Shown piece after piece: positions 1 through 64,000 of a DNA stretch of 64,000 nt (position 1 is its first letter; every line of letters starts with the position of its first letter). This DNA comes from Marsupella aquatica (lineage: Eukaryota; Plantae; Marchantiophyta): contig OZ316894.1 of assembly GCA_973895155.1 (NCBI GenBank), positions 15,430,699 to 15,494,698 on the forward strand, in the 5' to 3' direction. The notes beneath the pieces were generated by a model. That model did not search any database. It was given only the letters and a program-made list of their open reading frames with translations, and was not told where the DNA came from. Both the position numbers and the translations under genes were made by a program.

Positions 1-2666
1 GAAGCACAGGTATCGGAACTTAGGAAAGTCTATGGTTCCCGCCAAGGTACTTCGTCATTTTCCACTCATTCCCAGACTTCAGCGGATGTTCAGAAGCAGT
101 GCCATCTCGGAGATGATGACTTGGGCAACTGACAAGAAAAGTGATGATGGGCTACAATGACATGCTGCAGATTCAAGGTAGTGGAAACTCATAGATGAGA
201 TGTATCCCAAATTTGCTGCTGAGCTGAGGAATGTCAGACTTGGGCTGTCATTGGATGGGGTCAACCCATTTGGAGACAAGAACAACAAATTTTTGTGTTG
301 GCCTGAAACTATTTTGAATTATAACCTTCCTCCATAGATGACTACAAAGCGATTTTTTGTTCTGATGGTCCTACTGATACCAGGGCCAGACAGTGTTGTA
401 TCTGCCAGCATAGATGTGTTTTTGGCTCCCCTAGTGGAGGAATTGAGAAAGCTTTGGGAGGAAGGAGTCCTCACATATGATGTCCTACAGAGGCTTGGGA
501 GGTTAAACCCATTCATCCTTAGAGCCATCGTCATTCTGACTATAGCTGACTACCCAGCCCATGGGATGATATCAGGCCAAACAACAAAAGGATATTGTGC
601 TTGTACTATTTATGGGCGCAATGTCACCAGTGAGTACTCCAGAGCCCTGCAGAAAGTAATATACATGGGGCCATCGTCATTTTTTGAAGGCAGATCACCC
701 TTACAAAGAAAGATAGGCACTGATTGCACACTTTGGCAATGAGATTGAGCAACGTGGACCCCCAGCACGAGTGACCAAAGAGGAGATCAGGCAGTGGGGA
801 GCACTGAGGGATGACTATATCAAACGAGGGGGCAGGGAAGATGGAGTGAGTGATCCAATAAAGCGATATGGTGTAAAAAGACTGAGCATATTGGACTTGG
901 AGCTCAAGTATTGGAGGGTAAGCCTCTTGGAGTTGATGCTAATTGGGATACATGTTTTGGTTCAGAGCATGTGCATTCATTTCGAAGAGAGAGACTAAAC
1001 TTGAGGCATTTGCTGACGCTTTTGCATTGCAACGGTGCAGGAGTTTGAGCCAAGCAAACATAACATTGATGTTATGCACATTGAGAAGAATATTTGTGAG
1101 AGTCTACTCAGATTCTTGTGTAAAGAGAAAGACACTGGTTCAGTGAGATTGGATCTTGAATAGAGGGGAATGAAACCCCATCTTTGGTTGAGGCCACATG
1201 CCCACAGAGCTGATGTGCTCTTGAAGTACCAAGCGCCCTATGTTCTGACAAACACAGAGTGGGAACTATTTGTGCAGAGGTTGAGTTCTTTGAAGGTTCC
1301 TTCAAACTATGGCAGTGCTTTCAAGAAGCATATCATGACTAGAAAGCTTGGTAGTATGAAAAGCCATGACTACCATATGTTGATGCAACAGGTGTTGCCT
1401 TTATGTCTGAGGGGCCTGTTGCAGAAGCCTGTTCGTAATGTGATCATGCGACTCAGTGATGTGTTTTGTCATATTTGTGTGAAGGTTTGGGATGAAACAC
1501 ACTTCCCACAACTGATAGAAGATGTCGCTCAGGTGCTGTGTGACCTGGAGATTTATTTTCCTCCCGCATTTTTTGATGTCATGACCCACCTACTTGTCCA
1601 TGTTGTGGAAGAGCTACACCAATTTGGGCCTATGAGTGCTCGTTGGTTGTATCCTTTGGAACGGTACATGAAGCTGCTCAAAGGTCACGTGAGAACATAT
1701 TACAAACCTGAAGCAAGCATGGCTAAAGGTTACATCAAGGATGAGACTCTGGGATTTCTGACCGAATACATAGCACAATATGAGCATGTGAAGACCAGGG
1801 TGTGGAATTCTGATGAGGAGGAAGGGGTGATAGGTGAAGTACTAGAAGGGGCTGCAACCACAAAGAACCTGACCACATCTATGAGGGACTTGGCACATGA
1901 CTTTGTATTGCACAACACTGTGGTGATGGAACCCTGGATACAATGAGTGCATACATGTGCTATAATCCAGTTCATGAGCTTAAATGTTGTGTTCGTGTGG
2001 TTTTCTCCTTCAGCCTGTTCATGTTTACCCAAGCTAATGCTGTGTGGTTGTTCGTTCAGGGAGTATGAGTCATTGAAGGCGACCCATCCCACTGCAGGAA
2101 CAACTTTTCCAGGTTTCATGGAGTGGATCAAAGTGGCAATTAGAGAGCATCACGAGACCCACCCAGACATGGATGCAGATGTTTACCTACTGTCTAATGC
2201 CCCTAGCCTGAAAGTGAAGACTTACAAATGGATGAGAGCATATGGGAATCACTTCCGAGTGAAGGATGGTGACAGTGCCTACAGGGTGACGAATGACTGC
2301 GGGCTCATCACTGTATTTGAGCAACAGAGCCACAATCACGACAGGGCCTGGATGGAGATGGGATATGTGGGAGAATTAGTTGACATATGGGCTCTGGACT
2401 ATGGGGCGGTGTCCAGTCCTGTGATTCTTATGAAAGGTTCATGGGTGCGGCAAGATTGGCTTGGTAATAGGGCTACCATGAAGAGAGACAACAACGGTTT
2501 CTTGCTGGCCAATTTCAGAGGGAAATTGCCCGAATGGTCTGAGCCATTTGTGTTTCCCAGTCAGGTGGAGCAAGCTTTCTTCCTGGATGTGGAAGACTCC
2601 CCAGGTTGGCGTGTAGTGTGTCATAAACAGGCCAGGCAACGTCGGATGGAAGGGTTTAGGGTTTAA
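1..2666 (+). pseudogene. CACTA Tnp2/TnpD-like transposase (Transposase_21, DUF4218, DUF4216-like), with in-frame stops and introns
   Basis: Motifs RNVRLGLSLDGVNPF, IDVFLAPLVEEL, ADYPAHGMISG, MKSHDYHMLMQ, FPPAFFDVMTHLLVH, RWLYPLERYMK, EPFVFPSQVEQAFF. Premature stops and GT..AG introns at ~919-1040 and ~1945-2059. Confidence 0.9.
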
Positions 2667-2971
2667 CCCTAAACTCTCATAGTGCCTTTGATCGTCGGCG
2701 TTCAGACCAAGTGCCTGTAGTTCATGATAGCGGGGACTTCATTCCTGTGACAAGGGTAGATGCATTTGCTGAAGGAGGTGAATTTAGAGATGCAGATACC
2801 AACAGTGTGCCTATGCCATGAGTAATGTGAATTGTTTGCATGGACAATAGTGAGGGGATGTGTAATAAAGTAATTCTGAAGCAACACAGATGTATGGATG
2901 GATGCTGGTGATTGTGGTTACATTGTATTATATGGGGTGACCATAGATGACATGTTTTTGTGGTCTAGTAG

Positions 2972-5900
2972 GATGGAACAAAGTGACACAGAGATGTGTG
3001 AGTATGAAAGGAAAGCTATGGAACAACGAGCATACGTGAAAGCCAAAATTGCAGAATTGGATCTGGAAAAGGATGTGGCTGAATTGTAAGGGAACGATCC
3101 TCAACTACACCCCTCCGCTGAGTTTGTGTGACATGAATAGTTCAATGTGGCACTGAAATTGTGACTAGAATGTCGCAGAGCAGCAGGTTTTTCAAAGAAA
3201 CAAAAGGAGTACACAAGAAGGGTGACCAGCACTATATCTGGGCCTGTGCGTCGGAGTGACAGGTTGAGCAAGAAGGTCATACCTACAATGGCAGAATGTG
3301 GAGATGACATGGATGCTGCGCAAGTGGGTGCAGACACTAGACAAGAAGATGCAGATGATGAGTATTTTCCAGAGGAAATGGATGAGGATGGGGGTTATGA
3401 AGATGAATACATTACAGAGCAGCCCCAAAAGAAACAGGTAAGTAGTTTTCGCAACAAGCTAGGTTTAGAGTTAAAAACTCTTGTTGAGAGGTTTCATATG
3501 TTCACCCTATGTACCTTGCTTAGTTCCTGACATTGTAGCTAGTGATGTGATGCAGCGTCCTGCCAGTTCTGTTTTGCCTGCAAAGCCTGTGCATGCACCA
3601 TACCAGCAGGGGGGCTGACCTCTGATCAAGGTTGGCAAGGTGGTAGTAGTGGTAGATCCCAGGCTGGTGCCCAATACTATGGCAGGGGGCAAGCTCTAGG
3701 TTATGCCCGTGGTAGAGGCAGAGTAGGCCCAAACCCACAGTCTCGTGGGTATGGACGTCCACCTCAACCATGGGGATGTGAGTATATATCTATATGCCAG
3801 TTATTTGTGAAGGCATGGCACTCCTGAATTTCAGACTGCATATCAATTTTTGACATTGTTTGGGATGTATTGGATCCAGACAACATGAAATTTTATCCAC
3901 CTGCCATTGCATGCAGATTCTGCCCAACCTGATTGGGCAAATGCTGGTAATGATCAGTTCCAATGTCCACAAGGACAGACATGGGTTGAACCAGGTTGGG
4001 AGGATGGTGGTGGGTCGTCGAATGAACAAGGTTGGGAAGGTGGTGAAGGTAATTGGCAGGGATTTCAAAATACAGTACCTACAAACGTTGGAAGAGGGGC
4101 AGGTAATGTCTGATCTTGTCAGCAATGGAAGAACTCATTATATGTGGAGTCCATTGACGTGGGGGGGATTCTGCACATGTATAATAATAGAAAATGTATG
4201 TGTGCAGGTACAGTCAAACCATCGACTCAAGTATTCACTAATGCCCCTATGCAGATGCAGCACGGAAGGGGGCCAGGTATGTTGGTGAATGTTCATATGT
4301 TTTCCTATAGTTTGTACTACGTTTTCAGTACATATGTTTGCAGCCACATACCTAGAAAGTGACATCATCCGGCCCCTGTACTAGGTTGGACGTATAGGTG
4401 GTCCAGGGTCACAACAATTCCAGAGTGCAGTCCCTGCACGGGCATCTACAGACAGAGCTACAGGTATGTATGTTTGAAGAATTTTTCTTGAAGTGAAGCA
4501 TTGAATGTTGGCGTCATCCATTCTGCTGTATGTAGTTCTCAAGCATGAATGACATTGTATTTTCCCAGGTGGCTTCAGAACCCCAGGTAGGGTGAATGAA
4601 GGGGTGGCCAATACAACGCCCAGTACTACCAAGAGCAGTGCACGAGGGGAGGTGACAAAGAAAGGGAACGTAAAGTTGAATGAGAGACAATGGGTGGATG
4701 CTGAGTGTCCTCGTAAGAACCGTTGGCATGCTGATTTGAAAGCTGAAGTATTGCGTTGGTTAGATGTGAGTGTTATTAATTTTAAAAAACAACATCCAAA
4801 AGATTGAAAGACTGTATGTGAAAATGTTGCTGCCAAATGGAATTATGTGGGTAGTGATGATGGCGTGGACATAGGTTGCCTAGAGAGTACAACAAGTAAA
4901 ATCATAAAGCAAGAGAGGTGGAGAATGCATAAGGCTTGGAAGGAAGGTGGGGAGAAGCCAGATATGCCTCCACCAGCCAGTTGTGATGATAAAGTGTGGG
5001 CAAGGTTAGTAGCTTATTTTGTAACAGATGCTTCGAAAAAGAAGAGTTCACAGATGACCGAGGCCAGGTTGAGTGTTCAAAACCCTAATCTGACAGGAAG
5101 GACCGGCACTGCACCGACAGCAAAACGTTTGGTAAGAATCAATGGCCTAGCTATGTAATTTATGCTACACTATGTACTGTTTTTTAGTGTAAACCCATAC
5201 ATGTAAACTTTGTTTTTTAGTGTACGTTCCCTGAATAATAATGATAACTTGTGTTTGCCATGCATGTGCAGAAAGCCCAATTGGGGCAAAGCCCTTCAAA
5301 AGAAGAGTTGAGGGCTGAAATTGTGAACACCCGGGCTCAAGAGGGTGCATCTGAATCCTCCAAGCATGTAAGCTATATGAGTTCTGATTGGTAATTGAAT
5401 GACCTGCGTTGAATTTCAGGTGTACACTGTATATAACATTGATTGTGCATATATTGCCCAACATTTCATATGGAGTGATTGAACCTATACCCCTGTGTCA
5501 TGTAGGGAGGCGGATCTTCACTTACAGAGATAAGTGGTCGTTTGAAGGCTATCAAAACATGTCTTCCAGAGATCAATGAACGTTTGAATTCATTGACTGA
5601 CTTGTTCCATGTGAACTTCAAGACATTAATGGAAGCTGTTGTGTCGGTGAGAGATAAAATTGATTCCAATTCTGCAGGAGTTCCACCATCACCACTTGAG
5701 GTGGCAAAGTCGATGCACTCTTCTGGCATGCCAACGACATGTAGGCTTGAAGGTAAGGCCTTTACAACTGTGTGGGATATGATTAGTAAATGTATAGTTT
5801 GAATTGACATAGTTTGTTGAATGTGTTATTTTCAGTAACATATATTGTGGTTATTGTGTCCATAGAGAATAAAACAGGTGCTGCAGAGAAGAAGTATGAG

Positions 5901-6662
5901 AACCTGGCAAATACTCGCTGTAATTTAGAGGCAACAAAGTTGCAGTCTGTACAAGCAACTTGTTTGACAGAGGGCAATCAACTATGTTTGCATGAGGATG
6001 ACATTGGCAAGGGAGTGGATGATATCAATGTTGGGGCAAATGAGGATATCAACAAGCATGACAATGATACCATTGAGCCAGATTCATGCTATGTAGATCT
6101 TGACTCCATTGCAGAGATAAATGATTTGCAGAATGTATCATTCTCAATGATAGGTGTGCCTCTTATTGAGATAAATCCAACCAAAGAGTTAGTTGGTATG
6201 ACACTCCCAGGTGGTGAACCTGCTGCTGTGACAGTCCTAACAGAGGAACCTACTGAGCCTAGCTTCACTACTATGAAGAGAGGAAGCATGCGCACACGAA
6301 GCAAGTCTGCTGGTGGGAGTAGAGCCACATCAAAGGTTTCATACAAACCTCCAAGAACGGTGCTGGCAGAAAGATCTAAGGTGGAAGTAGGAAAAGCACC
6401 TAATGCTGAGGGACAAAGTGGCTTGTTAGTTGTTGATGAGAGTGGAACACAAGTAGGATTTGGCAGAGTGCAGGTTGGTTCCACAATGTTCCATGGCAAG
6501 CGGATTCCCCCAGGTTATTCAGTAGTGTTAGTCACATTACTAGTGAAACCTAAAGCTGTCCTTCCCATTCCAAACACAAATGATGATCCTCCTCAAAAGA
6601 CACTTGGAGATGCTGAAGGTTCTTTGGTATTATGGCCAAGCAAGTTCATAGAGGATCCATAA
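2972..6662 (+). pseudogene. CACTA second gene (TnpA-like; Ptta/En/Spm-like region and C-terminal TNP1-like domain), multi-exon
   Basis: Fragments IIKQERWRMHKAW...WARLVAYF...KKSSQMTEARL...GRTG (4592-5131) and C-terminal FHGKRIPPGYSVVLV...LPIPN...TLGDAEGSLVLWP (ORF 5814-6662). Many GT/AG-bounded exons. The exon model is approximate. Confidence 0.7.
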
Positions 6663-6674
6663 CAATGTCATGCC

Positions 6675-6823
6675 TGTTGTAACCCGAGTTAACTCTAGCC
6701 TAACTAAGGTTAGACCTACCACAGTTGGTTAAGACTAACCGCCTAACTACCCTACCTGCCTAAGGGACTATATGTATTGGAAGAGGAATGAATAAAGGAG
6801 TTAGTTGTTGATGAGCTACAACA
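6675..6823 (+). repeat. Copia 5' LTR (149 bp)
   Basis: TGTTGTA...TACAACA inverted termini; near-identical to 12285-12419. Confidence 0.95.
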
Positions 6824-6837
6824 CGTTATCAGCACGA
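6824..6837 (+). promoter_or_regulatory. Primer binding site complementary to the anticodon arm of tRNA-Ile (half-tRNA priming)
   Basis: CGTTATCAGCACGA directly after the LTR; its reverse complement TCGTGCTGATAACG matches the plant tRNA-Ile anticodon stem-loop as recalled. Confidence 0.75.
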
Positions 6838-7139
6838 TGTCTGCAACGAGAATTTTTTTTTCAAACAAGCTTCAGAGGGACATTCATGCCAAGGCGATTG
6901 ATTCAGCACCATAGAAACTAATTTTTCGGGCAGCAGATCGATCGGGAGTGGTATAATTTGACCACGATTCCACGGATTGGGATTTGAGGGGGCTGACAAT
7001 AGAAGAAGCGGAGGCAGACCCAGGAATTCAACTTGAGAGACAACGACTCAAGAAGGGACATAGCCCCACATCATCACTCAGTCAAGTGCGAACGGATATA
7101 TTGTTATTATCACAGGATCAATTGACCAATTGATAGAAG

Positions 7140-10100
7140 ATGGCTGTACCCACTAACTCCATCGAGAAACTCCTATTTCAACCTCTGAGTATAGACGGCG
7201 CAAATTACCTATCCTGGACTCTAGATATTGAGGCCCACCTCGCAGCAAAAGAACTCCAAGACACGATCATTACAGATGCGGGAACTACTCTCCCACAAAA
7301 GGCGAAGGCCTTAATACTAATTCGGCACCATCTATGCGAGCCATTGAAGAAACAATACATGAACGAATTCAATCCCCGGCTACTATGGGATGACCTACAA
7401 TCCCGTTTCGATCACATTCGAACTATCTACCTACCCGCAGCTCGCCACGACTGGATCAATCTGCGCGTCCAAGACTACAAGACGGTCGCAGATTATAACA
7501 GTGAGCTATTCAGGATCATCGCACAACTGGCCATCTGCGGCCAACCAATAAACGATGCAGAGCAGATCGAAAAAACACTGTCAACTCTTCATTCTTCAAA
7601 CCTTATCCTCTCTACACAATACAGGAATATGGCCTTTACCAAATACTCCGAACTAATTGCGCATATGCTGCTGGCTGAAAAGCACCAGCTCCTACTACTA
7701 CAAAATTCGCAGAAACGCCCACCGGGGACCCTCCCGTCCACATCAGCTCCCGAGACCAACTACGCCACACCACAGAGGGGAGAATCAAGAAACTATCGAG
7801 GCCGCGCAGGCACCAGGGGACGCAGCCCGAATAGGGGTCGAAGCAATAACTTTCAACGAGGCGGCAGAGGGAATTTCCACCGAGGACGCGGCCAAGGCAG
7901 ATCGAGATACAACGGCAGGAGCTCGTGGAACACCTGGACGAGAGAGAACAATAATCAGAATCGCACGAAGTTCAACGAGGACCAGCACAACCAACGAGAT
8001 ATGACCACCAACCCCCCTCTCTGTTTTCGCTGTGGAACTAAAGGGCACATTCAGAAACACTGCAGAGCACCTTCACATCTAGTAGCCCTTTATAAGAAAA
8101 GCATGAACACAAACGCACCTGAAACATATGGCACTTTCATGGACTCCGCTGAGATCCTTCCCGAGATCAACATGATTATAAGGAACCACACAAAGAACCC
8201 AAACAATCCTCACTCATGTATAGTCGATAGTGGGACCTCACATTCAATTCTGAAAAATAAGGAATACTTTACCCACATAACCCCATCACAGCGAAAGGTC
8301 ACCACCATAATGGGCCAACATCAGTTAGAGGAGGGCTACGGACCTGCAACCGTCACATTACCACAAGGCACAGTGATAAAGATACACTCTGCCATATACG
8401 CACCCAAAGCCACCAGGAACCTCCTAAGTGTTGGAGACATAAGAGCCAACGATCTGCATATCCAAACTGGGACTTCCAACAAACTCGAAGTCCTACATAT
8501 CACATCCAAGACTCCACAGAACAATGGGATCCTGGAAACACTAAAAGCCCATCACCCCGGCTTTTATACTACCAACATACACAGCTTCCATACCGAGCCA
8601 GAGAATCAAAAGCCACAAAACCCCATCACAGAGATCTGGCACAGGAGACTTGGCCACCCGGGCCTTAACATGTTCCAGAGAATCGTTAAACAGACCAAGG
8701 GCATACCGCCTACAGTACACCCCACATCTATGCTCGGACCATGCCTTGCCTGTTCACAAGGTAAACTGATAATAAGGCCCTCACCAACCCCACCTGGAAC
8801 CAGAATCCCCAACTTTCTGGAACGGATCCACGCAGATGTATGTGGACCGATCGACCCCCCTAGTGGCCCATTCCGCTTTTACCTAGCAGTAATAGATGCC
8901 TCAACTAAATGGTCCCAAATCTCACTCCTATCCACAAGAAATCTAGTTTTCCCTCGCTTACTGGCTCACATCTTGAAACTAAGAGCACAATTCCCGGATA
9001 ACCAGATCCAGACAATCAGAGTGGACAATGCAGGGGAATTTACCTCCAAAACCTTTGAAGACTTTTGCACTGCTACAGGCATAGACGTACAGTACCCCGT
9101 CCCCCACGTCCACTTCCAAAACGGGACAGCGGAATCGTTGATAAAACGCCTCCAAATAATTGCCAGACCAATACTGATGCAGAGCAACCTCCCCACAACC
9201 GCATGGGGACATGCCATCCTACACTCTGCCACACTACTCAGTTACAGACCGTCAGCATACAACTCAAGCTCACCACACACTCTGGCACTCGGCACCATCC
9301 CCAACATAACTCACCTTCGAACCTTTGGCTGCCAAGTAATGGTACCAATACTGGGCCCCAAACGAACCAAAATGGGCCCTCAGCGGCAAGCAGGAATATA
9401 CATTGGATGTGATTCCACATCCATCATTCGATACCTGGAACCCACCACAGCCGACGTTTTTAAGGCCCGATTCAGCGACTGCCACTTCTATGAAACTACA
9501 TTTCCAAAACTACAAACAAGACAGGAAACAGATAGCGACAAATCTCTCACCTGGCAAATCCAATCTGCATTTTGGCAGGATCCCCGAACTAGCCAATCTG
9601 ACACGGAAGTTAAAAGAATACTCCACCTCACAAACCTGATAGAACACCTACCAGACTCTTTTGCAGATGCCGCAAAAATAACCCGATCACACATACCGGC
9701 AGCAAACACACCTTCGCGCATACAGATGGACATCCAACCGGCAACTGTAACCTCACCACGAGCAAAGCGGGGCCGCCCCCTAGGAGCTACAGACAAACAA
9801 CCCAGACAAAGGAAAGCAGCACCTCCAAGAGCTCCATCACCACATTCAGAACTGCCAACCCCTCAGACCACCACACCAGAAGATAACGACGAGATCGCTA
9901 TCAATTATGGAAGCACAGGGCACATATGGGACAGAACACACACAACAATAGATGATAAATTCGCGTTCCATATATCCCAACAAATAGACGAAGACTCACA
10001 TGATCCAAAGACAATCCGGGAAGCACAAACCCACTCAGACTGGCCCGAGTGGGAAAAAGCAATTAACCTAGAACTAGACTCCCTTATATCTCGCCATGTC

Positions 10101-11750
10101 TTCGGCCCCATCACTCCAGCAGCACCAGGCATTCACCTCACAGGCTGCAGATGGACCTTTGTGAAGAAACGGAATGCACAGGGGGAAGTAGTCAGACATA
10201 AGGCCCGACTAGTAGCAAAGGGCTTTACCCAAATCCCGGGCCGTGACTACGACCTCACGTACTCCCCAGTGATGGACGCCATCACTTACCGCTACCTAAT
10301 CACCTTTTCACAGTACCACAACTTATCCATGCACCAACTGGACATAGTGACGGCATACTTATATGGGCACCTGGACACAGTTATACACATGGAAGCACCA
10401 CCCGAGTTGATACAACGTGTGGAACACCACTGCCAGGGGGAGCAGACACCCATGAGACTAGATCACACTGAGAAAAGCAAATTCGATCACACCAATGAGG
10501 CAGTACTACATACAATAGCCAAATCAATTGCACTAAAAGCTTCTTCAAAGCAAATGCTCACCAAGCAAACTCGTTTTGCAGTGCAAGTCCTTCGCTCCAT
10601 GTATGGCCTGAAACAGAGCGGCCTAACTTGGTATAAGAGATTTAAATCTGAAATGTTAACCATGGGATTTAAAAATTCAGATATCACACCTTGCATATTC
10701 CTCAAGCAGGAAGGACGTGAAGTTATAATCATTGCAATATATGTGGATGACCTGAACTTATTCGGGACCAGCCGAATCATGCTGGAAACTATCCAATTAC
10801 TGAAAAAGGCATTTGAGGTGCGAGACTTGGGACAGACTACTTTCTGCCTCGGCCTACAATTCGAACATCTGCCAAATGGAATCCTACTGCACCAATCTAC
10901 TTATACAAGAAAAATACTGAAGCAATTCAATATGCATCAGTCCAAACCAGTCAAATCCCCAATGGACATTCGCTCATTGGATATGGACAAGGACATTTTC
11001 CGGAAGAGGAACGAGAACGAGCCACTACTTGGCTCAGACAAACCATACCTATCTGCAATAGGGGTCCTGATGTTCCTCGCTAACCAGACAAGACCCGATC
11101 TGGCATTCTCAGTGAACCTACTGGCACGCCATAGCGCAACGCCAACCATAAGACACTGGAACGGCATTAAAAGAATCTTCAGATACTTAAGAGGCACGAC
11201 AGACCTCGGCTTATTCTACCCCAAGCATGATACTTACTTACTTACCGGGTACGCGGATGCAGGATACCTGTCGGACCCCGCAGATGCGAAATCACAGACA
11301 GGGTATGTGTTCCTGATGGGCAATACGGCCATCTCATGGAGGAGCAACAAGCAAACATTGACCACAACCTCGTCAAACCACTCCGAAATAATCGCATTAT
11401 ACGAGGCGAGCCGGGAATGCATATGGCTACGCAATGTGATCAACCACATACACGAAAACACAGGCATACCGAGATTGACCACACCCACACAACTCTATGA
11501 AGACAATAGACCGTGTGTCGATCAAATCCAAGCAGGGTTCATCAAGGGAGACAGAACGAAACACATTGCACCTAAGTTTTTCTTTACTCACGAGCAGCAG
11601 AACAAAAGCATCGCAGTTCAGTGGATCTCTAGCGAATCCAACTCTGCAGACATGTTTACGAAAGCACTCCCACCGAATCTACACAACCAGCATACACACT
11701 CGATAGGGATGCGAAGCCTATCTCAACTGCAGACCGGATCGAATCAATAA
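7140..11750 (+). CDS. Copia gag-pol polyprotein (Gag, CCHC knuckle, protease, integrase, RT, RNase H), intact 1536 aa
   Basis: CFRCGTKGHIQKHC; IVDSGTS; WHRRLGHP...CLACSQGK; IHADVCGP; RVDNAGEF; HKARLVAKGFTQ; IYVDDLNL; GYADAGY; TKHIAPKFF. Domain order PR-INT-RT-RH. Confidence 0.97.
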   Translation: MAVPTNSIEKLLFQPLSIDGANYLSWTLDIEAHLAAKELQDTIITDAGTTLPQKAKALILIRHHLCEPLKKQYMNEFNPRLLWDDLQSRFDHIRTIYLPAARHDWINLRVQDYKTVADYNSELFRIIAQLAICGQPINDAEQIEKTLSTLHSSNLILSTQYRNMAFTKYSELIAHMLLAEKHQLLLLQNSQKRPPGTLPSTSAPETNYATPQRGESRNYRGRAGTRGRSPNRGRSNNFQRGGRGNFHRGRGQGRSRYNGRSSWNTWTRENNNQNRTKFNEDQHNQRDMTTNPPLCFRCGTKGHIQKHCRAPSHLVALYKKSMNTNAPETYGTFMDSAEILPEINMIIRNHTKNPNNPHSCIVDSGTSHSILKNKEYFTHITPSQRKVTTIMGQHQLEEGYGPATVTLPQGTVIKIHSAIYAPKATRNLLSVGDIRANDLHIQTGTSNKLEVLHITSKTPQNNGILETLKAHHPGFYTTNIHSFHTEPENQKPQNPITEIWHRRLGHPGLNMFQRIVKQTKGIPPTVHPTSMLGPCLACSQGKLIIRPSPTPPGTRIPNFLERIHADVCGPIDPPSGPFRFYLAVIDASTKWSQISLLSTRNLVFPRLLAHILKLRAQFPDNQIQTIRVDNAGEFTSKTFEDFCTATGIDVQYPVPHVHFQNGTAESLIKRLQIIARPILMQSNLPTTAWGHAILHSATLLSYRPSAYNSSSPHTLALGTIPNITHLRTFGCQVMVPILGPKRTKMGPQRQAGIYIGCDSTSIIRYLEPTTADVFKARFSDCHFYETTFPKLQTRQETDSDKSLTWQIQSAFWQDPRTSQSDTEVKRILHLTNLIEHLPDSFADAAKITRSHIPAANTPSRIQMDIQPATVTSPRAKRGRPLGATDKQPRQRKAAPPRAPSPHSELPTPQTTTPEDNDEIAINYGSTGHIWDRTHTTIDDKFAFHISQQIDEDSHDPKTIREAQTHSDWPEWEKAINLELDSLISRHVFGPITPAAPGIHLTGCRWTFVKKRNAQGEVVRHKARLVAKGFTQIPGRDYDLTYSPVMDAITYRYLITFSQYHNLSMHQLDIVTAYLYGHLDTVIHMEAPPELIQRVEHHCQGEQTPMRLDHTEKSKFDHTNEAVLHTIAKSIALKASSKQMLTKQTRFAVQVLRSMYGLKQSGLTWYKRFKSEMLTMGFKNSDITPCIFLKQEGREVIIIAIYVDDLNLFGTSRIMLETIQLLKKAFEVRDLGQTTFCLGLQFEHLPNGILLHQSTYTRKILKQFNMHQSKPVKSPMDIRSLDMDKDIFRKRNENEPLLGSDKPYLSAIGVLMFLANQTRPDLAFSVNLLARHSATPTIRHWNGIKRIFRYLRGTTDLGLFYPKHDTYLLTGYADAGYLSDPADAKSQTGYVFLMGNTAISWRSNKQTLTTTSSNHSEIIALYEASRECIWLRNVINHIHENTGIPRLTTPTQLYEDNRPCVDQIQAGFIKGDRTKHIAPKFFFTHEQQNKSIAVQWISSESNSADMFTKALPPNLHNQHTHSIGMRSLSQLQTGSNQ

Positions 11751-12269
11751 ACTCGAGACACAATGATCGGAATGCAGACACGACATCACAGGTACGCCAG
11801 GTCACAAAGAATCACTCGGTGAAGCACTTAGAACATGGAGGAGCCGCAACAACGAACCTGGGAGAAACAAGAACCAACATCGATTCGACCATCGACAGTG
11901 AGAAGCTCAACTGGCAACCTTCAGGGGGAGATTCGCCCGACCTCCATCTCCGAATCCACTTACAACGTGAAGCAATCGAAAGCGAATCTTCCCCCACTCG
12001 AACCGAAGAGCTCCCTACTCACAAACGAAACAATCGACCACACAATCCGCAAATACATTAGGGCGTTTACACTTCATTCCTATTACCTACACTAGACTTT
12101 ACAAGTAATTTACCACTAACACAACACAATTACACTTACGAATTACATTTTTAAGAAGGAATGGTAACACTCTTTCCCCCCACAAGAAAGGAGGGGGGGT
12201 TTTAATGAGGTTACATTCCCACCACCTAGAGTAAACTAAATGTGGGTGCAACATTCCTTCCCAAGACCA

Positions 12270-12419
12270 TGTTACACCCAAGGGTTAACTCTAGTCTAAC
12301 TAAGGTTAGACCTACCACAGTTGGTTAAGACTAACCGCCTAACTACCCTACCTGCCTAAGGGACTATATGTATTGGAAGAGGAATGAATAAAGGAGTTAG
12401 TTGTTGATGAGCTACAACA
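12270..12419 (+). repeat. Copia 3' LTR (~150 bp)
   Basis: Matches the 5' LTR except for the first ~15 nt and one substitution; followed by the ATGCC TSD. Confidence 0.9.
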
Positions 12420-13267
12420 ATGCCATTATTTGTTTGTAGTGTGAGTCATGTTATGTAGATTTTAGATGTCAAGAAGGAGTACAAGAATCATGTCCTCTTG
12501 GAGATTCATAGTATCATGCATGTGCTTTCAGTTATCTCATCATGCAGTCATCAATTATGAGTTCCTGTTTTGTCTGAATTACATTGATCACATTGTAAAC
12601 TATTCCATTGGAATTCAAATGATCTACATTTTTGAGCAAGATTGTGATTCTGTTTAATTCTTATTAATGTTTTGTGTAGGATCTCCTTATATGATGCTTT
12701 GTTTCATGTGAATGTCATTCATGCTATGTTCATTTCTTGTATTCAATGTGTTATATTTCTAAAGTTAGAACATCAGGTTTCTATGTATTGTAATGTGGAG
12801 TGCTCTCTCTCCTTATGAACTGTACCTCTGTGTTCATTAGTCATGGTTACAACTTGCATGTGAACCTTATTAATTATAAACATGAGTATATAGAGTCCCA
12901 AATGGTTCTATTGTGTGACCCGGGCCAGGGTCTCCATTGGTCTCTCCTGTGACACTAAATGGTCACATGCTAGTCGTTGTTGAATGCGGGTAAGTCATGT
13001 ATGTGACTTACCATGTGACTCATTAAAGTCATATTGCAGTCACGTAGAAACAAGGCTAGACTCCACAATAAAGTCACAGATCAGTCACAAATGGGTATCA
13101 AGCAAGTCACAAATCTCAGTATCAATAGTGACTTCCATTTTTTGGTTTCAACTTTTGCAACTCCAAGGGTCACAGCGTGGGTCAAGTCACGTTGAGTCAC
13201 AATGAAGTCACATGAGCCAAAATGAGTCACATATTGCGGTCTCAATTCACCTCGGATTCTTCTAGTG

Positions 13268-15291
13268 TGCCCACTAGAAAGAGCCACAATCCAGCTTGTA
13301 AACTTGGCCAATTGTTGCTGTGAAGCGTGGCTGATTACTCCCTGAGTAATAGCACAACCCAACTCTCCCGAGCACACAGCTTCCAAGCCCAACCTTCCTT
13401 GCACAGAGCTCCTCCCTGCTGCTCGGTCTACGTGAGATCACACAACTGAAGTCCCCCCCTTGCCTCTACCGGGGGCTGCTCTATATACTCTCATACTGAG
13501 CCCAAATCGGTGCATACTATGCTGCTGGAGCCCCATCCCAGCCCTAACAGAGCCGCCACTATCTCTAACTACTGAACCCTAACTCGCAACTTTATTTCTA
13601 TCTTGAATTGAATCAAGTCACAAACCCCATATGCACTTACACTTGCAGAGGCAGGCTTGTTTCCTTTGGAGATGGAGGCACTCTTCCACACACTCAAATA
13701 CATCATGCGTGTAAGAGAGTTGGAGGAAAACAGATTTCCTTTTCATGCCTTGCTCTCATCTTCAGCTAAAGGGTGGTATGCAGATGTGTGCAGGTGGGCC
13801 CATGCTTGGGATTTTCCTGAACATGAATGGCCAACACACCCAACTAAGCTAAGAGCAAAACTTGAGCAAAAGGCTTTGCACAAACTTTGGCATGAACCTA
13901 GCCCACGGCAGCAATACTACATGAGAGATGTGAACCCCATGAAGAAATATCGAGAACAAGAATACTTATCTAGCACTATCTCAGTACAACTTAGACAACT
14001 TATTGCTCAGTATAGACTAAGCTCACACCACCTTGAAGTAGAACAAGGGAGATGGAAGGATATTGACAGGAAAAAGAGGGTTTGTCAACTATGTGATAGC
14101 TCTAGTATAGAGAATGAATATCATGTATTCATTGCTTGCAAGTTTTATGAGGGGGTTAGGATGGCATCTCAAATCTTGGTGAAAGATTTGTATGCATTGT
14201 TTGGTCTGCCCCCTCAGCAACTTGGAAGATATATCTTTGCGGTGGATAGGGAAAGGAGAATAGGTTTGGAAAATCTTTCAGGGCTCTCTAGGTCCATAGT
14301 TTCTTTGAGGACATAGTTGTCCTCTTCTGAGCAATCTCTTTTGGTTGCTCTTTTCTTTGATTGCATTGTACTTTACTTTTTGTGGCAGCTCCTTTGACTT
14401 TCATGGTCCCGGAGCTTATAATACATTACCATTACCATTACCATATGTACTTCGGATTTGGCCCTCCTCCATAGTTTTTGCGAGCTTGCGCTTCCTCTCC
14501 CGATTTCTCTATTCAACCATTTTCTGCATGGATAGCAACGTTGGAAGCGGCTTGAGCTCCTCTTTCTAACGAGATCAATTATAGCCGATTTGGTCAAATA
14601 CACAGAGAGTTATGCCCCCACAACCGAGAGAGGGTACTCATTGTTGCGCTAACCCGAGTTACATAGCTAGCCCGAGTTCGGATAACCTAGCTATCCTATC
14701 TAACCCGGGTAGAGCTAACCCGTGGTTTCGGGTTAGGCCGCTACCCGCTATCCGCTAATCTAGGCTAAGCTGAGCCCGAACCCGAGCTTAGGTTAACCGA
14801 AGTTCAGTCTAACCCGGGCTCAATATAACCCGAACCCGGGTTAAGCCTAAGCTGAAGCCATGCTGACCTGAGCTAAGTTGAAGCCGTGTTGACCTGAGCT
14901 AAGCTGAATCTGAGCTCTCATAAGCTAAGTCGTAGCCTCAGCTTAGGTTAACCTGAAACCGAATCCACTCATTCCGGCCACAAGTTAACCTGTCATACTA
15001 ATGAGGCCGTATCTTTCTTAATACACCTCCATTTCCCGAGTATTTTATATCAATTTTACTCTCCTTGACCAGATCTTTCCAATGCTCTTTACAGATCCGG
15101 ATTTGGTGACGTATTGAAAGAGATATGGTCGTCGATCACCCGCGACATAGCTTTTATTTCCCTACTCAACGCCATGATTGCCCTTATTCTTGCCATTTTG
15201 CTAATTGTTATGCAATATCAATAGCTACTCCTTGCATACAGCAACCTACTTACTCAGATTATAGAATAAGGACCATGTCATCGGCGTCACA
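13268..15291 (-). mobile_element. LTR-like repeat family A, copy 1 (interrupted by a LINE fragment, cut by the CACTA end)
   Basis: Minus-strand start TGTGACGCCGATGACATGGTCC at 15291. Homologous to 16299-17663 and, in reverse complement, to 46934-47286 plus 62783-63904. Confidence 0.8.
13611..14443 (+). mobile_element. 5'-truncated non-LTR retrotransposon (RTEX/L2-like 3' end) with an (ATTACC)n tail
   Basis: ORF 13657-14316 contains YRLSSHHLEVEQGRW...RVCQLC...ENEYHVFIAC (LINE C-terminal CCHC finger). Ends in CATTACCATTACCATTACCAT. Splits family A between GAATTG and TATGTACTTCGG. Confidence 0.75.
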
Positions 15292-16298
15292 AGATTTTGA
15301 CTATGGAGGCTGTCTGGACACAAGGAGATCTACAATTGGGTATGTATTTACTCTTGGAGGAGGATGTATCAGTTGGAAATCTATCTTGCAGAAGTGTATA
15401 TCTCAGTCTACTACAGAAGTAGAGTATGTTGCAGCAGCAGAAGTAGCAAAGGAACTCAAGCAATTTGGTTGGACAAGTTGATCGCAGAGATGGGTTTAGA
15501 GCATGGCAAAATATCTCTAAACTATGATAGTCAAAGTGCTCTTCACTTGGCTGCTAACCAGGTGATGGATAGTAGGGTGAAACACATTGATATCAGATAC
15601 TATTTTATCAGGCAAGCAGTGTCTGATAAAACTTTTGAGCTAGTCAAAATTGATGGAAAGCTCAATCCTGTTGATGCCTTTACCAAAGTGATTCCTTTGG
15701 AGAGTTTCTCAAGACACCGTGCTACTTTGCAGGTTTTGCAGTTGTAATGCAAGTAGAGTTATTTAGCAATGTTGTGACTATTTGTATATGGATTACTCAT
15801 TCCAGTTTGGCTACGGCTTAGTTCTAGTTAACCCTTAGTTAACCCTTGTGGTTTTTAGGGGGAGATCTGTTTAGGTGATTGTCTAGAATTTCCCGCTGAG
15901 GATTCCATATAGTAGCAATTAGTCTAGTCCCCAAGACAAGAGTCAAGGGGGAGTTTGTTAGATATTGCTCTAGTCCTGTGACTCATGAGCTAACCACAGT
16001 TAGGCTAACTTGGGTTAGGACTTAGCTAATGTTAGCGGTAGTGCTATTGTGTATATTGTCAAGGCTGGTGCTAGCCCCTGGTGGAACTTAAGGCTCATTG
16101 TTACAGAGCTAGTTGAGAGATAGGGAGAGCTTGTGCTGTGGATGTTTGGTATGGTCGGTCGGCCTAGAGTGCAGTAAAGCTCTTGTGTGTTCCCGTGGAA
16201 GTAGTCTCATGTGGAGGTGAACCACGTATCTCTCTATGTCGACTCTTGTACGTTGGATGGTTCATGGGCTTGCAGTTGCAAATGTCGTCTATGTTCAA
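15292..16298 (+). mobile_element. Copia remnant (RNase H, PPT, partial 3' LTR)
   Basis: [28 protein letters not shown] and RVKHIDIRYYFIR. PPT AAGGGGGAG ~15945-15953; LTR from TGTTAG at 15956. Confidence 0.85.
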
Positions 16299-17663
16299 CT
16301 CAGTCTACGTGAGATCACACAACTAAAGTCCCCCCTGCCTCTACCAGGGGGCTGCTCTATATACTCTCATACTAAGCCCAAATGGGTGGATACTATGCTG
16401 CTAGAGCCTCATCCCAGCCCTAATAGAGCCGCCACTATCTCTAATTATTGAACCCTAACTCACAGCTTTATCTCTATCTCGAATTGGCTTTGTACTTTGG
16501 ATTTGGCCCTCCTCCATAGTTTTTGCGAGCTTGTGCCTCCTCTCCCAATTTCTCTATTCAACCATTTGTTGCGTGGAAAGCATCGTGGAAAGCGGCTTGA
16601 GCTCCTCTTTCCAACGAGGTCAATTATAGCTGATTTGGGCAAATACAGAGAAAGTTATGCCCCCGCAACCGAGAGGGGGTACTCACTTCTGCGCTAACCC
16701 AAGTTATATAGCTAACCCAAGTTTGGCTAACCTAGCTATCCTATCTAACCCGAGTAGAGCTAACCTGTGGTCTTGGGTTAGGCCGCTACCTGCTATACGC
16801 TAATCTAGGCTAAGTTGAGCCTGAACCCGAGCTTATCTATGTTAACCCGAGCCCAAGTTTAGGCTAACCCAAGCCCAAGTTTAGGCTAACCCGAGTTCAG
16901 TCTAACCCAAACCCGGGTTAAGCCTAAGCTGAAGCCATGCTGAGCTCACATAAGCTAAGCCGTGGCCAAGCTTAGGTTAACCCGAACCGAAACCGAAGCC
17001 GAATCCGTTAATTCCGGCCATAAGTTAACCCGTCACACTAATCAGACAGTATCTTTCTTAATACACCTTTGTTTCCCAAGTGTTTTATATCGATTTTACT
17101 TGCCTTGACCAGAGCTTTCCAATGCTCTTTACAGATCCGGATTTGGTGACGTATTGAAAGAGATATGGTCACCGACCACCCGCGACATAGCTTTTTTATT
17201 TCCCTAACATTCTAAGACTAGACTATGAACCACTAACCTAACTAACAAAATGAAGCTACACATCCAAGACATTCAGATTTCATCATGAGAACAATCACCA
17301 TACCACACAACTTCATATTCAGCTATGGAGACTCGCTTCCTTGAATTATCACGCCTACCTCCGTACCGACATCTTGAAGAGCCTCCATGTTCCATCTTGT
17401 TTGTCAAGAAGATGATATGGTTGAAGAGCTGAATCCTCTCTTCCCTAATTTCTCCTTTGTGGCCTTGACAGTGACTACCTCAGCTGTGTCTGCCTTGGTT
17501 GTGCAGTTTTCAAGCTTAAATACCTTTATCCCTACTCTTAACGCCATGATTGCCCTTATTCTTGTCATCTTGCTAATTGTTATGCAATATCAATAGCTAC
17601 TCCTTGCATACAGCAGCCTAGTTAATCAGATTAAAGACTAAGGACCATGTCATCGGCGTCACA
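16299..17663 (-). mobile_element. LTR-like repeat family A, copy 2 (partial, with a ~320-bp insert)
   Basis: Colinear with 13420-13610 plus 14445-15291; ends in CATCGGCGTCACA at 17663. Confidence 0.8.
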
Positions 17664-18725
17664 GGCGGACAACACAAAAGCTTAGAAACCGTTAAGCCAG
17701 GGTCAATCAAGCAATTTAAGGTACATTCCGACGGCGGAACATAGAGCATACCTATGGTATTCATAGAAGTAGACCCAGGCATTGTCGCGAAGACTTAAAG
17801 TTAGGGGCTCCTCGGGCAAACTACGAGTTTCTGGCTGCGATTGGGACAGGCGACAAGCACTTTTCGGAGCAAACTCTCACTCCTTTATATTTTTTACTTT
17901 TCTCACAAAGGTTACAATAGGTGCCCTCAAGTAAGCTTGCCCGCAAGAGTCTGGTAGCTGGCCCTATGGCGGGCCGCTACCTCTAACTTGTCGAGTAGAA
18001 CTCCTCGAGTGACTAACTACTCAAAATCTGACGGAAAAACTATCCTCCTTAGCTCACAAAACCAAAACTTGACTAGCTACTCCACTAGTCTAAAACAACT
18101 TACACAAAACTCGGGCCTGGACCAACGAGGCTCCAAACTCGAGAAATCCCCGCCTAGATCGACGAGGCTCCAAACTTGAGAAATCCCCGCCTGGATCAAA
18201 AACTCCACACCTGGATCCAACACTTGCCTAGAACTCCAAAACCGCCGCACAACAATCGAGTTCCGTAGAACGGAGCGGAAACTCACAGAATGCAACTCAA
18301 CAGATCTCAATAGACAACCGCCAACCTCAATGAGCCGAGGCTCAAGTCTTAAGTAGCATCGAAAACCCAACCATCCAGCCTGAGCCAACTGCCATCAGCA
18401 AGGCTCATCCAAACTCCAAGCCCGATGACTCACCTAAACACCAAACCTGGTGACGACAAGTCACCCAATCACCAAACCTCAATCCATCCAACCAAGCAGC
18501 CCCTTCGAGTCAGCATGCACGCAACCCAACCGGGAGGCCTCGCCCATCATCCCCTATAAAAGCCATTCCTGAGCCGAAATCTTTCGGCACGACAGCGTGC
18601 TTAGCACCGGGTTGGGGGAATAAAGTGCCGTTTGCACATCCCTCTGTGCCCGAAACCTCAATACTAACGGAGTTTATCCCAGCCTAAGCCAAAATCCGCA
18701 TAGGGACAAATCTTTAGGTGTGACA
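17664..18725 (-). mobile_element. Probable partial LTR of another family
   Basis: Minus-strand start TGTCACACC at 18725, short internal duplications (AAACTCGAGAAATCCCCGCCT x2), no coding signal. Confidence 0.4.
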
Positions 18726-19770
18726 ATCCCCTTTGCCCAGGCCTTTTTTGGGGCCCCGACCCCCTTGGTTTACCCTGACCATCTTGGTCTTTCAGGTCCA
18801 GCTTCGTCATGCATGGTCATTATTGTCGGAGGACGTGTAGAGCGTGGTCCCTGCATTCAAGGAAGTTGTTTTGGACAGCCCGGATTGAGTCCAACAAGTG
18901 ATTTCTGATCGCATGCACCGACATACCCTTTCCAACATGCTTTTTGAGGCACCCTCCAATTCAGTTTGGGCATGTATCTTATCTGGTTGGCGCTGGTTTG
19001 GCGGCTTGGCTATTAGCAGCTAGTCCTCTTTGGGCCCCCTTTCATATGAGTCCTTTTATCTTTACCACATCCACGTGCCTTCGGCTGGGTCTTCCTCACC
19101 CTTGCCTCTTGGGTCAGCCCACATGCATCTATGGTGCGCCCCTTGATCGGCAGGGCATTCATATTCTCAGGTGTGGTCATGGTAGTGAGAGGGCTGCAAC
19201 ACACAATGACGCCTAGATGTGGTGGCGGCCATTGCTCGTGACTCTGGGTACCATGTCATGATGGAGTAGAGACATGTGTTACCTCCACGGGATGGGGTTT
19301 CTGATCGTGGTTGGGCAGATTTGGTATTCTCTCATGCTGGAGTTTGTGCCCTTGGGGATGTTGTTGTTGCTGATCCAACTAGTGGGGCCAATGTGGCTTC
19401 TACCGCTTGTGTACCAGGCCATGCCGTTGCGAGGGCAGCTCGACTGGAGGAGGAGGCCTATGCTGTGCGGTACCTTGGGGACCTCTTCTATCCGTTTGTC
19501 TTGGAGATATTTGGGGCGCTACACCCATCCTGACTGTTTCTATGCTCTTGCACAATTCAATACGTCGAGCGGAGGCCCTATTCCCTTGTGTCTATCATCA
19601 CCGCATTCTTTAGACAGAGGGTGTTTGTTGCGCTTCAGCGGGCACAGGCTTTTCTATCCTTTGTAGGGGGAGGTTGTTGGTCTTAGGGCCTCTAGTAGGA
19701 TTCATTTGCTTGACTCTCCCATGCAGTTCACACCGGAACTATATTAGGCTCTTCAGTTTGCTGATCGGTA
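18726..19770 (+). mobile_element. Degraded LINE 3' fragment with restriction-like endonuclease (CRE/R2-type)
   Basis: CLRLGLPHP...CIYGAPLDRQGIHILRCGHG...HND (zinc knuckle), then ADLV...GDVVVADP...FYPFVLEIFGALHP (RLE motif). Frameshifted. Confidence 0.75.
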
Positions 19771-20329
19771 GGCTTTGGGGTCCTCATTTTGGGGTTTGCT
19801 GTAATTCTTTGTTTCTTTGATGTCTTGCCTTTCTTGGCCCCTTGGTTGTCCCCCCTTCATTGGGTCTTTTGCTTGAGGGATCATGTCTCCCTGTTGGGAG
19901 CCCTCTGTTTTCTGGGATATACTGCAATATCGGTATATCTGCCAGACGGTATAGAGGCTGGCAAAGGAAGACTATACCAGCCAGGCCAGATACTCTACAA
20001 GGTATCACCAAAATTGATGTGTTAGGCACGGTATTCCAATAAGTTACGTGAACCGGGTGGCAATACCTTGCAGTATCCCTGTCCAACACTGCGATACCTT
20101 ATCGGGATAGTATAACGGCCCAACACTGGTCAGGACCAGCCATCCCTATCAGTGATTACCGGCCAAGTATCAACATAGGGGTCCAATCCAGGTTGCAGTG
20201 CGACGGGAAATTAGAACTTATTGTTTGTCTCTACACATGATGACATGAAACCGCATTGATGTTTGTGTCCCCGGTTTGGACTTGCCTGGCAAATAGGCCG
20301 TTTTAAGGCCGTCAACCGGCAAGCCGACA

Positions 20330-21012
20330 CCCGGTCTCTCCCGGTCGTCATCATCCAGTCCCGGCCCGAGTAAATCCGGTCCCGGCCTGAGTACTCCCGG
20401 TCCTCTTCCCTCCCGGCCCCGGACCCTAAACTTCCCCCGGCCCGGACCCTTCACGAGGGGCCCGGACCCTAACGCCCCCCCCGGCCCGGACCTTCACCCT
20501 CCCGGCCCGGACCCTAAAGCCCCCCCGGACCCTAAAGCCCTCCCGGCCCGGACCCTAAAGGCCCCCGCCCGGCCCGGACCCTAAAGCGCCCCCCCCCGGC
20601 CCGGACCCCCCCTCCCGGCCCTAAAGCCCCCCCTCCCGGCCCGGACCCTAAAGCTCCCCCCCCCCTCCCGCCTCGGACCCTAAAGCCCCCCCGGCCCGGA
20701 CCCTAAAGCTCCCCCCCTCCCGCCCCGGACTCTAAAGCCCCCCCGGCCCGGACCCCCCCCCTCCCGGCCCTAAAGCCCCCCCTCCCGGCCTGGACCCTAA
20801 AGCCCCCCCCTCCGCCCCGGTCCCTAAAGCCACCCCGGCCCGGCCCGGCCCACCCCCGCCCGACCCGGGCCCACCATGAGGGACCGGGCCGGGCCGGGCC
20901 GGGGGGGCTTTAGGGTTAGGTCGCGCGAGGAGGGCAGCCGCCGGGGGAGATCGGGCTCGGCCACCCGGGGTCGGCTCGCGAGGTGGGGTGGGGGGGGGAG
21001 ACCGGGACCGGG
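20330..21012. repeat. Left subterminal GC-rich array (unit ~CCGGCCCGGACCCTAAAGCCCCC)
   Basis: Roughly a dozen degenerate tandem units visible. Confidence 0.9.
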
Positions 21013-21014
21013 GC

Positions 21015-21101
21015 TATAAAGTGAGGAGGTCTCCTCACTTTCTCTCATTACTAACTTCTCAACTAAGTTTGCTTGTTGTGTAGGAGAGGCCTTTGGTAAG
21101 T
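21015..21101 (+). promoter_or_regulatory. Putative TATA box and non-coding first exon ending at a GTAAGT donor
   Basis: TATAAA ~21015 immediately after the GC array; CT-rich leader; TTG/GTAAGT at 21096 followed by T-rich intron-like sequence. Confidence 0.5.
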
Positions 21102-21813
21102 TTTTCTTGCTTTTGCTTATGTTTTGTTTAGTTTTGAGTTTAGTTCACTAGTTTTTGAATTGTTTTGAGTCTTTTTTTTGCTATGCTTTGCCATGTATGA
21201 CTTTAACATTTAGTTTTAATTTGGAGGGATATTAGTGTTCTCACGTATGCGCATGCTTGGAGCTTATGCTTGGCATGTGGTATTTCGTATGAGAGAACCT
21301 AATATTACCTTAATAGTTTAGTGTGATTTGTGAATTGAGTGGAGTATTTTCTAGGATAGAGATTTTCATGTACGCATGCTTGGAGTTTCCGCTCGGCATG
21401 TGGTACTCTGCATGGATATCTCGATTCCTTGTAAATATTTCCACAACATTTACAAATGACATCTAAACTATAGGTTTCACATAGATTGGAATAGGAATGT
21501 AACAACTTGAAGGAAAAGACATCTTTTGTGCGCATGCTTGGAGTTTCGGCTTGGCATGTGGTATTTCACATAGTTGTCTTTCCCTTTCATCGTTGTTACT
21601 TTCAAAGTACTAAACAAACGAATAAAAAATTGAACAAATATTAAAATTTCATTGCTTTGGTATTATTGGTACCAACACAAAGTGTGAAATGACATTTCAG
21701 GATTGTTGATCCAGCTTTATTGTACTTGCATCATCCATACCCTCGGCAAGCAGCCAACACACTCCGTAAGCGCCTATTCTTTGTCCTACAACTTGTTGTG
21801 GTTACTTGAGAAC

Positions 21814-23472
21814 ATGGCCGCTGCAAATGTGAGTGTAGAGTATATGAAACTTTTTGAGGCAATGAAGACCATGCTAAACGAAGGATATCAACCAGATCCT
21901 CATGCCCTCAATGCTCTACGGAATGCTCACAAAACCTTAGAAATTTGTAAACATGGCAAAACCTTAGGGAAACGGAAACATAGAGGAGGAGCAATTGGTG
22001 CTGCATTGAAAGAGAGAAGGCAACATGTGTTAGTTGCAATTTGGAAAAAGATTCTATATCCCTACACTTTGCCAGCACAGTATGAGCAGGATGGCTTTGA
22101 GAGGAAGTATGCTATGCATGGAGCAGAGGGTTACAAAAACCTTTTAAATGACATGGGACGTTGCATGCGTGAGACTGTGGAGAAAGAAGAGGACATGACC
22201 CGAGATGAAATTGCTGCCTTAATAAGTGATTTTGAGAAGCCAGGTGGATTTGTTGAACATTTGGCGTTGAACTTTGCGGTAAATCTTTGGGACAAGTTGG
22301 AATCCAATTTGGATGAGGCTGGGTCCGTCATGCTTGGAGTTCCTGGGCTATACACACATAGAAGAGATTTGCTAGCTAAATGGAGTAAAGAGTTAGCAAT
22401 GGCCAAATCGGAGAGTAATGTCAAATATGCGAGCAAGGTCGTGCAGTTTGGAGAGATTGGCGTGGAGGTTGCAGATAGAGGAACGTGTCCATCACGAGTT
22501 GTTCCCATGGTCAGGAGTATTCATTTCTTGAGGAGGGAGCAAGTATCAAATTTGCATCGCATTGGAAGTGGCATCCAAGGACATGTGTTCATATGTCATA
22601 TATTGGATTGCCCATTGATTCCTCGAAATGCAACATTGGTTGCAAAATGATTTAAGGATGGAGACCGGCACAAGAGACGAACAGATGCCTTACAAGAAGT
22701 GCTCATGAGAGGTTTGAATCACAAAGGAATAATTGGGGCCTTGGCAATGACTATCGAAGATCCACCAAAACTTATCTATGACCATTACAATGGAGGTGAC
22801 TTGGGAAGCTTCATAGATAAGTGTGGGAAATGGAGTAAGAGCAAAGGGAAGACCCAATCCACTTCTGAGGTTGATGTGACATTCATATCCGAAAAGAAAC
22901 TCTTTTTGAAACATCGTTTGGGGATTGCTATGGCTCTATTGGAGACCTTGCAATATTTGCATGCACACGACCGTTTCCATTGTGATCTTCATTTTGGGAA
23001 CATCCTTCTTCACTTTGATCACGAGGATGATTTGGCAATTAGAGTTTATGTAGGAATATGTGATTTTGGGTTGTCCAAACACAAGTCACAATGCACATTA
23101 CCACAAAATTGAATGTGGCCCACCTCTACAGAGAAAGCAGTTGCGTATCAAAAACAATATCCACAATTAGCGCCTAAGCTAGTTCGTTCCGATCCAGCAG
23201 AGTACAGTCAAGCAACTGACATATATGCTTTGGGCAATGTCTTTGAGACATTACTCACAGAAAATTGGGATGGAATGATCCCAATGACACGATATTTGAA
23301 TAGGGGTTGGAATGCTAGAGAGCATGGCCCTAAATTGGATATTATGATACGTGACATGATGGCCATTGATGTCAAGAAAAGAATGGATTGTGTTCATTGG
23401 AGTTTGAAAATGATGAGGATATTCCAAGATTGTAGATTAGTTCAGCACAATAGTCCTTATCTAAGAGATTAG
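21814..23472 (+). pseudogene. Protein kinase cargo gene (~550 aa) with an unknown N-terminal domain; two in-frame TGA stops
   Basis: ORFs 21703, 22699 and 23113 share one frame. IGSGIQGHV (Gly loop), LVAK, HKGII, YNGGDL, HCDLHFGNILL (catalytic loop), ICDFGLSK, LAPKL, TDIYALG. Confidence 0.88.
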
Positions 23473-23656
23473 GGATTTCATAGTTTCATCGTGAATGACA
23501 ATGATAGATGTCATGAACTATTATCTATTTAATCATGTCATATGAATTAAATGTATTACTCATTTTGCTTCATTGTATTTTGTTATCAATTTTATCTTGA
23601 AGGGTGTATGGTGAATGAATGCTAAAAATGTTTTTGTTATTGTAGAATCTGCAAGG

Positions 23657-25586
23657 ATGGGAAAATGGGATTTAGAATTCGACGAGGAGGAAAAACCTAA
23701 AAAGATTCCATATTTATATTTGCAACCTGCTCAGGATTTACACCTTTGGTCTCAGGATTAATACGCTGAAGAAGATTCTCAACCCATAGACGAGGACATT
23801 GGAATGAGTAGCAATCATGCAGGGCAAAGCATAACCAAAATGGATGAGGACACCAAGGATGTTGAATGGAATATCACAATGCCAAATGTGAAACCTCCTC
23901 ACAATGAATGGCCCATCAACGCCAAAGAATTGGAGATATTAATGCCACGTGTGGAGTTCCAAAAATGGATGAAAATCATTTTTGATGATGAAAATTTATG
24001 GGCCACAAGGTCTTGGATTCAAGAGAAGTACACAATGTCCAAGGTAACACATGTGGAAATTGGCAAGCATTGGCAACAAAGATTTCGAGAGTATGCTCCA
24101 AAGAAAGCGCAAGGCAAAACAAGCTCGGTTTATCCTCCTTTTCTCCGACTCCTAATTGCTGAATTTATTCTCAAGTGGAAGGTGGATTACCGTTGGGAAA
24201 CAGAAGAGGGCAAGATGACTCACTCTGTGCATCAGTCTGTCCTGGACATTGTAGGTTTCAAGAACAACAAAAATACTACAAAAGATATGTCGAGTCAAGC
24301 AACCAAGAAAGGGTCAAAAAGAAAGATACATGATGTGCAAGATATTCATGCACATCAGAAAGATAAGCCGACTGCACTGGAACGACTCGTCACTAAATCT
24401 GAAAGTTTCAGCGCACCAAAACATGTGGACAAAACATCAAACATTGCAGCATCTACAAGTAACAATTTACCAGGAAAGTTCACTAGTATTTTGGATCCAA
24501 AGAAAGAATCATTGAGCATGGAGATTGTGTGCAAGAGTTTGGACACAGAGATTGGTCATTTGATCGAGAACAATCTTCGCACAAAGTTTTGTCTTGACCT
24601 TTGTGAAGCTGGCAGCATTGACTACTACAAGTCAAAGTTGTAAGATAATGTTTTGAAGATGAAAGCAATGGAAAAAATACCCATTCAAAGTGTGACTACC
24701 TCGGAGGTGAAGGAATACAAGGTGCAACTGTACGACAAGATCGATGGAGGAGATCGCAAAGCTCAACAAACAACTTGCCCAAAAGGATGGTCAATGTAGT
24801 CAAATGAAACAAGTTCAAGAGGCAGATAGAGTCATTCAGGATTTGAAGAATCAGGTTGCATCACAAGAGGTGATCATAAGCAATCTGCAAGAGGAGATCG
24901 AGCAAATCAACACTGTTGAGGTGGATGGACAGTCAGATAAGGAAAAATCAAGATGCAAGAACTACAATTATATGAACTTGCAAATGATTGATCCTACGAG
25001 AGAATCTCATCTTTTTCCGGATGTGGAGGAGGATCCAGAAGATATAGAGAAATTTTTTGACAAGTGGAAGACCGATAAAAGTATGGCCTAATTTATTCGA
25101 GAAAATGATGGAAGATGTACTTGGTGCTTGTATCCATGGGGTCCTGAATCTGTTTCCATTTTGGGAACATGCGGTCACTTATGGCATCATGCTTGCTTGT
25201 TTTGGTGGATGAAGAAGAGCCGAAAATGTTGGTGTCAGAAACCATTTCATGAACGAGAGTATGAGCAACGAGGTTTGTTGAAACAAATGCCACCAATGGA
25301 GACACAGCAAGACACTGAAGACATGACTCAAGAGAGTATTGCAATGGCACAGAGCGATTCAAGGCCCATTGACAATTTCACAGTTAATGAATACAACTTG
25401 TCAGATGGTGACTTTCACAATTTGCTATTCAGCGGTAGATTCCAACAGTGGAAGGAATATGCCATGGCCAATCGTCCAACAACAGATGAGCAAAACATGC
25501 AGCGATCTATTCGTCGCCATCGTCGTCGTCAGCAACTGGCAAAGGTGAAAGCAGAAGCGCAAGACAATGAGAACCCAAATGAGTAG
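23657..25586 (+). pseudogene. Cargo gene: unknown N-terminus, coiled coil and RING-H2-like finger; stops and one frameshift
   Basis: ATG 23657 is in frame with ORF 23804. Heptad region EEIAKLNKQLAQKD...IQDLKNQV...LQEEIEQI. Then CTWC-x13-CGHLWHHAC-x10-CWC across ORFs 24744/25128 (same frame). Confidence 0.7.
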
Positions 25587-25698
25587 GTTGCACACACAAT
25601 GTTTAGTATAGCATATTTTATTGCATAGGACATGCACAATCCGGCATAGTATATCATAGTTTGTCGTATAGTACTAGCATGTAATACCTAAACAGATA

Positions 25699-28557
25699 TC
25701 AAGGTTGTGACGAAAAGTGCCTTGTGTTATTGTTCTCATTTTCTTGCAACTGTCGATCAAATTGAAATTGTCTTGTCATCCATTGGACCGGATCTGCGCT
25801 ATGATATTCTTGAAATGCTCCAACACGGGCATGTATGCTTGATGTGTATGGATTTGTCATGTTCTGCCTTTCATACATATTTTGTGTTGGAGAAGCATGT
25901 TGTCCCCACTGTGCATCATCAGGTTGCGCAAACAAAGTTGGTGTTGTTTTCTCAGGACAGAGCTCCGATGCAGCACCTCGTCGTTGAAATAAGTACAAAG
26001 TACTTGCTTGGACATCATTTTGTAGATTCAATGTTGGGTATGTGAAGGATGGGTTTGGTTGGGAAGGCACTACAAAGTTTGCATCAAATGAGTAGTCCTC
26101 GTCATCCTGAATTTGAGACTCATCGATTGTAGGGAACATCATTAAATCCATTTCATCTTCCCATTCTCCGACATCACTTATTTCAGTATCTGGTGGAATA
26201 CGAGTCAACATGTCACTATCAGTGTGTAATGATAATCCTTGCAAAGCCTCATCTGCGTCATCAATTGTATCAAAATCCTCCACGTCATCCTCTCCAAGAG
26301 CCGCACATGTAACACCATGTTGTTGAGTGTGACATCCTTCTATGGAAGTAGGCCTTGGGCCATCATTTGTTGTTGTTCTTTCATCATATCGTCTATACAT
26401 AGACGTATGAGGGTTTTTCACCTTTGTGAGCCCTTTTTGCACCCTCGAATTTGTGAATACAAAAACCAAGTCTTTTGCCCGATCATTGGTCAACCTATTA
26501 CGGCTTTTTGAATGGATAAAGCCGTACGAACTCCAATTTCGTTCGCATGAAGATGCACACATTTGTTGATGCGTGATTCTTCTCGCCATCAATCTTAGCT
26601 CCGCGTAATCAGCTCCATACAAATGCCACTACTCTCCTGGACTTAATTTCCCAATATTTGATTGTGCTCCTCTAATTGCAACCGATGAATTTGGCAAATT
26701 TTTTTGAGCCTCAAATGCCTGCATTTGGATGTCAGAAATAAGTGTCGTCATATCTCGATCATGGTTGATTCCTGCCTTCACCTTGTGTTCTGCATATCTA
26801 CGAATGTAATCATTGAAGCCTCTATACAGTTCTGCATCTCTTGCCACATCTTCATCTTCATCGAAGAAAAATTGAGGATTCAGATATGCTGCTGCTAACA
26901 TGAAATCAGTAGTAAGTGATTTTCGTCGATCCATATACACTTTCATTATCTTTGGTTTTAAGTAATCTGTTACTAATGTACAACCCTCCATGCTCGCCTC
27001 CAGTTTAGCTATTCCTTTTTTCAAGCTCCATTATAGCCAAGGAGACTGTGGTGAAACTCCATCGAATTCTCGCAACATCTTCACCAACGGCAGGAAAAAA
27101 GCAACTGTAGATTTTACTTGAGCCCAAAATGTATCTTGCTGTATCCACGATTTAAGTTCGTCTGCCTTTCCCCTCGTCATATGCCCCTGTGACTTTAGTC
27201 GAACTGGCAGGCGATCACGATAGGATTGCCACTTATCATCAATGACCATTTGTTGTAAAGCTCCTCTTAGCTCCAATGCTCTCTGCGCCATTAAAAAATT
27301 TGTTGCAAATCTCGTTGCATTTGGATTTAACAACTTCCTGTCACCAGATTTCCTCACAAATATTGCAGACAACTTTTGTGATGATGTAACTGCTTTAACT
27401 ATCCATCTCAAGTGCTTAAAAATCATTTTGAATGGATTTTTTTTCCACTCATCTAGCACAACATTCTTGTGGCCACACATGTCTTCTAGCAACAAATTAA
27501 AAACGTGGGCAACACACCAACTCCATGTCACATGCGGATATTTTTTCATGACTATCTCTTCACCTGCTACACGATTTGCAGGCGCCCCATCGGTAACAAT
27601 TTGTATGATGTGATCGGCGCCAATGTCATCTATGTATTTTAACCACATGTCACCAAGATACTTCCCATCTTTCTTGTCAGCTTGTGCAACGTTCCAACTA
27701 TCCAAAAAGAAATCTCCTTTTGAACTCAACAACATGACATTCATCAAAGGTTCCCTTCGGATATTTTCCCATCCATCAGATGAAAGGGAATATCCAAAAG
27801 GTTTTGCCTCCTTCATTGTTTTTGTCATGTCCTTTGTAAGATCAACTCTAGCCTCCTCCAATAATTTCATTCTCAAATTTTGCATACCCGGAAGAGAATA
27901 TCCATTTACAATCCTTTTCGAGGTTTCTGTGACTGCTTCACGAAAGAAAGGATTCTCCGACACATTGAACGGAATACCACTTGAATAAAAAGCTTTGGCC
28001 CACAGCTTATCCAAATGAGCTCTATTTGGAATTTGATAAGCATCCATGATTGGGTTTGCAAAATTTGATGCTCTACTTCGATGACTCATATTTCCATCCT
28101 CATCGAGGTCAACAAAATTTGAGTCTCGAGTTGATGCTTGCGAATTGGAAGATGGGTTATATGACCTACGACCTCTCATGGATAACAAAACATGACTTCC
28201 ATCACTTCGTTTGTACTTTATGGATGGGTCAACCTTTATGACATTGTACATTCTATTGATGTCATTTAAGTCAACAACTCCATATAAGCCTGTGCAAGGT
28301 GGCGCACCTCCTTTGTGTATGTTTCCCATCAAATGTGCTTTTGCTCGTGTTGCATGATGCGTTGTATATTTCTTACAAAATTTGCATCTTCGATATATAC
28401 GATTAATATCATTACATGCTGATGGCGTATCACATCGTTCAAAATATTTCCACACTGGGGAAAAATTTGCACTACGATCTCGATTGTGATTTCCACCGTG
28501 CCTAATAGGAGTAGAATGAGCTGATGAGTTGCCCGACTCATCTTCTTCGGAAGACAT
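25699..28557 (-). pseudogene. hAT transposase (BED finger, DUF659, C-terminal dimerization domain), two in-frame stops
   Basis: VWKYF...CKFC...RAKAHL; SSDGWEN; IVTDGAPAN; WCVAHVFNLLLED; ATRFATNF; AAAYLNP; CASSCERNWSSYGFIHSKSRNRL...AKDLVFV. The three ORFs are in one frame (~950 codons). Confidence 0.93.
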
Positions 28558-29219
28558 GATCGAAAACAAGAACTTTACACACAAAGTGACTTTTTATACG
28601 TCACTAAACATAGTCACTTAATAAAAATTGAATGATTATTTGTTAGTCTTTTGAAGTAACAACAATAAAACGAGAAAAAAAAACTACTGTGAAATATCAC
28701 ACGTCGAGTCAAACTCCAAACATGCGCACAGTGGTTCTCTTTTGTTTTCTGGTTGTTAACATTCCTATCCGACGTATGTGATATCTATAATTTAATGAGC
28801 ATTTGTCGATATAGTGAAAACATATGAGACAATTAGTGATAATCATGTAAAATATCACATGTCAAGCTTTAGCTCCAAACATGCGTACATGAATGTCAAC
28901 ATTGTCGAAATTTGTTTCACGATACCCACAAGTACCACTAAATTGTTAAGGGATAAGAAGAAAATTATTATGCGGATTACCACATGCCGAGTAAAACCTC
29001 CAAGCACGCGCGCACAAAAGTCTTTTCTATCTCTTTACATAGAGTGCTCTACTTTTAGTGAAGTGTGTCTAATGAGAAAAACTCAAAGTTTTATACAATT
29101 TAGAATGAAAAAATGTTCTATATTTAGCGGGGTTGAAATACTAGATAGGCGAGAAATCGTCACAACCCCAAATTAGCAGATATGGCTTATCTCAATTGAG
29201 TTTATCCATAACTCTAAAA

Positions 29220-29850
29220 CCCGGGCTTATCTTCCCTCCTCCCTCCTCCAACCCCTCCCTTCACCCGGGCCGGGCCTCCCTCCTCCCCCCCACCCGGGCC
29301 TCCCTCCACCCTGGCCGGGCCTCCTTCCCCCCCCCCCACCCGGGCCTCCCTCCACCCAGGCCGGCCCTCCTCCCTTCCCCCACCCGGCCCTCGTCCCCCT
29401 CCTCCCCGGGCCCCCCTCCACCCGGGCCGGGCCTCTCCCCCCACCCAGGCCTCCCTCCTCCCTGCTCCCACCCCGAGACCCCTCCCTTCACCCGGGCCGG
29501 GCCTCCCTCCACCCGGGCCGGCCCTCCTCCCTCCCCCCACTCGGGCCTCGTCCTCCTCCCCACCCGGTCTCCTCGCCCCCCCCCACCCGGGCCCCCCTCC
29601 ACCCGGGCCGGGCCTCCTCCCTCCCCCCACCCGGCCTCCTCCCCCCCCCACCCGGGCCCCCCTCCACCCAGGCCGGGCCTCCTCCCTCCCCCCACCCGGG
29701 CCTCCTCCCACCCCCCACCCGGGCCGGGCCTCCTCCCTCCCCCCACCCGAGCCTTCCTCCACCCGGGCCGGGCCGAGATGTAAAGCCGGGGCGTAAAGCC
29801 GGGGCCGGGGCCGGGTGACGAGAGGTAGGGGGGGGGCCGGGCCGGGGAAT
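29220..29850. repeat. Right subterminal GC-rich array (unit ~CCCACCCGGGCCGGGCCTCCT)
   Basis: Many degenerate tandem units; the core CCGGGCCGGG is the reverse complement of the left core CCCGGCCCGG. Confidence 0.9.
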
Positions 29851-30179
29851 AATGATGAATATGCGTCAAATGAGAGCATTTAAGGCCGGCAAATCCCGAG
29901 TTTACGTGCCCGGCAACTCGGCAAGTTGCCCGTCACATCAAACCGGGTTTGTGTCTGCCCCTATATGGAATACCGACATGCAATGTTTAATTTACATTTG
30001 TAGCAGCTCCATACGACTTGCTCTGTGGAGCTATCGGGTTCAGACCCACTCCGGTTTGTCTGGATATTAGAGAACCATCATCTTTGCGCAGCCACAGGCC
30101 ATCACACTAAGTTGTTGTCTACGCTTGTTTCTCGACTGTGTCAGTTGCCCATGTGGAAGCTGTTGCATAGAACTTCCAA

Positions 30180-32120
30180 TATGATATGACCAGTATGTGC
30201 CTACGGAAACAAATCTCTCGTGACTGACCGTGAAATTACAGAGTGCTTTAGGTTTTGGCATTGGGGAAGGTGGCCATCTGATTAAACAGCAGTCCTTCTT
30301 AAGGTCTTCAAGGAGACTACGATTTTCTTCTGCAGCAGGGTTGGCTAAGCTGACGCTCGAAATCAAGCCCCAGATCTTGAGTCGGATCCGTATCGGTACG
30401 GGTGATGATTCTCGTCGGCGTCTTGGTACGAGTAGTAGTGGAGTACTATGCTCTAATGATTCGGATCGTTTGCCACATCGTTCGAGAGACTCCCTTTCCT
30501 TGGCGTGTCAGACAAATCATGCTACGAAGGCTTGCTTTTGTGAATATCCATTCGTCGCAGTCGTTGTGATTTTTCTAGTTATTGCACTGTGCTGAGGTGA
30601 GAAATCTCCGAATTCTCTGACAGTGAGCTGCGGCATTGAAATGGTGTGTGCTAATTAGTTTTGCCAAGATTGGCATATTTTTTTCCGGAGGACACTTCGA
30701 AAACGATCATGTTGTTTCCAAACTGAGTGGTGATGTTAAGTTATTTAATGGTGTGGAGTATTGATGATAGAAGGCAGTCAGTAGAAACAGCAAGAGCCCG
30801 CTGGGCCAGGCGTGCGAGAAGAAGATGCACCCCAGTCCAGGTCAGCAATGGAAGCCAAACATGCGAATGGGCAATCGAAACCTCGTAGAACTTAAGATGC
30901 TGTCCGCTAACTCGCTTCGTTTGCAAATCGTGTTTGGGAAAATGTAATTTCCAATTCCTGGTAATCAATATACGGTTCACATTGAGCTTTGTAAACACCC
31001 TGGTGGGCATATTCAATGTTAATGCTTTGACCTCTATATTCTGAGTTCAAGTGTGTCGCATTGGTAGGTTCTTCTTGTTAGAATCTTTACGCCAAACATG
31101 TTTCAGGCAATTTTAGCAGTAGAGGAGGCTCTCCAGGCCCAGATGCAGGCGGAACTGATGCAGAAAGCGCTTGGTAAGCAGCTCATAGCTTAAGGAGAAG
31201 CTCGTCCGGGAGCTACTCAGGCAAATCGACAGATCGCTGCCCAAACCGAGACAGCAAACCAGGCAACTATTCTTGCGGCGAGGGAGGCTGCTCAAGCGAC
31301 TACCAAAGAGCAAAATGAAGCCACAAGGCAACATCCCATCGACATTCAGTTGCCAAGGAAGCCCCGCAGGAGACAATGGCTGCGATACGAGGTACGGTAC
31401 TGGACAAGGCGTGGATGAATCCCTACATTAAGGACAATGCTCTCTACTGTAGCTACTGGCTCAGAACTTTTGCAGTATGCAAGTAGTGTGTTTACCTGGT
31501 GATATTTAATTCAGTTTTGACACCATAGGTGACCACCGATACCGCAATCGATTTTATGCAAATACCTTGTGAAGTGCTTAGGATACATAGAGCAGTTTGG
31601 CCTTGTCCACGCCTGGCTAGAGCGTGGGGTCTTTTTCGACGCAGTTATATTTGTCGTTTATCAACCTTGGTGGTCATGCCTCGCAAGTGTGATGCCGTTT
31701 TCAAAAAACTTTCGTTGTTTTGTGGTAGTTACTGGGACGATGCGATCAAATCGTTTCTAGGTATGACAATTCGATGTTTATTTTTTAACGTTTTGTTTCC
31801 TCTGTGCTTCGTTTTCCTCTACTCAAACTCCCTAGACAAATCGATCCATTGTTAAATCTGAAGTACTCCTGCGAAACCAAGATAGATTAATGTTGAAATT
31901 GAAGACCAATTTGCTCACGGGCAGGGGCTCCTCAGACATTTTCTCTGGATGTTATCGGACGGGTATGATGATAGTAGTTGAACTTTGAGCAGCGGACTAT
32001 TGTCGAGTGGGGAATTATTTTGCATGCATGCAACAAGGCAATAAGTGAAGCCCAACCTCAAATGCAGGCAGCTGAACGGCTTGCTGTGCTGTGCGCGAGA
32101 CTTGACTCATTTCGAGGTTT
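30180..32120 (+). pseudogene. Possible degraded multi-exon gene of unknown product
   Basis: S/R-rich transit-peptide-like ORF 30230-30595. GC-richer blocks bounded by AG/GT at ~30782-30840, 31108-31391 and 31925-32116, but with stops and no recognisable domain. Confidence 0.3.
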
Positions 32121-32289
32121 AGGGTTAAGGCCTTCTACCAAAATTTCTTATTCGGATGATCTTTATTTACCACTGCCTTCCAAAAGATGTTTCCCTGAGT
32201 GCAACCACTTTGTCTTGCCCCGCTTCGTTTGACAAACTGAACTAACTTCGACTTGCAGGAAGCTAATCAGCACGCAGCTAAAGCCCATA

Positions 32290-35200
32290 AACGAATGGCT
32301 TTGGTGCCCAGTCACCGGAAACAGCCTTGAAGCAGCTGCAGATCAATTCACCTTAGCCAATTAGATTATCCAGACGCTTTGCCTCGACCTACATTTGTTC
32401 AAGCCAGAACATCCTGGTGTGCAAGGAATTGACACGGGAAAGAGCAAACAAATGTCAACCATTTTGATACCTTGTGTACATCAAGGGGATGGCCCTCCCA
32501 AGATTGCAGGAATGGATTTGCACACTCATATGTTTGTGAAACACCTTAGACCACTCATGCTTTTCTTTGATGATGGGAGGATAGAGTGGTCTTTACTCCC
32601 ATCATCAAGCACTGTTTTTTCATGTAGTTGACTAATGTGCACACTAATAGTTGTAATAATTCTTGCATGTCCACCTCAAGATGTGTCATCGCCTGCTCGT
32701 TTATGAAAGAGACGGTCGCGTCTATATCCAGCAAAACAACACCTAGATTACTCTTAGAAGTGACATCCCCAAAAATTAGTTTATGAGGATCCATTATCTT
32801 AATCTTAGGTACTTTCTCTTGCAACATCTTTTTTCCGGCAGAAATATCTTCTACAAGGACCTCGTCAACTACTAAGGGTTTAGTTAGAGCAATATTTACT
32901 TAGTCTTTCTGCCCCCCCATCTCCGCTCGCCTTGCCACCTTTCATGGGGTAATCCTTATTTTGATGTTCCATGGCTTCGCATGTGAAGCACAAACTTTCT
33001 GCCCGCCTTTTGTCCATGAGCGCCTGCTTTTCTCTTTCTGCCCCGATGAGGGTTCTTTCTTGAAGTTGTTGATTTTCCGGTTGTGCTTCGCATTTCCATT
33101 TTGGGGTTGAGTATCCGAACCATTGGACCCTGCCGCCTGAGGCTGCTTAGGCTTGTTTCTAGGATTTTTTGCTTTTCCAATTTTCCCTTTGGATCCTTTG
33201 CCACCCACCTTTGTCAAGTCTTACTGATTATTCACCAGTGTAGTGGTCTTGTCAAAGGCATCAGAAATCATTTTAAATTGATGATGCTTTTCTTGTAATT
33301 TTTCCCTGAGCAACGGCAGAAGCTTCACTATAAAGTTGTTTCCTGCCCCGTCAGGATACACGCCAATTAATTTTGGTAATAAGTGATGAACTTTTGGATA
33401 TCACCCCTGATGCTTATCTCCGTTACACATTTCTGAGCATGTCGCTTTGGGTGCTTAGTGGTGACATGAGCGCGGAGATACTCAACTAGGTTTTCCCAAG
33501 TTAAGACAAGGAGGAGTCCTCTCGTGCCTTCTTCCAAGACCTTTACCAAGTTAAGGCATAGTCCTTCAGGTAAGGAGTGGCTGCGGTAACCCAAGTGGAG
33601 TGCTCTAGACACGTTTGGAGATAAATCTCCATTGTGGAGAGCCAACTCAAGAACTTTTGTCCACTTTATTCATAGGCCTCATCGTAAGTTGGAGGAGTCA
33701 GTAGTTGGTTCACTTGGAACATACTCCTTCCAACTACCATTCCCCATCAGAACGTGATACACTCTGACTACCCAGACTTAGTAAGTACTTGATCTAAGCC
33801 CCCTTGTTATGTTCCAACTGCTTATAAATGAGATGTTGGTCTTGAGTCAATGACCCCAAACCATTGTCATTGGCTGGGGCCTTGTGGGTTGTACGAGGAC
33901 GGTCCTCCAACCGTCTTTCCTTTGCGGGCTACCTATCGTAAGGTTCTCGTATGGATTTTGGTGACACCCTCAACGACTTGCAGGCACCATGACTTCCCGG
34001 GGCTATGGCATCACCCTCATCACCCTAGTTATGCTTGGTTAAGTTATCCATGATGACGTCCGGCTTGACATCATCCTTTGGTTCCGTGTCCAACCCTCTT
34101 AAGGCGGGGATCAGTCCCTCTTCTGGGTCCTTGACCCCCTTCCTCCAATCCAGCTTCCGAATTGTTATCTTTCTCATCTGAGTTGGTGTTGTCCTTGCTC
34201 GACTCATCCTTTGGAGGATCGGCCACCTCCTTCCCCTTAACTCGACATTGCTTTGCACTTGACATGTTTGTCGTAGTGGCTGACAGTTTGATCGCCATGT
34301 CCTCATCATCTTCTTTGTAGCATTCATCTAGGGAAGTCCTCTTTTTATTCCACTTGGACTTCAGCCTTCCTGCCACTCTTTGATTGAGTGTTCTTAACCA
34401 TGTCTCCAACGATCGAATCTTCCCACAGTCAACTCGTCGGACACGTCAAAACACTAGTCAAAATTCCGTTGGGATTTTTGGATTTTGACCTAGCCCAACT
34501 CCGGCCCGATATCTATGCAAGCAATCGCTGTGATACCTCAAGTGGTGGACCTTGCCACCCAATGCCCTCACCAATCCCAGCACCCACGCCTAAGTGCCCT
34601 TGGTGCTTGAACGCCTCCACAAAACTCCTTGAGCAAGCAACTTGATGCCCCTTGCACCGCCTGTGGCCACCCCCGTACGAAGTTGCACTTGCTTCCTAAC
34701 ACAACCATCACTCAACAGTCCTCACTGTTTATGTAAGCAACCAAGTACCTCAGTAAGTAACCCAACCGGATCTAGATCTCCCCAAGTCTAGCATCCTAAC
34801 TAAAACTCAACAGACATTGGTAAGTAGGTTAGCAATAGGTCCTCCCGTTGCCATAAGTTGGAACCAGAGCTGACACCCATAGTTTATCCAGAAGAACTCC
34901 CTCTTGGGTGCAGCCCGGGTTCTCCATCGTACCTATCCATCACCAACTGGCCGCCTTGCTCCCACGACATGTTCATGGTGTGGTATACCACATATGTAAG
35001 AATCCTTAAAAATGGAAGAAGAAATGGTGAAATGATGAACTTTCAAAACTTTTTGGAGCTTTTTGATTGCATTTAAGTCATTTGGTGACTTACAACAGGA
35101 TATGACTAAAGCTCCTATTTATTTGAAAACCTTCAAGAACTTCAGTTCAGCTTGAAATTTGCAAGCATGATCTTTGGAGTATAATCTACTTGCTTGCACA

Positions 35201-36551
35201 ATTCAAGACTTTTTGGAGTTGGTTTACTTGGTTTTTGATCAGGTCTATGTTAGACAATTGTTATATTGGCATTTAATTACATCAAATTTTAATTAGTTCT
35301 ACTTTGTTTTACATATTAGTTTTCTTTGAATTGGAGGATGAAGAGGTATGTCTTTTCATCTTTCCAAGGATTATTCTTAATACTTATTTTAGTTAGTTTT
35401 TGGTTTTCAAGGAGTGAAAAGTTACACCTTTTCATTCCCTCTTGACCATCCTTGCTTGAGGCATTATATAAGGAAGGGTGATACACTGTAAGTTAGTTCT
35501 TGCATATCTTAGCCGAAGAGATTGTCCCTTTGACACTGTTATGGAGACGTTTAAGACATATTTTTAATGTCGCTCCTTAGGTGAAGAAAAGGAGACTAAC
35601 TTCCTTCTATATTAGATTCCATGAGGAATTTGGATATGGAAGTAAAACTACATAAATACATGTGATTTGTATCTTGGATCATAGATAGCATTGGCTTGAG
35701 ATCCAATATATTAAACTCTTTTCTTATGAAACTCTAGAGTTGTCCAAAATATCTTTGACCATGTATGATTGTTAAGAATTTGTGGAAGTCTAGAGGGGAA
35801 TTCATTTCAAGCTTTCTAGGGTAAAAGTCCATTCTCATGAGTTTTAGTACCGCCATTGGCAAACAAAGACTAGTAGCATTCATACCAAGTTGCGCATCGC
35901 CAGAGTATTGAATCCTGTTGCCGGCAGTTTACTAGTTGGGACTGCGCATGATGTCCAGAAAGATCTTTGTGGGCTTGGTGAACTAATACTAGGAGGAGAA
36001 ATGAGAGTATAAATTTAGGAAGCAGTCAGAGAGGGGTTTTGTGTACCTTTTAACATCTTAAAGTGGCCATATCTTTCGATAAGCTATGGTGATGGAGGTA
36101 GCGCACTGCTGAAGCCTGATTTTAAAAGTCCTAGAGTTATAGTCTATGAAAGAGAATTATATTTCCTTGTCTTTTGTTAATTGTGCATTTTGGTTTCAAA
36201 TGTATAAGAGGTTGAGTTTCCTCGTTAAACCACTCATTTGTGTTAAAACATTCCATTCCCATTCTGTTTTGCTCTTAGGGGAACAAATTCTGAGTTTTTA
36301 CTTTTATTATATGCATTTTTTATGCATTGACCCTATACCACACATGGCCCAAGTAGCGTAGCTTGTCCTAAAGCTTGTCCCAACACACCGGGACCAGGAT
36401 GGTCCTGGCTATAACAACCAACTCCAAGTTCTCACCCACTGATAGCCTAGAGGCCAAATGCACTTGGAACTTAACCTCCACGTCTACTTGACCTTGCCTC
36501 CCCAACGCAAGCTCCCTTGGGAGACTGAACGTGGCTTGGCTGCTTGTCACA
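32290..36551 (-). mobile_element. Heavily degraded Ty3/gypsy 5' half (LTR, Met-type PBS, gag, protease)
   Basis: Minus-strand TGTGACA at 36551. Degenerate PBS GGTATCACAGC at 34527-34537. Gag-like fragments (LTWENLVEYL) and protease-like VVLLDIDATVSFI (32555-32827). Confidence 0.6.
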
Positions 36552-37337
36552 CCATTTAGAGTGGTACTATACTATATCATACTATCTAGGCATAGAGGTT
36601 TGTTTTGTGCTATGTGAGCATTTAGTGTTTAGTTGGTGTTAGTGTGAGGGATAGTTAGATCCCCTTGTGTTGGCCAAGGGCCTCATCTTTCAATGTTAAG
36701 CCTGTAAGCCTGTGAGCATTTGAGCACAAGCTCTGCTGACTATGGTGTGGCTGACCAAGTTGTGTTCTACATGTAACGTGGATTCCTTGAAGCACAAGGT
36801 GCGTTGAGCTTGACATACATATATGATCGCATCGGGCAGGATCATTGTTAGATTGGCACTGATTGCTGTTTGATTTTTGTTGTCAAGATTACATTGAAAG
36901 ATTAACTTTGAATTTTGTTGTGCGGAGTATGCAAACAAAAGTTTGATTTCATTATGGTTTTGTTGTTGACAATTTGTGGTAGCTCGGATCAGGTTTGGTT
37001 GTTGAATGGATCACTTTTGTTATACATTTGTGTTCAGAAAGCTCTAGTGGATGTGGAGCTTCAAGGTGCTAAGTTGCGGTTTTGGAGTTGCGGTCCCTAT
37101 CAATTTGCATTACAACATCGTGGAGGATTAATTGTGTGTCGACTATTATGGGCGGATTGTTGAAAGTATTTGTTGTTGTTTTGTGAAGGCAAGTCATTTG
37201 GACTTGTGATTGATTGTGGTTCTGATTAGGGATGGTTCCAATCGGGAGTTGATAGTTGGAGGTATATGTTTGAGATTTGAGATTCGTCAAATTTGGTGTT
37301 GATGGTAGTGCATTTCTACAAAGAAAGTGCAATTGAA

Positions 37338-38243
37338 TGTTGGTGAATTGTGTTGTCAGAGAAGTAGCGCACTGCAAAGAGGTTAAGTGCGGCGGCAACC
37401 CTATTGAGCATAGACGACAATTGCAACGGCAAGCCCATGAACCATCCAATGCACAAGAGTCAACATAGAGAGATACATGGTTCACCTCCACATGAGGCTA
37501 CGTCCACAAGAACACACAAGAGCTTTACTGCACTCTCGGCCGACCGGCCATACCAAGCATCCACAGCGCAAGCTCTCTCTATCTCTCAACTAGCTATGTA
37601 ACAATGAGCTTGAGTTCCCACTCTCCAAGCAAACACCGCTTGGGTATAGAGCGTGCATAGCATGACTAACCTAACCAAGTCTGTGACTAAGGTTAGCGTT
37701 AACTACAGTACATTTGTAACTCTAGACCTAAGAGTAAATCCTAACAATCTCCCCCTTGACTCTGGTCTAGGGGAGGGTAAAGACTGCTACCAATATGATT
37801 GCTCAACGAGAAGTTCTGGAAAGAAAAACCAAACCGGTTTTTCCCTATTTATACAAGAGTAGACCAGAACTAAGTCGTAGCCTATACAGGGAATGAACAA
37901 GAGCATATCTCAATTACTACTCAAATGTTAAGTAACCCTACTTGTGAGGCAATTGCAGAACCTGCAACGCATCACGGTGTCCAGAAAAACTCTCCAAATG
38001 AATCACTTTGGTAAAAGTGTCAACCGGGTTGAGCTTACCGTCAATCTTGATTAGCTCAAACAGATTATCAAACACAGTCTGCCTGAGAAAATGGTACCTG
38101 ATGTCAATGTGCTTCACTCTACTATCCATCATTTGGTTCATAGCAAGGTGGAGCGCACTCTAACTATCACAATGGAGCTTCATATTCCCCTATGGCAATC
38201 CCATCTCAGTGATCAATCTATCCAACCAAATAGCTTCCTTTGC
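37338..38243 (-). mobile_element. Copia remnant (RNase H end, PPT, 3' LTR 37338-37746), same family as 15292-16298
   Basis: MDSRVKHIDIRYHFLRQ...KIDGKLNPVDTFTK. PPT complement CTCCCCCTT ~37749. LTR is the reverse-complement match to 16085-16298. Confidence 0.85.
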
Positions 38244-38809
38244 GGTGCATTGCAAGATTGAGGACTACCAAAGGAGGCAAAAAGTCTCCAGTCCTTTCAC
38301 TAATCCAAAGGACTGTCAACGGCCAAGATTAGCACATCTAAAGTCAAAAAGGACTTAAACAAATCAAATGCGTATAAGATGCATTCATTAGTATTTCAGC
38401 TCCCGAGGTAACCCCTTTCTTGTCGCAACTATAATTTATGAGTGAAGGACAACCGGTTCTCTAGGAGAGTGCTGGCGCTATTAGTTCTGCGTGGAGGACT
38501 TTTCAAAAACAAGGAGTCAAAGTCCTTTGGGGAAACTCATTTTTTGTCCTGACATGTAATTTACAGTTGGACAACTAGTTCTGTGGGAGAATGTCGTCGG
38601 TGCTACTAGTTCCGCAGGAATTTTCAAAATCTAGGAGTGAGAGTCCTTCTCACTTAGGCGCGAGCTACAATTTGTTCAAAAAGTATCGAAGTCGAGCGCA
38701 AGGGTCCATACTTAGCCTCGTGAAGCACAAGATGGATGCCTTTGTGAGAATTCATTCAAGAGCAGTCGTGCGATGATGTGAGATTCGAGATGTTCTAATT
38801 TGTGTTGCC

Positions 38810-39860
38810 TTCAAAGCATGGGGAATGAGCTCATGCAAAAAGGAGGGTAGGGTTTACCTGTTCAAGCGCGCTCTGCCAAACAGCCAATCAAGTTGCAGAT
38901 TTAATTTGCGTCTGAAGCTTCGCGGATGACATTCAAATCCGAGCATGAGCAAGGGGAATGAGCGCAAAAAGGAGGGCAATGAAGCTGCAAGTTTTATTAG
39001 GGTCTGAAGCATTGCGGATGATGACGGGAACTTCGGGAAAGAGTGCGAAGGAGGTCTGAAGAGGATCAAAGGGTTGAACATTGACTCAAATCACTCACTA
39101 GCAGCCATCATCGGCAGAATTGAGGTAAATATATGCCTCAATGCTTTTGTTTTCGAAGAGGAGATTTTTCTTTGCACTGAAGAAGCAAGGACGTTGGACA
39201 GAGTATGTGATGATTGACAGAATCAGAGTAGCTTAAATTTTGAAAGGCTTTGTTTGTTAACAAGAGTTCAAGTTGCGTTAAAGTCTGGAATGACCAACAG
39301 TGGCCTTTAAAATACCTAGCCTTGTGGAACACAAAATAGGTAGCAACTCTGGAAAGTTCTATGATTGGGTTAAATTGATTGAAAGAGCAAGATCCGTGGT
39401 GTGATGTGAGATCCATGCTCTGATAAATCCGTGTTGCCTTTAGAGCATGGGGAATGAGTGCAAAAAGGAGGTTCAATGAAGCTGCAGATTTATTAGGGTC
39501 TGAAGCTTTGCTGCCGACGTACATTAATTTGAATCCGAATAGGAACTTCAAGAAAGAGCATGGAGAGGAAGGTCAAGCAGTCAATCAAATCAGTATTGGC
39601 AGCTATCGTGAACAGAATTGAGGTACATTAAATTAAATTGATTTGCTTTTGTTTTGAAGAGGAGAAGTTGCTTTGGATTGGAGAAGCAAGGACACTAGCT
39701 AGACAAAGTATTTGATAATCGACACAATTTAGGGAGTTCCCAGTTTGAAAGGCTTTTCTCAGGGCTTTTCTCAGGGCTTGTCTTTTTCAAGAGGAGAAGT
39801 TGCATTGGACTCGATCAGGAAGGGTAGCAAGTCTAGAGATTAAATGTGATGATTTTGTGA
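38810..39860 (+). repeat. Diverged direct duplications upstream of the transposase
   Basis: GCATG..GGGAATGAG..CAAAAAGGAGG at ~38816, 38943 and 39444; CAGAATTGAGGTA at ~39115 and 39613; GAGGAGAAGTTGC at ~39658 and 39790. Confidence 0.7.
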
Positions 39861-39995
39861 GGTATGTTCTAAGTCATGAATTGAAATTGGATCCCTGGGA
39901 CGTAGGTGAATTTGATTCTATGAGGGTGGGCGGCCTTTGATTGGTAAAGGAAGTTGAACACCCCGATGTATTTGATGCTCCATGATTAGGCTGAA

Positions 39996-42900
39996 ATGGC
40001 TACTCTTAATCAGGTATCCGATGCCCTAGCAAGAGAGAGGTTGGAGAAGCGAAGGTTGGCAAATCGCAAATCCAAGTTGAAAAGACAAGAGCAAATAGCA
40101 AACGGTCAGCACATAGGTGGTCAACAGGCAGTTCCCACTGATGAAATGATTCATGAAACACAACAACAGTGCAATCTCATGATGGAGAGTGCTAAGCAGC
40201 AATGTCAAGATTTAGTGATTGATGGCAACCGAAGGCAAAGAGAGTTATTGGCTGCTGGGCAATCAGAGGCAATGAGAATTACTAGTGAGGCTCATGAAGC
40301 TGCCGATGTGATGTTGCGTACAGCCCGGGAAGAAAGTGAAAATCTCAAGGAGGCTGCGCATTCATGCCATTTTGAGATTTTAGAGTCTAGGCGGAGGACC
40401 CTAAGGGCAAGCATTCCAACACAGGTCAACGCCCACATTCGAATGCCAAGGCAGAGCACCCAAACTGCTTGCACTCAAGTGCATGCAGCCCACCTTCATC
40501 CACTAAATGAAGGTGAGCACGATAATTGTGGTTGTGATGACCAATTGCAGGAAGATTCCATTCTTGAGAAGAGGAGGAAGGATGCAGACAGGAAGAGATT
40601 TGAGTACCAAAGGAGCAAGCGCTCTATTCCAGAAGACGGTGTAACTCCCAACCGAAAGAGAAGGTGCATTACAATTGTGTTATCAGATATAGTTAGGTAC
40701 ATTTTGGAGAAGACCGCTACATTCAATGTAGGTGCAAGGAGGGCAGTACTATCTGGTATCTGGTTGCACAAATACTTGAAGAAGTACCAGCCTACAAGAC
40801 TAGGTTCGCCTAAAATGGATTGGGCTGTAGCTGCTGCATTATGTGATGTGAGGAAAACCTTGAGCATAGTGAAGCAAGGGAAGCGCAAAGACCACCTTGC
40901 TGCAAAGTACCAAGTTTTGTCAGCACTTGTAGGAAAGACATGTGTAGATAGAAGGCAGCAAACCTCTCTAGCTCAAGCTTTGGGTATACAACGGCAAAAT
41001 CTTCATAGGGCATCTAAGATCAGGATGCAGATTGATGAAGATCGTGAAAAAGCTTATCCTATGGGGGAAAGAAAGGTACATCAAGATAAGATTTCTGATG
41101 AAGTTTGAAAACAGGTGGAACACTTTTGGGAAACCCACACTCGGATTTCTCCATGTAAGAACAATGAAGCCAGATTGCGACTAGGGCGGAAAATGTATGA
41201 AACACATCAAGTGCACTGGTTGGAGGATACACAGGTGAGAAATTCTCCATGATTGATTTGCCACTTTTGATTTTAACTCATAATACGATCTGCAGATGTT
41301 GAGAAGTAGTTTTCCTTCATGTGTGCTTTAGCCATTGTGCTCTGCTATAACCGCCTAGTTTTTTCTTTAAGGTAGGATCTGAATAATTTTGTGAGACCTG
41401 ACATCCTATATAGCCTAGCAGGAAGGACTTTGTTCCAGGAAAATTCCTTCAGGACTGACTATCTAGGCCTTCAGGAAGCACTGTTGAATCCTTGTCAAGT
41501 GAAGTCTGGCATGAGAAACGAGTTGAGTCCTTGGCAAAGTACTATCTAGTTAATCACTAAGGACTATATAGTCCTTGACTCAGGAGTATGGATAGCAGTG
41601 AAGTCCTTAGTCAAAGGACTTTACTCCTTGGATAAAAACTATACTCCTTAGCCAAGGGCTTCACTAAGCATCAAGGACTCTACTCCTTTGCCCAGGACTA
41701 TATAGTCCTTATCAAAGGACTTTACTACTTTGTAAAGGACTTTCTGAAGGACTTTACTACTTTGTAAAGGACTATAGTCCTTTCTAAAGGACTTCACTCC
41801 TTTGTGAAGGACTATTAATACTCCTTACTCAAGGACTTTACTACTTTGTAAAGGACTTTCTGAAGGACTTTACTACTTTATAAAGAACTATAGTCCTTTC
41901 TCAAGGACTTTACTCCTTTGTGAAGGACTATTAATAGTCCTTACTAAAGGACTTTACTACTTTGTAAAGGACTATAGTCCTTCCCCAAGGACTTTACTAC
42001 TTTGTAAAGGACTATAGTCCTTTCTCAAGGACTTTACTCCTTTGTGAAGGACTATTAATAGTCCTTATACTAAAGGACTTTACTACTTTGTAAAGGACTG
42101 TAGTCCTTCCCCAAGGACTTTACTCCTTTGTAAAGGACTATAGTCCTTTCTCAAGGACTTTACTCCTTTTAACAGGACTACTAATAGTCCTTGGACTTTA
42201 CTCCTTGGTACGGGCTTTCGTAAAGGACTATAGTCCTTATTCTTTCAAGAACTGTAGTCCTTTGTAAAGGACTATAGTCCTTACTCAAGTGTTTACTCCT
42301 TTTTAAAGGACTATATAGTACTTACTTAAGGACTTGACTCCTTTGTAAACTAAGGACTATAGTCTTTATTCAAGGATTGTAGTCCTTATTGAAGTACTTT
42401 ACTCCTTTGTCGAGGACTGTCTTTAGTCCTCATCCGAGGACTATGTAGTCCTTCGATAAGGACTTTAATCCTTTGTAAAGGACTATAGTCCTGGGTTGTG
42501 TTACGTCTATAGACTAGTCCTTTGTCAACGAGTGAAGCGCTTTGACCAAATGATTGTAGTACTCCTCCCCGATGGACTTTAGTCCTTAAGCTTTGCTGGT
42601 AGTCTTCCAATGAGGATTCCAACCCTTGCTGAAGGACTTCAGTCTAAAATAAGTAGTACCCAGATATCTAGGGATTTTTATGGGTGCACATTTGAGGGTG
42701 TCTATTTGCTATAGTATTTCTAATAAAACTCTCCTGTATGTTTACAATATCAATTCTATTCAGCATTTCGTGACTGGTGCACAAGGGAGCAGAATGGGGT
42801 GTCTGTAGGGATGCGATCATTCATATACTTCAAGCCATATTATGTTCGCAAGATGAAGGACCGAAATGTTTGTTGCTGCAAACAACATGTGGAGATGGAC

Positions 42901-44884
42901 TTACTGAAAGAGGCAATTAACAAATTTAGGTGGCACCAGCACAATAAGGACTGTCCTTGTGAATGTGATATCTGTAGACCCTTAGGTGTTGTACCCATTT
43001 CTTCTTGTATGGCATCTACAAAGTCCATAACCTCAGTTCGTGGCTGGATAGAGGAAGCTCTCTGTCCTAGATTGCCTGAGAACGAGTGGCACCAAAAAGC
43101 CTGTATTATAGGTGAATGTGACAAATGTGGAGTAGAGAAGTTGGATTGGTGCACTCAGGAGTTGGACCCTGCACATAAACAAATGATCGATTGGCAGTCG
43201 TTTGAATATCATGACCTGGATGACACTGCCCAACAAAAGAGAGAGAAAAAGAAAGGGTCTAAAGAGAGCGCAACAAAGCAGGCTAGGCGATTGAGGATGG
43301 TTTATAAGAACACTCCCATGGTAGATTTTAAGAGGGCGGTGTTGGATACCATGAAAACATTTATTGTGCATAACTTTTGAGCACATTGGCAGTCGCAACA
43401 ATTTAGACAATGTCTCAAAACATTTCCAAGAGGGACAATTGTTTCTTCAATAGATTTTTCAGAAAATTACACTTTTTTGCCTCAAAATAAGATTCAGAGT
43501 CAACATTGGGACAATAAGCAAGTGACATTGTTAATCCATGTTACCTATAGACATAGGGAAGATGCCGATTCACTTGAAGCTGCAGTGGGTAGGCCTGTGC
43601 AAGCAGCACAAAATGCTGATAGGACTCGTGATATTATAGCCGATTACCATTTCTACATTAGTGATGATAACTGTCATGACACTCTTTTTGTGCAACATTG
43701 CATGGATGCACATTGGGAGTGGATGGCTGATCAGGGCATTCATGTTGATCAACATTGGGTTTGGTCTGATGGGGCTGCCTCTCAGTTCAAGGCCTGCAGA
43801 CCGTTTTATTACGTCAGTAGGTACTACTCGAGGTTTGGTGCACGGATGAAATGGTTCTTCCATGCCTCTGGCCATGGGAAGGGTGTTGTTGTGAGTATCT
43901 TTTGAACACACTTTGCAACCAATTCTGTGAATACTCGCCTTTCAACTGAAGTGTAGTAAGTTTCTAATGGAGTTGGATGTCCAGACTTGCACACCTAAGA
44001 GGCTTCTAATTTGTGTTTCTGGTATGCTATAATAGGATGCTCTCGGAGGTCACATCAAGACCGGGCTTGCAACTGAGCAACTGAAAGGCATCAATGGTCA
44101 TCGTCTGGAGGGTGCATCAGATGTGGTGAAGTTTTGCAAGCACAAGTTTGTCGTTGGTCAATTGCAAGAGTATGGTGATGTGCAACTCGTTCGACGTGTT
44201 TTTTGGGAAATTCCAGTTGGCATTGTAAACAGAAGGAAGAAGTGGGATTGTGATCCAATCAAGGATTGTAGATCTTTGCACTGCTTTGATGGATTTAGTA
44301 AGAGTTTGTCAACATTGTTGCAAGTTCGAGAGCTCAGTTGTTTTTGTGTAGCTTGTGTTGATGATGATCCAATGAATTGTGAGAACAAGGAATGGGTAGA
44401 CAAGTATCGCCTAGAGATGGTCAAAGGGGTATTGCAGGCAGATGTCAGACCTAATGTACAGAACATGGGAGAGGGTGAAGGACTACTTGACAACATCTCT
44501 CTGCCAGAATGTGTCCAATTGGGAGATTTCTATGCATGTCGTGCTTGTCAACCGAATCAAGATAATGTAGATTTCTACATTTATCAGTGCGAAGAGGTGC
44601 TCCACACAGTCACAAAGAGTTTTGCTGATGGGTACTAGGTACAATTCAAGGCAGGGGACATGGCCTTAAAGGGGAGGTGGTTCCAACCATATCTAGGATC
44701 AGAAAACAAGTTTGTCTTCAATTCTGCTTCTCCTTTCAGCTACTGCCACCCAGGGGAAGTCATTCACATTCGATTTGGTTTGACACCATGTGACATGCCC
44801 AAGGGAGGCAAGGGACGAGGTGCTAGATTTTACACACTAGACTCAGACACTATAGAAGCCATTTATGACTCGCTGCAGGTGTAG
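39996..44884 (+). pseudogene. Spliced DDD transposase, Sola2-like, with in-frame stops
   Basis: KPYYVR...CCCKQH; C-rich CIIGECDKCG; IDFSENY...QSQHW...QVTLL; ISDDNCHD; WSDGAASQFK; intron 43891-44035 joins GHGKGVV to DALGGHIK; RELSCFCVAC. Large intron ~41235-42763. Confidence 0.8.
41540..42645. repeat. Intronic minisatellite built from AAGGACT/AGTCCTT units, including the palindrome AAGGACTATAGTCCTT
   Basis: Dozens of copies of AAGGACTTTACT(A/C)CTTTGT and AAGGACTATAGTCCTT in ~40-bp higher-order units. Confidence 0.92.
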
Positions 44885-45959
44885 GTTCTGTAAGACTTGT
44901 TGCAGGTGTAGGTTCTGTAGGTTCTGGATGTGTGTGATGAGGATATCCAAAGTTTCAGTCTCGTAGGTGAGTCTAGTTTTGTCTTACATGAAGATTTCCA
45001 AGAATTCTGTCTTGTAGGCGAGGCTGGTTTTTATGGAACTGTAAAATTGTTCAGAGATCGATTTAATGTAAGGCGCGCATTGACTTATTTTTCACCTTCA
45101 TTTCATTTTAGCATCAACAATGGTTGGTCACAACCCGTCAGGCAGAACCAATAACATTGTGTAAGTATTGCTGTAATGGTAGTGTCCCTCAAAAGTGTCG
45201 GAATGACTAAGTGTCATTATACTTTTTTGACAAAACATACAAATCTAGATCATCTTTGACTATTTTTCACTTCTAATCATAAACTCCAAAAGTGGTGAAT
45301 CTTAAGCCGTGGCTTCTACTATCTACAATCTCTATGCTAACAATTTTTAAGACTTTTTCTGAGTAGCTAATGTGCCTCAATAAAATTGCAGAAAAGTGCT
45401 TACGTAGCACAAACCCTAAATCCATCCATATCCATGAACAGATTCCTTGTCGCCTAAATACTTGATGTCTTCAAGTTCTTTCCATGGTTTCCCATTCTAC
45501 TCGTCCGACCCTGAAGGGGCTTTACTAGGACAATATTGAATATCTATCCCTGTGGGAGTTTTATTGGTTTTGAGGCACTTTGTCTCTCAATTGAGAGAGT
45601 TAAATTATCATTTTTGCATGTACTCAATATTACATATTCAATATTTCACCGGCGGGGCAATAATTTTGATCACGTTGGGGACACCCGCATGGTTCTGTTG
45701 CTCGCCATGACTATTTAAGAACAATAGAAAAAAAATCACATAAACCATAATAATGCACTTTGCCAATAGTTCAAAGTAAAGCGGGTCTGGAGAAGTGTCC
45801 CATGTTGAAGCCAGACATTATCCCGCAAGGAATTTGCAGCACCCACACGTAGACAAGATCCTAGTGGAAACAAAAGACGAAATGTATGGAGCTTTCGTGA
45901 CCAAACCACTCAATTAAAATAGACATGAATGTGGGCATGAATAACATGTGCGGTTTTCT

Positions 45960-46723
45960 TCAAACTCTGTAAATTGTAACCAGGCACCAAATTTTGAGAT
46001 GAATACATAGTTGGTAAGAAAAAGTCTTACAATGAAAACGAGGCTCCCAAGGCCTCAATCCCTAACAAAGTATCATCCAAAACCAGATGATTTAACCCAG
46101 CCATCCGAAACCCTTCCTCTTGTATAGTTTGACTGCCTACTTTTGATGCTAAAAGACCTGAATGTCTCCAGTATGTCTGACCCTAGGTCAGCAACAATAT
46201 TCTTTAGCTTGCTAAGGCCAACTTCGGCCACAGAAGACTCGTCTGTTGGAGCCTCGACTTTGATTTCTTCAAAGTACAATGCTCAAGGCAGATCTCCTCC
46301 CTTGTCACCCTTGACATACCTGATGATCCAAGTCCTTGCCAAAACCTGATCCCTGATCTCATCTCTCCTCTCATCATCAGAATCCCTATAGTCCTGGCCC
46401 GAGATCCCCATCAACTGCAGACCATTAGCTTCATTCACTTGAAGCACCACATCGCCAACCTGCACAGCAAAACAGTACATATATGTTCCTTCCCCATCCC
46501 TAGAACAAGAGTGTTGGAGTCTGTTGCGTGATCGAGGACCTAAAGGTGACTCAGGATTCTGCATTCTCAACCTCCGTTTGTGCTTTCCCAAGGTGCAGGG
46601 ACGGCCGTCACTCAAAACTCCCCCACGGCCTTCATAAGTAAAGGCTCCAGCACATAGACCCCATATCTGATCAATCCCGACCTCATGGAGAGTATCATAT
46701 AGGCTAAGCTTCTCCATCTGCAA
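45960..46723 (-). pseudogene. Unidentified coding remnant
   Basis: ORFs 46283-46723 and 46073-46279 are in one frame with protein-like composition; no motif recognised. Confidence 0.35.
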
Positions 46724-46933
46724 AACTGAAGCACCTCATTCTCAAAATCAAGAATTCAACAATTTGAATCAAACAAACTAATCAAAGACTCTTGCACTTT
46801 CTCACTCCACAGACTTTTGCAAGGATTTCCTAAGGACTTCAAGTCCTTCCTCACTCCAAGTCCTTGGTAAATCCTTAGAGTCCTTACCGAAGGACTCAGT
46901 GTTCTTGTCGACGGACTAAGTGTCCTTGCCCAA

Positions 46934-47286
46934 TGTGACGCCGATGACATGGTCCTTATTCTTTAATCTGATTAACTAGGCTGCTGTATGCAAGGAGTAG
47001 CTATTGATATTGTATGACAATTAGCAAGATGGCAAGAATAAGGGCAATCATGGCATTAAGAGTAGGGAAATAAAAGCTATGTCGCGGGTGGTTGGCGACC
47101 ATATCTCATTAAATATGTCACCAAATCCGGATCTGTAAAGAGCATTGGAAAGATCTGGTCAAGGCAAGTAAAATCGATATAAAACACTCTCAAAACGGAG
47201 GTGTATTAGGAAAGATATGATCTTATTAGTGTGACGGGTTAGTGTGTAACCCGGGATAGCGGATACGGATAGAGGTTAGCGGACAC
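46934..47286 (+). mobile_element. Family A LTR-like repeat, copy 3, left part
   Basis: Starts TGTGACGCCGATGACATGGTCC; reverse-complement match to 14985-15291; cut by the gypsy insertion. Confidence 0.85.
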
Positions 47287-50200
47287 TGTGATGCCTAGAT
47301 AGGAATCACTCGGCCGGTTAAGTGGGTAAAGCAGGAAGGCACCCTAGGAACACCTTAGTATAGGGACAAAACAAGGAAAATATAAACAATTAGGGGCAAC
47401 CATGGAACCCGGGCAGAGGCCGGAGGTAAGGCTGAGGGTGAAAACCCGATTAGGGTTAGGGCGCGTTAAGCGTCGGCGGCTAGGAAGGATCAACGGGAAG
47501 AAGGACCGGCAGAGGAGAGGGGTAAGGAGCGCTTGCAGGAGATGGTGGCTCATTTGCGAGCACGAACTAGGCAGACGACTACGGGAGGCCAACTACTGTC
47601 AGCTGCTTAGGCAAGCACTCGGGGAGAGAGTAGATACCGACGATCGACCTAAGGAGGGTATGAGCAACGTCAATCAAGCGGCACATTTCTGGGGATGCCT
47701 GTTCGAACGGGCAACTGAGTACATCAAGACTTACGAGGACGAGGAGTCAGAAAGGGCAGCTCGAGAACGGCAGGAGCTCGCTCGATTGTGGGAGCTGCAG
47801 AAGACGGCTTTCTTAGGAGGTGAACTCATCAAGGACGAGTTCCTGTGGACGCCTACTTCCAATCAACTCGACGATCTTCTGTTTTGCAAAGACAGCGTCG
47901 TCGGCATCCGAGAGGCCATCAAGAACTGCAACGACATACACTGGGAATTAAAGGGTAGCACGGAAAGGTGGACCCAGGCAACGGTGCTAGGAGAAACCTC
48001 CACGGCAGTAGAGATGAAGAGGAAGGGGGCCGTCAACGATGAAGCCACCCCGGCAAAAAGAACGAGGTCGGCGGCACCAAAGAGGCCAGCCGAGCAGCAG
48101 AGCAGGAGGCAGGGAGAAGCCGAAGAGGAGGAGGTCGATCCCATCAAGGCCATTCCAACCAGGGATGACACCTGGAAGGGCTGGGCGGCAACCCTACCGG
48201 TGGAGGTGCAACTACATTTTGCACGGGAGGAGGATGCATGCTTTACGGCCATGCAGACCAAGAAGTACCAAGGCTTCATGGCCGGATCCGGCTTGGAGGC
48301 CTTTGTAAGATTACCATGGCTGAAGCTGGAGGTACCGGAGTCAGACCTATTAGAATTTGTGGGGTCATGGGAACCCGAGACCAATTGCACGAGGATATAT
48401 GGGAAGGATTTCTATCTTACTCCCAAGGTAATTGCCGAAGTGTTTGGCTTGCCGATAGGCAATAAGACCAAAGTTGATACCAGGAAGACCTTGCCTGACA
48501 AGGAGTTCCGGTCGTTCCCCGGGCCATCAACGAAGAATGGCTTCTTCCAGAACACCTGCACCAACCCGCACATAGGAGAGATGATCGACTTCTTGCGGGT
48601 GACCATGCATTGTAACTTGCCGAGGGCAGAGATCGGCAAGGCACAGGTCTATCTGGCAGAAAGGCCAGACCCAAGCCGGGACTACAACGGGTATCTCCTC
48701 AACCAATTGAAGAAGATCTTAAAGGAGGAGCAGCAGGTAATTGGCATGGGGAGCGTGTCGCGGCTTGGCTATCACATGCCGCTGTTGTGCCGGTATGCCA
48801 GAGGTCAGACTTTTGCCCCGGTACTTCCCCTGCAGGTAAGGGCACCCGAGGAAGCTCCAACGCCGAGGCCGTTGGCTGAGAAGCCTCAACCACCTGTTAG
48901 TCCTACGATCGAGCAGGTGTTTAGGCCCAGGAAGGAAGACTTGCCGATGCAGCAACCAGGCATGCAGAGTCTGCTGAAACTACTGGAGAAAGAAAAGAAA
49001 TCGGCATCGGCAACAACAACGGCAACGGCAACAATGCAGGACACTACTACAGAGGTAGGCCTACACCGGCTCACAAGAGAAAACCCCTTTGCTGGAGACA
49101 AGGAGAGAATCAGGCCGGAATCCAAGCCAGGTGTTCGAATATACGTGGGAACCTCAAGCTCCGAATCTGAGGCAGAATTGCCTGAAGCTCCTACCGACGA
49201 AGAGAAGAGGGAGAAGCCGGACGTCCAAGAGGTAGAGGAGGCAGTGGAGGACTGCAGCCATGATAATTCCGGCTATGGGTCGGACCATCACGTTCCAGGA
49301 GTAAGGACCTGTGGCCGGTTTGTCCCCACACTTCCAAGGGTAGTGCGAGGGGACCCCAACCAGCAGAGTAGCCCTGAGTCTCCCCCACCAGATGTTGCTC
49401 CCCCGAGCTTCGACGGCATAAAACAGACGGTGCAGGAATTTCAGGAGCGAATCAAGCAGGAGGAGGAGGCCGCCCTGGCTAAGGAAAAGGATTTACCAGG
49501 AGGAGATTGGCCGGAGGACATCAGGCGGCTAGCCGAAAAAGGAAGCAAACCTCTAGCCACGATTGAAGAGATCCGCAGGACGGCTTGGGAGCAGAGGCCA
49601 CGATGGGCGATGCCGATCACTTCTACTTACTCCACCTACGCTAAGAATAGAGCCATGGAGTATGGTGAGATGTGTGGGGAACTTGCGCTCGGCATCTTTG
49701 GAGAGGAGTTGGAGGTAGGACCCTTTTTCCATAGGGAGCAGTTGGAGAAGCACCAATTAGAAGAAGCGGTGGCTTTAGAGAGAAGCAAGAAGGACGAGGT
49801 CATTCGGCGGCTTAGGAGGATGGAAGCCGAGATTGAAGATCTAAGGGCGGCCAAGAAAGCCCAAGATGAACTGCGGATTAAACGACATGAGCTGAACATC
49901 ATGCAGGGGCAGTTGGACACCGCGCAGGCTGATAATCAGAATATCAAGGATAAACTGACTCAGACGCAGGAAGAGTTGGCCGACACGATCAAAGAGAGGG
50001 AGAAGTGGAAGCAAGAGCTGAAGAATACAGAGGAGGCCCACATAACAGCCAACAGCCGGGCCATGGCGGAGACCCAAAGAAAGGAATGGGCGTTGAAAGG
50101 GGAGCTCGAGAAAATCCGCGGAGCCCTTGAGCAGAAGGAGGTCGAGTTAGGGAAATCCTATCAAGGGATTATGGCGCTGCATCAGGAGCTTGCGTCCTTG

Positions 50201-51922
50201 ACGGCCAGCTTCAAGGCTGACCTAAGGGAGAAGGACGAGATGCTCGAACAGACTTACGCCAAGATGAACCAGATGGAGTCTGTCATCATTGCAGAGCTCG
50301 ACAAGGAGCTAAGAGCAACCCAGGAGGAGAGGGCTACCTTGAAGAAGGAATTGGAGGAAGCCCACAGGGAGCAGGAGGAGGCCAAAAACTAGCTGGAGGG
50401 GGCACGTAAGGACCTGGATGAAACCCAAGAGGAGTTGGAGGAAATCACGAGGAAGATGGAGAACCTACAGCGGCGGGCCGACAACCAAATAGAGCGGCTG
50501 AAGAAACAAGCCGCAGTATTTAAATGCTTAGCTGCAGCAGGTCCATCTCCCGTTGGGACAAACCAGTTACCAGGGGTGGTAATTGCCGAAGGACAAGCCG
50601 CGCCACCTGCACCAGTGCCGGAAGTAAGTGGGAAGGGGAAGGGACCAGCTGCCGAGCCACCAACGAAGAAGAAGCGGAAACCTTCAGGGTCAAGGAGTAA
50701 TACGACTTCACAGGCCGTGGTGATCAAGGAGGTAGACCCAGCACCGACCCCAGACAGGGTCACGGCTAGGGATCCAACTACCCTAGGGGAAGGGGAGGCC
50801 GAAGCCGAGGGAGTGGCTGAGGCCGAAGCCGTGGGTATTGCCGAGGCCGGTGTCGAGGCTGAAGCCGAAGGTGGACCCAGTCAGGCCGATGGAGAGTTGA
50901 CTCAGTCAAGGGCAGGTAATCTGTCAGAGAATGAACCTACGGCAGTGGCTGAGGAGGAAGCGTTGGGGGCGTCCATTAAGGATCCACCACCGGTGTCGTG
51001 ACGGTGCAAGGGCGCCGTTCCTTTTAGGGAGGGCGGACGTGGAGGGAGGAGGCGTGAGTGGGCAGGGCGGGCGCGGATCTCCACGTTTAGGATTAGGATC
51101 AGAACCAGGAGCGGCCCTGACACTTAGCTTAGTGGGATTGCGGTCCCACTGGTAGGAGCAACACTTGTGCTCCTGCCTTGCTGTACATAGGTAGATTCGG
51201 GCAAGTAGATTACTGTTAAGTAGATTAGGCTTACGATGCAAAGAATGGCGGATCCACTACCAGGATAAGTACCTGGGCAGCGGGGAGCTCAGGGCCTCTT
51301 CTTTAGCAAGTTTTTAGTTTGCACCAGCCGGGCTGGGATCAAGTAGTACGAGAAGCTCTCGGTTAGTCATACAGTGACCCTTGTGTATATTCATGTTTCC
51401 TCATGCCTAAGAGCTGAATAGAGTTGGCCTCACGGCTTAGTTCGCAGAACTTGTGTATGAGATGTACTGTTTGTATGGCAAGTGCATGGTATGACTCAGT
51501 CAGAATGAGTCATTTTGCTATTTGTGTGTCGCATTAACTTGTGTGAAGAGTGCCCACATCAACAGAAGGAAGGAAAGTAAGCAGGGGAGTGAGAGTTGGA
51601 TGTGTCGAGCTGAGAGAGGTCTTAGCGGCTTAACCAAGCCTATTGGGGATCATTCCGGCGGCGGAATCCAAACATACCTAACAAGACGGAGGGGAAGACA
51701 GGGGAAGATAGGGGAAGGCCTATATTAGGCCGGCTACGTATCTCATGACCCAATGAAGGATCTGTCCAGTATATGTGTGTAAAATGTTAATAGTAGTAGT
51801 AGAAGGTTAGCAGCGTCCCATGCCGCTAAGCCGCGGAAACGGCCTCGCCAAGCACGAAACCTGCGGGAATCGGCTTGAGCTGGGGGGTTTCTTGGGTTTA
51901 GGGAGCCATGGGACGCACCACA
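47287..51922 (+). repeat. Gypsy 5' LTR (4636 bp)
   Basis: Colinear with the 3' LTR at a constant offset of 10860; roughly two dozen substitutions seen by eye. Confidence 0.96.
47402..51001 (+). CDS. LTR-encoded accessory protein (plant mobile/transposon-domain-like region plus long coiled coil); one premature TAG at 50390
   Basis: The 996-aa and 188-aa ORFs are in one frame; the TAG is GAG in the other LTR. Motif LLEFV..W....TRIYGKDFYLTPKVIAEVFGLP and ~270 aa of E/K-rich heptads. Alternative start at ATG 47660. Confidence 0.85.
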
Positions 51923-51945
51923 TTTTTGGCGCTAGATGGAGGGGG
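51923..51945 (+). promoter_or_regulatory. Gypsy primer binding site
   Basis: TTTT-TGGCGCTAGATGGAGGG directly after the LTR; resembles the PBS style of Tat/Athila-clade elements. The tRNA identity is not determined. Confidence 0.75.
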
Positions 51946-51991
51946 CATTTCTTAAGCCGTGAGATATGAAGTTAGAACGGAAGCGTAGGTA

Positions 51992-53800
51992 ATGACTGAC
52001 CTTACGCCGAGGGAAGAAAGAGTGATTCAACGGGAGAGAGCTCGACTGCAGCAGCTCGCCGGGTGGCATGATACACAGCGACTGAGAGGGGCAGAAAGAG
52101 CTGGTAGCTCCGAAACTGGAAGTGGCGTCGAAGAAGACATACCAGAAGAAGAGTCGGTAAGGAGAAGTGAGTCTCCAACCGACATGGGGGAACCAGAGGC
52201 ACGGCCAGACGAGAGGCCAGGGACCAGATTGAGCCAGCGTTCGTGCATACATTACAAGGCATTTCATGGGAGAGGAGATGAGGATCCGGACGAATGGTTG
52301 GATGATTTCGAGGGAACCGCTGCAGCAAATGGAGAATCGGCCATCAAGATGCAGATTCTTCCCGGCCTGTTCAAGGGTGAGGCTAGGCCTTGGTACAGAG
52401 CATTAGATGTGGAAGATCAAGCCATCTGGGATATCTTCAAAACACTCTTTGTTAAGGAGTTTCGACCCATTGGAACTTCAGAACTAGCAGTGCTGAAGTT
52501 GGGACAACTTCGGTTCAAGGAGAACAAATCCTTCTGGAAGTTCTTGCAACGCTTTCAGAAACTGGTAAGACGTACAAAGACCAATGCATCTGAAGGTATG
52601 CAACTTCAATGGTTGGTGAATGCTTTGCCACAGAAGATGAGTTTTGCAATTAGGAAGGAGAACCCGGAGACTTTAGCCGAAGCAATTAAGGATATTCAAT
52701 TATACATTAATGCAGATATCACAAGCCGGAAGAAACAGCTTAAGTCTGAGAGTTCCTCATCAGAGGAGGGATCACCCCATAAGAAAAAAGATAAGAAGAA
52801 AAAACATCCCAAGAAGTCTAGAAGTGATAAGTCAAGCTCGGATAGTGGGAGTAGCAAGAGTGAGTCATCTTCTAGTTCTGAAGAAGAAAAAACTAGGAAA
52901 AGGAAGGGCAGAAGGAGAGGGAAGACGAAAGTCAAGATGGAGGCTAAGCCACCAGATAACATCGTAGCCCTTACCGAGCAACTTAAGGCTATCATTGCAG
53001 AGGTAAAACCAAAGAAGAAGGTAGTACAGGAGGATAGCTCTGTATGGTGTGCCTTATGTTATAAAACCGGACACCATAAAGATACGTGTCCTAAGCTTAA
53101 TACTAATCATGTTCGGCATGTGGCCGAGATCAGACCATGTCAGGGAGAAGTAGAGTACTTTTTGGGAGATGCCACTGATAGTGTTTTCGGCATCAGTGAG
53201 ACTGGAGCACGAGACCTATCCAACAGACCTGCATCTCTGTGGTCAGGGTTAAGGAACAATCCAGGAGAGATGTATCCTCGGATTATTCAGAACCCGTCAG
53301 TACCTCCTAGGCCGAATGTGCAAAGATTTGCGGCGTGCTATAATTGTGGTCAACCTGGCCATTTTGCTAGAGAATGCCCGAATGCACGCAAACAGGGTGA
53401 TGGACAACCAGCTCAGCTATGTATGGGATGCCGACAGGAAGGTCATATGCTAGGGCAATGTCCTACTTGGTTGGCAGGCCTGGCCGCAAATCATAAGCTT
53501 TTGCCGATCAAGATCTTACCGCCAGGTACTACCCCCGGAGGAGTTCAAATCAACCACATCGAACTAGGATGGCAAGAGGATGCCGAGGCAGAGTTCGTAC
53601 CATCTGATGATGAGGCCGAAGCCCTATCAACCTTCTCAGAGGAGGATTTAGATCATGATTGCTACCGGGTCTCTACTCGATCTACCAGAAGGAAGGAAAG
53701 GTGGGATGGGCTGGCCAAAAATAAAGGGAAGGTTACGGAGGAAAGGATCGACTCTTCGTCAACATCAACAGAAGGAGAAGGGAGGGCTCCGGCAATATAG
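51992..53800 (+). CDS. Gypsy Gag with CCHC knuckles
   Basis: FHGRGDEDPDEWL...FKGEARPWY...FVKEF; CALCYKTGHHKDTC, CYNCGQPGHFAREC, CMGCRQEGHMLGQC. Confidence 0.92.
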   Translation: MTDLTPREERVIQRERARLQQLAGWHDTQRLRGAERAGSSETGSGVEEDIPEEESVRRSESPTDMGEPEARPDERPGTRLSQRSCIHYKAFHGRGDEDPDEWLDDFEGTAAANGESAIKMQILPGLFKGEARPWYRALDVEDQAIWDIFKTLFVKEFRPIGTSELAVLKLGQLRFKENKSFWKFLQRFQKLVRRTKTNASEGMQLQWLVNALPQKMSFAIRKENPETLAEAIKDIQLYINADITSRKKQLKSESSSSEEGSPHKKKDKKKKHPKKSRSDKSSSDSGSSKSESSSSSEEEKTRKRKGRRRGKTKVKMEAKPPDNIVALTEQLKAIIAEVKPKKKVVQEDSSVWCALCYKTGHHKDTCPKLNTNHVRHVAEIRPCQGEVEYFLGDATDSVFGISETGARDLSNRPASLWSGLRNNPGEMYPRIIQNPSVPPRPNVQRFAACYNCGQPGHFARECPNARKQGDGQPAQLCMGCRQEGHMLGQCPTWLAGLAANHKLLPIKILPPGTTPGGVQINHIELGWQEDAEAEFVPSDDEAEALSTFSEEDLDHDCYRVSTRSTRRKERWDGLAKNKGKVTEERIDSSSTSTEGEGRAPAI

Positions 53801-56800
53801 GTAAGCCATGAGCCCACCAGTGAAACCAATCCTTCACAAGATAGCGACTTCAATCGAGATCATCCTAAGTTGTTCTACCCCTCTGTTACGGCTAGTGTTA
53901 AGGAACAACTAAGAGAATTAGAAACCCTGGAGAATACCGAAGCCATTGCCAAGGATGTAAAACGAGCAAAAGCATTGTTTGCTTCGGAAGACCCAACAGC
54001 TGTGGAGACTAGCGTGGCAAAACTGGCCGAATCCAAGACGGAAACACCACCAGAAGAGAAGCCGATTGTTCCCTATGACCTGGCTAAAGATGTACTAGAA
54101 TCTAGAGTCTCGGCAACAGTAGGTCAACTATTGAAAAATAGCCCGTACTTCCGGAAGCAATTAAGGAAGGCTATTCTCGGCAAGCCGAGATTACCCAAGG
54201 TAGCAACCAGATCCGACGTACTAATGATAGAAGAAGATCAAGGAGCCCCAGCATTACCATTAATGATTCAAGGAGAATTATTACTACGGGTACCCATCGA
54301 TGGAGGATCAGGGGTATGTATTATGATTGATTCAACAGCAAAAGGGTGGGGTCTAACACCGGAGATGACTGGAAGAGTGTTGAACATGGCCAATGGATAT
54401 CAGGTCATTCCGACGGGAGTGTTAACCGGCATCAAGACAGAGATAGGAGGTATCTTCTTTAGCATTAACTATGTAGTAATGAAGCCGGTAAATCCTACGT
54501 CATTCCGGCTATTGATTGGTAGGCCATGGCTGTACCTAGCCGAGGTAATAGAAGATTGGGGTAAAAAGCAGTTCACTTTCGGGACCCCCTCTATCACGGT
54601 ATCCTGGGACACTAAGGATGACCATAGGAAAAGCATAAGGGAAGTAGATGGGTACGACAATGGACTGGAGTCAGCCGATGAAGTACGTTGGTTAGAATGC
54701 CTCACTAACCTAACCGAAGAAGGTGTCTTTGGACCAGAGGTACCCCCCAGCGGATTATGGCAAGAACCAATGGAAGGTGACTTGGAAGAAGAAGACGAAG
54801 AGGTCGAGGACTGCTTTACAATAGAATCCACCTTTTTAGCTGCAATTCCGGAGGAAGTAAAGGATGTAGACCAATTGGATGAAACGGCTAAGTGGGGAGC
54901 AGTAGCAGGGACAGTGGATTTTCTGCAGGCGTTGTGGCAGAGCCGACGGGGTCCACAACGCCATCGATCATCGGCAAGGAATTAAATACCAAGGGATCGG
55001 CATACAAGCCGATTACGAGGGCAGAACAAATTGAGGCCCTATTAGAAGCCGAGAGAGCACAGCGGCCTAACTCTCAGGAGCAAGAAGTGGATGAGATGGA
55101 CAGACACGATCCAGAGCCAAGGCAGGAAGGGGAGCCAACCACTAATTCAAAACCGAATAGACCGGTAAGGGGACAATCTATGGACACCAAGGAAGGGACC
55201 GACTCGGCTAGTCCAGCCGAGATCCCAGTTTATGGAGGTATGAGATTAGAGAGACTGGAAGCCGAACTGGACCCGAATTTGAAGAAGCAGATTAATATGA
55301 TCCAAGCACGGCAATATCGGAAGCTCGACTTAGGAGAGGGAAGAGAACTGAACTTAGGGAGAAACCTAGCACCTGAGCTCGAGAAAGAGATCAGTGACTT
55401 ATTGATTGAATTTCAGGATGTGTTTGCATGGAGTCACCAAGATCTAAAGGGAGTAGATCCAACACTAGGGGAACATCGAATTGATCTCATGTTAGGAGCC
55501 AAATCATTTTGACAACCAATTCGAAGGATGAACCCGAAGTATTCCCTGCTGGTCAAAACAGAAATCGACAAACTAGTGGAAGCTGGATTCATCACTCCAG
55601 TCCTGCATTCAGACTGGGTGTCTCCAATTGTGATAGTTCCCAAGAAAGCTGGACCCGATGGTAAACCCAAGATCCGGGTTTGTCAGGATTACAGGAAGCT
55701 GAATGAAACAACATTAAAAGACCATTTTCCTTTACCGTTTACTGATATGGTACTAGACATGGTAGCCAGTCATGAACTATATTCATTCATGGATGGATAC
55801 TCTGGTTATAACCAAATCAGGATTCGGCAGGAAGACCAAATCAAGACGGCCTTCATCACGGAATGGGGGATCTATGTCTTCAATCGTATGTCGTTTGGAC
55901 TCTGCAACGCACCAGCTATGTTCCAACGATTAATGGTGAACATTTTTCATGATTACTTGAGAAAGTTCATGGAAATCTTCATTGATGACTTTGCAGTATT
56001 CGGGAAGGCATCGAAACATGCTAAATACCTCAGGAAAACCTTCATGAGATGTAGAGAGGTGGGTCTCAAGTTACACCCAGATAAATGTTTTTTTGCAGTA
56101 ACCGAGGGGGTGCTACTAGGTCACAAGGTATCAAGGAAGGGCATTGAGATTGACAAAGGTAAGCTAGCAGTATGGCTAGATATCATGCAACCTAAGAACA
56201 TAAAGGATGTAAGATCCTTCTTGGGATGCATTGGTTACTATCGCCGGTTCATCAAGGATTTTGCCAAGCTGGCTTTACCATTAATCAATATGCTCAAGGC
56301 AGGAGCAGACTTCGAACCCACACCCGAATGAGTCACAGCGGTGGTAGAATTGAAGCAGATGTTAGTAGAGGCCCCAGTCATGATAGCACCGGACTGGAAC
56401 AAAGATTTTCATGTTTTTGTAGATGTCTCGGGCTTCTGTATTGGCTCAGTACTAAGTCAGTTGGATGAGAAAGGAAGGGACCATCCCATATACTTCGCAA
56501 GCCGTCAGCTTGCCGATGCCGAACGGAACTACTCTACCACGGAAAGAGAAGCATTAGGAGTCATTTATTCTTGTAAAAAGTTTAGGCATTATTTACTAGG
56601 GTACAAGGTAATCTTTCATACTGATCATGAAAGTTTGAAGTACCTAGTCAATAAGCCGGACCTTACAGGCAGAGTAGCAAGATGGATTTTGCTATTACAG
56701 GAGTTTGACTATGAGCTGAGGATCAAGCCGGGAAAGTTACATGCCAATGCCGACTTCTTTTCAAGGATCACAGGTAAACCTGCCACGGATTGCATCGATG

Positions 56801-58158
56801 ATCGATTCCCCGACGAGGAGCTATTCGTTGTGGAAATAGCTGGTACATGGTACCCTGAGATTTTACAATTTCTCAGCACTTCCAGATTACAGCCAGGATT
56901 AAGCCGAGAGCAAGCCGCAGTCTTTGTGCGGAAGGTCAGACAGTATCAGTGCATTAAAGGCATACTGCACAAGCATGGAATCAACGGCACGATTCAAAGA
57001 TGTTTGGAAAAGAGAGAGGTAAAATGAGTCCTACGGGCCATGCATGGAGAGGAGGCCGGAGGACATTTTGCCCCAGTAACCACATCTAAGAAGATATTAA
57101 ATGCCGGTTACTGGTGGCCCACCTTGCACAAAGATGTCTATCAGTTTATCAAACAATGCGATCCTTGTCAACGAGCGGGAGGACCAAGGGCGTCCACCAG
57201 GCATCCACTGCACCCTATTCTACCTCTGGCACCATTCGAGAAGTGGGGTATTGATTACATTGGACCTCTGAAACCACTGACCCACCCTCGACGGAACAAG
57301 TACATAATCCTGGCTACGGATTATGCAACTAAATGGGTAGAGGCCAGACCAACAACAAAGGATGATGCAATTACTACGGCTAGATTCATGTATGAGCAGA
57401 TCTTCACCAGGTATGGAGCACCCCTAGAATTAGTTAGTGATAGAGGAACCCATTTTTTGAATGATATAATTAGTCGTTTAAATGAGCAGTATTTAGTTAA
57501 ACATAGGCCTACTACTCCCTACCATCCAAAGGCAAACGGGTTGACAGAACGAGCAAACGGAATCATAGGAAAGATATTGAACAAGACAGTAGCTCAGAAC
57601 AAACTCGATTGGGATGATAAATTGTTTGCTTCTGTTTTTGCTTACAATCTTGCCTATAAATCCACTACCGGTCATACACCCTTCTTCTTAACCTTTGGAC
57701 AAGAAGCCCTGGTACCCATGCAACTTGAGATACCGACATTTCAAGTTACAATTGAGGAAAGAGCCTCAGCGGAGGAGAGCCTAAAGGAGCGAGAATATAG
57801 GTTAGAAGCTTTAGAGGAAGCGAGAATGATTTCAGCCGAGAGAGTAGAATATAGACAGAATATCATGAAGCAGCAGTATGATAAAAGGTTAAAAGTAGTT
57901 AGTATTCATACCGGTGATCTTGTGCTACTTTATGACAGTAGGTATAGTAGGTTTCCAGGAAAGCTTTACACTCGCTAGTTAGGACCCTTTAGAGTAACCA
58001 TGATGTTCCCCAATGGCTCCGTACAATTGGCCAACATTACGGGAGAGGTATATCCAGTTCGCATCCATTATGACCGCCTCAAGAAATACTATATGGACGA
58101 AGATGAAGTTGTTCGCGAGGACGCTTCACAATTAAGTGGGGAGCTATGTGATGCCTAG
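53801..58158 (+). pseudogene. Gypsy Pol (PR, RT, RNase H, INT) with four in-frame stops and one frame change near 54900-54985
   Basis: PIDGGSG; RVCQDYRKLN, MDGYSGYNQI, FIDDFAV; FVDVSG, NYSTTEREAL; GGHF...CDPCQ, WGIDYIGP, VSDRGTHF, ANGLTER. The frame runs through the PPT to a TAG at 58156-58158 inside the 3' LTR. Confidence 0.93.
58134..58146 (+). promoter_or_regulatory. Polypurine tract
   Basis: AAGTGGGGAG(CTA) immediately before the TG of the 3' LTR. Confidence 0.7.
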
Positions 58159-61100
58159 ACAGGAATCACTCGGCCGGTTAAGTGGGTAAAGCAGGAAGGC
58201 ACCCTAGGAACACCTTAGTATAGGGACAAAACAAGGAAAATATAAACAATTAGGGGCAACCATGGAACCCGGGCAGAGGCCGGAGGTAAGGCTGAGGGTG
58301 AAAACCCGATTAGGGTTAGGGCGCGTTAAGCGTCGGCGGCTAGGAAGGATCAACGGGAAGAAGGACCGGCAGAGGAGAGGGGTAAGGAGCGCTTGCAGGA
58401 GATGGTGGCTCATTTGCGAGCACGAACTAGGCAGATGACTACGGGAGGCCAACTACTGTCAGCTGCTTAGGCAAGCACTCGGGGAGAGAGTAGATACCGA
58501 CGATCGACCTAAGGAGGGTATGAGCAACGTCAATCAAGCGGCACATTTCTGGGGATGCCTGTTCGAACGGGCAACTGAGTACATCAAGACTTACGAGGAC
58601 GAGGAGTCAGAAAGGGCAGCTCGAGAACGGCAGGAGCTCGCTCGATTGTGGGAGCTGCAGAAGACGGCTTTCTTAGGAGGCGAACTCATCAAGGACGAGT
58701 TCCTATGGACGCCTACTTCCAATCAACTCGACGATCTTCTGTTTTGCAAAGACAGCGTCGTCGGCATCCGAGAGGCCATCAAGAACTGCAACGACATACA
58801 CTGGGAATTAAAGGGTAGCACGGAAAGGTGGACCCAGGCAACGGTGCTAGGAGAAACCTCCACGGCAGCAGAGATGAAGAGGAAGGGGGCCGTCAACGAT
58901 GAAGCCACCCCGGCAAAAAGAACGAGGTCGGCGGCACCAAAGAGGCCAGCCGAGCAGCAGAGCAGGAGGCAGGGAGAAGCCGAAGAGGAGGAGGTCGATC
59001 CCATCAAGGCCATTCCAACCAGGGATGACACCTGGAAGGGCTGGGCGGCAACCCTACCGGTGGAGGTGCAACTACATTTTGCACGGGAGGAGGATGCATG
59101 CTTTACGGCCATGCAGACCAAGAAGTACCAAGGCTTCATGGCCGGATCCGGCTTGGAGGCCTTTGTAAGATTACCATGGCTGAAGCTGGAGGTACCGGAG
59201 TCAGACCTATTAGAATTTGTGGGGTCATGGGAACCCGAGACCAATTGCACGAGGATATATGGGAAGGATTTCTATCTTACTCCCAAGGTAATTGCCGAAG
59301 TGTTTGGCTTGCCGATAGGCAATAAGACCAAAGTTGATACCAGGAAGACCTTGCCTGACAAGGAGTTCCGGTCGTTCCCCGGGCCATCAACGAAGAATGG
59401 CTTCTTCCAGAACACCTGCACCAACCCGCACATAGGAGAGATGATCGACTTCTTGCGGGTGACCATGCATTGTAACTTGCCGAGGGCAGAGATCGGCAAG
59501 GCACAGGTCTATCTGGCAGAAAGGCCAGACCCAAGCCGGGACTACAACGGGTATCTCCTCAACCAATTGAAGAAGATCTTAAAGGAGGAGCAGCAGGTAA
59601 TCGGCATGGGAAGCGTGTCGCGGCTTGGCTATCACATGCCGCTGTTGTGCCGGTATGCCAGAGGTCAGACTTTTGCCCCGGTACTTCCCCTGCAGGTAAG
59701 GGCACCCGAGGAAGCTCCAACGCCGAGGCCGTTGGCTGAGAAGCCTCAACCACCTGTTAGTCCTACGATCGAGCAGGTGTTTAGGCCCAGGAAGGAAGAC
59801 TTGCCGATGCAGCAACCAGGCATGCAGAGTCTGCTGAAACTACTGGAGAAAGAAAAGAAATCGGCATCGGCAACAACAACGGCAACGGCAACAATGCAGG
59901 ACACTACTACAGAGGTAGGCCTACACCGGCTCACAAGAGAAAACCCCTTTGCTGGAGACAAGGAGAGAATCAGGCCGGAATCCAAGCCAGGTGTTCGAAT
60001 GTACGTGGGAACCTCAAGCTCCGAATCTGAGGCAGAATTGCCTGAAGCTCCTACCGACAAAGAGGAGAGGGAGAAGCCGGACGTCCAAGAGGTAGAGGAG
60101 GCAGTGGAGGACTGCAGCCATGATAATTCCGGCTATGGGTCGGACCATCACGTTCCAGGAGTAAGGACCTGTGGCCGGTTTGTCCCCACACTTCCAAGGG
60201 TAGTGCGAGGGGACCCCAACCAGCAGAGTAGCCCTGAGTCTCCCCCACCAGATGTTGCTCCCCCGAGCTTCGACGGCATAAAACAGACGGTGCAGGAATT
60301 TCAGGAGCGAATCAAGCAGGAGGAGGAGGCCGCCCTGGCTAAGGAAAAGGATTTACCAGGAGGAGATTGGCCGGAGGACATCAGGCGGCTAGCCGAAAAA
60401 GGAAGCAAACCTCTAGCCACGATTGAAGAGATCCGCAGGACGGCTTGGGAGCAGAGGCCACGATGGGCGATGCCGATCACTTCTACTTACTCCACCTACG
60501 CTAAGAATAGAGCCATGGAGTATGGTGAGATGTGTGGGGAACTTGCGCTCGGCATCTTTGGAGAGGAGTTGGAGGTAGGACCCTTTTTCCATAGGGAGCA
60601 GTTGGAGAAGCACCAATTAGAAGAAGCGGTGGCTTTAGAGAGAAGCAAGAAGGACGAGGTCATTCGGCGGCTTAGGAGGATGGAAGCCGAGATTGAAGAT
60701 CTAAGGGCGGCCAAGAAAGCCCAAGATGAACTGCGGATTAAACGACATGAGCTGAACATCATGCAAGGGCAGTTGGACACCGCGTAGGCTGATAATCAGA
60801 ATATCAAGGATAAACTGACTCAGACGCAGGAAGAGTTGGCCGACACGATCAAAGAGAGGGAGAAGTGGAAGCAAGAGCTGAAGAATACAGAGGAGGCCCA
60901 CATAACAGCCAACAACCGGGCCATGGCGGAGACCCAAAGAAAGGAATGGGCGTTGAAAGGGGAGCTCGAGAAAATCCGCGGAGCCCTTGAGCAGAAGGAG
61001 GTCGAGTTAGGGAAATCCTATCAAGGGATTATGGCGCTGCAGCAGGAGCTTGCGTCCCTGACGGCCAGCTTCAAGGCCGACCTAAGGGAGAAGGACGAGA

Positions 61101-62782
61101 TGCTCGAACAGACTTACGCCAAGATGAACCAGATGGAGTCTGTCATCATTGCAGAGCTCGACAAGGAGCTAAGAGCAACCCAGGAGGAGAGGGCTACCTT
61201 GAAGAAGGAATTGGAGGAAGCCCACAGGGAGCAGGAGGAGGCCAAAAACGAGCTGGAGGGGGCACGTAAGGACCTGGATGAAACCCAAGAGGAGTTGGAG
61301 GAAATCACGAGGAAGATGGAGAACCTACAGCGGTGGGCCGACAACCAAACAGAGCGGCTGAAGAAACAAGCCGCAGTATTTAAATGCTTAGCTGCAGCAG
61401 GTCCATCTCCCGTTGGGACAAACCAGTTACCAGGGGTGGTAATTGCCGAAGGACAAGCCGCGCCACCTGCACCAGTGCCGGAAGTAAGTGGGAAGGGGAA
61501 GGGACCAGCTGCCGAGCCACCAACGAAGAAGAAGCGGAAACCTTCAGGGTCAAGGAGTAATACGACTTCACAGGCCGTGGTGATCAAGGAGGTAGACCCA
61601 GCACCGACCCCAGACAGGGTCACGGCTAGGGATCCAACTACCCTAGGGGAAGGGGAGGCCGAAGCCGAGGGAGTGGCTGAGGCCGAAGCCGTGGGTATTG
61701 CCGAGGCCGGTGTCGAGGCTGAAGCCGAAGGTGGACCCAGTCAGGCCGATGGAGAGTTGACTCAGTCAAGGGCAGGTAATCTGTCAGAGAATGAACCTAC
61801 GGCAGTGGCTGAGGAGGAAGCGTTGGGGGCGTCCATTAAGGATCCACCACCGGTGTCGTGACGGTGCAAGGGCGCCGTTCCTTTTAGGGAGGGCGGACGT
61901 GGAGGGAGGAGGCGTGAGTGGGCAGGGCGGGCGCGGATCTCCACGTTTAGGATTAGGATCAGAACCAGGAGCGGCCCTGACACTTAGCTTAGTGGGATTG
62001 CGGTCCCACTGGTAGGAGCAACACTTGTGCTCCTGCCTTGCTGTACATAGGTAGATTCGGGCAAGTAGATTACTGTTAAGTAGATTAGGCTTACGATGCA
62101 AAGAATGGCGGATCCACTACCAGGATAAGTACCTGGGCAGCGGGGAGCTCAGGGCCTCTTCTTTAGCAAGTTTTTAGTTTGCACCAGCCGGGCTGGGATC
62201 AAGTAGTACGAGAAGCTCTCGGTTAGTCATACAGTGACCCTTGTGTATATTCATGTTTCCTCATGCCTAAGAGCTGAATAGAGTTGGCCTCACGGCTTAG
62301 TTCGCAGAACTTGTGTATGAGATGTACTGTTTGTATGGCAAGTGCATGGTATGACTCAGTCAGAATGAGTCATTTTGCTATTTGTGTGTCGCATTAACTT
62401 GTGTGAAGAGTGCCCACATCAACAGAAGGAAGGAAAGTAAGCAGGGGAGTGAGAGTTGGATGTGTCGAGCTGAGAGAGGTCTTAGCGGCTTAACCAAGCC
62501 TATTGGGGATCATTCCGGCGGCGGAATCCAAACATACCTAACAAGACGGAGGGGAAGACAGGGGAAGACAGGGGAAGGCCTATATTAGGCCGGCTACGTA
62601 TCTCATGACCCGATGAAGAATCTGTCCAGTATATGTGTGTAAAATGTTATTAGTAGTAGTAGAAGGTTAGCAGCGTCCCATGCCGCTAAGCCACGGAAAC
62701 GGCCTCGCCAAGCACGAAACCTGCGGGAATCGGCTTGAGCTGGGGGGTTTCTTGGGTTTAGGGAGCCATGGGACGCACCACA
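58147..62782 (+). repeat. Gypsy 3' LTR (4636 bp)
   Basis: Near-identical to the 5' LTR; followed by the GACAC TSD. Confidence 0.96.
58262..61861 (+). CDS. Second copy of the LTR-encoded accessory protein; private stops at ~58436 (TGA) and 60785 (TAG)
   Basis: ORFs 58520-60787 and 60836-61861 are in one frame; the stops are CGA and CAG in the 5' LTR. Confidence 0.85.
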
Positions 62783-63255
62783 GACACGGATAGAGGTTAG
62801 CGGACATGGATAGCGGATATGGACAGAGGTTAGCGGACACAGATAGCGAATACGGATAGAGGTTAGCGGACATGGATAGCGGATACAGATAGAGGTTAGC
62901 GGACACGGATAGCGGATATGGATAGAGGTTAGCGGACATGGATAGCGGATACGGATAGGTTAGTGGACACGGATAGCGGATACGGATACCGGATAGTGGC
63001 CAGTGGCTAGCGGATTTAGATTGGGGTTAGACTAAACCCGGGACAATGGATAGCGGACAACGGATAGCGGACAACCGACACGGACAACAGACATGGACAA
63101 TGGATAGCGGACAACGGACACGGACACGGATAGTAGACAACAGGCACAGATAGCAGACACGGATAACGGACATGGACAACGAACACGGACAACGGACACG
63201 GACAACTGACACGGACAACGGACACGGATAGCGGACACGAACATGGATAGCGGCT
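62783..63255 (+). repeat. Tandem arrays (~32-bp GGATAGAGGTTAGCGGACAYGGATAGCGGATA units, then 6-7-bp CGGACA-type units)
   Basis: Directly visible; the first unit lies left of the gypsy insertion at 47254-47286. Confidence 0.9.
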
Positions 63256-63904
63256 TAGCTCGAGGCCACGGGTTAACTCTTCTAAGGTTAGATAGGGTAG
63301 CTAGGCTAGCCGAACTCGGGTTAGCTACGTAACTTGGGTTAGCGTAGCAATGAGTACCCCCTCTCGGTTGCGGGGGCATAACTTTCTGTGTATTTGGCCA
63401 AATCGGCTATAATTGACCTCGTTGGAAAGAGGAGCTCAAGCCGCTTCCAACGCTGCTATCCACGCAGCAAATGGTTGAATAGAGGAATCAGGAGAGGAGG
63501 CGCAAGCTCGCAAAAACCATGGAGGAGGGCCAAATCCGAAGTACATAGCCAATTCGAGATAGAAATAAAGTTGCGAGTTAGGGTTCAGTAGTTAGAGATA
63601 GTGGCGGCTCTGTTAGGGCTGGGATGGGGCTCCAGCAGTGTAGTATCCACCCATTTGGGCTCAGTATGAGAGTATATAGAGCAGCCCCCCGGTAGAGGCA
63701 AGGGGGGGGGGCCTTCAGTTGTGTGATCTCACTTAGAATGAGCAGCAGGGAGGAGCTCTGTGCAAGCAAGGCTGGACTTGGACGTTGCGTGTTGGGGAGA
63801 GCTTGGTTGTGCTATTACTCAGGGAGTAATCAGCCAAGCTTCACAGTTGCAACGGGTTGCTAGGTTTGCGAGTTGGATTGTGGCTCTTTCTAGTGGGCAG
63901 CACA
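62783..63904 (+). mobile_element. Family A LTR-like repeat, copy 3, right part
   Basis: 63270-63900 is the reverse-complement match to 13268-13610 plus 14445-14720. Possible end ...GGGCAGCACA at 63904. Confidence 0.8.
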
Positions 63905-64000
63905 ACTGGGTTCTTTTCCCCCGATACAGAGCCTTGGTGATAGGTGATGTATTGGTGATTGTAAACTGTGGGAAGGATGTCAATTTGATTTGTGGTGAGC

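Follow-up and report, generated by a model that had tools for sequence, protein, structure and literature searches.

Organisation and boundaries of the element

The 64-kb window, by which we mean the whole stretch of DNA analysed, contains a 9.7-kb hAT element at 20270-29947, of probable moss or liverwort origin. It carries a protein kinase gene and a coiled-coil/RING-H2-like gene (ORF2) on the plus strand, with a convergent transposase gene on the minus strand (Table 1). Its terminal inverted repeat (TIR) begins CC, unlike the (C/T)A with which hAT TIRs usually start. An exact 8-bp direct repeat, the usual length of a hAT target-site duplication according to the available part of PMC12730594, lies outside a perfect 9-bp inverted repeat at 20270/29947. 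Among 2000 random region pairs from the window, 9 bp was reached by three, all of them this end pair, and the next best was 6. A single-copy contig (run X2, record 15) begins at 29918, the start expected of the first 31-mer to include a flank base if the element ends at 29947. The motif TTTGT(G/C)TC recurs at 20224, a small caveat on the duplication.

Table 1. Coordinates of features of the hAT element, counted from the first base of the window
Feature	Coordinates	Strand	Details
Target-site duplication, left copy	20262..20269	.	8 bp, TTTGTGTC
Left TIR	20270..20278	+	CCCGGTTTG, perfect 9 bp; patchy likeness to right end for ~30 bp
Left subterminal G+C-rich repeats	20279..21010	.	GGCCCGG x14, CCCTAAA x13 (counted in 20176-21050)
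Predicted promoter and leader, left transcript	21015..21700	+	Motif scan: TATAAA 21015, donor GGTAAGT 21095, acceptor TTTCAG/G at 21700
Non-coding module, left copy	21249..21618	+	Predicted bulged hairpins 21244-21291, 21367-21414, 21525-21572
Protein kinase gene	21814..23472	+	552 aa, two in-frame stops in window copy; Pfam Pkinase E 5.6e-15
ORF2	23657..25586	+	~640 aa; three stops and 4-bp insertion in window copy
hAT transposase	25699..28557	-	952 aa, two stops in window copy; DUF659 and Dimer_Tnp_hAT
Non-coding module, second copy	28639..29011	-	Predicted hairpins 29016-28969, 28891-28844, 28732-28686; upstream of transposase
Right subterminal G+C-rich repeats	29215..29938	.	GGCCCGG x16, CCCGGGCC x13 (counted in 29150-29963)
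Right TIR	29939..29947	-	CAAACCGGG on + strand
Target-site duplication, right copy	29948..29955	.	8 bp, TTTGTGTC

The initial annotation had placed hAT-like termini at TAGGGG motifs (20176 and 29963). These were rejected because the eight bases outside them differ (TATCAACA vs TATGGAAT) and form no duplication. The 40-base likeness between the TAGGGG ends exceeded that of 2000 of 2000 random pairs, but these ends had been picked by eye, and on the right-hand side the motif overlaps the true TIR. The left subterminal repeats are likely to be a transposase-binding or promoter region.

The transposase and the two cargo genes

The transposase is full-length, as first annotated, and matches DUF659 (E 2.9e-29) and Dimer_Tnp_hAT (E 3.8e-7), both above Pfam's cut-offs. 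It consists of a weak BED-like finger (zf-BED E 0.31, under the cut-off, with WKYF and CKFC present), DUF659, the residues D261, D323, CxxH 348-351 and E672, the dimerisation domain and an acidic tail. The D, D, E and CxxH residues, which we take to occupy the hAT catalytic positions, lie in the motifs SSDGW (259), VTDGA (321), CVAH (348) and SCERNWS (670). A sequence search of solved structures gave no match for the transposase.

The kinase gene encodes a helical N-terminal domain (residues ~60-200) and a non-RD kinase domain with GxGxxG at 251-256, K278, E295, HCDLHFGN at 389-396 and DFG at 417-419. A kinase of ~550 aa with all core motifs had been reported; the length and the assignment as a kinase stand, with the qualifications that the catalytic loop, HxDLHxxN across the family, is atypical and non-RD, and that the window copy reads APK, the APE Glu being kept in 8 of 8 relatives checked. 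The residues expected of an active eukaryotic protein kinase are present in the family at the sequence level. Of nine full-length members checked, eight show the glycine loop, the K and E residues, HxDxHxxN and DFG, the exception (P0176) having DWG and missing two of the patterns. Both stops in the window copy are in-frame TGA.

Between the window copy and its relative in metagenome contig L002, dN is 0.337 and dS 2.195, a dN/dS of ~0.15 with dS near saturation, which indicates purifying selection on the kinase between family members and agrees with the earlier view of the cargo. Intact relatives share 44-71% identity, and solved kinase structures are far (best E 4e-8). The family forms its own branch (19 rows, SH-aLRT 98) in a quick tree made from search hits only, with no chosen host kinases. 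Confidence was low in both structure models (mean pLDDT 52 and 39); fold searches returned kinases only and scarcely covered the helical N-terminal domain of the kinase. PADLOC gave generic kinase matches, which were set aside.

ORF2, also present as first described, encodes a conserved N-terminal domain of no known family, an acidic/basic linker, a coiled coil, a RING-H2-like finger and a conserved C-terminal part. The finger matches zf-RING_2 at E 2.7e-5, below Pfam's cut-off (21.6-24.8 bits vs 27.3), and eight putative zinc ligands in the order C3H2C3 are common to the three sequences that cover it. We call it RING-H2-like, and do not file it as a RING-H2 E3 ligase member, because its last ligand pair is C-x-C (C-W-C in all three sequences) rather than the canonical C-x2-C and its score falls under the cut-off. 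ORF2 is 41% and 53% identical to the intact relative P0022. The N-terminal domain had no usable match in the ESM Atlas, and a sequence search of solved structures with ORF2 gave two weak coiled-coil-type matches. A possible splice acceptor, TTGTAG, ends at 23645.

Repetition and linkage of the three genes

The genes are closely packed, with 184 bp between kinase and ORF2 (given earlier as 185) and 112 bp between ORF2 and transposase, as stated. Their coding parts are intronless, as had been proposed: kinase and transposase read through, and ORF2 is colinear with its intact relatives. Light decay by a few point stops describes all three genes (two, three and two stops), to which ORF2 adds a frameshift, the 4-bp insertion near 24739. 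Other copies lack this insertion and the stops at 24641 and 27031. Between the window copy and other copies, 14 of the 24 listed coding differences change the residue.

In runs X1-X3 the bins of the kinase, ORF2 and the transposase have a summed contig depth 21-216 times as great as the right flank past 30218, a measure that is not copy number, and the depth of ORF2 is of the same order as that of the transposase. In run X3 a 1,310-bp contig (record 18), whose two pieces contain 42 and 110 other letters, connects the end of the RING gene with that of the transposase gene. Record 24 of run X5, a 7,334-bp contig from organism C with ~81% likeness, has pieces of the kinase and RING genes separated by 2,260 bp, where the window element has 2,285. 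No single record among the run records examined holds all three genes and both ends, and none showed a second copy with both of its flanks. Records 23 and 26 of X5 bridge kinase-ORF2 and ORF2-transposase at ~96%; with a depth of 2 they may be stray DNA and were set aside. X1 and X3 also contain a junction of 20454 with 29253, a hint of a derivative with an internal deletion; it was not counted, one side being only 21 letters.

The window element is a decayed member of a repeated hAT family 9.7 kb in length. The initial annotation had argued for a co-evolved three-gene unit rather than random exon capture, and the evidence agrees in part, favouring a long-standing multi-gene unit: the genes are repeated, linked on diverged contigs and conserved at full length in relatives, with purifying selection on the kinase, no nested TSD/TIR pair around the cargo and a duplicated upstream module common to kinase and transposase. 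A selected multi-gene hAT anatomy is very probable.

Relatives beyond the window

Intact relatives of both cargo families occur in the liverwort Calypogeia fissa. Pattern scans, which need exact short patterns, found relatives in 2 of 196 metagenome matches (L001 and L002), in none of 26 matches on viral contigs and in none of 72 prokaryotic matches, giving no sign of a viral or prokaryotic origin. In L002 an ORF starting 182 bp past the kinase stop opens with a W-x-x-L-acidic pattern like that of ORF2 relatives; its 33 residues gave no significant match, and it was not taken as kinase-ORF2 linkage.

In L001 a kinase of the same family, preceded by the same hairpins, stands directly before a DUF6729/MULE-like transposase gene, and the 3.6 kb downstream of the kinase contain no RING gene, the upstream side being cut off. 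The initial annotation had named cargo ORFs occurring unlinked to hAT ends as a refuting case, and L001 partly provides it. Because of this arrangement, the kinase reads as a portable cassette exclusive neither to hATs nor to the RING gene, and since the hairpins too precede the kinase beside a MULE-like transposase, transfer of a hairpin-kinase cassette from one transposon superfamily to another is likely. In liverwort genomes, some orphan non-RD kinases now listed as host genes, such as five members of one cluster in Calypogeia fissa, may be transposon cargo.

A duplicated module with predicted hairpins precedes kinase and transposase

As a new observation, a non-coding module of 370 nt stands in two copies, one ahead of the kinase and one ahead of the transposase; these share 71% identity over 379 nt (E 2e-36). 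On the kinase side a motif scan found no ATG between the leader acceptor and the kinase start. On the transposase side there is a TATAAA at 29095 and no clear splice donor in the motif scan.

The predicted hairpins pair in 137 of 144 cells, and both sides have changed in 9 of 18 pairs. On four of five measures 0-1 of 500 shuffles reached the observed value (the fifth, with 198 of 500, is not exceptional), although these controls are inflated, since all eight hairpins are related to one another and themselves supplied the structure. RNAalifold returned the same fold, and z-scores of single hairpins reach only -1.2 to -4.2. Folding energies are -13.7 to -18.8 kcal/mol for the sense strand vs -6.1 to -11.5 for the opposite strand. 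Covariation is likewise strand-specific, with 32 G·U vs 0 A·C cells (17 vs 0 after removal of two constant wobble pairs).

Possible function of the cargo

We tentatively read the kinase and RING genes as a self-regulatory, counter-silencing cassette and the predicted hairpins as its shared control sites. Two transcripts would run inward, one from each end of the element. ORF2, preceded by only 184 bp, would be expressed from the left promoter, either by splicing of the leader to the ORF2 acceptor or by read-through. The hairpins would fold in nascent RNA and be bound by an element-encoded protein, for which the helical N-terminal domain of the kinase is the likeliest candidate because the hairpins of L001 accompany the kinase without a following hAT transposase or RING gene. 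The recruited kinase would act by phosphorylation, and the RING protein by ubiquitylation, on the transposase or on host factors of transcription or silencing, so that the element's own transcripts stay on. An unlikely further step would make hairpins and kinase a portable cassette of bryophyte hAT and MULE-like transposons, in which the kinase tethered to nascent hairpins activates transcripts against silencing, in the manner of Tat/TAR or boxB, and the RING gene is an add-on. If true, DNA transposons would possess an anti-silencing system that is addressed through RNA and works by phosphorylation, and it would provide a sequence-specific tool ready for use.

With the same unit, kinase and RING could instead act on transposition or on the state of the host cell (turnover of the transposase, repair of DNA, cell cycle), with a host splicing or RNA-processing factor reading the hairpins; we consider this rather unlikely. 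Repetition, linkage, kinase selection and the duplicated module fit it equally, the left hairpins fall within the predicted 604-nt leader intron, and a kinase family found beside two unrelated transposases fits a general host target. However, no Rfam family matches the hairpins (three weak miRNA matches, E 0.05-0.7, lie far below gathering scores), no further hairpins occur elsewhere in the 64-kb window, and a host-wide motif need not accompany the kinase.

A further reading, distinctly unlikely, takes the hairpin-kinase(-RING) cassette for a selfish element of its own, nested or riding along in several transposons with no benefit to the hAT. L001, where a MULE-like gene accompanies the hairpins and a kinase of this family, suits such a passenger, and Kojima 2025 (PMC12730594) terms the passage of TET/JBP genes between transposon families passive. 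Yet no 8-11 bp duplication with an inverted end of at least 4 bp encloses kinase, ORF2 or both, which speaks against the separate nested element that the initial annotation had named as a refuting case; the module is also duplicated ahead of the transposase, and ORF2 matches the transposase in order of depth. The sole match of the nested-element scan was one 5-bp/6-bp pair, of chance size.

Kinase and RING might also form a toxin-antidote pair, with the kinase harming cells and the ligase removing the kinase, and so bias the element's inheritance in spores or gametophytes; spore-killer genes on fungal mobile elements offer a precedent. Adjacent, co-oriented kinase and predicted ligase genes under selection would suit such a pair, but a kinase followed by a DUF6729 transposase-like gene in L001, with no RING in its 3.6 kb (upstream cut off), does not, and the hairpins ahead of the transposase are left unaccounted for, making it very unlikely. 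Recent passive capture of host gene pieces with neutral decay (Pack-type transduplication, non-autonomous) has in its favour a window copy broken in all three genes, the 14 residue-changing differences and a fungal hAT with captured histone H3 sequence (PMC6710886, available part), but is largely refuted and highly improbable given the full transposase, whole cargo genes rather than fragments, the dN/dS of ~0.15, the kinases' own branch, their distance from solved kinases and their intact relatives.

Comparison with known systems

For hAT cargo and for DNA-transposon kinases fungal precedents are known; this combination was not found in the literature. No paper was found on a plant hAT with kinase or RING, which Repbase entries and the supplements of PMC12730594 may already describe, nor on a "transposon-encoded kinase" or DUF6729. 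The word kinase does not occur in PMC6431247, PMC6839031, PMC6446971 or PMC13547354, nor the word RING in PMC12730594.

Plant hATs with a DUF659 transposase (Ac/Tam3 superfamily) share the hAT features of this element: DUF659 and dimerisation domains, D/D/E and CxxH, an 8-bp duplication and short TIRs with subterminal repeats. Unlike them, it is 9.7 kb long, carries two further conserved genes on the strand opposite to the transposase, and has a duplicated hairpin module and a TIR starting CC.

TET+ hAT7 and TET+ IS3EU of rust fungi are autonomous DNA transposons in which a selected accessory enzyme spans superfamilies, and IS3EU families have a similar three-gene layout with an alpha-kinase gene opposite to the transposase (Kojima 2025, PMC12730594, available part). 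They differ in being fungal, in their TET/JBP dioxygenase cargo and in a 7-bp duplication in hAT7, whereas the kinase here is of ePK fold; with no TET/JBP Pfam match and an 8-bp duplication, identity with TET+ hAT7 was rejected. In Pseudocercospora fijiensis a DUF659 hAT of similar size (~9.5 kb) amplifies a second gene, histone H3, its captured copies being inactivated host-gene pieces (PMC6710886, from the part available). The cargo here is, in contrast, a transposon-linked family under its own selection, for which no host orthologue was found.

The predicted inward-facing two-promoter layout resembles that of MuDR. Mutator elements of the MuDR type (mudrA, mudrB; PMC6446971) are likewise autonomous plant DNA transposons with additional ORFs, as are VANDAL elements, whose VANC targets motifs repeated in their non-coding regions, with anti-silencing shown (PMC5735166), and so sets a precedent for transposon proteins that work on the non-coding repeats of their own element. 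Both belong to another superfamily, and no VANC- or MURB-type Pfam match is listed here; the repeats of the window element resemble RNA structures more than DNA motifs, and anti-silencing, shown for VANC, is for this element inferred. Few mechanisms by which DNA transposons escape silencing have been worked out in detail (VANC; fungal TET/JBP cargo), and selected kinase and RING genes, with a common RNA structure marking both predicted transcripts, offer a candidate mechanism in a plant hAT.

Termini and gene content of the hAT element

A scan over 720 × 700 positions for a direct repeat paired with an inverted repeat located the termini at 20270 and 29947, where the inverted repeat CCCGGTTTG matches perfectly over 9 bp and is bordered outside by an exact 8-bp direct repeat, TTTGTGTC. 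The element so delimited measures 9,678 bp. In a random control of 2000 region pairs, 9 bp was reached by three, all of them the 20270/29947 pair, and the next best was 6. The initial annotation had placed the termini at TAGGGG (20176 and 29963), but the flanks there are unlike each other, and we rejected these ends in favor of the duplication and terminal inverted repeat (TIR) at 20270/29947. Breaks in the contigs of the sequencing runs also appear to favor the corrected ends: an X2 contig at flank depth (53) with zero differences begins at 29918, exactly the start that 31-mer branching predicts if the element ends at 29947 (an end at 29963 would give 29934), and an X1 contig stops on the left at 20317, nearer to the position expected for an end at 20270 (20299) than for one at 20176 (20205). 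Two caveats apply: an 8-mer similar to TTTGTGTC also occurs at 20224, and the corrected ends do not account for the resemblance between the outer TAGGGG ends. With its ends corrected, the feature is real and is a member of the hAT superfamily. CCCTAAA, which we take to be a plant telomere-like word, is present 13 times in 20400-20920, within the left subterminal region, and is absent from the right one.

The three-gene inventory proposed earlier is borne out by the open reading frames and Pfam matches, with intergenic gaps of 184 bp (kinase-ORF2) and 112 bp (ORF2-transposase). A frameshift in ORF2 had been overlooked: 4 bases near 24739 are absent from other copies in the run contigs, and both halves of the gene align to one intact related protein, P0022, with 41% identity across 309 residues and 53% across 212. 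The surrounding window is transposon-rich eukaryotic DNA with CACTA-type, Copia, and Gypsy genes (Pfam). Its Copia element is a young insertion with short LTRs. The 4,636-bp repeats could be LTRs of unusual length with coding capacity or, alternatively, tandemly arranged elements.

Features of the hAT element and of the surrounding window
Feature	Position	Strand	Description
Kinase ORF	21814-23472	+	552 aa, two in-frame stops; Pkinase match E 5.6e-15 (Pfam)
ORF2	23657-25586	+	Three stops plus frame change
hAT transposase	28557-25699	-	952 aa, two stops; DUF659 and hAT dimerisation domain (Pfam)
Non-coding module, left copy	21249-21618	+	Before kinase
Non-coding module, right copy	29011-28639	-	Before transposase
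Predicted leader intron	21096-21699		Contains the left hairpins
DUF4218 and DUF4216 ORFs (Pfam)	1164-2666		Presumably a CACTA-type transposase remnant
Copia element	6688-12419		Unbroken 1,537-aa polyprotein (7137-11750); flanking 136-bp repeats, 99% identity
ORF pieces	18902-19666		No Pfam match; presumably a LINE end
Array	41600-42490		Units of about 114 bp, self-matching in reverse complement too; between ORFs without Pfam matches (39990-44638)
Direct repeats, 4,636 bp	47287-51922, 58147-62782		99.5% identity; each with a long ORF without Pfam family (e.g., 1,014 aa at 47348-50392)
Gypsy gag-pol region	51989-57978		Bordered by the 4,636-bp repeats

Repetition and linkage of the three genes

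Contigs from four of the seven runs were compared with the window. In X1-X3, the summed depth of the kinase, ORF2, and transposase bins exceeded that of the flank beyond 30218 by a factor of 21-216, which is a depth ratio and not a copy number. Two of the window copy's stops and its insertion are absent from other copies, among the 40 of 2,373 difference rows listed. Among the 32 of about 10,800 pieces listed, one contig (X3 record 18) connects the RING end with the transposase end, another with a different organism label (X5 record 24) carries pieces of the kinase and RING genes that are about 81% identical and keep the spacing of the window (2,260 bp vs. 2,285 bp), and none covers all three genes. 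A search for a nested duplication plus TIR around the kinase/ORF2 cargo found none. Both flanks (18500-20260 and 29956-30217) are high-depth repeats too in X1-X3, so the element was likely inserted into another repeat.

Kinase and ORF2 families

The kinase has eight relatives with 44-71% identity, and a profile search among 1.84 billion proteins returned 18 at E up to 1e-30, mostly partial. One cluster holds five members from the liverwort Calypogeia fissa, on four contigs, and all named cargo relatives are from this species, which suggests a bryophyte as the probable host. The catalytic motifs are preserved, with an HxDLHxxN catalytic loop. Comparison with the relative on metagenome contig L002 gave dN 0.337 and dS 2.195; dS was saturated against that on a second metagenome contig, L001. 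A quick tree built from 97 search hits places the 19 core kinase rows on one side of a branch with support 98. Their neighbors are other unnamed kinases of similar architecture, and the LRR-receptor and multi-domain kinases lie elsewhere. No relatives were found in viral and prokaryotic collections. ORF2 has eight matches, one from C. fissa, and combines a conserved N-terminal domain matching no known family with a coiled coil and a RING-H2-like finger whose last ligand pair is C-x-C. We classify the element as an autonomous-type hAT whose two accessory genes are selected; as judged from sequence, the cargo is its own family.

The tree also resolves, with good support, additional groups of unnamed kinases 450-650 aa long (P0049, P0056, P0060, P0067, P0069, P0084, P0086, and kin), with HNDL-x-x-x-N-x-x-x-HF loops and contigs that are short where checked. 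These may be more kinase families carried by transposons.

On L001, a DUF6729 gene (2527-5521; Pfam E 2e-11) begins about 390 bp past the stop of a 547-aa member of the kinase family. The second part of this gene is MULE/ISL3-like and resembles clusters named MULE transposase in the ESM Atlas (scores 0.91-0.93, a lead without alignment). No RING gene lies within 3.6 kb downstream of the L001 kinase, and the literature searched made no mention of DUF6729. The kinase is apparently portable, found with more than one transposase type. A nested insertion may explain its position next to the DUF6729 gene, but the gap between the two has little room for one; the contig contains no element end.

A predicted hairpin module before both units

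A structured module precedes both inward-facing units of the element. Its two copies align over 379 nt at 71% identity (E 2e-36). A 48-nt motif occurs three times in each of them, with like spacing; two full copies of the motif and one cut copy lie upstream of the L001 kinase. The eight full copies have a common predicted fold on the genes' sense strand: from the base upward, stems of 6, 8, and 4 bp, the first two followed by bulges of 6 and 2 nt, respectively, and the last closed by a small loop. Pairing is kept in 137 of 144 cells, and 9 of the 18 pairs show both-sided changes. If a methylated DNA palindrome were decaying, both G·U and A·C would be expected, but the alignment has G·U in 32 cells and A·C in none; selection on one strand is therefore the better reading of the covariation, and palindrome decay is less favored. 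As the structure was derived from these mutually related copies, the controls overstate the support. The hairpin has no Rfam match at gathering level, and its covariance model recovers just the eight known hairpins in 71 kb.

Proposed mechanism

We propose that ORF2 would be made from the left promoter via its own splice acceptor, and that the hairpins would be bound by an element-encoded protein. The most likely binder is the helical N-terminal domain of the kinase (residues 70-190 have a pLDDT of about 75-92 by block in the predicted structure), favored because hairpins and kinase remain together in L001. Targets modified by the kinase and RING protein could in turn be the transposase or host factors of silencing or transcription. 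Built on sequence and predicted structure, this mechanism as a whole is plausible but falls somewhat short of probable. That the kinase and RING protein act on transposition or cell state while a host factor reads the hairpins is a less probable account. It is unlikely that the kinase cassette is a passenger, and slightly more unlikely that kinase and RING constitute a toxin-antidote pair; passive capture of the cargo is very improbable.

Comparison with known systems

Published exceptions exist to the initial premise that an autonomous hAT encodes a transposase and nothing else: TET/JBP cargo has been described in fungal hAT7 as well as in ten further lineages, transferred between superfamilies (Kojima 2025, PMC12730594), and so has a hAT with a histone H3 sequence (PMC6710886). 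An alpha-kinase is present in IS3EU transposons (Kojima 2025, PMC12730594), and Mutator elements are known to carry additional ORFs (PMC6446971) and VANC anti-silencing (PMC5735166). In the mainly open-access literature searched, no plant hAT turned up that carries an ePK kinase, a RING gene, or hairpins of this kind. Whereas the hAT7 cargo is TET/JBP and the IS3EU kinase is an alpha-kinase, the element described here carries an ePK kinase together with a RING gene; these cargo genes and the hairpin module, whose function is putative, distinguish it from the hATs described in that literature.

What the first reader, a model, noticed from the sequence alone, without database searches (positions are those of the whole stretch)
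47287..62782. Gypsy retrotransposon with a ~1100-1200-aa gene encoded inside each 4.6-kb LTR
Seen: both LTRs are defined by TG..CA ends, a GACAC TSD, an adjacent PBS and a PPT. Each carries a sense ORF covering up to 3.6 of 4.6 kb. The stops are private to each copy (TAG 50390 vs GAG; TGA ~58436 vs CGA; TAG 60785 vs CAG). The inserting element therefore had one uninterrupted ORF of 1199 aa (1113 aa from ATG 47660). Known: plant Athila/Tat/Ogre extra ORFs normally sit in the internal region. LTR-borne ORFs are best known from MMTV sag and the HIV nef overlap, both much shorter. Inference: an accessory gene has been absorbed into U3, is duplicated at every retrotransposition and would survive in solo LTRs.
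Basis: partly seen in the sequence, partly recalled or inferred. Interest (0 to 1): 0.88.

Follow-up and report, generated by a model that had tools for sequence, protein, structure and literature searches.

The report
Large accessory gene inside retrotransposon LTRs
A jumping gene, likely from a liverwort or related plant, carries a protein gene of about 1,200 codons inside each of its two terminal repeats, a part that is normally non-coding, and the protein is predicted to be a nuclear factor that may protect the element from being silenced.

Summary
Observation confirmed. A young Ty3/Gypsy element (47287-62782) has true 4,636-bp LTRs (24 differences, TG..CA, 5-bp TSD, PBS, PPT). Each LTR holds one 1,199-codon sense frame, 78% of its length, broken only by stops private to one copy. 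The LTR has no inner repeat. In four public runs the ORF bins sit at 3.5-4.1 times internal depth, like the non-coding LTR end. Other copies' termini map to the same boundaries. So the ORF is likely LTR-borne family-wide, though no contig spans a second whole LTR. Family variants show modest purifying selection (17 of 40 synonymous, 11.6 expected, P=0.043). A 225-residue domain has relatives in the liverwort Calypogeia, as does the RT. The element is Athila-like. The protein has no transmembrane segment, two NLS-like motifs and a long coiled coil. Weak leads point to ATHILA-ORF1/Transposase_32/PMD/DUF1985 (VANC) kin, so an anti-silencing role is my best guess. U3 placement, expression and function are untested. 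Ten literature searches found no such plant architecture. This scan has noted LTR-borne ORFs in other genomes (mostly fungal), and none matched this sequence. New variant of a known kind.

The parts
47282..47286 (+). 5' target-site duplication (5 bp)
   Evidence: identical to 62783-62787
47287..51922 (+). 5' LTR, 4,636 bp, TG...CA
   Evidence: no internal repeat at E<=0.01
47381..47386 (+). TATA-like word 21 nt before the first ATG; possible promoter of the accessory gene (untested)
   Evidence: motif scan
47402..51001 (+). accessory ORF, 1,199 codons (1,113 from ATG 47660); one private stop at 50390-50392
   Evidence: all contigs of four runs read another letter at 50390 (table 3)
48017..48067 (+). 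bipartite NLS-like motif, residues 206-222 (pattern recalled)
   Evidence: (PAKRTR at residue 217) and translation
48194..48871 (+). conserved globular domain, residues 265-490; weak leads to ATHILA ORF-1 / Transposase_32 / PMD / DUF1985
49733..50536 (+). long predicted coiled coil, residues about 778-1045
   Evidence: helices 778-915 and 920-995 at pLDDT mostly 70-89; weak ATG16/KIF21A coiled-coil hits below cut-off
50657..50680 (+). SV40-type NLS-like motif, residues 1086-1093 (pattern recalled)
   Evidence: found in the 3' copy's C-terminal piece; coordinates transferred by the 10,860-nt offset
51002..51922 (+). non-coding 3' part of the LTR; TATA-like word at 51721, likely promoter and R-U5 (inferred)
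   Evidence: 10 of the 12 indel variants shown table 4 lie here
51927..51944 (+). primer-binding site; tRNA-Asn type by recall, not tested
51989..53800 (+). gag (Retrotrans_gag, zf-CCHC), ends in a stop
53801..54985 (+). protease region in the gag frame (aspartic-protease-like motif seen by eye; no Pfam hit), followed by a frame change
54892..58158 (+). pol frame RT-RNaseH-integrase with four internal stops; no aRH, no chromodomain; runs over the PPT and ends 12 nt inside the 3' LTR
58134..58143 (+). polypurine tract, inside the integrase reading frame
58147..62782 (+). 3' LTR, 4,636 bp, TG...CA
58262..61861 (+). second copy of the accessory ORF; private stops at 58436 and 60785
62783..62787 (+). 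3' target-site duplication

Best explanation
This is a young Ty3/Gypsy retrotransposon whose two 4.6-kb LTRs each contain a 1,199-codon accessory gene, likely a family-wide trait of an Athila-like lineage of liverworts or related plants, and the protein is predicted to be a nuclear chromatin factor that would help the element resist host silencing. Shown: LTR anatomy; a gag-pol frame that fills the internal region and ends inside the 3' LTR; the PPT directly at the integrase end; an ORF that was open at insertion; diverged relatives of its domain; no membrane segment. Inferred, step 1: because plus-strand synthesis starts at that PPT, everything downstream, including the slot where angiosperm Athila elements keep their sense extra ORF, is copied as LTR. 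So the gene is duplicated at each transposition and stays behind in solo LTRs. Inferred, step 2 (about 65%): the gene lies in U3, the genomic RNA starts near the LTR's 3' end (TATA-like word at 51721), and the gene is expressed from its own promoter near the LTR's 5' end or from a spliced RNA. Inferred, step 3 (about 45%): the residue 265-490 domain is a distant relative of ATHILA-ORF1/Transposase_32/PMD/DUF1985 and, like VANC and MAIN/MAIL1, acts on DNA or chromatin against silencing, with the coiled coil as an oligomerisation or partner arm.
For: Anatomy. No sub-repeat in the LTR and no LTR-internal similarity. Family level: median depth of ORF bins over 10 gag-to-protease bins is 3.76, 4.07, 3.48 and 3.61 in runs X1, X2, X3, X6; ORF over non-coding LTR is 0.71-1.24. 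Joints of other copies start at 47285-47287/58147 (three rows) or end at 51922 (three rows) (tables 5, 5c). Contigs of X6 and X8 leave the stretch exactly at 47287 (table 8; table 7). ORF-deleting joints among the 15 of 216 shown have depth 117-341 against several 100,000. Constraint: 17 of 40 non-private variants are synonymous, 11.6 expected, P=0.043, none nonsense; 14 of 25 in codons 87-780. 10 of 12 indel variants shown are in the non-coding LTR end; the other two are a compensating pair near the ORF end. 22 relatives at E<=0.001 among 1.84 billion, best 41% over 225 aa. Of 9 hits looked up, 4 are Calypogeia fissa proteins. The RT groups with Calypogeia RTs (8-tip clade, support 0.99). Function leads: Atlas gives Transposase_32 (0.89) and ATHILA (0.88) for the window domain and DUF1985 (0.86, 13% of members) and PMD (0.85, 20%) for a Calypogeia relative (one source). 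VANC21-DNA is rank 1 of 48,161 chains. Maximum 19-residue hydropathy is 0.82, with NLS-like motifs. PMD-DUF1985 structural similarity and VANC anti-silencing: bioRxiv 10.1101/2024.09.27.615353, passages. ATHILA ORF-1 in Athila 3'F eORFs and PMD in Ogre eORFs: PMC6317226, supplement 4.
Against: No listed contig spans a second whole LTR, and summed contig depth is no copy number. The selection signal is modest (rough dN/dS about 0.55, my arithmetic). It rests on 40 sites from tables that showed 40 of 1,094 and 40 of 276 variants, and several sites come from the same contigs. Codons 1-86 and 1046-1199 show no synonymous excess (3 of 14). One uncompensated 1-nt deletion is listed in one contig. 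No Pfam family of the proposed group matched the domain or any of 17 aligned relatives at E<=10. The named Atlas hits are under 0.9, which the tool calls leads only. The VANC21 match is Z 2.7, rmsd 6.8, 5% identity, far under what the tool calls meaningful, from a model of mean pLDDT 62.7. Foldseek found nothing at E<=0.001. hhalign of the domain profile against a protein with a short Transposase_32 match was negative.
Confidence: 0.5

Rival explanations
1. Same LTR-borne gene, but the protein serves particle assembly, nuclear import, integration targeting or cell-to-cell movement rather than anti-silencing, as has been proposed for 'env-like' extra ORFs.
For: Long coiled coil and NLS-like motifs fit a scaffold or import role. 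The review PMC7264820 lists such roles for extra ORFs. The ties to VANC/PMD are all sub-threshold.
Against: No transmembrane segment. All named Atlas hits and the top fold hit point to one group of plant transposon proteins that includes known chromatin factors.
Confidence: 0.22
2. The ORF lies in a long R/U5 rather than U3: transcription starts at the LTR's 5' end, so the gene is the first cistron of the genomic RNA, like the 5' extra ORF of Ogre, and gag-pol needs splicing or internal initiation.
For: TATAAA at 47381, 95 nt into the LTR. ATG 47402 has an ACCATGG context. A relative (P0007) aligns from residue 91, next to the second ATG.
Against: It would need a minus-strand strong-stop DNA of about 4.5 kb and would put 3.6 kb of coding sequence before gag (inference). 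A TATA-like word also lies about 200 nt before the LTR end.
Confidence: 0.15
3. The ORF is a passenger: a host or transposon gene recently trapped in the LTR, carried along and slowly decaying without use to the element.
For: Only modest synonymous excess. No RNA evidence either way. GC3 of the ORF (0.63) differs from gag-pol (0.45).
Against: Relatives at 22-41% identity keep the domain, and one (P0148) has the same domain-then-coiled-coil layout. Frame-preserving indel pattern and no nonsense among 40 family variants. No trace of a second element's ends inside the LTR.
Confidence: 0.09
4. The long repeat is an assembly artefact or a recombination/tandem product of elements with short LTRs and an internal ORF.
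For: No second full-length LTR could be read (no genome held; contigs short).
Against: TSD, PBS and PPT sit exactly at the repeat ends. The 24 differences are mostly transitions (21 of 24). No inner repeat. Family depth is flat across the LTR and other copies share the termini.
Confidence: 0.04

Closest known systems
Athila clade (non-chromovirus, OTA) with sense extra ORF behind pol (ATHILA ORF-1, PF03078) - PMC6317226, passages and supplements 4 and 5
   Same: GAG-PR-RT-RH-INT order, 5-bp TSD, no aRH or chromodomain, size in range (15.5 kb), a sense extra ORF directly downstream of pol in RNA order; Atlas lead to PF03078
   Different: here the PPT lies before the ORF, so the ORF is inside both LTRs and the internal region has no 3' non-coding part; no Pfam match to PF03078; RT falls in a liverwort-containing clade apart from the angiosperm hits
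Ogre/Retand (Tat) extra ORFs with PMD, Transposase_28 or SMC-like coiled coil - PMC6317226 supplement 4; PMC7264820 main text
   Same: domain-plus-coiled-coil accessory protein with NLS-like motifs; LTRs of several kb
   Different: those ORFs are described in the internal region, mostly antisense; Tat elements have aRH, this one does not
VANC (DUF1985) of VANDAL transposons and MAIN/MAIL1 (PMD) - bioRxiv 10.1101/2024.09.27.615353 and PMC8616336, passages
   Same: transposon-encoded or -derived nuclear proteins acting on silencing; weak Atlas and fold leads
   Different: homology not established here; VANC is encoded by a DNA transposon; PMC8616336 calls PMD angiosperm-only
Rice Retrosat2/RIRE3/RIRE8 (LTR over 3 kb, ORF0) - PMC3485330, passages
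   Same: long LTRs plus an extra ORF of unknown function
   Different: ORF0 is described upstream of gag-pol, separate from the LTR in the passages read
MMTV sag, HIV nef and foamy-virus bel2 overlapping U3 (recalled, no call)
   Same: protein-coding sequence inside an LTR
   Different: vertebrate retroviruses, much shorter ORFs, no sequence relation tested or expected

Membership tests
LTR (structural definition) | direct repeat with TG..CA ends, flanked by a TSD, PBS behind the 5' copy, PPT before the 3' copy | tested here: met
LTR (structural definition) | same termini used by other copies | tested here: met
   joints and loose ends at 47285-47287/58147 and 51922; short contigs, each showing one end only
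U3-encoded gene | ORF lies upstream of the genomic RNA start site within the LTR | not testable with these tools
   no RNA holder listed; TATA-like words at both LTR ends
Ty3/Gypsy | domain order RT-RNaseH-integrase behind gag | tested here: met
Athila clade | non-chromovirus without aRH, 5-bp TSD | tested here: met
   no RVT_3/aRH or chromodomain hit in the pieces or in intact relatives; pol aligns to P0035 over 1,048 columns in one frame; criteria
Athila clade | PBS for tRNA-Asp or tRNA-Asn | not tested
   tRNA-Asn type by recall only; no tRNA gene in the window
Athila clade | RT-RH-INT phylogeny within reference Athila | tested here: inconclusive
   RT tree of 105 sequences without clade-labelled references: a 66-tip clade with Calypogeia and Riccia (0.997) beside the angiosperm hits
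Tat clade (Ogre, Retand, TatI-III) | additional aRH domain | tested here: not met
Phygy / Selgy | 4-bp TSD (NCGN in Phygy), short elements | tested here: not met
   5-bp TSD, 15.5 kb; they share the fully coding internal region
env-like membrane protein | transmembrane segment | tested here: not met
   maximum 19-residue hydropathy 0.82 in both natural pieces
ATHILA ORF-1 / Transposase_32 / PMD / DUF1985 | profile match above the Pfam cut-off | tested here: not met
   no hit at E<=10 for the domain or 16 relatives;
ATHILA ORF-1 / Transposase_32 / PMD / DUF1985 | shared fold or remote homology | tested here: inconclusive
   Atlas 0.85-0.89; VANC21 rank 1 but Z 2.7
VANC-type anti-silencing factor | sequence-specific DNA binding and loss of silencing marks on the own element | not testable with these tools
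   needs experiments

The most novel reading that the evidence does not exclude
A bryophyte lineage of Athila-like retrotransposons has turned its LTR into a self-contained gene for a VANC/PMD-like anti-silencing protein, so that every LTR, solo LTRs included, can make a trans-acting factor that keeps the family's promoters open; this would extend the PMD/DUF1985 group to non-seed plants and suggest what Athila 'env-like' ORFs really do.
Probability: 0.25. Interest if true: 0.87.

Novelty: new variant of a known kind. Interest (0 to 1): 0.63.

Why it matters
LTRs are treated as non-coding, and solo LTRs as dead ends. An LTR that is 78% one constrained gene, in a very abundant family, means solo LTRs could be protein-coding units spread through a genome. 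It also means annotation pipelines that look for extra ORFs only between the LTRs would miss them. If the weak link to PMD/DUF1985 holds, the element gives a direct test of a long-open question, the function of plant retrotransposon extra ORFs, in a group of plants with a tractable model (Marchantia).

Tried and rejected
No genome is held for this window, so copies could not be collected. Word-index protein searches with the ORF (residues 60-520) and with alignment A2 among longer proteins found nothing. Metagenome scan with the ORF: 53 pattern matches, none confirmed. With the RT: 27 loci, mostly 30-41% identical, none with a tblastn match to the ORF or seven of its relatives at E<=1e-4. Viral contigs: nothing for the RT; the alignment was too variable to search. 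Single-sequence fold of 996 residues was poor (pLDDT 45). Foldseek pdb and viral, and the second look, gave no match; a PDB sequence search gave only two chance-level hits. No RNA holder listed. A scan for a relic PPT behind the ORF is uninformative because the pattern missed the true PPT, and the best match of the PPT-LTR junction inside the LTR was 15 of 27; the 'PPT shift' origin therefore has no direct trace. The four Calypogeia models CAM6101869/70 and 79/80 first looked like two LTR copies of one element, but their order is mirrored, so that was dropped. Three Calypogeia contigs hold both an ORF relative and an RT relative 25, 39 and 71 accession numbers apart: a hint of co-location only. 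The 18 LTR-to-LTR differences in the ORF (7 synonymous, 5.9 expected) look like neutral decay after insertion and say nothing on selection. Look-ups of earlier findings by sequence, by genome and by a second word set returned nothing.
Full report
Observation. Self-BLAST of the window shows one ungapped direct repeat of 4,636 bp, 47287-51922 and 58147-62782, with 24 substitutions. Of these, 21 are transitions. Both copies run TG to CA, GACAC flanks the element on both sides, a PBS-like stretch follows the 5' copy and a purine tract precedes the 3' copy. One sense frame runs from ATG 47402 to the stop at 50999-51001, 1,199 codons or 78% of the LTR, with a second in-frame ATG at 47660. It is broken once in the 5' copy (codon 997) and twice in the 3' copy (codons 59 and 842), never at the same place. 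The other five frames hold 26-59 stops, and 1,000 shuffles gave at most 293 open codons.

The element. The internal 6.2 kb holds gag (Retrotrans_gag, zf-CCHC), a protease-like region without Pfam hit, RT, RNase H and integrase, in Ty3/Gypsy order. This copy has five stops and one frame change there, whereas relatives P0035 and P0043 are single polyproteins. One of the stops (57025) is private to this copy; the others were not among the rows shown. The pol frame runs across the PPT and ends 12 nt inside the 3' LTR, so there is no 3' internal non-coding region. The closest named RTs are from the liverworts Calypogeia fissa (64-68%) and Riccia sorocarpa (57-59%), against about 50% for angiosperm hits. 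In a FastTree of 105 RT pieces (hits covering over 230 query residues; shorter hits left out), the window's RT sits in an 8-tip clade with three Calypogeia RTs (support 0.99), inside a 66-tip clade with Riccia. The host is therefore likely a liverwort or related non-seed plant; this is inference. By the criteria of PMC6317226 (passages, supplements 4 and 5), the 5-bp TSD, lack of aRH and chromodomain, and size fit Athila, and not Tat, Phygy or Selgy. The tree had no clade-labelled references, so I call it Athila-like. The PBS type (tRNA-Asn) is recalled, not tested.

Is the long LTR real for the family? The LTR has no inner repeat and no similarity to the internal region, so it is not two short LTRs around a gene. 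Twelve public runs of nine studies hold the stretch or part of it, five of them over half of its words. I laid 8 of the 14 listed. In X1, X2, X3 and X6 the median depth of nine ORF bins is 3.5-4.1 times that of ten gag-to-protease bins (RT-integrase bins left out because other families inflate them in X3 and X6). It is 0.71-1.24 times that of two non-coding LTR bins. An internal ORF would sit at internal depth. A ratio above two fits solo LTRs, but the tool warns that summed contig depth is no copy number. Six joint rows start at the LTR's first base (47285-47287, 58147) or end at its last (51922), as expected when other copies insert into copies of the family. Contigs of X6 and X8 leave the stretch exactly at 47287. 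ORF-deleting joints among the 15 of 216 shown are at depth 117-341, against several 100,000. Limit: no listed contig spans a whole LTR, so the family-wide claim rests on depth and termini.

Is the ORF under selection? All contigs of four runs read another letter at the 5' copy's stop. From the tables (40 of 1,094 and 40 of 276 variants shown) 47 ORF sites were classed. Seven that also differ between the two LTRs were set aside. Of 40, 17 are synonymous, 23 missense and none nonsense, against 11.6 synonymous expected (P=0.043). The signal lies in codons 87-780 (14 of 25); both ends show none (3 of 14). The sites are not independent. Of 12 indel variants shown (of 17), 10 fall in the 0.9-kb non-coding LTR end and two form a compensating pair near the ORF end. 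In one search, four of five indel clusters in the ORF keep the frame; two of those may be alignment renderings of substitutions. A full HMMER search with residues 60-520 gave 22 relatives at E<=0.001, the best 41% identical over 225 residues. Four of the nine hits looked up are Calypogeia proteins, and P0148 repeats the domain-then-coiled-coil layout. This is a real, old, fast-evolving coding sequence under moderate constraint.

The protein. It has a basic N-terminus, a conserved domain at residues 265-490, a low-complexity linker, a coiled coil of about 270 residues, an acidic tail, two NLS-like motifs and no transmembrane segment. Pfam gives no family for the domain or its relatives. The Atlas, by features, lists an unnamed cluster at 0.91, then Transposase_32 (0.89) and ATHILA (0.88) for the window domain. 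For a Calypogeia relative it lists unnamed plant clusters, DUF1985 (0.86) and PMD (0.85); these are leads only and count as one source. A model from 17 sequences (pLDDT 62.7) has VANC21 bound to DNA as rank 1 of 48,161 chains, but at Z 2.7 and rmsd 6.8, which alone means nothing. Foldseek, the PDB sequence search and hhalign against a short Transposase_32 match were negative. What gives the leads some weight is that they point to one group. A preprint (10.1101/2024.09.27.615353, passages) reports that PMD-C resembles DUF1985 of the anti-silencing protein VANC, and ATHILA ORF-1 and PMD are the commonest named domains of Athila and Ogre extra ORFs.

Mechanism. Plus-strand synthesis begins at the PPT, so whatever lies between the PPT and the RNA's 3' end becomes LTR (established retroelement biology). 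Here the PPT is at the integrase end, and the accessory gene follows in the same RNA order as Athila's sense extra ORF. It is therefore copied into both LTRs at each transposition and left in solo LTRs. Whether this arose by a PPT shift or is ancestral is open; my relic-PPT scan failed its own control. I favour U3 (about 65%), with the genomic RNA starting near the TATA-like word at 51721 and the gene driven from near 47381 or by splicing, but no RNA run was listed. I favour an anti-silencing role (about 45%) over a structural one. Rivals are given with their odds.

Literature. Ten searches found no plant LTR retrotransposon with a long ORF inside its LTR. PMC7264820 (parts 1 and 2 of 3, the whole main text) places extra ORFs in the internal region. 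I saw passages only of PMC6317226, PMC3485330, PMC12885004, PMC8616336, PMC10085805 and PMC6431247. The other listed papers I saw as search listings only. Steinbauerova et al. 2011 is not held. Additional files 1 and 3 of PMC6317226, which list each element and its eORFs, were too large to read and could hold LTR-overlapping ORFs. The preprint's supplements are closed. MMTV sag, nef and bel2 are recalled. Earlier notes of this scan describe LTR-borne ORFs in Gypsy elements of other genomes, mostly fungal; none matched this sequence. They are unchecked leads.

Verdict. Real, well supported as architecture, unresolved as to function: a new variant of a known kind. Interest 0.63.

Noticed in passing
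window 6688-12419: A young Ty1/Copia element: a 136-nt repeat pair 99% identical (6688-6823, 12284-12419) around one uninterrupted 1,537-codon gag-integrase-RT frame.
   Followed up: partly
window 20400-29800: Two GC-rich repeat fields (20403-20873, 29219-29790) enclose a protein-kinase-like ORF (22651-23112), a RING-finger ORF (25092-25586) on + and hAT-transposase pieces (DUF659, hAT dimerisation; 25699-28593) on -; possibly one hAT element carrying a kinase and a RING gene.
   Followed up: partly
window 1164-6662: CACTA-like transposase pieces (DUF4218, DUF4216), interrupted or bordered by the Copia element.
   Followed up: partly
window 39990-44638: Several long + strand ORFs without Pfam hit, split by a 20-nt-unit repeat field at 41600-42520; by eye DNA-transposase-like (cysteine clusters, an SDG...GHGKG pattern, recalled).
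   Followed up: no
window 46934-47286 and 62783-63900; 13265-17663: The Gypsy element inserted into a repeat with 33-nt-like tandem units whose two halves match, inverted, a repeat present in several pieces at 13265-17663, with a LINE-like ORF end at 13612-14316.
   Followed up: no
window 53798-54985: A stop after gag and a frame change before RT; whether these are family traits or damage of this copy was not resolved. Relatives P0035 and P0043 are single polyproteins.
   Followed up: partly
window 51014: A subfamily differs around the ORF's last codons but shows a TGA at about the same place (loose ends in X1, X2, X8).
   Followed up: no
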